A DNA stretch of 63,474 bases, the filler included, from Neolecta irregularis DAH-3 (lineage: Eukaryota): assembly GCA_001929475.1 (NCBI GenBank). It is 15 parts of 15 records of this genome, joined end to end, with 100 filler letters (N's around TTAATTAATTAA, not from the genome) between each part and the next. Parts side by side here need not be neighbours in the genome. Positions count along the whole stretch, not along the records: positions 1 to 8,204 come from LXFE01001008.1; 14 more parts are not named here. One strand, 5' to 3'. How positions within the stretch are numbered: the stretch's first letter is position 1; each line of letters opens with the position of its first letter. Positions 1 to 63,474 of the stretch are shown here, piece after piece. Both the position numbers and the translations under genes were made by a program. Below the pieces are notes generated by a model that was not told the DNA's origin, did not search any database, and saw only the letters and a program-made list of their open reading frames with translations.

Positions 1-66
1 GCGACAATTTCCAATCGTTGTTTTTGTTGTTGAATAGTAGTGTCCACGTCTCTTTTCCAAAGGACA
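1..66 (-). pseudogene. ddb1: Internal DDB1 segment (VLWKRDVDTTIQQQKQRLEIV), cut off by a GC-rich repeat
   Basis: The minus-strand frame joins seamlessly to the DDB1 exon ending at 8204, because nt 1-14 equal nt 8191-8204. The result ...QRLEIVADFRLGEMVNQIRG matches the DDB1 'LxxVGxFHLGEFVN' region. Confidence 0.75.
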
Positions 67-312
67 GGCGGGTGGGACGGGGCAGGATGGACGAGCGGGA
101 CAGGAGAGTCGGCCGGGACAGGAGAGGCGGGCGAGACGGGTGGGTCGGGCGGGGCGGGACAGGCAGGCAGGACAGGACGGGCGAGGCAGGCAGGACAGAT
201 GGGAGAGGCGGCCGAGAAAGACGGGCGGGAGGGGAGAGGCGGGTGGAACTGGACAGACGGGCGGGACCGGACAGGTGGGACAGGACAGGCGGGCGGGATG
301 GGACAGGTGGTG
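62..312. repeat. GC-rich strand-asymmetric repeat (GGACAGGCGGG-type), probably the interior of a non-autonomous element
   Basis: Degenerate ggacag/ggcggg units. Similar tracts occur at about 13480-13585, 17620-17790, 21840-22030 and 48570-48665, several inside hAT MITEs. Confidence 0.6.
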
Positions 313-867
313 TAATCGACTTTCTCTTTAAGACGATTTACAGGCCATGTGTGGAGCTTCTGTGCCCGCTGATCGCTGTGGAATGACTCTCCTGGTTTTA
401 TATATCCTACCCTACTCTTTCTACCCGTGCTAATGTGTAGTAGTTACACTTCCTGCACTATTCTCCTCCTCTCTCTCTCTCTTCCAATTCCGTTGTTGTC
501 TAGATTACTTCCTGTTCCAGGGAGGCTAGTACATTGCTGGGCAGTCTGGCTGCTCTGGAGTGGTTCTCCTTCGTCTTTTTCTATTTCCGTTATTTCTCTT
601 TCTGCTTTGTACTCTTTCCGTCTGATACCAGCCCGCCGCTGGCGGCTAATAAGAAGGGCAGCTCTTTTCTGTTCGTAGGTAGTCAATTGTATTAATCTAT
701 TTCTATTTCTAAGTCTTGACGGCCCAAGAGATTGAACGGCTATACGACCGCGCTCACCAATCAACAATCAACAATCTATAATCGTATAACCGCCTCCGAA
801 CGATAACGTAGTTACAAAACAAATCAGGGTTTGGCCAAAGGAACTTGAAACACAATATGGTCTTCCA

Positions 868-3800
868 TTATGACTTAGTTATTCCCTTCTTACTCGCAAG
901 GACTTTTGCCATTTGCTTTTTCAGCATGTAAAGGAACTCGACAGGGTGATTGCTTGCTTCTTCTTCGTTATATGGCAAGCCTAGTATCAAACCTTGCATA
1001 TTTGTGATAATCTCAGCACTGTAGACGACATTTGAATCCAATCCAAGAGCGATAAGCTTTGAGTGATCAACCGACATAAATACAAAGTCGGTCTTCAGGG
1101 GAATAGGAATGCCCGGAAATTTCCAACTTGAGGTTATCATTCTTAGTTGACAGCCAATAGCCTCAAGGGTTTCACTTTTAATGGAGGTACGATCCCCCTT
1201 ACTGAAAATAAATGTAACTCCATATTTGAGTGACATCTTGATTAGAAACATTGGCTGATGTTGAGTCTCTAATTTGGGTATCCAAAAAAAGAGTATGGTT
1301 TCCGGATGCGTTTTGCAAGTGTCATGGCTCCAGAGAAAATCCGAGGATTTAAAATAATTTTCAGAGCCATTTTCCTGATAATGGCTATTTCCAAAGGCGA
1401 GTTCACTTGCGTCCAGGAAAAGAACATTCGTCTTGATCTGCGCTGAACTATGAGCATACTGAATCCTAGCGAAGCGATCGAAGATCTCTACAGGAATTTC
1501 AGCCCGAGGGTTTGATAACGTTGAATACAGCTTTCTATATTCCTGTGGAATAGATGATACTTTTGGGATTTTTATCTGGGGTAGGTCCATCGGATTTGTA
1601 ATATCATTCAGTTTTTTCAGTGACTCCAGAGATGTCCGGTCAAAGTTTCTAAAATGCCCGGGTTTTTTCGTTGACTTGACATAAGACTCTAAAAACTCAT
1701 CCAAATTAGTATTGTCGGTATTTTTCGGTTTTTTTGTATTTTTCGACTTTTGCGGTGTTTTAGGTTTCCCGGAATTATAACTATTGGATATGGGAACAGA
1801 AGTGGGCTTAATCAAAGAGTTTTGCGGTCTCTCAACATTATTTCTTTGATCCGACGGATCATGTAGCTTGTTGACATTCGCTCCTGTGGATGTTTTACTG
1901 GAGGATATCAAAGAGCTTTGCAATCTTGGCTTTGATAACTCTGAAGAAGATAATTCTTGAACTCTACTTTTATCATTTTGGCGCAATTTGGGAGGAATGT
2001 TTTCAGCCAATGACTGCGGCTCAAACTCGGAAGATTTGTGATATTGAACAGAAGTAGGTTTAACCAACAAATTCTCTGGTCCTTTGACATCATTTTCCAA
2101 GCGATCACGTAGCGCATTGGTATTCCTTTCCGCGGATGTTTTGCCGGAGGATCTCGAAGAGCTTTGCAATCTTGGCTTTGACTTTGATATTGAAGACGAA
2201 TATTTTGGTGTAGATTTTTCAGCCCTAACTTCATTGTTCGGTTTGCGTGTAATTATTTCAGCCGATGACATAGTCTCAGATAGGGAAGAGTTGTCAGATT
2301 GTTTCTCGGTATTTCTCGATACATCTGAAGCATCGGTATTTGAAGGCCTCTTGGAAATCGCAGCTTGTAGGACATGCTTGTTTGCAATGGTGACTATCTT
2401 GGGTATATCGTTTGCAAGAACCTTATAGGGATGGTGGATGTAATCATTTGCTGTGGATTTCGAAGTACTAATGGAGGAAACACTTGCAGCAATATGTTGA
2501 CTCCACAAAGGCTTGACACTATTCATCTCACCATTGTCATTCATCCAAGATTTTGAGGGTGGGTCGACTTTATCACGAGTGACAACTTCCGCGAGTGGAT
2601 TTGTTAATTCTTTTTTGTTAGAACCACCCTTCGAATTGAGATTCTTTGTTGGATATTTCAGGGGGCTAGCAAGTATTTCACTCCACAGTAGACTGACACC
2701 AGCGTTGTTGCCATTCATAAGTTTCGACGCTTTTTGCTCTTCTGTTGGAGCAGTCTTTGGAGGTTTTGCAATCGACGAGGGGAAAACTTTTCCTGACCCC
2801 TTGACAGGACATTTACCGGAGGGCTCTTTCTCACAATTGTGAAATTCTTTAGACAGTTTTGTAGGGTTCGCTGGTAATTCTAGTTGACTGGCAGCAGGTT
2901 TAGGTTTTGCAGAAGATGGTAAACCAGGGTGAGATGGGTCTGATCCGAAGACATCTTGACGTTGTAGAATGACACGAGATTTCCAGAGTGCTCCCCTCTT
3001 AATGCTGTTAGTATTATATGTGGTAATTACTAGGTCGTCCTCGTCATCCGATAATATATCCGAATCACCAGAACTAAGATCATATTGTTCGGAAATGATG
3101 GATTTTGAATGGGATTCTGGTGAGGGAAAATCTGGAAAATCCATGGCTGAGGACAATTCAGACAAATCTCTGGTTGAGGACAATTCAGACAGATCCTTGG
3201 TTGGATACAATTCAGACATATACTTTGTTCGAAATGCATCAGATGAAAGCCTTTTATGTGAGTTCTCAAATATTTAGACATACATACGCAAATTGTTCAA
3301 AGTACATATCGGGCTGGAAATTTTCATCGTAAAATTGTTGAGCTTCATTTGTGAAATATATTGGTATTTTGGATAGTAGCATGCAGTGCGAGACAGCAAA
3401 CCACGGATCTACTTGTGACTGAAGATTGACCCTTGACAACTGAAAAGCATTACAATCATCTACATGTTAGCAATATTACAGTTGCGTGGTTCTTACCTGT
3501 ACCAAGACAAGCTTGAGCACAAGAATCATGATCAAACGAAACCTGGATTTCAAAAAATCCAGACTTTAGAGCTTCCTCTGCGTCTTTGGACACTACTACA
3601 AGCTGTCGAAAGGGAATGGTTTCGAAAAGTTGTGCAAGTGGCAAAGTACCAACGATAGAATCTGCCATAATATCCTGGGTAAGTTTATATTGTGCGACAT
3701 ATTGCAGTTGTTGCTTCAACATCGAGCCCTTGCTCATACGATGATCAGGAACCTTTGATAATAACTGACAATAAAATATTTGGAACCATGGTGGCTGTTC

Positions 3801-4071
3801 CAAAGTTTGTGATATTTGGAAAGCTTTGCAAGATTCTGAATGATATCAATGAAGTCTCTTGAATGGGGATCGTACCATTTTCATGGCACCTTTGAGCACA
3901 GTGATCATGAGCCTCTGGTCCATACACAATATCGAAGAATCCGTCCTCAAGAACCGCAGAGTTCCAGGAGGAAAGAAAAGTAGGATGATTTTCATGGACA
4001 AAGATGCCTTGTAGAAAGTGGGCTCCAGCTATCGAAATGACAGCACAAAAGAACAAAAACGCATGTCCCAT
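868..4071 (-). CDS. Secreted protein of about 1029 aa: signal peptide, two PAN/Apple-like Cys domains, long S/K/P-rich low-complexity region, C-terminal globular domain
   Basis: Three GT-AG introns (3836-3875, 3460-3496, 3251-3287) join the 108-aa, 115-aa and 783-aa ORFs in frame. Signal peptide MGHAFLFFCAVISIAGA. Cys motifs CAQRCHENESCKAFQ...FYCQLL and CAQACLGTDDCNAFQ...HCMLL. Confidence 0.8.
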
Positions 4072-5020
4072 TGTCTAGTGTCGGCGAAGAGAGTTCAAAC
4101 TGGGGAAATGGCGAGGGAACGCCCATTTAAAGCGAACCAGATCAAACATGTCTCAATCTATGGCTGCCACCGAGACATTGACGACGGAATAGAGCTCGAT
4201 AGCTGAAACTGCTGTTTCCAGAGTCAATCTGCGACATAGTTTTAACCTTCTACCGGTTTATGCAGATCACCTAGACACCCTTATTCCAGGTTTTCCAGAG
4301 CATCTCTCAAATCTTTCCAATCCCTGCCCCCAAAGAATCCCACCCTACCCGAATCCCCCAAGCCCCCTTGCGTATCAGTGCCTCACCCAAGACTCCATCA
4401 TGGAAGCTGTTGTCGCCCGCAGAGACCGAGGGGCGATTCCCACTGCAGGCCTGCTCCCGCCGGTTGCTCGTCCAAAGGATAAAAGGGTCTTGTCCCTGCC
4501 GCTCCCGCTGTTTGCAATATTCCACATCTATTTACGAATTAGATTTCGCTACAGGAATTTCTGGACTCCATCGACGAATTAGAAATTGTTCGCAATGCTC
4601 CTATACTGAATGAATACGCTCGCATGCAAGCACAGGAATTCGTCCGGGGAAGACTGGGGGAAGAAGTCCGTATTGGGGATATCAGAAACTTGACTCGCGA
4701 GTTAGGGGGTGGGGAACTCACTGCAGGCCTAATCCCGCTGGGCGCTCGCCATTCCCTGCAGCTGAACCTCGAGGATAACGAGGCTAGGATCACAACGACG
4801 ATAAGGTGAATGCATTTCGCCTAATTCATCCCACCATGCCATCCGATGCCTTGAATCAAAACACAGATCTGCCAAGTAGACGAGCCTGTTGTAACACCTT
4901 GCCAAGGTATTACAGTGACCTTGGCTTGGACAGCAGGGGCATACCAGCCTTCGCTACAAGAATCGGCCACAGTACTACTTTTGGAAAACGCCCAATAGAG
5001 CCAGATGTTTTATAGCGGAT

Positions 5021-5520
5021 TTCATGTTGAAAAAGAGTCAGCCATTGGTCTTTTCATGAACATTTCACCGGGACCGGAACGCCAAGCGCCTTTGGATGTC
5101 TCAAGAAGGGTTCATAGAGGAAACAAGGCCTTTCTTTTCTTATTAAATAGCAGACCTGTAGCTCACTAAGGAAGCAGGCTTTTATACAACCCGAAACCAG
5201 ACCCTTCCATAGTCAGTTTAACCTATATTATGTTGACAAAGCTCAAACTTCGCCGTTGTGGGGACAAGCTTTTGAAAGACAATACATTTTCCGGATCAGG
5301 AGGTTTCCTGCCACGATTCAGCCCATTTTCCAACCACAATGCCCGCATTCAGAAACATTCATGTAAAGAGTCAGCCATTGGTCTTTTCATGAACATTTCA
5401 CCGGGACCGGAACGCCAAGCGCCTTTGGATGTCTCAAGAAGGGTTGATAGAGGAAACAAGGCTTTTCTTTTCTTATTTAAACCCTAGCCTTCCCTCAAGC
5501 GAGTCAGTTTAACCTATATT
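5021..5520 (+). promoter_or_regulatory. Tandemly duplicated upstream region of the MLTKLF secreted family
   Basis: About 5021-5244 and 5286-5535 are near-identical, each ending in GTCAGTTTAACCTATATT-ATGTTGACAAAGCTC. A third copy lies at about 49214-49450. Confidence 0.7.
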
Positions 5521-6870
5521 ATGTTGACAAAGCTCTTCTTGCTGATCGTACTTTATGCGAATGTGATTTGCACGGCATCTTTTCTCGATCATTTCGTTCA
5601 AGTTGGGGGTCGTTTTGAAGATCGTGTATTATCTTTTGAGAATATAGTAGGTCCATTGTGGAAGGTGAAAATGATGTCAGTAAAAATTGCAACAAACAGA
5701 TGTGCAGAGGAATGCTACTTGGGTAAGTATATCTGCAAGTCATTCGTCATATTACGCCTCGAAGAGGAATTAACATGTCTGAAATTTGGGACCTCTTCAA
5801 AAGATATTGTTACGCAGCCAGGCGCTTGGGTCAGAGTAATTCAAGGAGTATACGAGTAAGCACCTGCGATTGAATGGAAAGTCTGATATTCTAGTATTCA
5901 TGAACAACGAAAATTTCCTCTTAAAGATATTTCTCAGGATATGAAAGTTAAATCAGGAGAAGAGTGGGCCAAGGATATTTTTATAAAATATGGTGGATCT
6001 TCAGTATTCCATCCAACGGCCACAGAAGCATTTTACTTACCTCTTTTACTCTTGTGCAGGAAGATTGCGATGCTCCCCACCCCACCGAAAGCAATAAATT
6101 TTGAGAATAATATTCTGTCAACTGTCAAAGGTCAAGAAAAGGATCGCACCGAAAATGGAGAGTCAAAGTCCAAATACCGCAAAATGAATCCGGGAGCCCG
6201 AGAAAATACACCTACTGAAATGATTAGCATGGACTTAGATTCATGGACAGTTCCTTCAGGAAGAAGCTCTTCACCAGAGCGCATTCAAAATATGGCGTTG
6301 ACTTTTCTACAAATACTCGGCGAGAATATTGAAGGCATTACCACTGATTTTAATGAGAAAGATCGGTATTTAATTTTTAAAGAAAAAGATATGCACCTAA
6401 TCGTTGGTTTCCCTCGCGTTGGAGAGTATATTATAATATGGGGGGAACCTCCGACTGATGAAAATAAACAAGAGGCAATTGCAGCACATGTATATGAACT
6501 CTATTTGCACGGTGTCACCGAGTATTCCTTTGAGAATAATCGTTCACAGTATTCTGGAATCCTTTCAAATTTGATTCGAGTCGACTTCACATATGATGAC
6601 ATCGATTATTTCGACGATGTGGATGTGGAAATGTTAATAGCAAAACTTGTTCTACAGGTGGCAGGCATATTACTTCATGAAATTGACGTCGATGATAATT
6701 TCTCTCACCAAATAAGTACTACACCATTCATTCGCGATCTCATGGCAATCGTGGTCTCTAACGTGTATGAGAAGAACTGGCAATCCAATTCTGTTCAATC
6801 TCGTCTAAGCAACAGACGATTAGGAAAACATTTCGTGGATACAATCATTACAACCAACAATGATACTTGA
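5521..6870 (+). CDS. Secreted protein of about 436 aa with an N-terminal PAN/Apple-like domain (MLTKLF family)
   Basis: Intron 5856-5894 (GTAAGC..CTGAT..TAG) joins the 112-aa and 309-aa ORFs in frame. Signal peptide MLTKLFLLIVLYANVICTA. Motif CAEECYLGKYICKSFV..TCLKF. Confidence 0.8.
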
Positions 6871-7708
6871 GAGTATCCTTACAGGAGCCTTGCCAGCAAG
6901 GATTGCAGGCACCTGTTTTTTCTTGTTAGATAGTCAATTGTCAATTGTTTCGCCGTTTGTGCACTTGATTAATCCGTGTAAATCGAATCTTAAAACCCGA
7001 CTATATACCGACCTTGGCGCATATCCAAGTGTTTAACATGCGGAGAATAAGACACTATGGAAGAATTCAAATATCTCTCTATTACTTCCCGGTCCAAGTC
7101 ATCTGAACTATGCCTCCAAAAAACATCCATCGAGGGAGCACTGAGAAGGTCAGAGCAGATGAATGGGTCGGCTCAATGCCTGGGGCTGTATCAAATGTTG
7201 AAATCTCGGCATTGAATTGGAAAAGTAAAAGTAAAACTTGGTCGTCGTCGAGACAAGCTTGACCCTCTCCATTTTCACACCAAACGTCATGGGCCGTCAT
7301 CTATATTCTGCAAATAGACCTGGATTGAGGCTGATACCTTGATTTTTCGGAATCTATTACACGGCTGGTTTCTGATTCGTTTGATCGTTGATAACGAGCG
7401 GAGTCTCGCCGTGCTTGAAGCGTGTGAAATCATCCGGGCTCATGAGAGTTTACAAGTATCATCCTTTCTCAAATACTGACCATCACGCAATTTTCGTATG
7501 AGAACAGCGGTACATGAAGCTACAACCGAACAAGTTGAATTTGAAGCCAAGAGCGGTAACTGGAAGTGTTGAAATTGTACCGTTGGTGTGGAGATGGAAG
7601 AGCACTTGTTTAGATTGAAGAAGAGACGGCAGATTAGTTTGGTCTAGGTTTGAGGCGAATTCGGATGTATATTGGATATGGAGAAGTAACCTGGCCATAA
7701 TTGATATA

Positions 7709-8204
7709 CTAGTGCAAACGAACTAGCTCTTCTACAAGACTGGATACCCTTTCGACTGAAAGGTCGAGCGACTCGCATCCATTTCCGCCGTGGACAACGA
7801 GTTGCATTTGAGAATGATCCAGTTCAAGAAAGCGCGCGATAAGATCGCCATCGACGCATCGTCGAGATTGGTCCATTGTCCGCCGATCGTTTGAAAATGC
7901 TCTATATCTAATGTCGGCGGTGGGTATTATCAGGACTTACTTTTGGTGTGTTTGGCCGCTTATGCATGTTATTACTTTTGTTAGATTTTCTTGCAGTTTT
8001 AGCAGTGGTTCGATCCATCCTTGTTTGATTAAGCCAAAGATTCCAATACTTCCGTCGACCGTCGCGTAAACTGCTTTTACATCGACTAGTTCACTTGTAC
8101 AATCATTCAGTGATCCTAAAACTCGGCCTAGATACAGTGGGGGACAAACCACCACGAATCTGATTGACCATCTCGCCGAGGCGAAAATCAGCGACAATTT
8201 CCAA
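7709..8204 (-). CDS. ddb1: DNA damage-binding protein 1, C-terminal part (partial at contig end)
   Basis: Spliced translation gives ATVDGSIGIFG..LLKLQENL..YRAFSND..CVDGDLIARFLEL..VSSLVEELVRLH*, the typical DDB1 C-terminus. Two short introns. Confidence 0.85.
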
Positions 8205-8304
8205 NNNNNNNNNNNNNNNNNNNNNNNNNNNNNNNNNNNNNNNNNNNNTTAATTAATTAANNNNNNNNNNNNNNNNNNNNNNNNNNNNNNNNNNNNNNNN
8301 NNNN
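8205..8304. other. Artificial contig spacer N44-TTAATTAATTAA-N44 (first of 14)
   Basis: Identical 100-nt spacers with stops in all frames start at 8205, 13586, 15072, 18057, 21883, 32946, 35761, 39460, 45449, 46744, 47916, 49681, 50951 and 61801. Confidence 0.98.
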
Positions 8305-9295
8305 GGTAGCCTAATATCGTGTTCATATAATCACGACGTTCTTGACTCGCCACGATAACGTAAATATGCTTGAATCCAAGCTTATCTAGATTTAGACTTT
8401 GATCATCGACAACTACGGATTTCCAATTTTTCGGTCCTAATTGTTGTGGTTTGAATATGACAATAAGAGTAGGAATCATGACCCTTGCTTTTTAGTGCAA
8501 CTCTTTACAAGATTCTTTTACATTACGATCAAAAGAATTAAGCCTAAAAGACTGAAAATTATTCGTTTCTTCTTGCTAACATATGGGTTTTTAGATGATT
8601 TCTCGTCATATTGAGAAAGTTCAGCTCCTTGATTCGAGCTAGTGCTGTTCATGTCGAACTTTCAGTGTCCAGTCAAGGACAACGGGCCTTTAAATAGATT
8701 AAATAGAGTGAGATATTTAAATTTAGATGAGACATTGGTATAGTACCACGACATTTCTTTGCGTAGTTTCAGTTCACACCGAGGCCACAAGGCACAACCA
8801 CCATGATCCGCCATAGCAAGAGTTAGACCCGAATCTCTTTCGCAACTAGTCAATGATTTATCCCGAATATTTCCAAAATTCACTAAACTAATTTAGCACA
8901 GTATAATTATGTACGCCAACGTCCCGTCGCCGGCCTATCGGATGCATTGCATCCGATAACACTACCAAAAAATGAAAACAGGCTTAGAGCACTTTTAACA
9001 TTCCCTCGTGTACTTCGTTCCTCAACTTTCCCCTCATCTCAAATTTCAATGGAGGTGGAGTTTCTAACCGTGTTTTTGAATATTGTTCCTTTGGTCCTTG
9101 CGTTTCTAATTGGGTAAACCTTTTTGGCAACCATTCTCTAATTCACCTCAGCCTCTCCTCGGTCCTCCTGCGAGAATTGCAACCCTCTACCTCGCCAAAG
9201 ATTCGTAGAATGGCAAAACCTAATTGACCAAGATGAGGTTGGTGCATGGAAACTCCCACAAATGATATCCAGACTTTTTAAGATGGCAGATTACC

Positions 9296-9497
9296 TGCAA
9301 GTGTTGAAGCTCGAGTACAATAAGATCAGGTTATACTTCCTTAATCTAAGCTTGTAGATTTGTAAGCTTAGACCAACTGAGTGTAACCTTTATATACATT
9401 TGACATTTCGATATAATGTCCCTTATTTCTTTCTCTGCCACTTACTGTATGTATTGGTGCTGGTATATCCAGCTAATACCTCAGATACATGCTTACA
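9296..9497 (-). mobile_element. Probable solo LTR (family A)
   Basis: On the minus strand it reads TGTAAGCA...TATATAAAGG...TCTACAAGCTTAGATTAAGG...CTTGCA. The same 3' end recurs at 35861-35925 and 48698-48818. Flanks TTACC/TTATT look like a decayed 5-bp TSD. Confidence 0.55.
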
Positions 9498-9743
9498 TTA
9501 TTTGCCTATTGAGACACAAATACATTATATTATGGATGGAATATATGACATGCCATAAATGGACTATTCGAGGATCTTTCAGAGTGATAAGATGAGGCTG
9601 ATAAGTATACAACTCAGTGTTCTGAAATTCCTGGCTAAGGAGTAGTAATCCTCTTTCCACCTTTGAAGCGAGTTCTCAGAAAATCAAATGCATAAGTATA
9701 GGGACAGGATATACCCATCTCAACGTCCGCGTTTAATGGGATG

Positions 9744-9916
9744 TGTTCCACGCGAAATGTAAAATACGCGAAACGCAACGAGAAATAACCACCGCCACCA
9801 CACCGATCAAAGCTTTGCTTATGGGTACCCACCTAGATGCCTCTTTCTTTGAGTTGGTGTGGTGGCGGTGGTTATTTCCCTTTACGTTTCGCGTATTTTA
9901 CATTTCGCGCGGAACA
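9744..9916. mobile_element. MITE with about 60-70-bp TIRs, TGT...ACA ends and a 4-bp TSD (Ginger-like)
   Basis: TGTTCCACGCGAAATGTAAAATACGCGAAACG... pairs with ...CGTTTCGCGTATTTTACATTTCGCGCGGAACA. GATG flanks both sides (9740-9743 and 9917-9920). Confidence 0.8.
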
Positions 9917-9979
9917 GATGTCATCCTCTCTTCGCTGCTTAGCAAGACACCAATAGATGAGTCTGAATTGGTTTAAGCA

Positions 9980-10624
9980 GGACACCGTTTCCGGCGGGGT
10001 CGGGCGGGCGGGTCAAAACCTTTCCGGCAGGCGGGCAGGCGGGCGGCTCGTCTTTTTTGACAATTAGGATAGGTGCAATACAATATTCACTAAATAACCA
10101 AAATTGCCAACATAAAATGATTTCTATCTGGCCATTTCTTTCATTGGTGAAGTATGCTGCACATACAAAGTTCATGTCGTATCATCCTGTTCACTTTGTC
10201 ACGTGATCACTGACAAATCTTGCGAGCCTTACTTCGAGCAAATTGCAATCAATTCACAGTTGAACAACCAACCAACGTATTCAAAGGAAACAAGCACTAT
10301 CGGGGTCAGAATTTAAAGGAAAAACTAATGGTCTGCCAACAAATTCAATACAAGAAAGTCAAAGGGGGACCTTTGACTAAGCATCACATGGAAGAAATTG
10401 CCAAACGGCCATACAACCTAACAGCTTGCCAGAGCACTCTCTAGGTGGGCGGTTTAGATCTCTTGTTGAAGGCGAGAGGCATAACATCCATCCGCCCACC
10501 AGCCCGTCAGAGAGGCTCGGGCAGGCCGACAGTTCAGATTTCTCCGGCAGGATCATAGGATGGCGGCTTACTAATCCGCCTACTGCCCGCCGGCGGCCCA
10601 CCAGCCTAGCGGGTGGGCACACTG
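9980..10624. mobile_element. Non-autonomous hAT-like element, family 2 (TIR CAGTGTG[T/C]CCACCCG), left end eroded
   Basis: Ends with GGGTGGGCACACTG. Matching left ends CAGTGTGTCCACCCG at 18452 and 39631. Internal segments repeat at about 38250-38405 and 61901-62073. Confidence 0.65.
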
Positions 10625-10693
10625 GAGTTTTAGTATTGATGCAACCTGTAAGCATTGTTATAAAAGAAAAGATATATTAATATACATATTAAA

Positions 10694-11110
10694 TTACCAA
10701 TTCACAAAGTCTTTCCTACCCCAGCATCGCTGGCACTGTGTTACTGCAATAATATCTGGCTGAAGTTTAGATCGAAGAGACTCAAGCATATCACTTGCCT
10801 CATTAAATGCTCTTTCACAATTAGCACTTGATGCTGGTATTGTCAAGATATCAAGAGCTAGGTGACTGAGAGTTGGATAGGTTAGTAATCTGGTAGTCAG
10901 TTCCAATCAATGCCATCATAGTTGTCATCATCATTATTAAGTTCAGGACCACGGGTTGATATATCAATATCAATCTCATTGAGTGATATTGAAGGTGTCT
11001 GGTCTTGAAAAATCGAAATATTCGCTGTGGTAAGATCACTGGAATCCCTATTGAAGATTGGAATTGCATTACAATATGATAATATATCCTGGGATAACGC
11101 AGACAATTTT
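10694..11110 (-). pseudogene. hAT transposase relic (C-terminal dimerisation domain), frameshifted
   Basis: YPTLSHLALDILTIPASSANCERAFNEA..LRSKLQPDII..QCQRCW is the hAT dimerisation motif. The upstream acidic segment is in another frame. Confidence 0.85.
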
Positions 11111-11254
11111 TGGTAGATGTATTAAGAAAATATTCAATGTCTCATTAAAGTCTTAAACTGTCAAGTCTATCAAGTCCAATCAAGCAAGTCTACATTATTG
11201 TACTTACTTACTTGCCAATTTTTGTCTTCCAGACTTGCTTGTGACTTGAACGAC

Positions 11255-12224
11255 TTACTCATTAGCAAGTCTCAGCGTAACAAAATAGGAGGTTATAATT
11301 ATTGTTCCCTGTGAATAATACGTCTCGCTTCCCCCTATAGGTTAATGCCCGCCATAAAATCGTGTATACCTCCCAAGCTCTTCAGCCTTGACTGCGCCGA
11401 CAAATACCCCCACCTCATCAAATGCTTTAAGAATTCGACCAAATCTCCCGTATAATCATGAATATTGCCATTTTCTGATACGAAGGAATAGACATTCGTG
11501 TCGACATTCTTACCAAAATAAAGGGTCCAAGATCTGCCGCCGACTGGTATACCTTTTTTATGGGAGATTCCGCGATTGTCTAGTGGGAGTGCACCATTCC
11601 ATGTTGCAATCCTTTTATGTTAATGGAGATCCAGATTTATATATATACCAGACCATGACTTCGATTGACGACTTCTTTATCTCATCCACAAGCTGCATAT
11701 CGTATGCCACATTTGAAGTTGCGTTGGAATATATTTCTCCATATCTAGCAATCAGTAACAATGGAACAATCAAAAGGCATGCTTCCAAGTGCATCCTGTC
11801 TCGATTTTGTTAATTCTCGAAAGTAGGATATTCGGTCTAATGAATGCATTTGGATAAGCTTTGACGTAACTTTTTGATAAGTAAATGGATGAGAGACATA
11901 TACTATGAATGACCACCCCAATTAAAATCGGTTGCCCACTGGATTGTATCTCCTTTTTGATTTGGCTCGAAAAGGATGCAGCCTTTCCCCTCAGGGTCGT
12001 CCGTCCTACCCCAAACATTGTTCGCTACGTAAGCAAGAGGAGGAGATAGACATACCTAGACTGTATTGGCCCCGTGAGCCGAGCCGGTGGACGTAATTGT
12101 CTGCACAACGCTTCACTACAGAACTTGAAGAATCGGCTTCTGAATCCACCTGAGCGGAACTGTCATCCGCCTCATCTTGAGCCAAAGCGATTGCAAAAAG
12201 AACAAAGAATAAGAAAAGGAGCAT
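11255..12224 (-). CDS. Secreted glycoside hydrolase family 12 (endoglucanase/xyloglucanase)
   Basis: Five short introns. The spliced product has a signal peptide, an acidic pro-region ending in KR, then NNVWG, WATDFNW, VKAYPN, NVAYDM, IEVMVW (nucleophile Glu), VYSFV and GSETY (acid/base Glu). Confidence 0.85.
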
Positions 12225-12469
12225 GATAGGATTCGATTCGATGCAGAAGCAACTGATTTTATACTCGACCGTTTACTACTGGTCTGGTTCAACACCCATT
12301 TTTGGATCTGGCATTGATGGTGCGGGTGCTCTAAAAAGGGTGCCTATAGCAGCTAGTTTTTTTCGGATTTAACACGCCTGTCATATAGAAATCCTAAACT
12401 GAAGATTTTCGTCTAATACAATACTATCGGGACTCCTCACTCAAGCTCCTTCCTCCCCTCAACCTCGGC

Positions 12470-13379
12470 AGTTTTATTATCACCAATCTCACTTACAATT
12501 CACTATCCTATCTTCTTTGGCATGGTTCTTCTTCCAACGTCGGTTCTCTTTATTCTCGAGAGTATCTTAGTACCGGGAGTATGGGGTGTGCTGACGAATC
12601 ACCGCATGTAAACGGGGCTTAGCTTAACTTTTCCTTTTTTCACCTACAGCGTGTACTTGAAGGAGGTATGTTGGGTTCTGCAAGTATATAGGATAGTCTT
12701 CTGCCCTCCAGATATCACACAATACAAAGAATATCAAAGAAATCAACAAGAGTAACCCTAAGAAGCCTACCCGCTACTACCCACTCATCGACAATCATCA
12801 ACAGTCACTCCATCTCCATCCTTTTCACGACTTTAACCCTTGGGGCGGATTCTGCGCGACAAGCCCGTCTTGTAACCCACAAACTAGCCTCATTTTTTTA
12901 TGATGTAAAGAGATCAGTGATTGATAAGGAATTGGGATTTTATAAAATTTGTTGAGGGACTGCAGGCCGGGTTTATTGGAATTATGCGAAATAAATTTCA
13001 AATTTCACGTTTTCGGTTCATGAAATTATTTTGAGGGTGCTGCAAAAACACACCCTAAATATGTGTCACGAGAATGATTACGTAATATTTTGGACGATAT
13101 TTGAAGGTTTGACTTTTCTAGGCCTGTGTCTAGTAGTAGGCCTTTACAATTGGTGCGGCTTATCGTAAAGAATTGCTAAACTAAACAACACTGTTCGAAG
13201 TTCTGGTGATGCTCTCCCCTCCCTCGACGTCAGAAAATTTTTATTTTCACCAATTCATCGTCTCTAATTCGCTGTCCCACCTACCTTGGCCCAGTTCTGC
13301 TTCCTACATCAATACCTGTCTCCACAAGAGTATCTTCATAACTGGGAGTATGGGGGTGCTGACGAATCACCGCGTGTAA
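12470..13379 (+). repeat. Diverged direct duplication (about 12470-12610 versus 13238-13379)
   Basis: Both copies end in GAGTATCTT...GGGAGTATGGGG(T/G)...TGCTGACGAATCACCGC(A/G)TGTAA. Confidence 0.6.
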
Positions 13380-13585
13380 TTGGGGCGGGAATGGGCCATG
13401 GGCTTAGCCCCGCCCATCGGCCGACGGGCTTTCACGTGATATTCGATAATACTAGTTGGGCAGCCCTTCCCCTCAGCTCTATCATCCCTATCCGCCTTAC
13501 CCGCCTTGCCTGCCCGCTTCACCAACCAGTCTCGCTAGCCTCTCGCCAGTCCCTCCCGTCCCTCCCGCTCCGCCCGTGCCTATTC
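13380..13585 (+). mobile_element. Partial hAT MITE, family 1
   Basis: GGGCTTTCACGTGATATT..ATAATACT followed by a pyrimidine-rich GC tract, as in the complete copy at 17546-17990. Confidence 0.55.
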
Positions 13586-13685
13586 NNNNNNNNNNNNNNN
13601 NNNNNNNNNNNNNNNNNNNNNNNNNNNNNTTAATTAATTAANNNNNNNNNNNNNNNNNNNNNNNNNNNNNNNNNNNNNNNNNNNN

Positions 13686-15071
13686 TTCTTTTTGTATCCT
13701 GTTCTAAATTATCCTGGATATCCTCCTCCTCTCGTTTCCTTTTTTTCTGTTTAGTGATTTCAGCGAATTTACTCGATGTAGCATTGTCGCGTGCCTTCTG
13801 TTCTCTCTCCGCACGTCTCTTAACGACCTGTGCATTCTCAATAGCAAATTCAACTATCAGACGTCGTTTACGGTCGGTTCTATCGGGATTTTCCTCAGAA
13901 GAGTCAGAAACAGCAATTTCTCGAGCGTTAAGCCAACGTAGACCCATCAGTGCATGACGATGCGATGTGAACTCGATAAATCCATAGCCCCGGCTTCGGC
14001 CATTATCCTCGGTGACTATTTTTGCCTGCTTGATGATACCTTTCTTTTCTTTCTGAATAACTCTGCCACGTCGCTTTTCTTCAACTGTCAGAGGGGCACG
14101 CTTTTGGGATTTGACTTCAGTCGCAAATTGCACAACAGAGTTTCGGCCCAAGGCTTTGAGATCTGTTGAAGTAATATGTCGAGGAATATTGCGAACTGAA
14201 AGACGGGTTAGGGATAGATGAAGCGTAGGGTTTTTGACGAGAAGGGACCTTCTTTGTTTTAGTGACTGGGACCGAACTTGGAGATCTGTAGTCGATAGCA
14301 CTTGAGCCAAAGGATGATTTGATGGAATAGCTACTGATTAGCCGTTGATCAGCATCCATATCACATGCCTCCCTCATTTAACAGGAATAAATTTCTTTTA
14401 TCAACTCTTTCTTCTTTGCCAAGTTTTTTACTCACAAAATCATCTTTGAGTTTTTCGGCTTCTTCTCGTTTGACTGCCTTCGAAACCAAGAGAACTCGAC
14501 CGTTCAGTCGAAACTGATTTGCTATGCCGTCTGGATCCTGAGGATCCATAATTGAATCACCAATTGCATTGACTCTTGGAACCTTTGACGCGAGACACAG
14601 CAGTTCCTTGGCATCTTCGGGTCTGAGAAAACATATAAAACCCGTCCCTCGAGGTTTGTTCATACGTGGATCAATAACAATTTTGGCATAGCGTAAACGT
14701 CCAAATTTTGAGAAGTGATGACTCAGTTCGTCTTCCGTGGTCTCAAATAGTAAATTGCGGACAAAAAGCGTGCAATCGTCGTATGATTTATTTTGTTTTT
14801 CGGTTTGGGGTGTCTTATCCCCGTTAGATAACATTTCTTCATCTGAATGTTCTGAAGAATCGATAGTTTCAGCCTCTACCTCTGAGGGGTCTTCATGTTC
14901 CTCCCTTTCCAACTCAGCATCTTCACGCTTACGTTTGAGCATGTCTTCTTCTTCGCTTTCTCCCTGCACATCTTCCCATTGGTCCTTAGGCAATGCAAAA
15001 TCAACAGCAACAGTCCGTCCATCAATTATGATGCCGTTCAGTTCTTTCATAGCTTTCTCTGCGGGTTTCTG
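13686..15071 (-). CDS. nop4: Nucleolar multi-RRM protein Nop4/RBM28 (internal part, truncated at both ends)
   Basis: RRM motifs TLFVRNL..PRGTGFICF and TRLSVRNIP..SRGYGFIEF..RRLIVEFAIEN, plus DKRNLFLLNEG. GC-AG intron at about 14334-14368. Confidence 0.9.
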
Positions 15072-15171
15072 NNNNNNNNNNNNNNNNNNNNNNNNNNNNN
15101 NNNNNNNNNNNNNNNTTAATTAATTAANNNNNNNNNNNNNNNNNNNNNNNNNNNNNNNNNNNNNNNNNNNN

Positions 15172-16619
15172 GGAAAAGTGTGACGAGGATTCTTGAATTC
15201 ATTGATCCTGGAAGTTCGTCACCTCGAGACTCTCGATAGCAACTCCGAATCCAAGACACCAATTTGTCTGGCTTGTCTAGAAGATCAAATTTATGTCCCT
15301 TTGATGTCATCTCCGAGCTGAACTTTTCATTGAGATTCTGCAGAACTCCTCGGATTCGAGTGTTGCCTTGTGCGAAAATATCGTTGTCGTATTCTCCTGA
15401 AAGAGCATCTTTGATTTTGTCTTGATACTCGCGAATGACTTTCGAAAGAAAAATCTGTTTTTGTGGGAGCGATCCCATTTCGGGCGGTATCTTCTTTAAT
15501 GTATTTTCACATTTTCGCCGATCGGCGTGCACTTCCTCCCTAACATGAGGTAATTCTTCGCGAATATGGTCTCTTAATAGATCCACGAGGTATAATCGAA
15601 GTCTATCGATGCCGACTCGTGTTTTACTGATCTCGGACCAGGGTGGCCGAGCAAAGAACGCTGCTTCGGACCTATTGCGCGACTCGGTATCGCAAGCGAC
15701 CTTCAATTCATTAAAATTTCGATTTCGAACAATGAAATATCCAAGCTTCAAAGGCTTCGCAATATTCGCAGCAAGGTCGAGAACCTACTATCAAAATCGC
15801 TCGTCAAACAAGGAAAAGACCTGTTGCTCAGCACCTTGGTCCACGAGATCCGGTTTGGTAATCACACCAAGCGTTCGCATTTTTTGGGGATCTGCTTCAG
15901 CAGCCTTTTCCAAGATCTCTGCGTTTGCAATGTCAACATTCGCAGGAATTACAGCAAGTATAATGGATCTATTATCGGCGATATATTTTTTAACAAGACT
16001 GTAAATCAAACTTATATCCCTCTTTGTTTGGTTTCCTGAAGTGGTTCGAATGTATCCCGGCAAATCGACAACCGTCAGATGTGGTTGTTCCGGACCGGAT
16101 ACTTCAATCGAGAGAATATCTGACGAGAATGAGCTCACCAAATTTTCATTGTTGAGGCCCATGTGTTTTGATGCTTCTTCAATCAATGCCAGGACATCAT
16201 CCAGTCGTTCGAGCTTCATATCCACGTCTCGAAGAGCCTTTTGTTCACTTTCAGGTCGCTTACTATCAGGGATAATTTGCACTCGTATGCTTTTTTCATT
16301 GGTTCTTCGAAGAATGACTTGGGTCGCAAATTTCGTACAAAGACCGTCTGATCGAGGGAACGGAATTTGAGTCAGCGCTTCCAAAACACTTGACTTTCCT
16401 ATGAATTGTTATCAAACTCTATACAATTGAGCGAATACCAGATGACTGATCACCGCAAACGATAATTTGAGGAAGAGAGATCACAGTATGCATTTGCAAG
16501 GCCCGCAATTTGTCGACCTTGTCCAATAGCCTAGAATGATCGGACGTCATAAAAGGCGACTTGATGGCTGCGCTTGACTCTGTGGTGTCTGCGGTAATTT
16601 TGGGAGTTATGACGCTCAT
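15172..16619 (-). CDS. Dynamin-family (Mx-like) GTPase, 3' end truncated by contig end
   Basis: LPQIIVCGDQSSG|KSSVLEAL (G1, split by an intron), PRSDGLCTKF, VDLPG (G3), TKPD (G4), LGYFIVRNR and GDELPG. Confidence 0.9.
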
Positions 16620-17361
16620 GTTTAGGAATGTATATCGAACGAAATGGAGGAATAGACTCTTTATAGACTTTAGTACGATTTTCTCGCACGAGTCTACGTA
16701 GGACCCGTGTTTAGATATTCAAGGATCAGCAGCAACAGCACGGCCAGGATAGCGCAGAAAAAAAGCAAAAGGTAATTAAAATTTGAGATTCGGGATTTTC
16801 TTTTGGAAAGCTTGCTCACTAACTGCAGTCGGCAAAGATGTGAGATTGAAGTGATATGGTCTTTACAATTCCTAGAGAGGTAAAATGTACCCTCTGGGAT
16901 ATTGTCACAATTATTGGTGCCCGACTAGCTCCTACTATAAGAGCGTGACATATTCTAACCTGTTTAATGGATACTAGATGAGGCCAACTGGATTGCTTCC
17001 CGTAGGTTTCATTTATACCTTTCCAACTTGTTACACCAACACATCCTCTAGCAAATACCTCAGCTTTTCTGTAAGTATTGAAGGCCAGATATGAATAAGA
17101 TTAGGTTGTATTGTTTCAAGCCTACGTATAGGTGAAACTAGCTCCAGGCTAGGTCTGGAGCGCCAATCTATATTAGAATACAACTTGATTGCCGCAATAT
17201 CAATGCAAACCTTCCTTCCGTATTGGTAAGCATATACCAGGTATACGCTTTATATTTGCGATGAACTGCGTCGGCAAAAATGTGAAAATATACTGAGGAG
17301 GATACCGCCCGAAATGTGATCGTTCACACAGAAACAGAATTTTCCCCTTTTGAAAATCCAT

Positions 17362-18056
17362 CGAGTATCATGTTCTTTCAGGAGAATACGACAACGATAT
17401 TTTCGCACAAGGTAGCACTCGAATCCGAGTTCTGCAGAATCTCAATGAAAAGTTCAGCCCGGAAATGACATCAAAGGGACATAAATTTGACCTTCTAGAC
17501 AAGCCAGACAAATCGGTGTCTTGGATTCGGAGTTGCTATCGAGAGCAGTGTTGGGACGGGCATGGGCCGAAACGGGGCTATTTCACGTGATATTAAATAA
17601 TACTATGTAGCCTCATCCTCCAATGTCTCCTCCCTATCCGCCTTCCTACCCGCCTCGCCAGCCTGTCTCGCGCGCCTTGCCTCTCTCTCCCATCTCCACC
17701 TCGCACTCATGTCTTGCCCGCCCGTCTCTCCCGGCTCGCGCACGTCTAGCCTGTTTGGCCTGTTTGGCTTGCCAGCCATGCCCACCCACCTGTCAGTTCC
17801 TTGCCAATATATCGATAAATATAAAGAATTATATACATGGTATAGCAATTTATACTTGCTTTATACCATATTCCTGCCCTGCCCAGTTTGCCACCACCCA
17901 AAATGTTTGTCACATGTTAGGCCCAGGGTCGGGTCGGGTTGGGTCGGACCCTCTGAAAAGCCCATCGGCTTTGACCCGTCCCCAACACTGATCGAGAGTC
18001 TCGAGGTGACGAACTTCCAGGATCAATGAATTCAAGAATCCTCGTCACACTTTTCC
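17362..18056 (+). pseudogene. Inverted partial duplicate of the dynamin gene, with small deletions and a MITE insertion
   Basis: 17362-17545 plus 17999-18056 are the reverse complement of about 15172-15432. Confidence 0.85.
17546..17990 (+). mobile_element. Complete 445-bp hAT MITE, family 1
   Basis: TIRs CAGTGTTGGGACGGG and CCCGTCCCCAACACTG. Perfect 8-bp TSD ATCGAGAG at 17538-17545 and 17991-17998. The empty site is visible in the intact gene at about 15230. Confidence 0.92.
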
Positions 18057-18451
18057 NNNNNNNNNNNNNNNNNNNNNNNNNNNNNNNNNNNNNNNNNNNN
18101 TTAATTAATTAANNNNNNNNNNNNNNNNNNNNNNNNNNNNNNNNNNNNNNNNNNNNGACGGGTGAGATACTCGGTGCGCACATGGTCCGGTAGCAGTGAT
18201 GCCGGCATAAGGTCGCGGAGAAAATATGGGAAAATTAAAAGATTGCCGCTACATATAATTTCATAAAATGCAAGAAAACATCAATGTTGAAAATACTCGG
18301 CTCGTGGATATTTTCATAATCGCCGAAGACTTGACGTGATCCCAAGCTATTTTTCTATCATTACTTGAGCGAAGAGAATCACACAGTGTTTGCACCACAA
18401 TGAAACTGTGGGGACTATTTAGTCCCACCACCCCCACATGACAGTACAGGC

Positions 18452-18560
18452 CAGTGTGTCCACCCGCCTGCCAACCGCCGCCGGAGGGTTCTGGCGGGCG
18501 GGTGGGTCAACCCTTCTCCGGCAGGCAGGCGGCCGGGAAAAAACGAGCCTAGAATGTTCA
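18452..18560 (+). mobile_element. Left end of a hAT-like family 2 element
   Basis: CAGTGTGTCCACCCGCCTGCC...GGCGGGCGGGTGGGTCAACCC, matching 39631 and about 9990-10050. Confidence 0.55.
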
Positions 18561-19416
18561 GTTTTGACCTGTTCGAATCGATTTTTCACTATTATGTCCG
18601 TCTCGACATTCTCTATCTGCTCCTCTTTTTCCGATACTGAAACTCGAAAATTGAAGCCTATACGATCGAATTTGTGTCAATATAGCTCCAATCATAGCAA
18701 TTTTGGCACCATTCTGCTTGTCTCGTCATGCTAGCTCTCCTCAGATGTTACGCGATACAAATATATGGAAATTCAAGACTTGAGGATGATTGTGCAAGAA
18801 ATTGAAAAATCGGGGATTGATTTCGATTGGCAAGAGTATAAGCGTTTGCTGCTCAAGCTTGACGAAATATCGCCAGAGTATAAATATTAGCACTTGGTAA
18901 GTATAGCATGCTCTGGTTCGGTTTAACCCTGATTTTGTATACCAGTAAGATTACTGAGAAACAGCACACACACACTACCAATACGTACCTGGCAGACAAA
19001 GGATACCATGGAGCAATGGTGGATTGACCACCCACGACGTTGTTTTACATGCGCCAACTTGTTATGCCAACTATCTCGGCCCTTCCTGCCCCGTCGCTGG
19101 ACCCTGCCTTTATATCTGCCGTACTCTGCATTGCGCAGCAACTGCCTCTGCGCGGCGACGGCAATTAGTAAAGCTGCCGCTGCGAGCACCATGGAACCCG
19201 GCAGGAGCACTATTGGAACAGACGGTGCCTGCCGTACGATACGGGTAGATTATTTCAGATTTGTCACTGTATTTTACAATAACATCGCGGCGATGGAGAA
19301 CAATTGTTAGGGAATCAGTGCTATTTCCACGGCAGTCCAAGAGAAGAATTACAGATACATCCATTTATACGATCCGAAAGAAAAGAGATAGGTACGACCG
19401 ATCCACGCACCCAATT

Positions 19417-21725
19417 TCACACTTCTTCTGCTTCCATTTCAATGCGTTCGTATCCGTTGATACGCGGTTTGGCGGGCTCTGGAATCATGTACAAGCGATA
19501 ATAATCTACCTGCTTTCCGGCGATTTTTCCCATTCCGCCCTTTTGACCAAGAATTTTTGTGCCGTCGCACCAGAAATCCTGGCAATTGACCATACAGCCT
19601 ATGTCGAACGGATTAGCGGATGAAGTAGATGCTGTTTTTCCCTCGAGGCCTTCTTTTGCGGTGTCGACGAATTGGTCTACGCCGAGCAATCGGGTGAGTT
19701 TTGCAAAGGCACCGGTTTTGGGATGGCGGGAGCATGGGTTGGTTGGGTGGTCTTCAGGGGACCCGCCCATGTATCCGAATCTGCGCAGATTTGATAGTTC
19801 TTGCGTGGTTATGCTTTTGGCAATTTGGTGGAGTTGGACAACGACGAGCATGGTCAACCAAATTAACTGGAGAACTGCCCAAAGGACAGCTAGTGTTGAA
19901 AAGGGATCGGTAATAAGAGGTGTGCACAGGGAATCTGGAAGGAGATGACAGGTTTCTTGAATAGTTTGGGGCGCTATTGCCTCTAGATCTAAAATGTTGG
20001 ATGAATTTCTAGAAAGGCGACATGCATGAAAAGTATATGTGGGCGAGTAAAAAGAGGCCTAGTTCGAGGGAGAAGACATAGACGGCGAATGCTCTGTGGT
20101 TTCGTACGCCCACACAGTTATTCACCCACGGGCAGTGGCTAGAGAGTTGGAAATGATTAAAAAGCGGGACATACTGGTCGTGTCTTGCGACACATCGATC
20201 GCAGGTTTTGCAGTGTTTACTGCGCAGAGGTTTCCTTACGAGGCAAATTGTACAAAAGTGGCGAGAGTTGTATTTACCGAGAGCGATAAGTTCATCAATA
20301 ACTATTTTCTGGTCTGCGATGGATCCTTGGCGGGGGACGTAACCGGGATCCACGAGGAGACTGTATGCAAAAGCGGACATGGATATTGCAAAGATTATTG
20401 TGAAAAGGAGGGAGCGAATGGGCAAGATGGGGAATGTGACTGGGTATTAGCGTAGCGATGGGGAGGGGAGTACCGGGAGCGATGACGAAAAGCCATCTGG
20501 CTGCAACGCAAAAGGCGGAACCAGAGAATAAGCCGGCAAGGTAGCCCTGTCAGTGAGGAGGATGGACAAGTTTGTCAAAGTACCGTCTTGTGGACAGCGT
20601 TTGCGCCGTAGCCGCCTCCAGCGATTTCGATCAACGGCTTGACTGCGAATGTTTGGGAGAGGTATAGGGCGGCGAGGGCGAGAGGGAGAGACAAGAAGAA
20701 AGGATATGGAGAAGCGAGGATGGCCAGGGCGATCCAGATTTGCAAGTATGGCAACAAGAAGATTGCGCGTTTTCCGACGGGCTTTGGGGTTAGTGATGAA
20801 ACTGGGGGGCAGGAACCATTGGGAGGAGGTGCGATTTTAAGGAGCCGTCGATGGAGCGACCCGACTCGAGGAGGGCAGACTTCCAAGCGGCCATGCTCTT
20901 CATTTCTACGGCCATGACGTCTGGGGTTTTCCCTTGGTCGTTTGTAGCGGAGACGTTGCTTCCTTCTTCGATCAAGCGTTTTATGCAAGGCTTTGAGCCC
21001 TTTACGATAGCCCAGTGGAGGGGGGTCATGCCCGTGGTGTCCTTTGAGTTTACGCTTGCGCCCCAGCGGAGCAGGAGGTCTACGGAGAGGCAGTCGCCTT
21101 GGTACGCGGCCCAGCTGAGGGCAGTGTGTTGCTGGGAGTCTGGGGAGTCTACGGGCAGATCGTGGTGGAGGAGATAGGCGACGAGGAGGATGTTTGAGGA
21201 GTGGGTTGCGAGATGGAGCGAATTGAAGCCCTGGGAGTCTGTCATGAGCGGGTCTGCGTCGTGGAGGAGGAGCAGATGGGCGATGTAGACGTGGCCGCTG
21301 CGGGCGGCCCAGTGGAGGGGTGTTGCCTGCAGGTCGCCGCCGCGCTTGTTGACGTCTGCGCCGTGCTGGATGAGCAGCTTGCAGACGAGGAGGCGGTCGT
21401 TGATGGCGGCCCAGTGCAGCGCAGAGATGCCCTGGTCGTCCTCGTCGTAGACATGGGCGCGCCCGGAGGCGAAGAGGGTCTCGATGAGCGCAGTGTCGCC
21501 GTTCTGGGCGGCCGCGAAGAGCGACGGTTCAGCGGCGGCGGGTTCTGCAGCGGCGTGCTGGGCGGCGATGGCGGGGCCGGGCAGGGCGGCCTTTGTGGGG
21601 ATGGGGGCGGCCATTGGCGGGAGCGGGAGCGGGAGCGGGAGCGGGATCGGGAGAGGTTGGGGGAGAGGCACGGGAGAGGAGGCCGTGTCTGGGTCTGCCG
21701 GTGCAGAGCTGCAGGGCGCTGGCAT
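19417..21725 (-). CDS. akr1: Palmitoyltransferase Akr1 (ankyrin repeats plus DHHC)
   Basis: Ankyrin repeats (SALHWAAIN, TPLHWAA, TPLHWAIVKG), TM helices, and CTICLVRKPLRSKHCKTCDRCVARHD|HHCPWVNNCVG across an intron. Start codon could be 21725 or slightly downstream. Confidence 0.92.
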
Positions 21726-22513
21726 CTGGTTCAGGGCAGTGCTTGTTGGGCTGGTGGGTTGTGTGTCTGTCTGTCTGTCTATTGTCTGTCTATTGTCTAT
21801 TATCTATCGAGATCTGCGGTCTGCTGTCTGTCCCGGCGGGCTACCCTGCCGCCCCGCCCGCCCTCGCTGCCCGCCGCCCGCCNNNNNNNNNNNNNNNNNN
21901 NNNNNNNNNNNNNNNNNNNNNNNNNNTTAATTAATTAANNNNNNNNNNNNNNNNNNNNNNNNNNNNNNNNNNNNNNNNNNNNGAAGGCGGGAGGGGGAAG
22001 AAGGTGGGAGGGGCGAGAGAGGCAGGTAGGCAGCAGGGGCAATGGTGGTCACATGTTTAGCCCCGAGTCCATGTGTTAGGGTTAGGGTTTTTTCTTAAGT
22101 TGTCTTCTCGGATCACTACAAAGGACGTGACTGTTTTGTTCACCAAGTAGCACTGTAATTGCCCTTTTCCATTGTGGCGGATATACTTTATTCCTTCAAC
22201 CCAAGGATCTAGAATCGGGTTTTTTGTTGGCAATCAAGTTGTACCAATAATCTCTTGAAATTTTACAACTATAGCCTACATGTAACATACTCAAATCTAA
22301 TCAGTGGAATGTTTATTCAGCAATCGATTAAATCCGTAACAAGAGGATATGCAGACTTGCTTTAGAGATCGACAAAGTTAGTTTTTAATATATGTATATA
22401 ATAGAGTCCCAAAGTTAACCCGTGAATGTAGCGTAACCCCCCAAAGTTCATAACGATCAAAAGCCGTCTAAAAAGAGAGAGACAGTGAAAAGAAAAATAT
22501 ACAGGAAAACAAT

Positions 22514-23623
22514 TCAGCGGTTCTCCATGGTGTCCCGGTCTTCGTCGTCATCTTCAGTAAGCAGCTTTCTCTGCTCTGGACCAAGGACTTTCAGGGGACC
22601 CTGCCTCACCGCAACCGCAACAGCTATAAGCAATAACACAACGAATTTGAGCCAGAGAAAAATCCAGATAACGTATTCAAGAGGTTTTGAGCGTTGTATT
22701 TTAGGTATGATACTGTTTTCTGGGGGTTCTGAATCCTCAATTTCCGAGTATAACGAGCGCCGAAGGCTTAGCTTTTGTCTTTGCCGAAGAGGAGTCGAAA
22801 TCGACATTTCTTCGAAATCAAATGTGAGGGGTGGCGACAGGGGGCCATTTTGCCGCAACTGATCCTCTGGACACCTATCATCGATGCTCGCCCTTCTAGA
22901 GAGCCGTTCTTCGTCCAATTGAGCTAATAATTCTTCGGTGATGCGTTCTTGTCCGCGTAATCTCATCTCCAGTTCCTTCTTCTCAATTTCTATACCGCGC
23001 ATATTCGCGTATCCTCGTCGAGCAGTTTCGACTTCTGCAAGCGCTTCGCGTAACTTTGTTTCAGTTGATTGTTTTTCGCTAAGCCATTGTTCATATTCAG
23101 TTTCGACAGCTTGTAGGCGCGTATAAAGATAACGACTTTCGGATTTGTATCCCTCTGTGTCGCGTTTTATGTTTTCTAGGCCAAGCACACGTTTCTCCCA
23201 GTCCATAATTTCATCCTTCAACTCGCGAGCATGGGCATTGGCACGTTTGAATTTTTCCTTCCAGACCTTCTCAGTTTCAACTGCGTCCGAGGAGAGTGTT
23301 GCTACTTGGTCGAGCAGGTCTGTATTTTGGCGTTCGAGGAGATCGATCCATTTTTCAGTGCTCCTGCTCCTGGCTCGTTTTGAGCGTAGAGGGGATATTG
23401 ACGATGAGGGGTTGGGCTGCGAAGAGAAAGAGAAAGCGTCTTCTTCGTCTTCCCAGTCTGAAGGAAAGGTGGATAAGGTTGTTGACATGCGACTTCCGGG
23501 GCCTGCGCGTAGTCTCAAGCGAGAAAGAAGATTTGCATGTTCCGACTGGAGTGACGAGGTGGTGTCAATGAGGGTATTTGTCAAATCGTCGAGTTCTAGG
23601 TAATCAGCTATTGGGAGAGACAA
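22514..23623 (-). CDS. Coiled-coil protein with a C-terminal transmembrane anchor; first exon probably upstream (about 23650-23780)
   Basis: 369-codon open frame with heptad-rich E/K/L region and hydrophobic YVIWIFLWLKFVVLLLIAVAVAV near the C-terminus. The frame has no initiating ATG at its 5' end. Confidence 0.7.
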   Translation of the reverse strand: MSLPIADYLELDDLTNTLIDTTSSLQSEHANLLSRLRLRAGPGSRMSTTLSTFPSDWEDEEDAFSFSSQPNPSSSISPLRSKRARSRSTEKWIDLLERQNTDLLDQVATLSSDAVETEKVWKEKFKRANAHARELKDEIMDWEKRVLGLENIKRDTEGYKSESRYLYTRLQAVETEYEQWLSEKQSTETKLREALAEVETARRGYANMRGIEIEKKELEMRLRGQERITEELLAQLDEERLSRRASIDDRCPEDQLRQNGPLSPPLTFDFEEMSISTPLRQRQKLSLRRSLYSEIEDSEPPENSIIPKIQRSKPLEYVIWIFLWLKFVVLLLIAVAVAVRQGPLKVLGPEQRKLLTEDDDEDRDTMENR

Positions 23624-24583
23624 TAATCAAACCGGCGTGTTTGGATCGATATACGTTTGTTGTTTCCTCTAAAGTATTTGCCCAGCCGTTTGGATCTGGT
23701 GGTGAGCGGTCCATGTGATCGCAACAAGGAAAACAGCGAGTAGAACGCGCAAGTGAAGGAGGCAGGCGGTGGCGCCATCACATGCAAGTACTTTAAGCGA
23801 TATCGCGCTTCCCCAAACAAACCTGAATTCTCCGCCAGACCAGGCACTATCCACGATTCCGCGGATATCTGCAGGATATACTGTTTTTTTAAATCTCAAA
23901 TTCTATTTATCCAGTGCAGAGGTGTATACTTTATGTATTTCTTCAGATCGGAAGACGACTCGGGGGTATTTGGAAACGCAGAGAATGTTTAAGACAGGAC
24001 TACTCTGAAACTGGTACAGATTATGTACATAATTTGGCAGGGCGTAGTGTCTCAGGCCAGTTATCTGTTAATGTATCCCAGAGCAAGGATGGTAAATAAA
24101 AGAAATAGTTGGTAGGAATCCACAATTGTATTCCATCTACATACATATACAACTGGTGAATAGCAAATATTCTCACTGCTACATCCAAGCTGCTATGAGA
24201 TTCCGGGCTAATGGCCATTTACATTAGGTAAAAATTTGGGTCAAACTCAGCGTCTAATCTCAGTCTTCAGTTTTCAGTTTTCACATCTCCACCTCGAATT
24301 CAGGTATAATCATAAACATTGGAACGAGTAGCAAGTCAATGGTAGAGAAAGGACGGGAAACCCGATCAAGTTAGCAATGCTCAGGTCGAGATTACCATGA
24401 ACGATATGTCCGTTTCAGATGTTTGTATAAGGAGGCAATTATTGAATTCCAGTTTGCTTTCTTCATTATTCTATGATCAATCCTCCTTTGGATAGCTCGT
24501 GTGGTTCTAGGTTTTCCAGAATATTTATGGTGGTTCGCTTGACTAGATGAAAGATTCCACCACCACAAATCCAACTACTCACC

Positions 24584-25357
24584 ATGCTGGCTTTCCCAGT
24601 CGCCCTTTTTCTCTTCTTTTTCTCTGCAATTTCCGCGCATTTAATTACTCTTGGTGGAGAATCAACAGGTACCGCCTCCGTGAATCGAAATTTAATTGAT
24701 TATAGAGTGTTTCTTTGAAAACCTTCACAAGGATGATAAATTGACCGTAAGTTTTCAGACGGATTCCGAGGATGGCGAGTATGGAATTCGTTTCCACGTA
24801 AGCCATTGCTTTTGACTGTAGCGCTCAACTGAAAGATCCTTGATCCAGCTGGTAGGTTTCTCGTCAATGAACAAAGTACGTCATTCGGGGAGTTCCAAAT
24901 CACCTCCCAAATGGACGGAACTCACAAATACTGCTTCCAAAACGTGACTCCTCTAGTCCGTTTGTTTACTAAACCTCAGTTTGCGAGTCATTTGAAGTTT
25001 GTTTCTTTCAACGTCCATGGAGTAGTCTATGTATCTGACGAAGATCCTGATCACCAAGATCCTATGGAACGTCAGGTTCGAGAGCTATCAGAGCTCCTAG
25101 AGGCCATACGAGATGAACAAGAATATATCGTTGCCAGAGAACGAATGCATCGAAATAGTAAGATGTCTTATGATAATGGCTCCTAACAATAAGCTGCGGA
25201 ATCAACCAATTCAAGAGTGAAATGGTGGAGTTTGATTCAGAGTGGGATAATCGTGGCAGTTTCTGTCTTCCAGATCTACTGGTTGAAAAGGTTTAATTTT
25301 GCCATAGATCGCCAATCCTAACATGATAGATTTTTTGAGGTCAAGAGGGTAGTTTAA
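24584..25357 (+). CDS. emp24: p24/GOLD cargo receptor Emp24
   Basis: Signal peptide, ECFFETL, HKYCFQN, VSFNVHG, EQEYIVARERMHRN|TAESTNSRVKWWS and C-terminal KRFFEVKRVV*. Several short introns. Confidence 0.9.
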
Positions 25358-25544
25358 AATTATTCGTACAACTATACAAAGATTTATTGCCAAGTACGAG
25401 GTTGAGACATGGGTGTATTTGTTCTGACAGGTTCTTTTTCTTCGTATTACTAAATGTGCAACCCAATCATACAGCATAGTCTTGTTTGTGCAATGTCATG
25501 ACTAATTTATACTATCGATTACCATACTTTGGTGCCTATGTTAT

Positions 25545-26180
25545 TTAATCATTCAAGAGAATGAATACACTTGCATCCAACTTGTCTCGCCCCTTCAAGA
25601 AATCTACCGCCATTATAAAGCAATACATGAGAGTCTTGCCGCCAAGTTTCTTGACCAATTCACCAGCACTTTTTGCTGATCCACCTACTCAATCAGTCTG
25701 TGGGCTGTTTTTCCATACCAGTTGCAAGTATATCATCTACTATAATTACTCTCTGACCTGGCTTAATAGAGTGTTCTTGAATCTCAAAGATATCTTCTCC
25801 ATATTCCTTCTGGTATATCGATTGAAGACATTTTCCAGGAAGTTTCCCTCCTTTTCGAATAGGCACAAATGCACAGTTCAAACTTAAAGCCAAGGATGGG
25901 CCGAATAAGAATCCTCGGGCCTCGAGACCGACGATAACATCCGGTTTCAACAAAGCCAGGCGGGCTTCAAGACAAGATAACTACCATATCAGCAAGCGAT
26001 CGAGATGGCAAAGCACGAAAAGACGAAAGTGAGTCGGCGAGGCAAATATTGGAAGGATATCTTTGAACTGAATACCAGGAATCGGAAAGTCGGGGCAGGT
26101 AGTGATGCTACATTGATTAACTTGCGAGGCACCGAGTCAGCCTGCATTTTATTGAGCTCTGCAATGTCTTCGGAGCTCAT
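25545..26180 (-). CDS. apt1: Adenine phosphoribosyltransferase
   Basis: [34 protein letters not shown] and [13 protein letters not shown]. Three introns; the first (26108-26145) is GC-AG. Confidence 0.93.
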
Positions 26181-27171
26181 GATGACAGTGAATTACTGGC
26201 AGCGGGATTCTCTTCTGATAAGCGAAAGATGCCAGAATACTATAACAGGTTTTTATTCGTCTTGTTTCGACTTACTTTTGCCTTTATTTTCAAGCCCAGA
26301 GGTTTTCTCGGGGATCGGCTAGTTTAGTTGGTCTAATCCAAAAGGGAGTCAATGCACAGACCTCTTAAAACTATATTCTCACAAGACATGAATTTAGTCC
26401 CATCCTTTTTCAGATATCTATTTTCACTCGATAGCCTGTTTTTATTGAAGTATGGGCTTATGCAAGATAATGCAGTATCAACCCGATTTCTTTTGTAGAG
26501 CTAAGGCATATTTTCTTTTAAAACGAATAGTTTACAAATTCAAATCTTTTGTGTTCGAGAGAGCAATTAAAAATTCACGCATATTTCACTATATATAGTC
26601 AAATTTGGGTTGTGGAGCGACATGAGAATGATTTAGGGCGCTTATTGCAGCCATTCTTTTAGACTGAATTTCATGAAATGGCCAATAATTCATCTCAGCA
26701 CTTGAAATTGAAAAAATGGATGATGAAGTCAACAAAATGCTGATTAAAAATTTGGTACTATCAGCTAACATTATTTATTGGCTTTTTCAGGCATTTTCCC
26801 CACTTTTGCATCATCAGGCAAGACCCTCAACAATAATTACTCCTGAGCTGTGTTACATTTGAATGCAGCTATTCCAATAGTCTGGAAACTGCTAAGACAA
26901 TGCCATCATGTGAACATTTCATAGGATGATATCGCTTAATCTATGATCTGCATTGTTAAGGCCATAATACACTCCAGTTATTCACTTTAAGAATAATTAT
27001 GCGAAAGCTATGGAAAAACCTGTGCAGAGCCAGGGGTATTGTCTGAACTAGCACATGGGAAAAAAACAGAGATTAGACAATCAACTTATAAAGAGGACTG
27101 TTTTAATTGATATGCAGGCTCGAGAATTTAATATACCAACCCAGTTACTCCTTTTCAACTGTTATGCAAAT

Positions 27172-29000
27172 TCAGTTCACAATCTGCGCCTTTGCAAAAG
27201 CTTCTTCTGCATCTTTTGCTTCCATTGCACCCTTCTCCCTTCCCATTGTTTTGTCAAACCTCACCGCTTCATTTTTTTGGATCATCTCGAGGTCGACTTT
27301 ATGCCCCAAGAGCTACGTAATCAGTATTAGGTTTATAGAGCCAATGAAATACCTCTCGTATATTGTCGATTCCATATTTGATCATTGTCGGTCGCTCCAG
27401 TGAAAGTCCCCAGCCATGCACACGGACATCTTTAGGCAAACCCATCGGTTCCAACATCTCTGGTCTAAACATCCCAGAGTTTCCAATCTCGACCCACTTT
27501 TTGAGTCCCGAGTGGTAGCTGTAGATCTCCATGCTCGGTTCGGTGTAGGGGTTATAAGTTGGTTTGAAACGCAAATTGGTCACACCTACTAGTCAGCCCG
27601 CTCAAGCGACAAGAAAACCCATTTTCTCAAAGAAACGCTGCATGAATCCAATCAGGTCTCCGAGAGTTAAATTATAATCTGCTATCACGCCTTCAACTTG
27701 ATGAAATTCAGCGAGATGAGTTGCGTCCAGCGTCTCATTTCTGAAGACTCTGTCTATACTGAAATATTTGGCAGGTTTGAAGCCTTCTTGAGCGAGCTTG
27801 TATAACATGGCAGTACTAATCGCAGTGGTATGAGTTCGTAAGACAAGTTTTTGAGCTTCTTCGTTTGAAAACGGGTAGCGGTATCCGATGCTTTTATATC
27901 CTCCAAATTCGTGGACTTGGGCTACCTTTTGAAGATAATCTTGGGATGGTAACAGCGCTTTCTCTGGAGAAGAGATATAGAATGTATCTTGCATGTCTCG
28001 GGCTGGATGTTGTTGTGGAACGAACAATGCATCAAAATTCCAGAAACATGATTCAACAAATTTATTGGTTGGCATTTCTTGGAAACTTGGGACGTGAGTA
28101 TAACATAGAGGATAGTAGGAATATACCCCATCTCAAAGAATATTTGTCGGAATTCGGCGCGGACTTTGTTCAAAGGGTGTAAAGCTCCACCTTGAGGAAT
28201 TGCTCCTTCAGCTGCAAGATTGTATTTTTTAAAATTTGCAGACTTCCAGGCACCACTGCAACTATCAGAAATCATCATTGATGATGGTACGATTGAAGTA
28301 GTTCGGCAGTTAAATCAGTTTCTTGCCTTTTTATTTCGAGACTAAATTCAGGCCCTTTCTCGACTCTGAAGGAGATCTGTTTTCTAAAAGTTAGATACTA
28401 TTCCCAACTCCACGGTACGATTTTTCAATTAAATTTCGCTTTTTCATATCTGCGAGTGTTTTAGAGTCGGGGATGTCTCCAGAAAGAACTTGTGTAAGGA
28501 GAACTTGAGTTTTATCGGTAATAGCATCAACCTAGAACGATCAGAGAGATTGGTATCCACAGCGCACTTTTTTCTTGAATACACTTCCGTCTTTTTGAAT
28601 CCATCCATTTTTAAATGCAGCGCCTTGTCCAAATTTTGCAGAAGGTCCGAGTCTTTCCTAAGTTGTCAGTACGGCTATGCTTGCGAGAAATGCCTGCAAA
28701 TCTGTTATCGACAACCCACCGAGACTCTGTTCGACTGCGTTGAAGACTCGGGCTTCATGCGATCCAGATTCAAGACACTCACCCCCTTCGCGAGTCAATG
28801 ACCAAATTTCTTTTTCAAGATGCGAATAGACGATCATCTAGAATCTCAGCGTACTATGGATGAGTCATTACGTTTCGAGCAGCCAGAGATGCCAGAGCTG
28901 CCTGCATTGCTGCTGTCTCGTGCGCAAACTGTGCGGTGTCTGTAATAAAATCATGATCCTGCAGGTATTGGAGGATCGTAGTTGAAAGTTGGCCGGACAT
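27172..29000 (-). CDS. frs2: Cytoplasmic phenylalanyl-tRNA synthetase alpha subunit
   Basis: [57 protein letters not shown] and [13 protein letters not shown]. About 8 short introns, one GC-AG. Confidence 0.95.
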
Positions 29001-29056
29001 GGCGGTGAAGAAGCGAGTTCTTCGCTTCTCCGCTGCAGCTACAAAAAAACCATCAA

Positions 29057-29495
29057 ATGACCATTAAACACACTTCCATCGCCATTCCTGCTACTGCAGT
29101 CTGTCCTGAGCTATCTATTACAATTACTATAGTCTCGCCGCGCAGTTATGTACTGTGGTTGGGATCGCCTGCTAATTGTGCGATGGGCGTATTTTCGGCC
29201 ATAATGCCCTCTGTGCGCCCGGTTTTCTTTTGCAATCAGCGCTGAAAATATGCAGGGAGATTCGACACGGCTGTTGGATTTTGGTTCATCAAACGATCTA
29301 GGAGAAATTGTAGGGCGTGTTCTCGGTATGCCGTCGTCGATAGTTCACGTTGATTAGTAAGCAAAAAAACTCAACGCTCAATTCCTTATAGCGACCCCGC
29401 TGGTCGCAACTCCTGAAATCACATCAACACTGCTCCGTGCGCTGCAAAGTCATTTTGGTTGGAAGACGACACACAGTGGAAGTAACCTGGTTTAG
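29057..29495 (+). CDS. Small spliced protein, possibly proteasome assembly chaperone 4-like
   Basis: Two introns give ..SYVLWLG..MGVFSAIMPS|GDSTRLL..KKLNAQFLIA.., a pattern reminiscent of PSMG4/Poc4. The family call is tentative. Confidence 0.4.
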
Positions 29496-29608
29496 CCGAA
29501 TTGCAAACACTGGATCCAGCCTCGGAAGAAGTCATTTGTGCTGCATCTGCTATTTGGCACTACTGTAATATAGGTTTAGCAATCAAAATGATTTAAAGTA
29601 AGCTTCCT

Positions 29609-30500
29609 TCAACTCTTCCACATCCGCACCTGGACATACAATGTCTTGAATAACATCCCAGGTAGCTTTGTGCCTCTGCCACCGTAAGTAGTAGCCATGA
29701 TTTTGGATAATACTATAAAGTTACTGATGTTTTCCTTGTCAGCTTCTGTAATCCTAACTCGACCAGAAGTTTCTGCCTTGGTTGGATTTTCAGAGTGCTT
29801 CACTTTAAAGGGGTTGCACACGCGGATTTTGTATTCATCCTCTGGGTTGGAACTGGATGCGCTTAGTGAGTACCTACGAACGAAATGGCTTGCAAAAGGA
29901 GGACCCTTTATCATGACAGTTAGATAGATGTATTGAACATACCTTTTTCTTGAAAGGCATCATAGTGGTTGGAAGACGATCGGGTTTCCTCTCCTTGGGA
30001 AAAAGGGGTACATCTAGACACTTTTTAGTAAGTGATAACAATATGCTTACCATGGGTGTAGTTCACTTGAGATCTCAATTTGTGGCACTTTGCAGAAATT
30101 CCGCTCAACGATCGACCAGGAATTTGCAGTAGCATCTCAGGTAGCCTCTTACCTTCATTCTATAATCTTAACGATTCCTTGTATAGAAAGATCACACCAT
30201 TAGTCTCAGCAGAAGCTGGTCCTCTTCGCGGCTGTACCGAAATCTATGTCTCTGAGGGGGAAGTTGATCTTTCACCGAAAGGACATTAAGGCTTACTTTC
30301 AGAGCGTGTTCTTGTTTGATCTGTTCAATGTGGTTGGCAATGAAGAATTCCTGACGAATATCTTTCCAGGACCGTCCTGATTTCTAAGACTCAGCTAGAG
30401 ACTCAATGTTCCCGTACTCGTAGATTTTTGATCAGCAACCGTTCCACAGAGCTGATATTCCTCAAGGCCAAAGGTGCGTCAACTATCATGCTCTCTGAGA
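29609..30500 (-). CDS. Multi-intron Myb/SANT-like protein (boundaries uncertain)
   Basis: Spliced exons at about 30075-30430 read LLIKNLR|KSGRSWKDIRQEFF and RFRYSREEDQLLLRLM|NEGKRLPEMLLQIPGRSLSGISAKCHKL, a Myb-like helix pattern. Confidence 0.5.
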
Positions 30501-31222
30501 TATCATCACGTTCATCAAATACAGAGTTAGGCAAGTGCGAGGTTTCTAACTGCGTAAGTTATACGTCCTCGATGAGTAGTTGAAACGATTTGGGATACTG
30601 TGATTTACATTCTGACCACGACTGTACATGTCCTTGGTCTGAATAATTAATAGGCGGCATCTAAAGAACAGGTACAAACTGTGGGCCAATTGGTTTGCAC
30701 TCCATCAATGAAGTCTCTTGATTTCCCATAGTGAAATGTAAGAATTGCAAACTTGAAGGTAGCTCAAATGGAAAAACTTCCTGATTGAAATGCGATCTGG
30801 TTTCGTTCGCCCAGATATTTCTCAATAAAAGAAATGTAGTTAGTGCCCTGGGAAAAATGCCATAATAGGCTTAGCATCAATTAACGTCCATAACTTCTAG
30901 TGTTGAATGAAGTTAGACAACATTGCGGATTATATTGGCTTTGTAAGAGTTGGATTCAACTGCCTGACAGAGAATAACCCTAAGTTTATCTGGCTTTTGA
31001 CAGTTGAAGCACGAGCTATCCTCGAGTTCGGTCTTGCAACTCCTTCATCGAAATCACCAAGCACCCCCAGGTGATGATGTCTTGCAACAACTCATAGAAG
31101 TTGTCGTCATTGGGAATATTCACATTGCTGTTTGCGAGCCGGATCGTATACAGTACATGATTCTCAATAATCTTGTTTCTCCAATGCTGCATAAAAACAT
31201 GATGGTCGTCAAGTCTCAGCTT

Positions 31223-31962
31223 TTAAATAACAGACTTGGATGACAAAAATTTCAAACACATGCCAAAAACGATCCGAATTGATTGAGAAAATGAAAGGAA
31301 ATAGCGACGTAGCCAGCCTATGTACCATAGGCAAGTCGATAGTAAAGAGCCTGTACGAGCAGGACTGGCTTTCTTGTTTCTATGAGGAACAGGAGCTGAA
31401 GATTAGACCATCAATAAACAAAGGCTATTACCACAGGGGTTTCCAGCTTCGTAGAAGGTTTGAAGAAGCTCAATAGCAGTTTCCTTCATTACTCCGCCGA
31501 TGACTTCATATCTGCCTTCTCTGAACACATTAGAATAACGACGACATAGCTCATACCCATTGTGAACACTCAGCACACTCCCGTTTCCTCCAAACCGATA
31601 GTTTTCACATCCGAAAACAACTTTCTTAATACCAAGAATTTTGAGAGCGGAAGCACACATAATACATGGTTCTACTGTCACGTAGAGTATAGTCTCGTGA
31701 AATATTTCTCTTCGGTATTCCTTGAGAATTTTGTCAACAGCAACAAACTCGGAGTGCCTAGTTCCCTGAGTGTTCACTAGATCATATCGTAATTATTTAC
31801 GTTCAAACTAGCATTGGTCTCGTTGAACCCGGAAGCGATAACTTTGTTGTTATGTACGAAAACGCAGCCGACCGGGACCTCACTTACTGACATAGCGGCT
31901 TTAGCCTGTTCTACAGCCAGGTTCATAAAGTAATCATCAGTCCTGGTTTCGCGAGATACCAT
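31223..31962 (-). CDS. tad2: tRNA adenosine-34 deaminase subunit Tad2
   Basis: EVPVGCVFV, GFNETN..|GTRHSE, LYVTVEPCIMCASAL and RFGGNGSV. Three introns. 3' end approximate. Confidence 0.88.
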
Positions 31963-32144
31963 AGGAAATAAAAACAAAAAAACGTTCACGGGATTAGATT
32001 CCGAAGGTTGCAACGTTGTATCACGAGTTGCTTGAAGAACTTTTGAGCAATTTCGACGTTGACACTCCTGACCTCCAACTTTCTCAATCACCACCCAAAC
32101 AATACTACGAAACTTGGTCAACACTTTCGTCTATTCGTTTCATC

Positions 32145-32945
32145 ATGGTCCGTCCACCGCCTGGCGCCCCGTTTATTCCGTCGGATGAAGCAAAACTGAA
32201 GGAAAAACTGCGTCAGTGGAAGTCCTCACGGAAACAAAGATTTGGTGAAAAGAGACGCCATGGCTTTGTCGAAACAGAAAAGGCTGATATGCCTCCCGAG
32301 CATCTGCGAAAGGTGGATCACCAATCGTACTATTGTATGTACTGATCTGCTCGCAGATTATCAAAGACCATGGAGACATGTCGTCGAAGAAATTTCGCCA
32401 CGATAAAAGGGCATATCTTGGTGCATTGAAATACATGCCTCACGCTGTGCTCAAACTTCTTGAAAATATGCCAATGCCTTGGGAACAAGTTCGCGAAGTC
32501 CCGGTTTTATATCACATCACGGGTATAGCAGTTCAGTATATTTTCTGGACTTAACTTTTCTTAGGTGCTATTACGTTCGTTAATGAGATTCCTCGAGTTA
32601 TTAAACCTCACTTCATTGCGCAGTGGGGCACGATGTGGATTATGATGCGACGAGAGAAAAGAGATCGAAAACATTTCAAACGAATGAGGTGGCCTCCTTT
32701 CGATGATGAGGAGCCACCCTTGGATTACTCGGAAAATGTCGAAGAAGCAGAGCCTCTCGAAGCTATTCAGCTTGAGCTGGACGAAAACGATGATACCGCT
32801 GTGCTTGATTGGTTCTACGACCACAAAGCACTTATTGATACATCCTCTGTCAATGGACCCAGTTACAAACGGTGGAATCTGGATCTTCCCAAAATGAGCA
32901 ATCTTTACAGGCTCGCTAATCAACTACTCAGTGATCTTACGGATC
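32145..32945 (+). CDS. prp8: Pre-mRNA splicing factor Prp8, N-terminal part (truncated by contig end)
   Basis: [52 protein letters not shown] and [31 protein letters not shown]. Confidence 0.97.
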
Positions 32946-33506
32946 NNNNNNNNNNNNNNNNNNNNNNNNNNNNNNNNNNNNNNNNNNNNTTAATTAATTA
33001 ANNNNNNNNNNNNNNNNNNNNNNNNNNNNNNNNNNNNNNNNNNNNGACAATCCTGCTATATCCTAAAATAATTAGATTCTGCCTGAAGTACCAAATATTC
33101 ATCATCACAGGTTTTACGCAGACAAACATGCGGGAGTTGTTCGCGTCTAAGACGTAATCATTATGCACCTCACCGAGTATTACTACTAAGAATCAATCTT
33201 TGCTAAACTATTTCCTGAGAAACCCAATGAGAAATTATTGTATTAATAGAAGAAAGAGACACTGCCCGAGGTTTCAGTAGAGGCAAGTTAAACGAGATAC
33301 CGCACGACAATGAGTATGTATGAAAGGGGCAAAATAAAACAAACAGGAGAGGGAAAGTAAAGCGGGCAAACCCCCAAATTGCATGTGGTAGTCTGCTATT
33401 CATTTAACAAACAGCGTTTCATGATCCATCTTCGTTAGAAACTGGAATAAAGCAATACTGTTTTCATAGAAAGGTTGGTCAAAGTTCGAATGAAAAAGGA
33501 TTTCAC

Positions 33507-33590
33507 CGACCGAGACAGGACTCGAACCTGCAACCTTTCGCAGTCTACGGTGAATCGTAAACGAATACTCTACCATTGAGCCACACGGCC
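33507..33590 (-). tRNA. tRNA-Arg(ACG) with an intron of about 12 nt
   Basis: Minus strand reads GGCCGTG TG GCTC AATGGTA GAGT A TTCGT TT ACG A [TTCACCGTAGAC] T GCGAA AGGTT GCAGG TTCGAGT CCTGT CTCGGTC G, with a T-run terminator downstream. Confidence 0.88.
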
Positions 33591-33684
33591 TTGGCTGGTT
33601 TAGCCTGTTTCTAGTGCCAATATATTTGCTCCATATCAAATCACCACATACCCCACATTGTTGGACCTAACCATTACTACCAGG

Positions 33685-34276
33685 ATGTCACCATCCTCAC
33701 CTCGATCCAATCCACAAACTCCTCAACCATCAGTCGATTCCTCTGCTGACAATGCAATCCCATCATCTTCTCGCAATGGAGTCTGTATGATCCCCTCTAA
33801 GAAATCGACGTTGTCTCTAAGCGGTCTCTTATCTAAAAGGAGTATCGCAGAGATCCCACTGCCACCTGGAATTCGACGACCGAGTATATTAGCCAAGAAC
33901 CAAGGACCGGTGCGAGTTGAAACCAAAGTCTGGCTAGCGAATGAACGGACGTTTTTGAAGTGGATGCATATGGCGACGTTATTAGCCACCTTATCCCTTG
34001 GTCTTTTGAACGGAAGTGGGGAAGAGAATAGAACTGGGAGAACGTTTGGGATGGTTTACACTTGTATTGCTGTATCTTGTGCTTGTTGGGGGTATTTCAA
34101 GTATCGGCTTCGGGCTAGATTGATTGCGGAGCGGAGTGCGAGTCATATGGATGATATCTGTGGACCTGTGATTGTCTGTTTGGCGTTGGTTTTTGCCATG
34201 GTTCTGAATTTCTGGTACAAGGTATGATTTGGAGTGTGTATTTGCTGAGAGTTAGTGGAAGCAGATTATGGGATAG
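33685..34276 (+). CDS. VTC-complex membrane subunit (DUF202 three-TM domain only)
   Basis: LPPGIRRP..KNQGPVRVETKVWLANERTFLKW followed by three TM helices and DDICGP. Short intron near the 3' end. Confidence 0.85.
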
Positions 34277-34643
34277 CTGGATGTAAATAACATGGAGTGC
34301 CAGACGGGCCTGAAGCCCGCAAACGTATGATCTACCAGATTATGGACTAGATTGTAGAACATGACATGGACTAGATAGTAGAAACATGACTCTATAGCTC
34401 ACAGACTATGATCCACCATATTATGGACAAGATGACAAATGGATTGATACGGCTGTAGACCACAAACTGATATCCACCAAATATAGAAACTAGTCGGCAG
34501 AATGTAAACCAACAAAACCAAAAAGTATCCAAGCCTATGAACATGATAAATATATTACTTAGCCCATTCCAACCAAACCCAACCAAACCAAGTCATACAG
34601 GATATATGTTGACGGAAAAGATAAGAGAAAATTATACGAGTAG

Positions 34644-34750
34644 CATACGATGAGATTGACGACAGGTCATACGACGAGATTGACGACGAGGTCATACGAT
34701 GAGATTGACAACGTGGTCATACGATGAGATTGGCAACGACATTGACGACA
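34644..34750. repeat. Minisatellite, about 4 copies of 24-25 bp (CATACGATGAGATTGACGAC..GGT)
   Basis: Direct tandem copies between two convergent genes. Confidence 0.8.
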
Positions 34751-34941
34751 AGGCTGATAAAAAGGTGATGTGAGACTGAAGAGATTTTTGAGGTAGCTGT
34801 GATTATGTGAGATACGATATGATGCGATATGACGATGGCGAGAAGAGTTTTCTATCGCAGCTATGCGGTAGCGATAGTGCATGTATCCCAGGAATATCTC
34901 TCGCAATCGCCGTAGATATCATCTTGCTATCGTTCCTTGCG

Positions 34942-35760
34942 TTATGCTGGCTTTTGCATGCTCTCCTTATCAATTCTCTCCCACAGCCCTTCGTCAAACC
35001 AGCCTACCTTTTCAAACGCTGCCCACAACTTTGAAGCCTTATTGACATCGACTCTACAAACCCTTTGACTATCTGTGCGTCGAAACGTTTTGGACTGCAA
35101 CCGTCTATTGTAGAATTCCCAAAAGATGCGTAGTTTGCAGTCTCGGTACTGGTGGACGCTGAGACGGAGGAGGGCTGCTAGTTTTACTTCTTCTGGATGG
35201 AGGATTGCGATGTCGGGGTCGTTTGAGAGGTCCACGGGGGAGCCTTTCCATTCTACCTTTAGAGTTTTGCCCTTTGCGTTGAGGGTGGAGATGGGCGGAG
35301 TGTGGTCTGGGAGCTGTTCAAAGGGAGTCGTGGCGATGTCTGAACGGGTAGCTTCTTTCTCCTTGAGACGCTCGATGCCGTCATCGCCGCGGATGGGGGT
35401 GTAGGGCGAGGCGAGGTGGGTGCGTGGCCGGTGGGGGGAGGGCGACGCCTGGGACTGGTCTTTCTGGCGGGAGTGGAGCCTGCGGGTGGCGACTGGGGAT
35501 TTTGGGAGTCGTCGCTGGCGGCGGCCGTCTGGCGTCTGGAAGATGTAGATGCGGTTGCGGCGGAGCATGCCGAGCGGATCGCGGCTGTATCTGTCGTAGA
35601 GCGATATGCGCAGGGCGGTTGGAGTGGTGCGCAGGGCGGGTGCCGCAGCAGTGTTTGAGAAGAGCGATGGGGCAGCGGGTGCCGCAGCAGTGAAGAAGAG
35701 GGACGGGGCCGCAGGTGCCGCAGCAGTGAAGAGGGACGAGGCCGCAGGTGCCGCAGCAGC
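34942..35760 (-). CDS. SWIRM-domain protein (Fun19/Laf1-like), 5' end truncated
   Basis: VEWKGSPVDLSNDPDIAILHPEEVKLAALLRL..FRRTDSQRVCRVDVNKASKLWAAFEKVGWF. AAAPAA repeats of about 30 bp at 35635-35760. Confidence 0.9.
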   Translation of the reverse strand, partial: AAAAPAASSLFTAAAPAAPSLFFTAAAPAAPSLFSNTAAAPALRTTPTALRISLYDRYSRDPLGMLRRNRIYIFQTPDGRRQRRLPKSPVATRRLHSRQKDQSQASPSPHRPRTHLASPYTPIRGDDGIERLKEKEATRSDIATTPFEQLPDHTPPISTLNAKGKTLKVEWKGSPVDLSNDPDIAILHPEEVKLAALLRLSVHQYRDCKLRIFWEFYNRRLQSKTFRRTDSQRVCRVDVNKASKLWAAFEKVGWFDEGLWERIDKESMQKPA

Positions 35761-35860
35761 NNNNNNNNNNNNNNNNNNNNNNNNNNNNNNNNNNNNNNNN
35801 NNNNTTAATTAATTAANNNNNNNNNNNNNNNNNNNNNNNNNNNNNNNNNNNNNNNNNNNN

Positions 35861-35925
35861 TCTACAAGCTTAGATTAAGGAATATAACCTAGTCTTATTT
35901 GTACACAAGAGCTCAACACGTTACA
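35861..35925 (+). mobile_element. 3' end of LTR family A
   Basis: TCTACAAGCTTAGATTAAGG...CAACACGTTACA, shared with 9296-9360 (minus) and 48756-48818. Confidence 0.5.
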
Positions 35926-36807
35926 CCTGAGGTAGACCAAGGCGATCGTAGAACTAGCGGCTGGGGCATGTTTGGTATCTCAATGAGCCGTTAGGCAATC
36001 TACCATATCCCAGATTACTCCTAATCTTGAGGACAAAGTCGATCTTCGAAAGACCTTACGATCAAGTCTAGGTAGCCTGGGACGGCAAAGATGCAGGAAA
36101 TCTTCTTTCTACAACATCATGTCCACGTCGCAGTTGTCATCAAACTGTTGTTGTAAGAGAAGGTAATTGAATAAGGTTTCACAGCTCAGTTGGCGTTGGG
36201 TAATTTCTTCATACCGACGTCCAACCTCTGATGCGAAACAACACAGCCAATGCTTTGAACATGACGTACTGAGGAAATTTGTGTTCTGCCAACTTCTGGA
36301 AATAAGTCACAAAACTCTATTCTAAATAAATATAAGTGGGGAACCCCGATTCCAACTACAAACATACCACCTCAAAGATTTTTTCAAGACAGCCAAGAGA
36401 AGTGCGTCTTCGTGACTGTTATAATTATCTGTCTACGCTGTTGATCCAAAGGAAATTATCAGATCAATCATTCTATTGCTGTGATCTGCTAAATATCCTT
36501 CTGAAGCCAGGCTGTCAGGCTGTCAGGCCTTCAATCACATTCAAAAGGTGTGAATACAAAAACAGGTTCTGTAGCTTCTCGTCGTTCTCCCCGAAAAGCC
36601 TTCAAGAGACAAATACCAAACCTCACAGCTGACTTACCAAGAGCCTTTTATGGACTCATTAACAGACCTATGATTATTGGAAATACCAGGTAGCTTGCAA
36701 AAAGTGTGACGATTTTGACACGAGTTTCGTATCATATTCACATTAGCGTGCGTTAACAAACAAGCCGAGTTTTTCATTTCTATCAAGCCTCGCTCGTTAC
36801 CTTCCAA

Positions 36808-38163
36808 ATGGCCAATGCAACATCCTGTACTGGCTTCTTATTAACGTCACCCTTCTCTCCCTTTGTTAGACTCCCAATCAAACTAAAGCCGTTCACTGAA
36901 AATGATATTGATAGTAATGCTAATCTTTTATCTTCCCAGGCTGATAAAATAACAAGTTGAAATAACTCATTGCGGAGTCTGCAACACAGATTGCACGACT
37001 CTTCTCTCTGCAAAGACATATCGTATGACTCATTTCATAATAAATCTGACTAGAAAGCGCTCTGCGTAGGTCATGAAATTATCGGACGTGCTATAAAAGT
37101 TGGCTCAAAAGTGAAAGGGGTCAAATACTGGGATCGAGTAGGTGTTGGTCCAATCGTCTCGAGTTGTGGATTATGCAGCGTATGTTTGTCCGGGTATGTT
37201 TCGGAAATGGAAGAGCTGATGTGGAGGGAGGAGAATTATTGTGAAAAAGTCATTGCAACATATGACGATGTCTATCCCGATGGAACAGAAACGACGGGCG
37301 GATTTGCAAGTCATGTTCGTGTTCATCAGAACTTTGTATTCCTCCTTCCATCAAATTTGGATCCAACAAACGTTGCGCCCATGTTGTATGTTCCATTGCT
37401 CCGAGAAATACTAACGTTACTAGATGTGGTGGACTAAGCGTCTTCTCGCCAATGAGACGACATAAGGTGAGCAAAGGAACAAAGATCGGTATTATTGGGC
37501 TTGCTGGTATCATTTTCTATCTTATATTGTTGCCTAACGATAAGGACTTGGCCATTTGGCCATACTATTTGCTCGGGCATTGGGTGCTGAAGGTGCTTAT
37601 TTTCTCTCACCAGCTAATTCAAGTTTATTCTTTATCACGGCATGCAGAAAAAGACAAAGATGCACGAAAGGTAAAACCTTTTCAATAGTATAAGCTATAC
37701 TCTATTTGCTGATTAATAGTTCGGTGCTTCAGTATTTATTTGCACTCACAACATTGACTGGTCCGACCGTTGGGTTCGAAGACTGGATATAATCCTAAAT
37801 ACCTCAAACATTGGCAGTCTATTTCCTGAGCCATATCTCCGTCTCCTCAAGCCTCATGGCACATACATAACCTTGGGGTTTCCCGAAAACGGGTTACCTA
37901 CGATCGCTAGCGTTGATCTCATTCATTCTGGAATTTCAATCGAAGGGAGTAGAAGCGGGAGTAGAAGGGATATGGTTAGTATGCTTAAACTCGCTGCAAA
38001 AGCAAAGCTGAAATCCTGGGTTGATGAGGTTGAAATTAGCGAAGAAGGATGTCGTACCGCGATAGAACGGGTGAGAAATGGTGAAGCGAGATATCGAGTC
38101 GTTCTTGTGGGCCATGTTAAGGCCTTTAATAAACCACCTGGGGAGGACCGGCATCTATTGTAA
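36808..38163 (+). CDS. NADP-dependent zinc alcohol dehydrogenase (cinnamyl-ADH/Adh6-like)
   Basis: HCGVCNTD, GHEIIG, CGLCSVC..EENYC, APML|CGG, GIIGLAG|LGH and ARYRVVL. About 7 short introns. Confidence 0.88.
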
Positions 38164-38249
38164 TATCAATAAGCCAAAAAAGTCATTTTGTCGTCTACAT
38201 CAAAAACTAAAAATTACAATATGGCATGAATATTTCTCAAGGATTGTAA

Positions 38250-38405
38250 TCCGCCGGCGGGTGGGCGGGTGGTCTTTTTTGTCAATTTATATAGGTGCAA
38301 TACAATATTCCCTAAATAACCAAAATTGCTAATATAAAATGATTTCTATCTGGCCATTTCTTTTGTTGGTGAAGTACCTGCAAATACTCACAAAGTTCAC
38401 GTCGC
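38250..38405 (+). mobile_element. Internal fragment of hAT-like family 2
   Basis: High similarity to about 10030-10180 (ATAGGTGCAATACAATATTC..ATGATTTCTATCTGGCCATTTC). Confidence 0.65.
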
Positions 38406-38581
38406 TTGGTATCCGTCATGGAGCCAATGAACAGGAGCGAATATCGCCACAGTAAGTATTATATTAAGGCAGTTGTTTCCGATAAACGGGTTCAATACAA
38501 GTAATTGTTTGAAATTATACGGACATCTAGCCTACCTAAGCCTACCCGAGTGACAAAAAAGATCAACCTATCCAACTCACA

Positions 38582-39394
38582 ATGGGACACGCTTTTTTGT
38601 TCTTTTATGCCGTCATTTCAATAGGTGGAGCCCACCTTCTACAAGACCTCTTTGTTCATGAAGAATCTCTTACTCTTCTTTCCCCAGTAACCCTGCGGCT
38701 CTTGACTCCGCATTTTCCGATATTGTGGAAGGATCGGCTCATGATCGCTGTGCTCAATTGTGAGTGAAAACTGGTACGATCTCCATTCGAGACACTTGAT
38801 TGATATCATCCAGAATCTTGCAAAGCTTTCCAAATATCACAAAACAGGAATCAGCCAACTGCATGGTTCCAAAATTTTATTGTGAGTTATTAGCAGAGCC
38901 CTGAGGGTTCTCTGTTGGCAAAAGAACTGCAATATGTTGCGCAATATAAGCTTCCCAAGGATATCCTGGCAGATTCTATCGTTGGTCAATCGATACTTAA
39001 AAACATTTTCAAAATTATTTCCCCTGAATAGCTTGTGGTGGTATCCAAAGACGAAAAGGAAGCTATAAACTCTGGATTGTTCGAAATTCAAGACTCGTAT
39101 GATCATGATTCTTGTGCTCAAGCTTGTCTTGATAGACGTAAGAACCACACAACCCGCAAGATTTACTAACGCGTAGATGGTTGTAATGCTTTTCAGTTGT
39201 CAAGGGATTTTCTTCTGTCACTGGTGTACAATGTTCAGGAATTAGATTTATGGCTCGCTCTTTCGCACTGCTTGCTACTTTCCTCAACAATTTCACAAAC
39301 ATAACTATTGGCGCTTTTCGTACTTTGGACAATTTTCGTATGCGTACCTATAATACTTGAAAACTCACATTAAAGGTTTAAATCTGACGCACAC
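38582..39394 (+). pseudogene. Paralogue of the 868-4071 secreted double-PAN gene; frameshifted and cut by an LTR
   Basis: MGHAFLFFYAVISIGGAH, the same three intron positions and HDSCAQACL are present. Frameshift near 38680 and TGA near 38761. Homology stops at TGTAAGGGTATAC (39395). Confidence 0.85.
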
Positions 39395-39459
39395 TGTAAG
39401 GGTATACCCGGATATTACCCGGGATATACCCATACCAACGCAGTAGGTGGCGGATAAAG
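39395..39459. mobile_element. Start of an LTR of family B
   Basis: TGTAAGGGTATAC is the reverse complement of the end of the solo LTR at 41621-41887. Confidence 0.55.
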
Positions 39460-39559
39460 NNNNNNNNNNNNNNNNNNNNNNNNNNNNNNNNNNNNNNNNN
39501 NNNTTAATTAATTAANNNNNNNNNNNNNNNNNNNNNNNNNNNNNNNNNNNNNNNNNNNN

Positions 39560-39760
39560 GCTTGGACTTGCTTGCTATTTTACTTGCAATTCTGGACTTG
39601 CTTGTCTGGACTTGCTAGATAAATTCTTTACAGTGTGTCCACCCGCCCGCCCGACCCCGCCGGAGGCGGGCGGGCATGTCAACCCGTTTTTTTGGACAAT
39701 TAGGATAGGTGCAATTACTTGCTTACTTGCTTATAAACAAGTAAGCAAGCAAGTCTGATA
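39560..39760. repeat. GACTTG/CAAGT subterminal-type repeats with a nested hAT family 2 left end (39631-39715)
   Basis: The same CAAGT/ACTTG array lies next to the hAT relic at about 11150-11270. Confidence 0.55.
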
Positions 39761-40444
39761 ATATCCCAAAGATTATCCTCTGATGAAGACATCATTCCTG
39801 CGTCGCCTCAAAGCAATCTTTTTGAACTCAATGCAATGAGGTGAAAGTTTTGTGAAGATAGGAAACAACAGGTTTGGCAGTCGACTGAATCAGTCTGTTC
39901 GGTGTTTGTCCTGTAGATCGTGTTTGTTGACTTAGGGGTCGCATAGATATCTCGGAAACGCAAGCGGGAATTACAGCAAAAGTCTTTAAAAGAGGCTCTA
40001 TCTCTATCTTGAAGGAAATTCCTTGTTTAATACTACCTCACTTCTGCCACTCTCTAGCCTCGTAATGGAAACCGGGATTTGCCTTTTATTTCGCGCCACT
40101 TTAAGAAACAGAATTTTCAAAAATCAAAGTAACAAACTTGCCTTACGTTTTAAATCTCAAATCACCTTTTTAGTCTTTTGAATGCTTCTGCTTCCATTCA
40201 TTTACCCATATAATTCTTTTGGGTAGTGACCAGATAACTCTAATGCTCCTTGTTATTTCTCAACGCAAAGAATGAGTATCGAGATAAATAAATGCCAAAC
40301 AAGCAAAGAAAAACCCCTTATAGGCACGAATTTCCCCTAAGTTCTTCAGAACTTTGACTGTCTTTCAACTTCAAGTTCCTTTTATTTTCACTCTTTTATC
40401 AGATTCCCCGTTCTACCAGTCATCGAATTATTCGGACTTTATAA

Positions 40445-41391
40445 ATGGCTGTGTCTCCATTTGATGACGTAGAACAACACTCGGGACCATGGGGAGAGTC
40501 TACTACAAGCCTTTATAAAGTCTTGGGTACCTTTATATGGGGCTGGACCTTAGGATTCGCATACTTCGTAACATGGTATACTGTTTCGCAGAAGGTTGTT
40601 AACCTAAAAGTCATATAACTCGACAACATATTCGAATCGGAAAGATGAACATGTATGTATTCATGTTGTGGGGTGAATTCGTCGCAATTATCTCCTTCTC
40701 CGTTGCCTCGTGGTTACGCCTCATTGGCGCAATCTCTCCATTATATGTAATCCGGTTAGGTTTCCTCATTTCCTGGATGATTCAACTGCATTTCCTCATG
40801 CAAATTATCATAAATCGAATCTGCATACTTCTTACACAGCGTAATCATAGATTATGCTTGAAGTATGGAATTGCGGTACTTGTTGGGTTCATCACTATGT
40901 CCGGACTTCCCTACTGGCTTCCTGAAAACCTGAAAGTAGCAGGAAACTTTATCTATGTCAGATCTAATCGGAATCGTATCGAAAAGATTTCTTATTCAAT
41001 CATCGATGCATTTCTCAATTTTTTCTTCATTTATCTCGTCAACTTTAAACTCAGGGCTTTTGGATTCAGGAAATACGAGTCTCTCCTCCGTTTCAATGTT
41101 CGCATTGTTTTCATTTCGTTAATTATGGATGTTATTCTTTGCGGAACGATGTGGCTTCGTGTTGACTTGCTCTACTTCCAGTTTATTCCGGTCTCTAACA
41201 TGGTCAAACTCAACATCGAGATGTCATTGAGTGACCTTATTGTCGCCCTATCCAAAGAATCGGTTCACATCCGAGACACTTTAAATGAGCAAGGCAACCT
41301 ATATAATTTTCACATACCATTAGAGCTAAGGTCGATTGAAGCGTTCCCCCCAAAAGATGCTCAAACCACTCACACCAAAAATCAATCATAA
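40445..41391 (+). CDS. Fungal multi-pass (about 7 TM) integral membrane protein
   Basis: A 35-nt intron joins MAVSPF..IWGWTLGFAYFV to the 248-aa ORF. Motifs LMQIIINRI, EKISYSIIDAFLN, ISLIMDV and VKLNIEMSL. Confidence 0.75.
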
Positions 41392-41620
41392 AAAGAATCG
41401 TCAAATTGGCCTTGGAATCCGAGAAGCCCAAAACAACATTCAAATCTCAAATACTGCAGAAAGGAGCAGACTTGTTGTATCCAGGAGTGTTCCTACTTTG
41501 AAGAAAGATAGGATTGCATTGCTGTAAGTCCCCTATGTTAATTTATCTTCTTTCTCTTGATATCAGTAAATAATTATTGATGTATCCAATGGTATTCCCT
41601 ATGCTTCTAGTCAGTCAGTT

Positions 41621-41887
41621 TGTAAGAGTGAGACCTCAGTACGAATAAGACTAGGATATATTTCTAGCTTAAGATACGAGAATCTTCAACGAGGACATAC
41701 CTAGCTTAAGATACGAGAATCTTAGCTAGGTAGTCCGTATCCGTTTCCCTTATATACTATACATAACTCCTTAAACCAATGCAATGTTCCTGCTCGATAA
41801 CCTTGTTCATCCGTTTAAGGTATACAATTATGTATACCCCTTTTCTATGTTATGCGTGTGAGGTATACCAAACCGTATACCCTTACA
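41621..41887. mobile_element. Solo LTR (family B), 267 bp
   Basis: TGTAAG...CTTACA inverted termini with a perfect 5-bp TSD CAGTT at 41616-41620 and 41888-41892. Confidence 0.88.
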
Positions 41888-42730
41888 CAGTTCGAGCGAC
41901 CTTTACTCATTATTCTGCTGCAATCTGTCGATTCTAGCATTCCTTCAGACCTTTGTCCAAATGATTAGACCAGCTCATCCAATTTGTGTCCTTCCCGAGA
42001 CTTTGATATGAGATATAGGATGGGCATGAGGCGAAGCCCTCAAATACAACATGACTAGGATATATTGTCTAGCTTGCTTTTGCAAGAACCTACCAAGGCA
42101 TAACCATTCTGCCTCATTATATACTCCAATTGGTCAGTGCCATAACTTCTCCAAGCTACTGACCTTATTGGTAAGATATACCAACCTATATCCTTTCCGT
42201 AGGGGCCAAATTGTACCCGGACTTGCTCGGTGTTTACCAATCACAGCACTCCAAACATTCACGAGATCTTCTCTGTGCATGGCGCGAGGATCTGTTGTCA
42301 CAAAGAAATGCAAGTTGCAACCTGTAGTTCTTCTCTCGATTCATTGACCAGAATAAATCTCCACTAGGCCGAACCAAACGAAAAACTGGGTAAGAGATCA
42401 TATACATAGTCAGAACATGGTGATAAAATAAGTTGAATGACGAAGCTTGGATATAGCTTGCCATGTACCCTCAATGGTCATCCTATCTTATACAGTCAAT
42501 TTTAAGGCAAATAGTGCATAAATCTATAATTTATTCATTTATTAACAAGGTACCGTGAGTCAATAAGATGTCTTTTACTTATTTTTACGTATCATAGCTA
42601 GTTTCCGTTCTCCAGGTAACCTTGGATGGCATATAGTATTACTTTCAGGTAAACGGAAGACCAATTCAAAGAATATATATATATATGATCTATCCATTTT
42701 CACAAGTCTGTGATCAACACACTTCAACAC

Positions 42731-43368
42731 TTAACCAATCTTGGCATTACTGAAATCCATTTCTAAAGATCAGTAACAGTACACTCACGAGTTAAACCAG
42801 GATGTTCTTTCATGAACTTTGCCAACATCTCCTGCTTTCCCATCTCGTCACTTGTTGGTTTTCCCATTTCTTTCTGACGTTGATCGAACATCATTTTTTC
42901 CACCATTGTCCTTGTCTCGCCTTCCAAATCGCTCAGCTTGCTGTTTTCAGGCTGTATCTTGGTAGTATCAATCTTTGGAGCCGATGTAACGACATGGGGC
43001 CACCATTCTTGGTCATTGATTTTTTCGAGGTGGATTGTAAGAAGGCATTGGTCTTCAATTGACCAAGTCGACTCTTCGACTTTTATGTCGGCGAACAGAT
43101 TTCCCTAAAATTAATCTAGTGGTACTCTAAAAAAGTCTACCGATAAGATAGGAGTTTGGCCTGAAGGGCCAACAGAGATACTACGTTTTTTGATTTCGAT
43201 ATTTAATTGCTTTCCCCGCGTTCCAGATGGCACTGAAGCTGTAATATCAACGTCTGCGAGTGTTTGATTCCACTTGTATGGCAGCGCTTCCTGCTCTTCC
43301 TTTTCTTTGGCTGCCTGAATTGCCGCTTCTTTCTTTGGATCACTGGCAGATTGTGGTTTGTCAGTCAT
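42731..43368 (-). CDS. nudC: Nuclear movement protein NudC
   Basis: [67 protein letters not shown] and MDFSNAKIG*. Two introns. Confidence 0.93.
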
Positions 43369-43965
43369 GCCTGTTGGTGGAAGTAGGAAGAAATTCCGAG
43401 TCACGATTCATTCTCACAATGGCCGCGCATTACACGCAAAGGTTCGATAATCTTTCAAATAGTGAGGCTCAAAAATATGAGAATAAGACATATTGTCGGT
43501 AAGTAAAATGACCTCATGAACTACTTATAGAGGATCACAATGTTAAAAGTATGCTGTTGAAGAAAAAAGCAAACATGAGCTGCGGTATGGCATACCGTTT
43601 GAGACAAGAGGCGAATCAGAGTACGTCACCATTTTGGAAGCATAGGATTCTCTTTAGGCAAAGCAGAATGGGGTTTCACGAACTAGAGCTATAGAAAAAG
43701 TCTTCAACTGGATGGAGAATTTTTATCTGATGGCCCGTGAGAACGATTCGATACGGACATTCGGGTAGGAAAGATCTTCCATGTGATAACGTGGAACCAT
43801 CGATCGTAGCAACAGAGAATAGTCAAGAACAATAAGAAACTAGAAAATGACTTCATGCATGGAGGGAACCGGAAAAATGGCTAATATTCTCTCTAGAATC
43901 AAATTAACAATCAAAGAGAAACTTTATCTACTGTCGACTATCAATTGAGTGAACTGGTCGTCCAG

Positions 43966-45100
43966 TCAAGTCCATAAACGAACGCTACCAGCACCAACAT
44001 GGTCTCCTGGGATTTCACATGAAAATGCAAGAAGATATTTCGAAGGATGCCACCTAACGCAATTCTGTGTCCCCGAAGTTTCGACCTTGGCAACTTGCTC
44101 ATGCGAAAATCCATCAATCTGTATGGTCAACTTCATAACAGACAACCTGATCACACAATTGAAATATATCGCTCTTCCGATCCGGCAGCCACAAATTTTG
44201 AGTCATAACTCCAAGAAAGACTCCTAACAGCCGATCTACCCAATTAAAACATATCCAAGAATGACGGTAATACTTTATATCACCCCCATTAGCTTTACAA
44301 CACCATTCCTTCACGTCCCAGAAACTCACAATCGAATCTGTTGAGCCGACAACTAGAGTCTCTCCTAAGGGATCCAGATCCGAACAATAGCAATTTCCTG
44401 GCTGACTTTGAATCGCGAAGACGGGTTGCAGATCTGGTACTGTAAAAAGTCTGATTTGTCCGTTATTTGTAGTCAGAATAACATGTGTTGATAATGGCGT
44501 AAATCGAGGCTCGTTAAGTTCATTTTCAAATTTGACAGATTGAACAACTTTGTGGGTGGAAGCATCAATCAGGGTTAGATGATCGTCTTTAGATGAAGTT
44601 ATAAGGTATTTTCCGCAAGGGGACCAGTCTATAAATACGTTCTGACCAGGCATTGCCACGGAATTTGTAGACGACTTTCCGGCTACGAAATATCAGCATC
44701 AATAGAGCAATATGAGACAATATTCCGGAGGCATTGTCCTGGGTTGACAGAGACAAATGAGCTTTTGACGCACCTCGAATATCCCACCAGAGTATTGATT
44801 TATCCAGACTCGCACTCGCCAACCTTTCCGAATGATTGGGATTCCATACACAACCTGTAACTGCGCTTGAATGACCTCTCCAATTTAACGTATCTTTGCG
44901 GTATGGACTTACAATAACTCTGTACTATATCTCGTTTCGCCTTTCTCTGGATTCCATATCCTCAACGAGCAATCATTACTTCCACTTGCTAGTCTGCTTC
45001 CGGTCGCGTTCCATGCAAGCGTTAAAACGCCTCGTTTATGGCCCGGAATAACCTTTGTTTTATAGGAGATAAAATTGAATGCGGATTTCGGCAGGTCCAT
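43966..45100 (-). CDS. tex1: WD40 protein, THO/TREX subunit Tex1/THOC3
   Basis: LAWNATGSRLASGSND, RGHSSAV..WNPNHSERLASASLDK, VGSTDSIVSFWDVKEWCC and VRWHPSKYLLAF. Confidence 0.8.
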
Positions 45101-45384
45101 GATAAATTGGGGAAGGCGCAAAAACTCACCGATCACCCAACAACGCAATTTTTAGATTGACATTTCACCCTCTCGATAGGATTTACGAGTACAGTTCTGA
45201 TTGTGACTGATTTGTCTTGAGAGATCTTTGTTTATTGAGTTTCTAATGCCATCAATGTGGTTTTTAGTCGATATATTTTTGCTAGATTGCAGCACCTCTT
45301 AGTTCTACCAGATTTCACAAGTCTCGTGAAATATTTATTACAATCTTAGAGGAAACTCTCTTAGGGCCATGTAGCGACTCCAAT

Positions 45385-45448
45385 GTGTTCTGTCCCACCT
45401 GTGGAATCGTCCCACCTGTGGAATCGCCCAACTTCACCACCAAATCTG
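45385..45448 (+). repeat. Dispersed repeat end (TGTGTTCTGTCCCACC..GTGGAATCGCCCA..CACCACCAAATC)
   Basis: Second copy at about 61718-61775. Both lie at contig ends. Confidence 0.6.
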
Positions 45449-46843
45449 NNNNNNNNNNNNNNNNNNNNNNNNNNNNNNNNNNNNNNNNNNNNTTAATTAA
45501 TTAANNNNNNNNNNNNNNNNNNNNNNNNNNNNNNNNNNNNNNNNNNNNACCTTGTTCTGAGAAGGGGTAGGAGAGAGAATACTGCTGTGATTATGGCACC
45601 ATTAGGAGGAGCTTGGAGAAATATATAACACTGGCTTGAGTCCGCCACCATACCTATCATCCTATTGTCATATATTAAAATCATAGTTATAATATAAAAA
45701 GAAGCGTGTGAGGGAAACATGGTGAAAACGAGTATAGATGAGTATGGGAGAATTTGGATGACCGGTTATCGAGGTATATTCTTACCAATACGGCAAGTGG
45801 CTGAATCTTTAAATAATAGGGTAGATTAAAGGAACATACCTAACTTGAGTTATGACCAGGGGTATGGTCCCAGGGAGTTATGTATAGATTAGACAATTAA
45901 ACCAAGGGTGCATTTGACACGCATCAAATTTCATGAAATTTGGCAATTTGGCAAATTCAAATTTTAAGCGCCAGTTTTGTACGCCACTTTTTTAGAATAT
46001 GTTTTGATCGAATCTTTCCAATTTCTTCCCAAAAATCTGGTACACCCCTATTTTCTTTTTTCTTGACACCTGAGAAGAGAAATCCAAGTCCCTCTCCCGC
46101 GACACCTGCAACAAAAGTTCCAAAAATTTAACACCAAAAATTAATGGACTATAAGGAGTTAAAAAAGGTTAATATTTCAAAACCTCCTTTAGGCATTTTC
46201 CTTGCTCTTACTATAAAGGTTGTTCTTGACTGACATTCCATTTTGCTCTAGTCATTGTAGCTAGATGGATTGTAACAGTTGCTGAAATATTGGTGATAAG
46301 GATTTGGGAATTTGTAAAATAAATTAGGATGGGAAAATCTATAACGGAGGAGCCAAAATATATGATAAATTTAGCCAAAGGTCACAGGCCTCGCGACAAT
46401 CTTTATTCTCATGTTTCATACGGAAAAACCTTTCAGAGGTATTTTTAACTTCCCTCATACATAGAGTATTTCGGACTGACAAGATGAAATTTGAAAAAAG
46501 GTAATTTTGTTCAAAGCTGCTCAACTTACGAAAGTACATTTCTGCTTCACAGCGTGATATTATCACATGTGCTGGTTGCAGTGTCGATGAAATGCAATGG
46601 CCTCGAACGCTTATGTTTAAAGTCTGGACTTGATGAAGCCTCAGTGGGAGCGCCTGCAGACATCGGGAGTGGTAATCCACATATTAATGAGCTTATTCAG
46701 ATGACATGTGAAAAGATAGGTCAAATCTTGCAGCTGGAATCTCNNNNNNNNNNNNNNNNNNNNNNNNNNNNNNNNNNNNNNNNNNNNTTAATTAATTAAN
46801 NNNNNNNNNNNNNNNNNNNNNNNNNNNNNNNNNNNNNNNNNNN

Positions 46844-47915
46844 GGGTTAGTCATTCATATACTTACACAAGTTAGATTGTAATAATTATCTAAAATTATA
46901 TTATTAAATGGGTTATCTCATGTTGTTTGGGGTTATATCATATTATTTGGGGTTATATCATGTTATTTGGAGTTATCTCTTGTTATCATGGTTTATCTAG
47001 GTTTACAATGAGTTTCCATGGGTTATCATGGGTTAATATGGTTTTTCATAGTTTATCATTGGTTAGTATGGTTAGTATGGGTTTTCATGGCTTATCATGG
47101 CTTATCTTGGGTTTTCATAGGTTATCTTGGATATTGATAAGTTAGCATATATTATCTTGGGTTATTATGTGTTAGCATAGGTTATCTTGGGTTTTTATAA
47201 GTTACAATAAGTTCTCATAGTTTATCATAGGTTCTAATGGGCTATAATTGGTTAAAACAGGTTATAATAGGATAAACACTATTATATGGGTTAATATATT
47301 ATATAACAATATCTCACTATGATAACTTAATATATTTACTTTATACAATACCATATACTTGCTATATCTTATTACATTCTATTATCTTGATATACTATTA
47401 TAAAATATTCAGAATATAACTATCTATCCTATGTAAAGTAAAACTATATTATTCTATACTTAATAGTTATACTATAGGTATATAAGTTCAAATATTTAGA
47501 TTACTTTATCCTATATAGTATATTATTATAAAACAATACCAAATATTTATAACTAATCTTCCTTTATTTAAATATCTTATTTATTACCAAACTTATATTT
47601 TTTTACTTTGTATCTATTGAAATATTACCCTTGTTCATTATTATTTGAATAGTAATATAGTATAAGTATATAACCTTACATATACCTACTATATTTTAAT
47701 TACTTTGTAATATATAGTATTACATACTACAATATACTATAATATTCATATAACATTGTCACAAATTGATATCATATCCTATAGCATATATTATTGCAGG
47801 ACCTTCCTTTATTTAAATATCTTGTTTCTATACTTAATAGTCATACCTTAAATAAGTATTAAAATTTAATCTCAAATAACTATAACTGTAAGAATATTAC
47901 TCCTATCCACTTACT
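46844..47915. repeat. AT-rich, CpG-free contig with a degenerate 10-bp satellite (GGGTTATCAT-like, about 46905-47290)
   Basis: 10-nt periodicity is visible in register. Very high TpA content; no CG dinucleotide found on reading. Confidence 0.85.
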
Positions 47916-48074
47916 NNNNNNNNNNNNNNNNNNNNNNNNNNNNNNNNNNNNNNNNNNNNTTAATTAATTAANNNNNNNNNNNNNNNNNNNNNNNNNNNNN
48001 NNNNNNNNNNNNNNNGTTCAGCAAGTTTGGTTAACTTCACATAACACTGATAAGCGTAACCGCAAAATACGTTT

Positions 48075-48690
48075 ACAGCAGCCCGCGTGTCCTGACCCAC
48101 TCCAGCACTCTCACCCTCTCCAACTCCCTGGCCCGCTCCAGTGCCCTTACCCGCTCCAGCGCCCTGTGTGCTATGTGGCTATTCACTTCACCTACACAGT
48201 GCCCAACAATCATCCACGCGCTCCTGTGTTGTGGTATGAGAGGGCCAGCCTGCCCTCTTCTCTCGCTTAGAGCCTAAGGGCCGAAACGGGCTTTTTCACG
48301 TGATATTAAATAATACTATACAGGCCTTCTCCTCCCTAAGTGCCGCATTCTGCGTCTTCCAGTCCGTCTGCGCCTGCACCCAGACCTGCCTTGCCGAGGC
48401 CTTTGCGATCATCTAGGGCCCGCAGTGCTGGTGCTACACCCTGTTTCCCGCCCTCCGTAGCCCATTTGAAGATTACTCCCAGCCATGTCCCAGCTATCCC
48501 TACCATTGTTTTCTCTGAAATAAACTTTATCGAGGGAATTGATATTGGAATTTCGATATATTCGGCGGGCGAGGTGGGAGACAAGCGGGAGAGCGAGGTG
48601 GGAGGGACGGGCGCCAAGCGGGAGATGTGCGGGAGACGGGAGAGGGGCGAGAGGCGGGCGTGACGGGGTGCGCTCTGCTCGCCGCTGGGG
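48075..48690. mobile_element. Repeat mosaic: CCGCTCCAG 18-mer tract and a hAT family 1 interior
   Basis: 48075-48170 matches about 63060-63420. GGGCCGAAACGGGCT..TTCACGTGATATTAAATAATACTAT (48278-48320) matches 17564-17606. Confidence 0.6.
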
Positions 48691-48697
48691 TTCTTTT

Positions 48698-48818
48698 TGT
48701 AAGCACTGCCAGGGCTTGCATGGCCGCACCTGCTGCACGCGGCGATGTCCTTACATCTACAAGCTTAGATTAAGGAAATATAACGTAATCTTATTGTACT
48801 CAAGCTGAAACACTCACA
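48698..48818 (+). mobile_element. Short LTR family A copy
   Basis: TGTAAGCA...TCTACAAGCTTAGATTAAGG...CACTCACA. Confidence 0.5.
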
Positions 48819-48895
48819 TCCTCACAATACTCTACATACATAAAAATTGGTATACAAAATTGCAAACAAACATCATCTGGCTCCCATTTGTATTC

Positions 48896-49110
48896 TCAAG
48901 TATCATCGCTGGTTTTAATGACTATATCGATACTCTCGGGGAAATCTGTTCCACTTTTTTGGAGACTATATTTAAATGACCTGGATTTCTGGTTCTTCCC
49001 ATATACATCAGAGATCACGATTGCCATAAGATCACGAAGGAATGCTACAGCATGTGTCGGTACAATAAAATCAGTAGTTACGGATTGATGAAGATGCATG
49101 ACCAAGTTTA
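48896..49110 (-). pseudogene. C-terminal relic of an MLTKLF-family gene
   Basis: FLRDLMAIVISDVYGKN..IDIVIKTSDDT* aligns with FIRDLMAIVVSNVYEKN..VDTIITTNNDT* at 6727-6870. Confidence 0.8.
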
Positions 49111-49436
49111 GCGTGGGCCAAACGCAGCCTTAGTCTTACTTTTCCCAACTCACTTCCGCTAAAGACTTCAAACTTATGACTTAGGAAGGCTAAGTTTTAA
49201 CTTCTTAGTCTTACTTTTCCGGATCAGGAAGTTTCTATGACAGCCTCAAAATGCATTTTCCAACGACAATACCCGCATTCAGAAGCATTTGTGTTGAATG
49301 TCTCAAGAAGGGTTTACAGAGAAAACAAGGCTTTTCTTTTCTTATTAAATAGCAGACCTGTCACCCACTAAGGAACCAGGCTTTTAAACAACCTAAATCC
49401 AGATCCTTCCTCAAGCGAGTCAGTTTAACCTATATT

Positions 49437-49680
49437 ATGTTGACAAAACTCTTCTTGCTGATTGTACTTCACGCGAACGTTATTTGCACTGCATCTTATC
49501 TCGATCATTTCGAAAGATCTGATGATTTTTGGAACGACAAAAATGTAGCTTTTATGGGTCAAGTAGCCCCAATGTGGCATTCGACAATGCCCAGCGAAGA
49601 TATAATAGGCGCATGTTGTAGGCGAGATAACGCTGATGCGATATAACGACTAACCGAGTTATGCGAAGTTACAGAAACTT
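49437..49680 (+). CDS. 5' part of a second MLTKLF-family secreted gene (partial or disrupted)
   Basis: MLTKLFLLIVLHANVICTASYLDHF with the same upstream region as 5521. The frame stops at 49646, close to the contig end. Confidence 0.7.
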
Positions 49681-49780
49681 NNNNNNNNNNNNNNNNNNNN
49701 NNNNNNNNNNNNNNNNNNNNNNNNTTAATTAATTAANNNNNNNNNNNNNNNNNNNNNNNNNNNNNNNNNNNNNNNNNNNN

Positions 49781-50950
49781 GTTATTAAAGGTTACCGAAT
49801 GGAAACCAAATGATCCCCTCGGCGGCTTTGTGCCAAGCACTGGGAATATTATTTGTGAACTACATCCTCGTCATGGTCTTGAAGAGAATAAACACTTCTT
49901 GAAAGTATGTCACGATGCTGGAAGGCGAATAGCAGAAGTTGTCTCGATTCATGAAAATATCAAATTGCTTTTCACTTTTAACGAAGATTTAAAAACTAAA
50001 CAAAGTGCTCTTTCATAATCTACTCTGCCTTACATTTCAGCAATCGCAAGCGCTAAATATGGTACTTACATTCCTGTTTTGGATCTAGGCAACGAAATAA
50101 GGTTATAGTGCATTGAAAAATCCCAAATTTCTTATGATACAGGTACTATCCTCAGCCGCTTGTGAAGAATATGTTTTTCCCGTGGGAACACGAATCATTG
50201 CAAGCACCTTTTATGGAATATGATAGTTTGATAATTCTCAATCTCGCTTTTCATTGGAACAACGTATGTTCGACTTGTCAAAGTATGCTGACATTAACGC
50301 AGCCCGATCTTGATGAAGAACACATTGCATACCTGATGCACGAAATGATACACATACTTGGCTTCTGCAATTTATGGTGCTCAAATAACACCAAACAAAT
50401 ATCTGAAGATTCCATCTTATTACCTCCTTTTTCCTGGGATGTGATAGAGACGAAAACAAACAAAATAATAACCATTGAAAATTATGACAGTTCGTACTGC
50501 AAATTCCTCAAGTTTAAGATGGAAGATAATTGGATAACAACAACTGAAGTAAAAAGGATTCTAAGCAATCTTTGGGGAAATGAAGCCGAACTTTGGTACA
50601 ATACTAGAAAGGGTGAAAAATCTTTTCCTATCCAGATAGCAGCTGGTTTCCATTCTGCAAAGACGAAGAAAAGAAACGTGGTTTTCAATGCAAATTTATG
50701 CAATGGCCGAGACATCGCCCTGCATCCCCCGGATATTTCACACGTCGAAGACATGAAGGCTGACTATTTGATGCGTCATAGAATTATTCCAAGTAAATTA
50801 ATCAAGCTACCAAAGAGATACCCTACCGGCTTCATAGGGCCAAAGATCAGAGCGATACTAGGTGCCCTGGGATACGGAATTGCCGGACTGAAAGGCGCTG
50901 GCGCAGTTGCAGTTCAAGATGACATGAAAATCATCCCGCCTCGACCTATT
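49781..50950 (+). CDS. Zinc metalloprotease-like protein (HEXXH), truncated at both ends
   Basis: Two short introns. Motifs YYPQPLVK, YLMHEMIHILGF, ISHVED..DYLM and IGPKIRAILGALGY. Confidence 0.75.
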
Positions 50951-51649
50951 NNNNNNNNNNNNNNNNNNNNNNNNNNNNNNNNNNNNNNNNNNNNTTAATT
51001 AATTAANNNNNNNNNNNNNNNNNNNNNNNNNNNNNNNNNNNNNNNNNNNNAACAACTAATTTATTATTACAGATGCTCTCTGAACAGAATTGGGGAGGAT
51101 TTGGTAAGATTTCTGTTGACGAGGCTATAAATTCAGGCAACTGATCTTGATTCTCGTCGTGGACCACGTAGCGGGTCGCCCCTTCGTTGTCTATGAATTC
51201 CAGGTCAGTAAATACGTTCAAGTAAAAAAAAAGATTGCTATCAATTTCCTCGTCACAGAATCTGAGGCAAAAACAACGAATAATTCAGCTAGAGAAACCC
51301 ACTGAGAATTCGAGACAGGAGTACAGGTAGACTGCCGTAAATATAATTTATCTATTCGAGAGCTAAGAATGACGCGACGATTCAGAGCTAGTCAAGGAAA
51401 TAACAACTCGTTTTGATAGACAAAGAAAGTCTAGATCTCAGACGATATCGAACGACTCTTGCCTTTTCATTTGATTATCTAATGTATAAGCCAAAACTAA
51501 TCTGGACAACTATTGTCTTCTTTTCTGCTACATCTGTTTATGCAGATTCTGCTGGTCCGAGAAAAGTCCGGGTGTTTCTTGGCGTACGAGCCATAAACAT
51601 CAACCAGTGTTTCGAACCAATATGGATCCCCGATTTTGCTCTGGGATAT

Positions 51650-52740
51650 CTAGATTGTTACAACTGCTCCATTGACATCTTCCAATAAATCGACTAGGTC
51701 CTCCATAAATGGACTCTTTTCCCACTTCCACCATCGATCGATCTCAATGAGCTTCAATTCTGGAAGCTTATCATCTGCAATCACAAGAGCCAAGTCCTCA
51801 GGCTGAAGCGTTTTGTGAGACATAACCGGATATTGCGGTCCTGGAAATCGAAGATGGCGAAGTTTTGATAGAGGCAATTCAAAGGTTGCATTCCTCAGGT
51901 GCGATAACTGGACCGTGAATTTGCAAAGATTAGGCATGTGGTGGAAGATTTGCGATTTGATTACCATAGCTGGTGAATCTGATGGGAGTGAGATGATTGT
52001 TAATTCAGTAATTTGAGCTCCATAGGTGATGAATAAATGGTCCAAGGTATGCAATGTTCCGACTTCGATAACAGTAACAGAATGAAGACTTGAAGGGATT
52101 TCTGAAACGGTCAAATATGAACTTCCGATCTGAGAATAAGATATGATCCTGAGCCGTAACATACAAGTTCGATCCGCTCCAGATGAGCTGGCCATTTATC
52201 TAAAGTAACTTGTTCCGACTTTCCTCGATTTGATTGTTTCTTGAGCAACTTCAAGGCCTTTAGATTGTTGAATTTCCCGAGATATACGCGCATTTGTTCC
52301 CAATTCCAATTGCCGACAACAAAAGACAAGTCCAGGACTTGTAGTTGTTGGCACTTTACAAGGATGGGCAAATGGACAGTGGAAAACCCAACTTGTGGAG
52401 CAATAAAATACTGTAGAAGGTGCAACGAGCGTTGTATGAGTTTGCTGGTCATACTTGCCTTGAGCGAATGCTGCATCCATCTAAGATCAAGGTATCTAAC
52501 GAAATTGCCGACCTCGCGCGATGAGATGGCGGCGAGATATTGGCGAATGTTATGGGGTGCCAAGTACGGGCGGGCATATAATAATGGAATAGCAGCCTCA
52601 TACCACTCGCGCGATACATATAGCAGTGGAATCAAATAAATATAGTCGTATTGTATGTGTGGTTGTGCAAGGAAATGGCAAATAGTTGCCATTAGTTCTG
52701 GCGGAAGTCGCATAGTCGAGATTGGTGGGGTATTTCGCAT
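51650..52740 (-). CDS. F-box/LRR-like protein (YLR352W-like)
   Basis: RLPPELMATICHFL..LLYVSREWYEAAIPLLYARP F-box, then FIAPQ and LQVLDLSFV. A 35-nt intron (GTATGT..CAG) joins the two ORFs. Confidence 0.8.
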
Positions 52741-52782
52741 TTCCGTATCATGCCGAAATAATTCCCCAGACGCCCCGGATCA

Positions 52783-53732
52783 ATGTCTTCGGCAACTGTG
52801 TATTTATTCAATAATCATCTCTGATAATGCTGATTTTTGGCAAGAATAGTCACTGGCGCATCAAAAGGAATCGGCTTTGCGGTTGTGGAATATCTTCTTT
52901 CGCAGTCTACGAATGTCGTCGCGGTTGCACGATCCGAAGGATCTCTAACATCGTTGAGATCCCAGAAGAACTTGGAAATTCTGCTTGGTGATGTCAAAGA
53001 GCCAGAAATTCCTGCCAAAGCAGTCAGGCTTGCAATAGACAACTTTGGCGGTTTGAGTGGATTGGTCCTCAATGCTGCAATTATCGAAGCCTCCAAGATT
53101 GCTGATGCGGATATCGAGAGATGGAAAACGCTTTACAATGTCAATGTGTTTTCCTTGGTTGCTTTTGTATGGCTCTCTTTACAGAAATGTCTCAATTGTA
53201 GGCGAAAGAGGCTATACCAGAACTGCGGAAATCGCGGGGAAGGATTGTGATGGTCAGCTCTGGTGCTTCTGTTAGGGCATATCAAGCAATGGGAGCTTAT
53301 GGAAGGTAATTATGTCGTTGGAATAGAAGCTGAATATCTTCAGCTCCAAGGCAGCTGTCAATCATCTCACAAAAACACTTGCCATCGAAGAGAAGGATAT
53401 CACTACGATAGCTTTTCGGTATGTGGATTTTCCATAGTCATTCCGATTTATGTGATAGACCAGGAGTGGTAGACACGAACATGCAGAAAGCTATTCGCGA
53501 GGATTGCAAGATACCTTATTTTCGATAGCTAATGTAAGATAAATCTCAGATGAGCCAAGCGGATGTGCACAAATTCCAAAGTTTATATGCATCGGGGGAA
53601 ATTTTATCTCCGGATCAACCGGGTAAAATTATTGCTGAGGCAGTACTCAGAATTGAATCATCTTTATCTGGGAAGTTTCTATCGTGGGACGGAGAGGAAC
53701 TGCACGAACTCAGAAATAGAGGTTCTTCATGA
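52783..53732 (+). CDS. Short-chain dehydrogenase/reductase (YIR035C/benzil reductase-like)
   Basis: TGASKGIG, LNAA, VSSGAS, WGAYG|SSKAA and RPGVVDTNMQ. Several introns, including GC-AG 53506-53538. Confidence 0.88.
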
Positions 53733-54939
53733 TGGGGAATTCAAGAAAACCACATAGACAGAAAAAATAATCAAACCAGTGTTTCTTTGCGACCGTTCTT
53801 GCTTGATCCCAGGAGACCGACACTTGCAGACTTTTCGACAATCTAAATTGCATACTTGGAAAGATTCCCAATGCTCTGATTTGAATCACCAATCGGATGA
53901 GAGCTTCTGAATCGATGTAGCCTTTCAGGGAATAATCATTACTTGTTTCAAGAGCCGTCATCATTGAACAAAGGGAGATATCTTGAAAGACTTTCTCTGT
54001 TTTCTTGATGGAATCCGTGTTCTTCGCCTAAAAAGCAGAATACTCAGTAGTAAGTTCCAATTTCACCGGACTTTAGATGTCTTCGAAGATTCTCACAAGC
54101 TTGTCTTCTGTAATTCAAAAGGATAATCACGCAATCAAGGCTTGGGGTTGTATTGCTGCCCTTCGACTCCACATCAAGTGATGTGTTATACGATGTTTAC
54201 CCATTTTTTTATAGGCAACTTTTCTGATTGAATGATGTATTATTCCTTGATGTTCTTTAATTTGAGCAGATGATCAAGACTGCTCTAAACATCCCGCCTC
54301 CTAAGTTCGCGTATGAAAGTTAACAGAAACACGCACTTCTTCTTCATTTTATCGACATCAGCGTAAATACTCCGTCATAAACGCAAATTTTCAAATACGA
54401 TAAACCGAAAAAGACGTTTTCATGACATCTAAAATACCTCATCGATGGGGACCCTGAGGTTGATCTGTCAAGTTATTTCAAGCTCTTCTGTCCAACGACA
54501 AAGGTTTTGTATCCATTCCTATCCTTTGCGAGTACTTTACCAACTCTCCTAGATAAGATCTCCGTACGGTTTCCCTTCTCAAAACACTCTTGATGTCAAT
54601 TTCGCAAACCTCAATAGCACAGATAATTTACTCCTTTTCCACGAGAAATATTCAAGGCGCGGCTGGAGTAGTTTTACTACCAGCTTCCATTTGAAAGCTG
54701 CATAGACGTTTTATTGTCTTCCAAGACGACTCTGTCAATGGTCACCCTCTTGCTTGACCCTCTCTTAATCTTTCCAATACATCAAAATTACAAAAGCGCT
54801 AGAATGGAATACACTGCAATGATTGTTATCGATTTTCAGAGGAGAATGCAATAATGAAACTCAACCTGTCGTCATTAGCCACCAGCAGGTCATTTGACTA
54901 TAAAAACCTCCAATTATCCTTCACCTCAACTGAAAAACT

Positions 54940-55487
54940 ATGTCTACTACGTCGAAAATGCCAATCGATTTCACCAGTCAAGGCTCGTCAAACCAAAAGA
55001 CGACTTGTAATTGTGGTGGCGATCCCTCCAAATGTGTCTGCTCAAATGCCACATGTGCTTGTGCAGGTTGCCCCAAAGCAGCCGGTTCATCCGAGAGGCC
55101 TCAAACCTGTGGATGCCAAGGAAATGAATCCAAATGCACTTGTAGTAAAGAAGCTTGTGCGTGTCCCAGTTGTCCCAAGAGAAAAGCTACTTGTTCTTGT
55201 GGGGCAAAGACTGCCGGCCAGTGCAACTGCAGCAAAGCTGATACAGAGAACAAAGTTGAAGGTGCGACCTGCAGTTGCGGAATGCGACCTGCAATGCGTA
55301 TGTACTTGAGCTCAGTTATGTGCTGAGCATACAGATTGTACTTGTTCCCAAGCTAGCGTGGAAAACACTGTATCTGGGAAAACTTGTTATTGTGGGAAGC
55401 GCAACGCCGGTGGTATTTTGCGATCTACAAAGCTTTGACTTACAACCAGCTTGTACTTGTGAACTGGCTGCTACTGAGAACAAATGA
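54940..55487 (+). CDS. Long modular metallothionein-like protein (about 157 aa, 26 Cys)
   Basis: Introns 55298-55334 and 55413-55449. Two CxC-x6-CxC-x4-CxCxxC blocks, then three CxCG-x6-CxC blocks. Almost no aromatic residues. Confidence 0.85.
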
Positions 55488-55573
55488 AGGCTTGCGTCCG
55501 AACAATGACTCAATGTTCACTACTGCATATACTAATGTATGTGCTTGAATTTGATTTTGTGCATTCCTTCCTT

Positions 55574-56559
55574 CTACTTTGCCGACTTCCTGTGCATAAA
55601 CCCTGCGCCAGCCTGATGAGATGGGAAGATGAGTGTCTAGACTTGTCAGAATTGTTGAAGAGGAGTCTTGTTACATCCGCAATCTACTATAGTTAGCATA
55701 GAACAGACTAAAGTAAGGGGATACCACAACATTCTCTCGTCGAGTAGCAGCAAATACAACAACTTCAGCAATATCTTCTGGTGTTAGAGGATCGACCCCT
55801 TCATAAATTGCATCCGCTTTACTCTTGTCTCCTCTAAACCGCACAACAGAGAATTCAGTCTCGACCTGACCAGGGTCGATTTCTATGATCCTACGTGTCG
55901 TTAGCATGGGACTTGAATCATCAAGATGCAAACCTGATCCGAGTGCTGATCAATTCTTTTCTGAGAGACTCGGTAAAGGCTCGCACAGCTGCTTTACTCG
56001 CACAGTAGATACTCCCGCCTGGATAAGGATCTCTACCGGCAACGGATCCAATATTAATAATATCTCCTCGACCACCTTTGGCATGAAGAATAGGCAAAAC
56101 CGCTTGAGTCATCTAGTTGATAAATGGTGATCTCAAAATGCTATCACACATTGAACAAGCCTAGAACATTCGTTTGCATCATTGCATCGATATCTGACGT
56201 GGCAACCTCACCAACCTTTTCGGTTCCAAGAACCATTCCACTGTCTGTTAGTCTGCTTCATAATCACTACTGTACGCATTATTGACCAGAATATCGATAT
56301 CTTTAAAGTCGTTGGGCAGAGATGCGATCAAGTTGGCGATTTCATCTTGGTTTCTCACGTCCAGTGCGGCTGAATGGACTTTGACGGTCTTGAATTTGTC
56401 TTTTAATTCGCTCTTGAGCTCTGCAAGTCTTTCAGTTCTCCGTGCAGTCAGGATGAGTTTAATTGATTGCTCGACCTTAGCAAATTCTAGAGCTGTCGAC
56501 CTTCCGATGCCCGAAGAAGCGCCTGTGATTAGAATAGTTTTATTTGTGATGCGGGACAT
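55574..56559 (-). CDS. NADP-dependent 3-hydroxy-acid dehydrogenase SDR (YMR226C/YdfG-like)
   Basis: [40 protein letters not shown] and [18 protein letters not shown]. Includes a 9-nt microexon at 55675-55683. Confidence 0.9.
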
Positions 56560-56908
56560 GAATGTTGCGATAGTGCGACAAAGCGGAGGTTTGTCGAATA
56601 GACAATGGAACATGCAGTTAAACGATACGGCAAAGTTGTAAACCATGGGATGACAGATGTTCATGTACCAATATACTATTTCACAATAATCAATCATTGG
56701 CACGATGATCATATCTGGTGGTAGATTGCGTTTTTTGGTCCCTTTTCATGGGAGACGTCTCCAACCAGCTAGCACTTTCGAGTTAGTGGTCTTCCGTTTT
56801 TCCAGTCACCTCTCTATTCATACTTTGAATACCTTTTACTCCACATATATCCTGCTTAGAGGACAACAGGATCACCAAACAAGGCTTTGACCTTGACTTC
56901 GAAGGGAT

Positions 56909-59900
56909 ATGATCAAATTGAATGAGGGGTATTATGGCATAACCGAGGATATCCTGATCCCCGATATAGTCGAGGATTAACCACGTTCATTTCGGATCTT
57001 CGCAATGCACGGGCTCGGGATTTGGAGGAGAAAAGGATCAACAAGGAACTCGCGAATATCAGAAGTAAATTTAAAGGTTGCGGCAGGCTCTCGAATATAT
57101 CTGACTGATATATTAGACGGGAGTTTGAGTGGATATCAGAAAAAGAAGTATGTTTGTAAAGTACGTTTACTGTGGATGAATTGCGATTAATAATCAGCTT
57201 CTTTACATCTACATACTCGGTTGGGACGTCGGATTTGGTCATCTCGAAGCAGTAAATCTCATTACGAGCACTCAGTACTCAGAAAAGCAAATAGGCTATC
57301 TAGCAATTTCGCTTTTGTTAAACGAAAACGACGAATTACTGCACTTGATCGTCAATAGTATCAAGAAAGATCTCGCGAGTCATAATGAACTGCACAATTG
57401 TATGGCGTTACATGCAATTGCAAATGTTGCCGGACGGGAAATGGGAGAGGCCTTGAGTGCAGATGTTCACCAGTTGTTGATATCGCCGTAAGAACACTTG
57501 ATCATTTTATTAGTGATGGTATTAGGACTTCAAAGGATTTTGTGAAAAAGAAAGCGGCATTGACACTTTTACGACTTTACAGAAAATACCCCGAGATTGT
57601 CCAGGTAGAGTGGGCTGAACGAATATTATCAATAATGGACGATGAGGATTTGGGGGTTGCACTTTCAGTCAGTAGTCTCATAATGGCATTGGCTCAAGAT
57701 GCTCCCGAGGCATATGCTGGGTGTTATGTAAAGGCTACCCATCGTTTAAAGCGGGTTTGCTCCGCTTGTTGTCATAGACTTATTTGGCTAGGTGTTGCTC
57801 GATAATGAGTATAAGGAAGGAGATGTCTATTACAAAGTTCCAGCACCGTGGCTAACAATCAAAATGTTGCGATTGCTTCAGTATTATCCGCCTAATGGTA
57901 ATATTTCGTCGTAGATGTGGGCTACTAATGTATCTTTAGAGGATGAAATCATCCTTGGCATGATTTACGACGTTCTCAAAGTTATTGTCGAATCCTCACA
58001 AGAATCTTCAAAGAATACTCAACAAAACAACGCACAAAGAGCAATCCTTTTCGAAGCCATAAACCTTGCTATTCATCTTGATCCTGAATCTCGACATGTA
58101 AAAAGTGCAACAGGTCTTCTTGGAAAATTTATCTCAGCAAGAGAACCAAACATACGTTATCTCGGCCTCGAGACTCTTGCACATCTCGCTTCTCAGTCAG
58201 AAGATCTTGATGTACTCAAGAGGAATCATAAGACTGTTATGCATAGCTTGAAAGATCGAGATATTAGTATTCGTCGGATGGGTTTAGACCTGCTCTACAG
58301 TATGTGCGATACAGAGAACGCTGAAGCCACTGTTGAAGAATTATTGAAATATCTTCATAACGCTGATTATGGTTTGCGAGAAGAGATGGTTCTGAAGATT
58401 GCTATAATCACTGAAAAGTTTGCGACTCAACAGAAATGGTACGTCGATACAACGCTACAGCTCATCAGTTCGGCTGGAAACTACGTTAGTGAGGAAGTAT
58501 GGCACCGAGTAGTCCAGGTTGTCGTCAATAATGAAGCTTTGCAGCAATATGCTGTAGCAACATTATTATCATACCTTCAACAAGGTGGATGCCACGAAAC
58601 AATCATCAAAATCGGTGGATACCTTTTAGGAGAATATGGTCATCTCGTTGCAACTTCTCCTAAACACAGTCCAATAGAACAGTTTCAGGCCATTCAAAGT
58701 AACTTCAAATCATGTTCACCTCATACCCGCGCGATGTTACTATCAACATATGTCAAGTTCATTAATTTATTTCCCGAGATCAAAGAGTATGTTCTGACAG
58801 CTCTAAGGCAGTATTCACGATCAATTGATCCTGAATTGCAGCAACGAGCGTGCGAGTACATCGCTTTGTCAACAATGCCAGCAGATGATCTCCTCCAAAC
58901 AATATGCGAAGAGATGCCACCGTATGTTGATAGAGTCTCGCCACTCTTATCTCGATTACATTCGAAGCATGCTGAGACAGAAGATAAGAGAACATGGATA
59001 CCTGGAGGAAAAGAAGTCAACAAATCTCGAGCTGCGCTAAAAGTCAACTTGAGTGGGGTTCAGAAACGCCAATTGAGTTCAAGTGCTGGTACCTCAACGG
59101 TCGTCACACCCTCTACAGAGCTCGAATTGGCTGGGCTAATGATAGCACAAGATACAAATGGGTCTTTTCCTTCGAAGCACGTTAACTTGGCTTCAGCAGA
59201 ACATCTCTCTCCCGGTTGGGAGATGGGATACTCTCGACTCCTACTACAGTCAGATGGAATATTATTTGAAGATGCTCAACTTCAAATTGGACTTCGCTCA
59301 GAATACCACGGTCAGTTTGGTCGCGTAGGATTATACTTCCGAAATAAATCACATGCGCCATACGGCTCCTTTACGATAACTTCGTTCAACCCTTCTCCAT
59401 CTATATTATCAATTCGAGTGCCTGAATTAGTATCAACAGTTCTCTCTCCAGACGGTCAAACAAACCAGATGTTCCACGTTGAAGCTCTTGATATGTTTGA
59501 GGAATCACCTACTGTTCGCATTTCCTATCTCGCAGGAGCATTGCAGGCCGTGACGCTAAAACTTCCCATCGTCCTTACAAAGTTTATGGAACCCGTAGTG
59601 TTGTCAAAATCAGATTTTTTCAGTCGCTGGTCACAAATCGGGGAATCTCGTGAATCCCAAAAGATTTTGAATGCAAAAGATATCATTGAAGCATCAAGAA
59701 ATAGAAAAACTATCTTAGGAATGAAGTGGAGTATCTTGGAAGGCGTGGAGAATAACTCGAATAACTTTGTGGGTGCTTCGGTAATACACACAAAGGCTTC
59801 AAAAACTGGATGTTTATTGAGATTGGAACCAAATTACGAAACAAATGTATGATCTCTCGATGTTTGAAACTAACTGGGAGATGTTTCGTATCACAGTCCG

Positions 59901-59970
59901 GACTACAAATGAAAGCGCTTCGTCATTAATAGCCAAGTTGATGGAATCCTTGCTTGTCGCGCAAATTTAG
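56909..59970 (+). CDS. apl3: AP-2 adaptor complex alpha subunit
   Basis: [68 protein letters not shown] and C-terminal [18 protein letters not shown]. Confidence 0.95.
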
Positions 59971-60116
59971 CAGTCTTTACGGAATAGGGAATTGGCCTCG
60001 GTTTGCAGGGTATACTAGGAGTTCTTTCTGCAATCTCTTTTGAATTTTAAGCTCTTTCCTGAAAAGTAATGTATTTTAAAGTGGGAGAAATCTTGATACT
60101 GATATATCATTGCTTT

Positions 60117-61181
60117 CTATTTTATGAAATTGTTGTTCAAGTCATTTAATGTTTTTCGCTCACTTTGATTTTCTTCGGAATTAGTTTTCGGGGGCCGCGA
60201 GCCTAAATGCGATCAACACAGCTAGGCAAAGAAAATTACCAAAGATTGTAGATCCTACTCGTACATTCGTACTACCCATGCAAATCGCTTCTTGATAATC
60301 CTCACTCATTCCCATGCTTAGCTCCAAATCAATGCCTAATGCTGCAGAAATTTCATCTCTAGTTCTGACTAGAAACTCGGGATTAGTTGTACTTTAATCT
60401 TTGACAAGAAATACCTGGAAATCCTCATTTGATACATCATGGTTATGACTTGTAGTTATCGAACCGATTGTCATGAGCCCAAGTAACTTCAAGTTCTTGC
60501 ATTCGTTATAGATAAATGAGGCCAGTTCTAAAGCAGCTGAAGGGTCTACTCCACTCTTGCCTCGATAGATTAGCAATAATCCTTCTGAAGATTTTTATAC
60601 TTCCTTCTCCGCTCGTATTTACTTGCACAAACACTCGAAGCTGCTCTTCTGTCATCCCAGGTTTTTTATCAGGATACTCTCTCTCTTTGTTTAAAAGATT
60701 TGCTTTCTTGCGTGTGTCGACTGTCTCGATTGCAAAAAGATTCGGAATTTGGGAAGCGAGGAATTTGCATTTGTTGCTTTGTAATGAACCGATAAAGTGC
60801 CAATGGATATCTCTAGGCAACTTTCTAGTGAGCTAATTGACGAGTTCATGTTGATACCTCATTGGATTTTTCCAGCAATTCCTGAACGTAATTTTCCCCA
60901 AAATGACGATGTCCCAGATTATACAGCGCTCTTATATCGGAGGCAGGTTTTAATTTACTGACGGCAACTAAACGGACCTGTGAACATAAGCATTGAAAAT
61001 ACGAATAAATAACCTTTCCATTGGGAGAGATCTTTGAAATTTTCGCTTTCACAGCACTTATTGCCGATGATAGCTCGTTGTTTCTTTGATGATCGATCAT
61101 GACTGTTGATACTGGACGCGTCTTTAAACGGAAAGGACAGACGAAATGACGGTGCAAGGATGACCTCGATAACGTCAACAT
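60117..61181 (-). CDS. Pyridoxal phosphate homeostasis protein (PLPBP/YggS family), possibly with a mitochondrial presequence
   Basis: [51 protein letters not shown] and [10 protein letters not shown] second in-frame ATG lies at about 61100. Confidence 0.92.
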
Positions 61182-61900
61182 GGACTTTAGTCCCTTGGTC
61201 TACCAAGATAAAATGTTGACCTTATTTGTAAATGACGCTTGGTTTTTTACTAATATCACGATGCTGCACAGTCGCGGGTTCCCCAGAAACCACCTGCTTC
61301 TTTCCATACTAACATCTCTCAATGTTTATTGACCTATCAGTGATGCAAAAGACTTCCGAGGTAAAACTAAGAAAATAAAGAAGGATAAAACAAAGGTCAA
61401 GGATATTGAGATAAGGCAGTGTTTAGACGACCTGCCTACCCCGGCCATTCCTCTCTCACAATACTTGCAATTTGCATTGGAGAGGATTACGTGTTAGCTC
61501 TGGTTGGGATTTTAATCGTCCCCTTTCAACTCATAATAGCTATTCGTACATGCAAATAACACTATGGAGGTAGCTTTTGGCGACAGAGTAGGGCTCCGTA
61601 ACACAGACGCAAGACTTCCATGCCTTGCCCTTGAATTACGAGAACCTAACTACCGTTATTTTCCAAGCCGCTGGCTGCATTGGTAATGATATATATCGGG
61701 CTATATATCTTCATACTTGTGTTCTGTCCCACCGGTGGAATCGCCCAGCCTCACCACCAAATCCACTAGCCTCATAAAATATACCAACCTTCTCAATTGC
61801 NNNNNNNNNNNNNNNNNNNNNNNNNNNNNNNNNNNNNNNNNNNNTTAATTAATTAANNNNNNNNNNNNNNNNNNNNNNNNNNNNNNNNNNNNNNNNNNNN

Positions 61901-62400
61901 TGCCAACAAATTCAATACAAGAAAGTCAAAGGGGGACCTTTGAAGAAGTATCACATGGAGGAAACTACCCTGCCATACAACCTAACAGCCTGCCAGAGCA
62001 TTCTCCAGATGGGTGGTTGGATCTCTTGGTGAAGGCGGGAGGCACAATAATTTGCTCTGAGAGGCCTCACCCGCAGTGTTGGGGATGGACCATGGACTGG
62101 ACTAGGAAAAAAGCCTGGTCCATCCAGTCTGTAAGTGTTGGAGCTCGAATTCGAATATGACCAGGTTTATTACACAAGCCTGCTGCCTGAGTGACTGAAC
62201 TTCCTGCGGACATACTGAGTGACTGAACTTGGCTAGGTAATGAACACCTATCTACTTTATATAATACAAATTAAATTGCCGCAATATTATTGCAAGCCTT
62301 CCTTCTGTAATGGTGGGCTCTACCCGAGGGTATATGCTTACACAGTCCATGGACTGGATGGACCGTTTCACGTGTTATTCGATTGTAAGGGATTTACCGC
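61901..62400 (+). mobile_element. hAT family 2 fragment with a family 1-type element nested at 62074
   Basis: 61901-62073 matches about 10334-10515. It is followed by the TIR CAGTGTTGGGGATGG and later TTTCACGTGTTATTCGAT. Confidence 0.65.
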
Positions 62401-62419
62401 GTCATAAAAATAATTCTAA

Positions 62420-63420
62420 CAACATGAACTTTCATAAGTTTGATCAATTGCTGATGTATCAATTGACTCAACATAATCATACCATCCACATACCCACCTG
62501 GGGCACTTGTGCCAGCATGATCCTCCTCCTAAAAGAGGTGATCCTTTCCTCAACCCCCGCTCACCATATCCGCAGTCTCCAACTCTACTTGCCCGCCAGG
62601 ACCTACTTCTGTCTCGCCAACAATATCCAGTACCTGCTCCTGGCCCTTGTCTTCTTCGGTGCCGCCCCATCTACCTACACAGCACTCCATGCCCTCTGCA
62701 GCTTCACACGGACTATTCTGCCTCCCCTCACCCACTCACCGCTCCATCCTGCCTCCCTCGCCCACCCCACTGATTTCCCCCTCACCCCGCTCCTCCACAT
62801 CTACCCCATCACACCCGTCCTACTCATGCTCTCCATTGCCCCCCCTGCCACGCACCTGCACATGGGCTTTGCAACATGCTTCCTGGTTGCGGATGGCGAG
62901 CAGGTACTCGAGCTGATGTGTCTGGACTGCGCGCGCACCCGCTGCTCGTGGCTGCTGAGGCAGCACGCTATGCTGTAGGGTATCTGTCCATGCACTCACC
63001 TGTCTACCGCTAACTGCAGGCGCAGCACTGTGCATAGCAGCACCGCTCAACCCGGTTCTCTCCTGTTCCAACTCCCTCACTAGCTCTAACTGCCTTGCCC
63101 GCTCCAGCACCCTCACCCGCTCCAGCTCCCGCGCCCGCGCCCACGCCCGCTCCAACTCCTGCGCCCACTCCAACTCCAGCACCCACTCCATCGCCCTCGC
63201 CAGCTGCAGTGCCCTCATCCGCTCCAACTCCCTGGTCCGCTGCAGTGGCCTCACCCGCTCCAGCGCCCTTGCCAGCTCCAACTCCGTTGCCCGCTCCAAC
63301 TACCTAGTCTCCTGCAGCGCCCTCGCCAGTTGCAGTGCCCCCGCCTTCTGAGACGCCCTCTCTGGCTGCAACTCCCTCGCCCATGCCCGCTGAAACGCCC
63401 TATCCCACTGCAGCGCCCTC
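62420..63420 (-). pseudogene. Decayed ORF with 18-nt (RARELE-like) tandem repeats
   Basis: The minus frame reads ..LERARQLELVRELEQER.., then an acidic/Gly-rich tail broken by TAG/TGA stops. The repeat also occurs at 48075-48170. Confidence 0.45.
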
Positions 63421-63474
63421 TCTAGTTGCGTGGTTCTGATCCGAAAACCGCTACTGAAAGGGACCGGCTGACTG

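Follow-up and report, generated by a model that had tools for sequence, protein, structure and literature searches.

A probable multi-copy gene family of Neolecta irregularis with a conserved upstream block and predicted signal peptide and a divergent start of the mature protein

Closest Described Systems

A conserved signal and 5′ region followed by a hypervariable mature part is characteristic of the conotoxin superfamilies of cone snails and of the dermaseptin-type precursors of amphibians. The locus described here, at positions 5521–6870 of a 63,474-nt window (the whole stretch of DNA that was analysed) of Neolecta irregularis, resembles these systems in that it occurs in multiple copies, and that its predicted signal peptide and the flanking nucleotides are kept far better than the start of the mature protein. 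The animal precursors, however, encode small cysteine-rich or peptide toxins with a propeptide, whereas the Neolecta family is fungal, has a product of ~436 residues with a mature part that is only partly hypervariable, and showed no toxin-like feature.

In the major surface glycoprotein (MSG) genes of Pneumocystis, an upstream conserved sequence is combined with a junction element, and the leader is a single expression site. N. irregularis is an early-diverging, fruiting-body-forming relative of Pneumocystis. The two share a subphylum, and the likeness extends to a common promoter/leader (the promoter being a probable one in Neolecta) that passes into variable coding sequence at a junction of fixed position, and to the presence of mosaic copies and fragments. 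Unlike the single-copy MSG leader, the Neolecta block is found in at least 6–11 contigs, and twice within the window before coding sequence. No sequence similarity to MSG and no MSG Pfam domain was detected in the 5521 gene, and the window holds no telomere repeats.

Effector superfamilies can be set by a motif after the signal peptide, such as Y/F/WxC in powdery mildews or RxLR and LFLAK in oomycetes. The Neolecta family appears similarly lineage-specific and is predicted to be secreted, with a motif (F/Y)LDHF after the signal peptide and little similarity thereafter, but it is larger and cysteine-poorer, and showed no sequence relation to any protein in the collections searched. Taphrina, which belongs to the same subphylum as Neolecta, has the CSEP superfamilies I and II according to the available part of PMC7036362, where Neolecta is called saprophytic.

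Judged from its sequence, 5521–6870 is probably an intact member of a lineage-specific, multi-copy family of N. irregularis that is unmatched in the protein collections searched.

Gene Model and Predicted Signal Peptide

The window consists of 15 contig pieces of the draft N. irregularis assembly, separated by 100-nt N/TTAATTAATTAA/N linkers, and since the pieces were joined artificially, the 44-kb distance between the genes at 5521 and 49437 is meaningless. The features given below lie on the plus strand, except for one relic. Exon 1 of the 5521 gene (5521–5855) comprises a conserved start (5521–5595) and a variable remainder (5596–5855), and is followed by a predicted 39-nt intron in phase 2 (5856–5894, GTAAGC ... 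CTGAT ... TAG), which was read from the sequence and joins the open reading frames in frame. Exon 2 (5895–6870) has 324 full codons and the stop, and includes one hydrophobic helix (MLIAKLVLQVAGILL, at 6629–6673) and the conserved RDLMAIV tail. In this best reading, the spliced gene has 436 codons and the predicted protein ~436 residues, to the mature form of which exon 1 contributes four cysteines and exon 2 contributes one. Sequence comparison and DNA contigs revealed that the 3′ flank (6871–6945) is common to other family copies.

The 39-nt intron was preferred because its size fits this genome, in which an annotated gene within the window, AP-2 alpha, has two introns of ~37–38 nt; a 204-nt intron (5856–6059), which would also be in frame, was dropped as a poorer match to this size. 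One AP-2 open reading frame (57915–59849) has 100% identity with a named N. irregularis DAH-3 protein. A candidate in-frame intron of 81 nt within exon 1 (5723–5803, GTAAGT...AAG) would use a rare AAG acceptor, and its splicing would delete the PAN-like core discussed below; it was kept only as an alternative to the main gene model. At 5754, a gap of 1 nt is found in one of the paralog contigs.

The result is a coherent gene model. Codon usage scores highest in the proposed frame for exon 1, for exon 2 and for the paralog, and it fits the other genes of this genome; in exon 2 the score was +0.173, against −0.08 to −0.33 for the other five frames, and the probability of 325 open codons arising there by chance is 4.7e-8. 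One paralog contig aligned with 5878–6253 with 72 differences and no gaps (~81% identity over 376 nt). Among the differences listed (40 of 415), 10 of the 11 in exon 2 alter the encoded residue, with none of the 11 at a third position, while both of the two sites in the signal peptide, found in 6 and 5 contigs of the two public runs X1 and X2, respectively, are synonymous.

The N-terminus reads MLTK, then LFLLIVLYANVI, then CTAS; its start is charged, its hydrophobic core spans 12 residues, the −3/−1 positions are occupied by small residues, and the Kyte-Doolittle 19-residue mean is 2.02. The predicted protein thereby has the n-region, the core of 7–15 residues and the −3/−1 pattern of a classical secretory signal peptide, in agreement with the signal peptide proposed in an earlier sequence-only reading of this DNA. 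The conserved start would thus encode a signal peptide of ~19–20 residues and FLDHF.

The Upstream Block and the Copies within the Window

The upstream DNA of the 5521 gene contains a partial tandem duplication. Copy A (5021–5244) is 94.5–97% identical to 5358–5480 and 86% identical to 49294–49451, and carries a TATA-like TATTAAATA, a 47-nt segment in common with the 49437 copy, and an ATG with the first five codons (5230–5244). Copy B (5358–5520), which has TATTTAAA ~45 nt 5′ of the ATG and lacks the 47-nt segment of copy A, judging from its sequence probably serves the 5521 gene as core promoter and 5′ UTR. The duplication is evident from 97% identity over 116 nt between 5032–5147 and 5365–5480, and from 5211–5244 and 5502–5535, which are identical at 34 of 34 positions. 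The sequence-only reading had described both this duplication and more than 200 bp of similar upstream DNA in the 5521 and 49437 genes, and both observations were borne out, the latter as ~220 bp shared at 80–92%. Between the tandem copies lies the distal part of the block (5287–5359), with its counterpart at 49215–49289 (80.3% over 76 columns). Together with three further blastn alignments, of 5092–5244 with 49294–49451 (86.1% over 158 columns), 5488–5596 with 49405–49512 (91.7% over 109) and 5425–5477 with 49294–49346 (92.5% over 53), this provides the entire upstream block of the second copy (49215–49436, 222 nt) with a counterpart. At the 5521 locus, the matching sequence is scattered in mosaic form over both tandem copies and does not make up a single colinear block.

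The 5′ part of the second copy (49437–49680) is located on a contig piece of 1,665 nt, the end of which cuts it off at 49680. It has an in-frame TAA at 49644, and with the splice sites considered, donors 49615 or 49618 and the acceptor 49676, a TAA is restored; the copy may be degenerate, i.e., a pseudogene. The same piece bears further dispersed repeats, in which 48750–48814 matches 9300–9366 and 35861–35909, and 48278–48335 matches 17564–17621. A relic of a third copy, the last ~50–65 codons and the first 3′ bases, which the sequence-only reading had also noticed, proved to be real and lies on the minus strand at 48896–49105, where tblastn (E 1e-6 to 1e-8) gave 46% identity over 50 columns, and the blastn match, at 70% over 160 nt, extended into the first 3′ bases. 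The relic stands head-to-head with the 49437 copy, with no family sequence before it, and its comparison with the family over 65 codons (pS 0.348, pN 0.388) is as expected of a dead fragment. Two of the three family copies within the window are fragments.

The Break after the LDHF Motif

Comparison of the genes at 5521 and 49437 confirmed that 23 of their first 25 residues are identical (nucleotide identity 0.893, pN 0.034, pS 0.353). After LDHF, the identity falls to 6 of 26 residues, the very drop that had been described, and to 9 of 36 when counted as far as residue 61, in a gap-free alignment. The same 36 codons match at 50 of 108 nucleotides, compared with a mean of 29 in shuffled sequences, and since none of 10,000 shuffles reached either the observed nucleotide matches or the BLOSUM62 score of 30, the stretch represents diverged homology and not unrelated sequence.

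The two public DNA runs extend these observations. Logan DNA contigs of X1 and X2 were aligned to 4800–7000 at a likeness of at least 80%, which yielded 131 (X1) and 66 (X2) contig records on 2.2 kb, counts that may include alleles of wild samples or other organisms in the runs. Their likeness (99% and above, 95–99%, 90–95% and under 90%) was distributed as 33, 20, 25 and 53 in X1 and as 20, 6, 13 and 27 in X2, and the depth of the diverged contigs was about that of the identical ones (about 250–430). Among the differences listed, an alternative letter was carried by 11 contigs at 5404, by 8 at 5130, by 7 at 5854, 5917 and 6235, and by 6 at 5562 and 5565. The summed depth peaked at 5,000–6,500 over 5318–5539, making the block the most repeated part (summed contig depth not being equal to copy number), and dropped to near single-contig depth in the flanks (4800–4947 and 6946–7000). 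The family therefore has many diverged copies, an estimate that rests on one contig alignment of two runs, in which as many as 11 contigs depart from the window sequence at one site. This is more than the 2–3 copies whose finding had been named in the sequence-only reading as a result that would speak against it.

Similarity is lost after LDHF across the family, with the visible copies breaking off at the same base. At least four contigs lose their alignment at 5596–5599, with joints from 5596 to 5775, from 5596 to 5847 (two contigs) and from 5599 to 5700. The X1 depth is 0 over 5614–5687, and as such a hole proves nothing, only the joints across it were used.

Domain, Fold and Relatives

The variable remainder of exon 1, defined by comparison with the paralog and the contigs, is hypervariable from 5596 and leads into a PAN-like core of four cysteines. 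The assignment to the PAN family made in the sequence-only reading stands as a lead and was not backed by a Pfam match or by an interpretable model. On the positive side, 28 of the 30 Atlas feature matches of exon 1 were PAN_1 clusters (score 0.93, 164 shared features), and the cysteines at 61, 65, 72 and 86 have the spacing of solved PAN modules, C-x3-C-x6-C-x2-F-x10-C. A sequence search of the PDB returned only two matches, both to the PAN-type N domain of hepatocyte growth factor (HGF; 2hgf/3hms), at E values of 1.4–1.5, which are not significant; the phmmer alignment to this domain (E 1.4) pairs Cys 61, 65 and 72 with its cysteines and places Cys 86 two columns off. The cysteine spacing thus follows the PAN core, yet hmmscan against Pfam-A, which includes PAN/Apple as PF00024 (PAN_1), found no family for 5521–5859 at E ≤ 1 or for 5581–5853 at E ≤ 10, and no Pfam family was found in either exon. 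The single-sequence AlphaFold2 model had a mean pLDDT of 37.5, too low to interpret in terms of the PAN fold, in which a helix packs against a curved antiparallel sheet. What can be read of the 49437 copy lacks the cysteine core. A PAN/Apple-like module in the 5521 protein is accordingly only a lead from sequence features.

No true relative of exon 1 was found among 1.84 billion representative proteins; its two database matches, a 16-fold repeat and a leucine-rich repeat protein, reflect repeats or low complexity. A search with exon 2 (6061–6867) of 5.8 billion clusters, in which lengths of 147–471 were searched, gave none. The PDB sequence search with exon 2 gave one match, at E 1.7. Its Atlas features (recognition 2100) pointed to plant hypothetical or mobile-domain clusters with 132–145 shared features and were uninformative, and its structural model (pLDDT 45.8) had a best VIA match of Z 7.1, to frataxin-type sandwiches, inside the noise range. 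The metagenome locus L001 was judged spurious, as it had been chosen by a shared octapeptide in a small prokaryote-like open reading frame. The family also had no match among the proteins of N. irregularis in the collections searched; most Neolecta genes have RNA support according to the available part of PMC5309816. No secreted or effector family of Neolecta was described in the literature covered; the supplements of PMC5309816 may list gene families or repeats.

Proposed Layout and Significance

In the layout proposed here, a cleavable signal peptide would be followed by the short invariant motif (F/Y)LDHF, then by a stretch that is near-wholly different between copies and leads to the PAN/Apple-like four-cysteine module, and finally by a C-terminal part of ~325 residues with no known fold, which has conserved islands as well as a second variable patch. 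The proteins would be exported, or possibly anchored via one C-terminal helix, and may be extracellular binding proteins in which the variable N-terminal module sets the target of each copy, candidate targets being plant roots, other microbes, or the wall or matrix of the fungus itself. The promoter/signal block is common to all visible copies, and it would give all of them the same expression and export. Purifying selection together with unequal crossing-over or gene conversion could keep the 5′ block alike, with recombination being suggested by the partial tandem duplication and the truncated relics.

The sequence-only reading went further and proposed rapidly diversifying proteins of host interaction, which the present results do not support. 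With ~436 residues and four cysteines in the mature exon 1 part, the 5521 protein is not small and cysteine-rich, as candidate effectors of plant-associated fungi are (small usually meaning under 300 residues). Such effectors are made by pathogens or symbionts and induced in the host, and Neolecta is called saprophytic in the part of PMC7036362 cited above. As for diversifying selection, pN was 0.574 and pS 0.387 over codons 26–61, values that come from 36 codons compared between two copies, of which one is possibly a pseudogene; by a rough estimate the excess of pN is not significant, and a decaying copy would give the same.

A pattern of near-identical promoter and export signal with a divergent mature start occurs in protein families that face other organisms. 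In PMC5309816, Neolecta serves as a key lineage for how complex multicellularity arose in Ascomycota, with a gene set that is described as small. A multi-copy secreted family that is unmatched among the proteins of the species would mean that this gene set is incomplete, and the gap would fall in a class of genes that reports how the organism deals with its surroundings. If true, the combination of an invariant export signal with a binding module that is hypervariable would provide the first molecular clue to the poorly known ecology of Neolecta. The family would also be a simple case in which to ask whether selection or gene conversion builds the pattern of conserved signal and variable cargo.

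Alternative Explanations

The inverted conservation could, as a possible but less favoured cause, have arisen by concerted evolution of old paralogs that are diverged from end to end, between which gene conversion or unequal crossing-over recently spread the promoter and the first 75 coding bases, so that the edge at 5596 would be the boundary of a conversion tract or a recombination event; this concerns only the cause of the pattern and can coexist with the family proposed here. The block is in fact tandemly duplicated at 94–97% with a breakpoint within the first codons, one contig "goes back 249" within it and others leave out 305 nt of it, the promoter copies combine shared indels in mosaic fashion, and the relic is cut short at a distance of ~110 nt from where the 49437 block begins. 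Moreover, the upstream identity of 80–92% is higher than that at third positions downstream of LDHF (20 of 36), and recent homogenisation of the 5′ block fits the strong upstream identity as well as selection does. A recent conversion should, however, have lowered pS in the signal peptide, whereas its value of 0.353 (6 of 17 sites) is as high as the 0.387 after it and the 0.348 in the relic, which argues against this cause, albeit with small numbers. The edge also lies only 5–6 residues past the predicted cleavage site, a place at which selection, too, would set a boundary. It is improbable that the block and the islands serve as fixed recombination junctions for variable cassettes, which would make the family a mosaic system of variable surface or secreted proteins and place Neolecta near a host or competitors.

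That 5022–6945 is instead a dispersed repeat or a dead gene family without present function, its variable stretches being due to neutral decay, is unlikely. It would agree with the lack of a match for any copy in the protein collections searched (repeat masking may explain the omission from the annotation), with the presence in the window of both a C-terminal relic in which pN and pS are similar and a 5′ fragment that contains a stop, and with the other dispersed repeats on the 1,665-nt piece. Against it, the 5521 copy stays open for 436 codons once its in-phase intron is removed, its codon usage resembles that of the host, pN in the signal peptide is 0.034, the paralog contig aligns with 376 nt of exon 2 at ~81% and gap-free, and neither a sharp common break nor islands alternating with variable patches are expected of neutral decay. 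Still less is to be said for a MITE-like mobile element that inserts before unrelated genes, which is very improbable here. The mimp elements found before effector genes of Fusarium are a MITE-like precedent, and the block is the most repeated part of the locus and is locally duplicated. No inverted pairs of 20 nt or more were found in 4700–7300 (the longest had 19 nt at 79% and was in the wrong place), so that neither the block nor the unit is bounded by inverted repeats of this length, and no Pfam family, transposase and reverse transcriptase included, was found in either exon. The block was not seen before unrelated genes; every copy seen runs into family coding sequence (the 49437 copy, the four joints and a loose end at 5588), and repetition also extends to the gene body and the 3′ tail.

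Gene Model and Predicted Product

The family gene at 5521 was modelled as an exon 1 at 5521–5855 (+), a 39-nt phase 2 intron at 5856–5894 (+; GTAAGC at 5856, CTGAT, and a TAG ending at 5894) and an exon 2 on the same strand, from 5895 to the stop codon at 6868–6870. Removal of this putative intron places exon 1 in frame with the long ORF, for a total of 436 codons. An alternative intron of 204 nt was dropped in favor of the 39-nt one, because the annotated AP-2 gene of the same window has two cleanly bounded introns of ~37–38 nt each. The chance probability of the 325 open codons of exon 2 is 4.7e-8, and a codon-usage score, trained on ten other ORFs in the window, gave +0.173 for the proposed frame of exon 2 as against −0.08 to −0.33 in the other five frames; exon 1 (+0.098) and the paralog starting at 49437 (+0.160) likewise scored highest in their proposed frames.

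Residues 1–20 of the 5521 protein show all three regions of a predicted signal peptide, with a 19-residue hydropathy mean of 2.02. The mature part of exon 1 carries four cysteines (61, 65, 72, 86). In exon 2 there is a single cysteine, together with three N-x-S/T sequons and a hydrophobic helix (mean 1.87); this helix might span a membrane, though Lys and Gln lie within it. The proposed PAN assignment drew evidence on both sides. By language-model features, PAN_1 clusters made up 28 of the nearest 30 in the Atlas (score 0.93, 164 shared features, recognition 2780), and a phmmer search of the PDB returned only two sequences, both from hepatocyte growth factor and its PAN-type N domain, with three of the four cysteines (all but the last) in register at a non-significant E of 1.4–1.5. 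Against this, Pfam gave no family in exon 1 or exon 2 up to E ≤ 10, and the fold model was unusable (pLDDT 37.5), so that a PAN-like module is a reasonable lead and not a membership. The exon 2 fold model (pLDDT 45.8) gave fold matches at noise level only, with a best Z of 7.1.

A Conserved Leader and a Variable Mature Part

All five sequence elements named in the sequence-only reading (shared upstream DNA, conserved N-terminus, the drop behind it, a relic and a tandem block) were present. The whole of 49215–49436 has an 80–92% counterpart at the 5521 locus, where the match is a mosaic across both tandem copies of the upstream block (5021–5244 versus 5358–5535, 94–97% identity), and the first residues of the 5521 and 49437 proteins agree at 23 of 25 positions. 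Immediately after LDHF, a motif soon after the signal peptide, identity falls to 6/26 residues, or 9/36 up to residue 61, in a gap-free alignment. Even so, 50 of the 108 nucleotides of this stretch match (shuffle mean 29), and neither the nucleotide matches nor the BLOSUM62 score was reached by any of 10,000 shuffles; the two sequences are still homologous here, if diverged, and not unrelated.

The first tandem copy of the block includes the ATG and five codons, and this ATG starts an 85-codon frame (5230–5487, +) ending 33 nt upstream of the main ATG, which would serve as an upstream ORF if that promoter copy were active. A 27-nt stretch of the block (5036–5062 and 5369–5395) resembles the intron 3′ end and exon 2 start (5880–5906) at 70%, and lies inside a 56-nt segment missing from the 49437 promoter; the likeness may be due to chance, or be the trace of an exchange within the family.

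The 49437 copy lies on a 1,665-nt piece (48016–49680) that ends inside the gene. It has an in-frame TAA at 49644, and a good branch site and acceptor ahead of the contig end, but splicing out the TAA with the donors examined recreates a stop. Its readable part is without the C-x3-C pair. The C-terminal relic of a third copy was recovered at 48896–49105 on the minus strand, reaching the first 3′ bases, with no family sequence ahead of it; ~110 nt separate it from the point where the 49437 block begins. The piece also holds other dispersed repeats, and looks like a rearranged, partly dead portion of the family.

Family Size

Logan DNA contigs from two coded runs of one study, X1 and X2, were aligned to positions 4800–7000 at a likeness of at least 80%, which gave 131 and 66 contig records, respectively, distributed over the likeness classes 99+, 95–99, 90–95 and under 90 as 33/20/25/53 (X1) and 20/6/13/27 (X2). 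Letters differing from the window were carried by up to 11 contigs at a single site (5404), by 8 at 5130, by 7 at 5854, 5917 and 6235, and by 6 each at 5562, 5565, 6346 and 6379. The depth of the diverged contigs (~300–430) was similar to that of window-identical ones (246–426). We read these counts as a family of the order of ten variants, where summed contig depth is not a copy number and some contigs of this wild material are possibly alleles or from other organisms; this is well above the 2–3 copies that the sequence-only reading had named as too few. The flanks (4800–4947 and 6946–7000) are near single-contig depth, and therefore the repeated unit spans about 5022–6945, i.e., promoter, gene and ~75 nt of 3′ flank.

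Copies across the family share the break after LDHF. In four contigs of X1 and two of X2, alignment stops at 5596 or 5599 and picks up again at 5700, 5775 or 5847, and one loose contig end at 5588 continues in a manner closer, by eye, to the 49437 type than to the 5521 type. By contig number and summed depth, conserved islands were found at 5318–5613, 5836–5909 (exon 1 end, intron and exon 2 start), 6280–6353 and 6724–6797, with variable stretches between islands at 5614–5835 and ~6428–6650.

Selection or Gene Conversion

The pattern might have arisen in parts of a single age held under different constraint, or by conversion and recombination that homogenise the block. Between the 5521 and 49437 genes, pN and pS were 0.034 and 0.353 in codons 1–25 (17 synonymous sites) and 0.574 and 0.387 in codons 26–61 (21 synonymous sites), and the 65 codons of the relic gave 0.388 and 0.348 (42 synonymous sites). 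That pS is alike in the three parts points to a common age and differing constraint, though on few synonymous sites; in codons 26–61, pN exceeds pS by a margin that is not significant by a rough estimate. Among the best-supported 40 of 415 family-wide differences, both of those in the signal peptide are synonymous and 10 of the 11 in exon 2 are residue-changing, with none of the 11 at third positions. Conversion is favored by the upstream non-coding identity (80–92%), which exceeds the third-position identity after LDHF (20/36), and by the fresh rearrangements in the block (the tandem duplication, contigs jumping over 305 nt or stepping back 249, and indels in common). Both processes probably act, and they are inseparable with two sequences. 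The observation of a conserved signal and a variable mature part was confirmed and extended, and the proposed rapidly diversifying secreted family is a plausible reading.

Relatives and Comparison with Known Systems

Exon 1, searched against 1.84 billion representatives, gave two matches, both resting on repeats, and exon 2 gave no match in a 5.8-billion-cluster collection at lengths 147–471, its own product included. Since the collection includes N. irregularis proteins, neither exon product nor any findable close paralog is among them; repeat masking of a multi-copy family before annotation would account for this. The finding matters mainly because the family is apparently absent from the gene set published for an early-diverging ascomycete of phylogenetic importance and unclear way of life.

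Some animal toxin and peptide families have a conserved signal region and a hypervariable mature part. So do effector superfamilies that are recognised by a short motif behind the signal peptide, among them those of Taphrina, of the same subphylum (PMC7036362). The Neolecta family has the same pattern as both, but no sequence relation to them in the searches run, and its protein is larger with fewer cysteines. The fungus is called saprophytic in one paper (PMC7036362), and the terms “effector” and “host interaction” are unsupported. Because the leader precedes many copies, the family is not a single expression site of the Pneumocystis type, and a transposon was ruled out by the features tested (Pfam domains, terminal repeats). 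The literature searched did not describe a comparable Neolecta family; the present one is a lineage-specific case of an already known conserved-signal, hypervariable-mature kind.

Other Features of the Window

The 63,474-nt window is made up of 15 contig pieces of the draft genome, joined by 100-nt artificial linkers (44 N, TTAATTAATTAA, 44 N) at 8205–8304 and, for the 13 others, starting at 13586, 15072, 18057, 21883, 32946, 35761, 39460, 45449, 46744, 47916, 49681, 50951 and 61801. Feature order and distance across pieces are consequently uninformative, and the 44 kb separating the 5521 and 49437 genes are meaningless. A “100% inverted repeat” (15072–15237/17991–18156) includes two of the linkers. 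The ORF at 57915–59849 (piece 51051–61800) is 100% identical to the NCBI AP-2 alpha protein of Neolecta irregularis DAH-3, the second-best match being Saitoella at 57%.

Adjoining the 5521 gene, a serine-rich ORF of 783 codons (868–3219, −), with no Pfam family at E ≤ 10, contains internal direct repeats (1850–1935 versus 2096–2181, 79%) and a 27-nt array (3137–3218). The 1,170-nt piece 49781–50950 carries an ORF of 263 codons (50162–50950, +), truncated by the piece end and with no Pfam match at E ≤ 1, in which HEMIHILGF is similar to the zinc-binding motif found in metalloproteases of the metzincin or leishmanolysin type.

The genome paper (PMC5309816) gives the Neolecta genome as 14.5 Mb, with an N50 of 16 kb and 44% GC. 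Dispersed short repeats of 79–90% identity occur across pieces (3481–3913 versus 38736–39153; 10031–10154 versus 38253–38376; 48750–48814 versus 9300–9366 and 35861–35909; 48278–48335 versus 17564–17621), part of them at piece ends, and may be the cause of the assembly fragmentation. A GC-rich 18-nt minisatellite with the consensus CCTCGCCCGCTCCAGCGC is found on two pieces (48073–48165 and 63039–63419), and an AT-rich 10-nt array, GTTATCATGG, of ~27 copies occupies 46972–47270 within a stretch of 26.5% GC.
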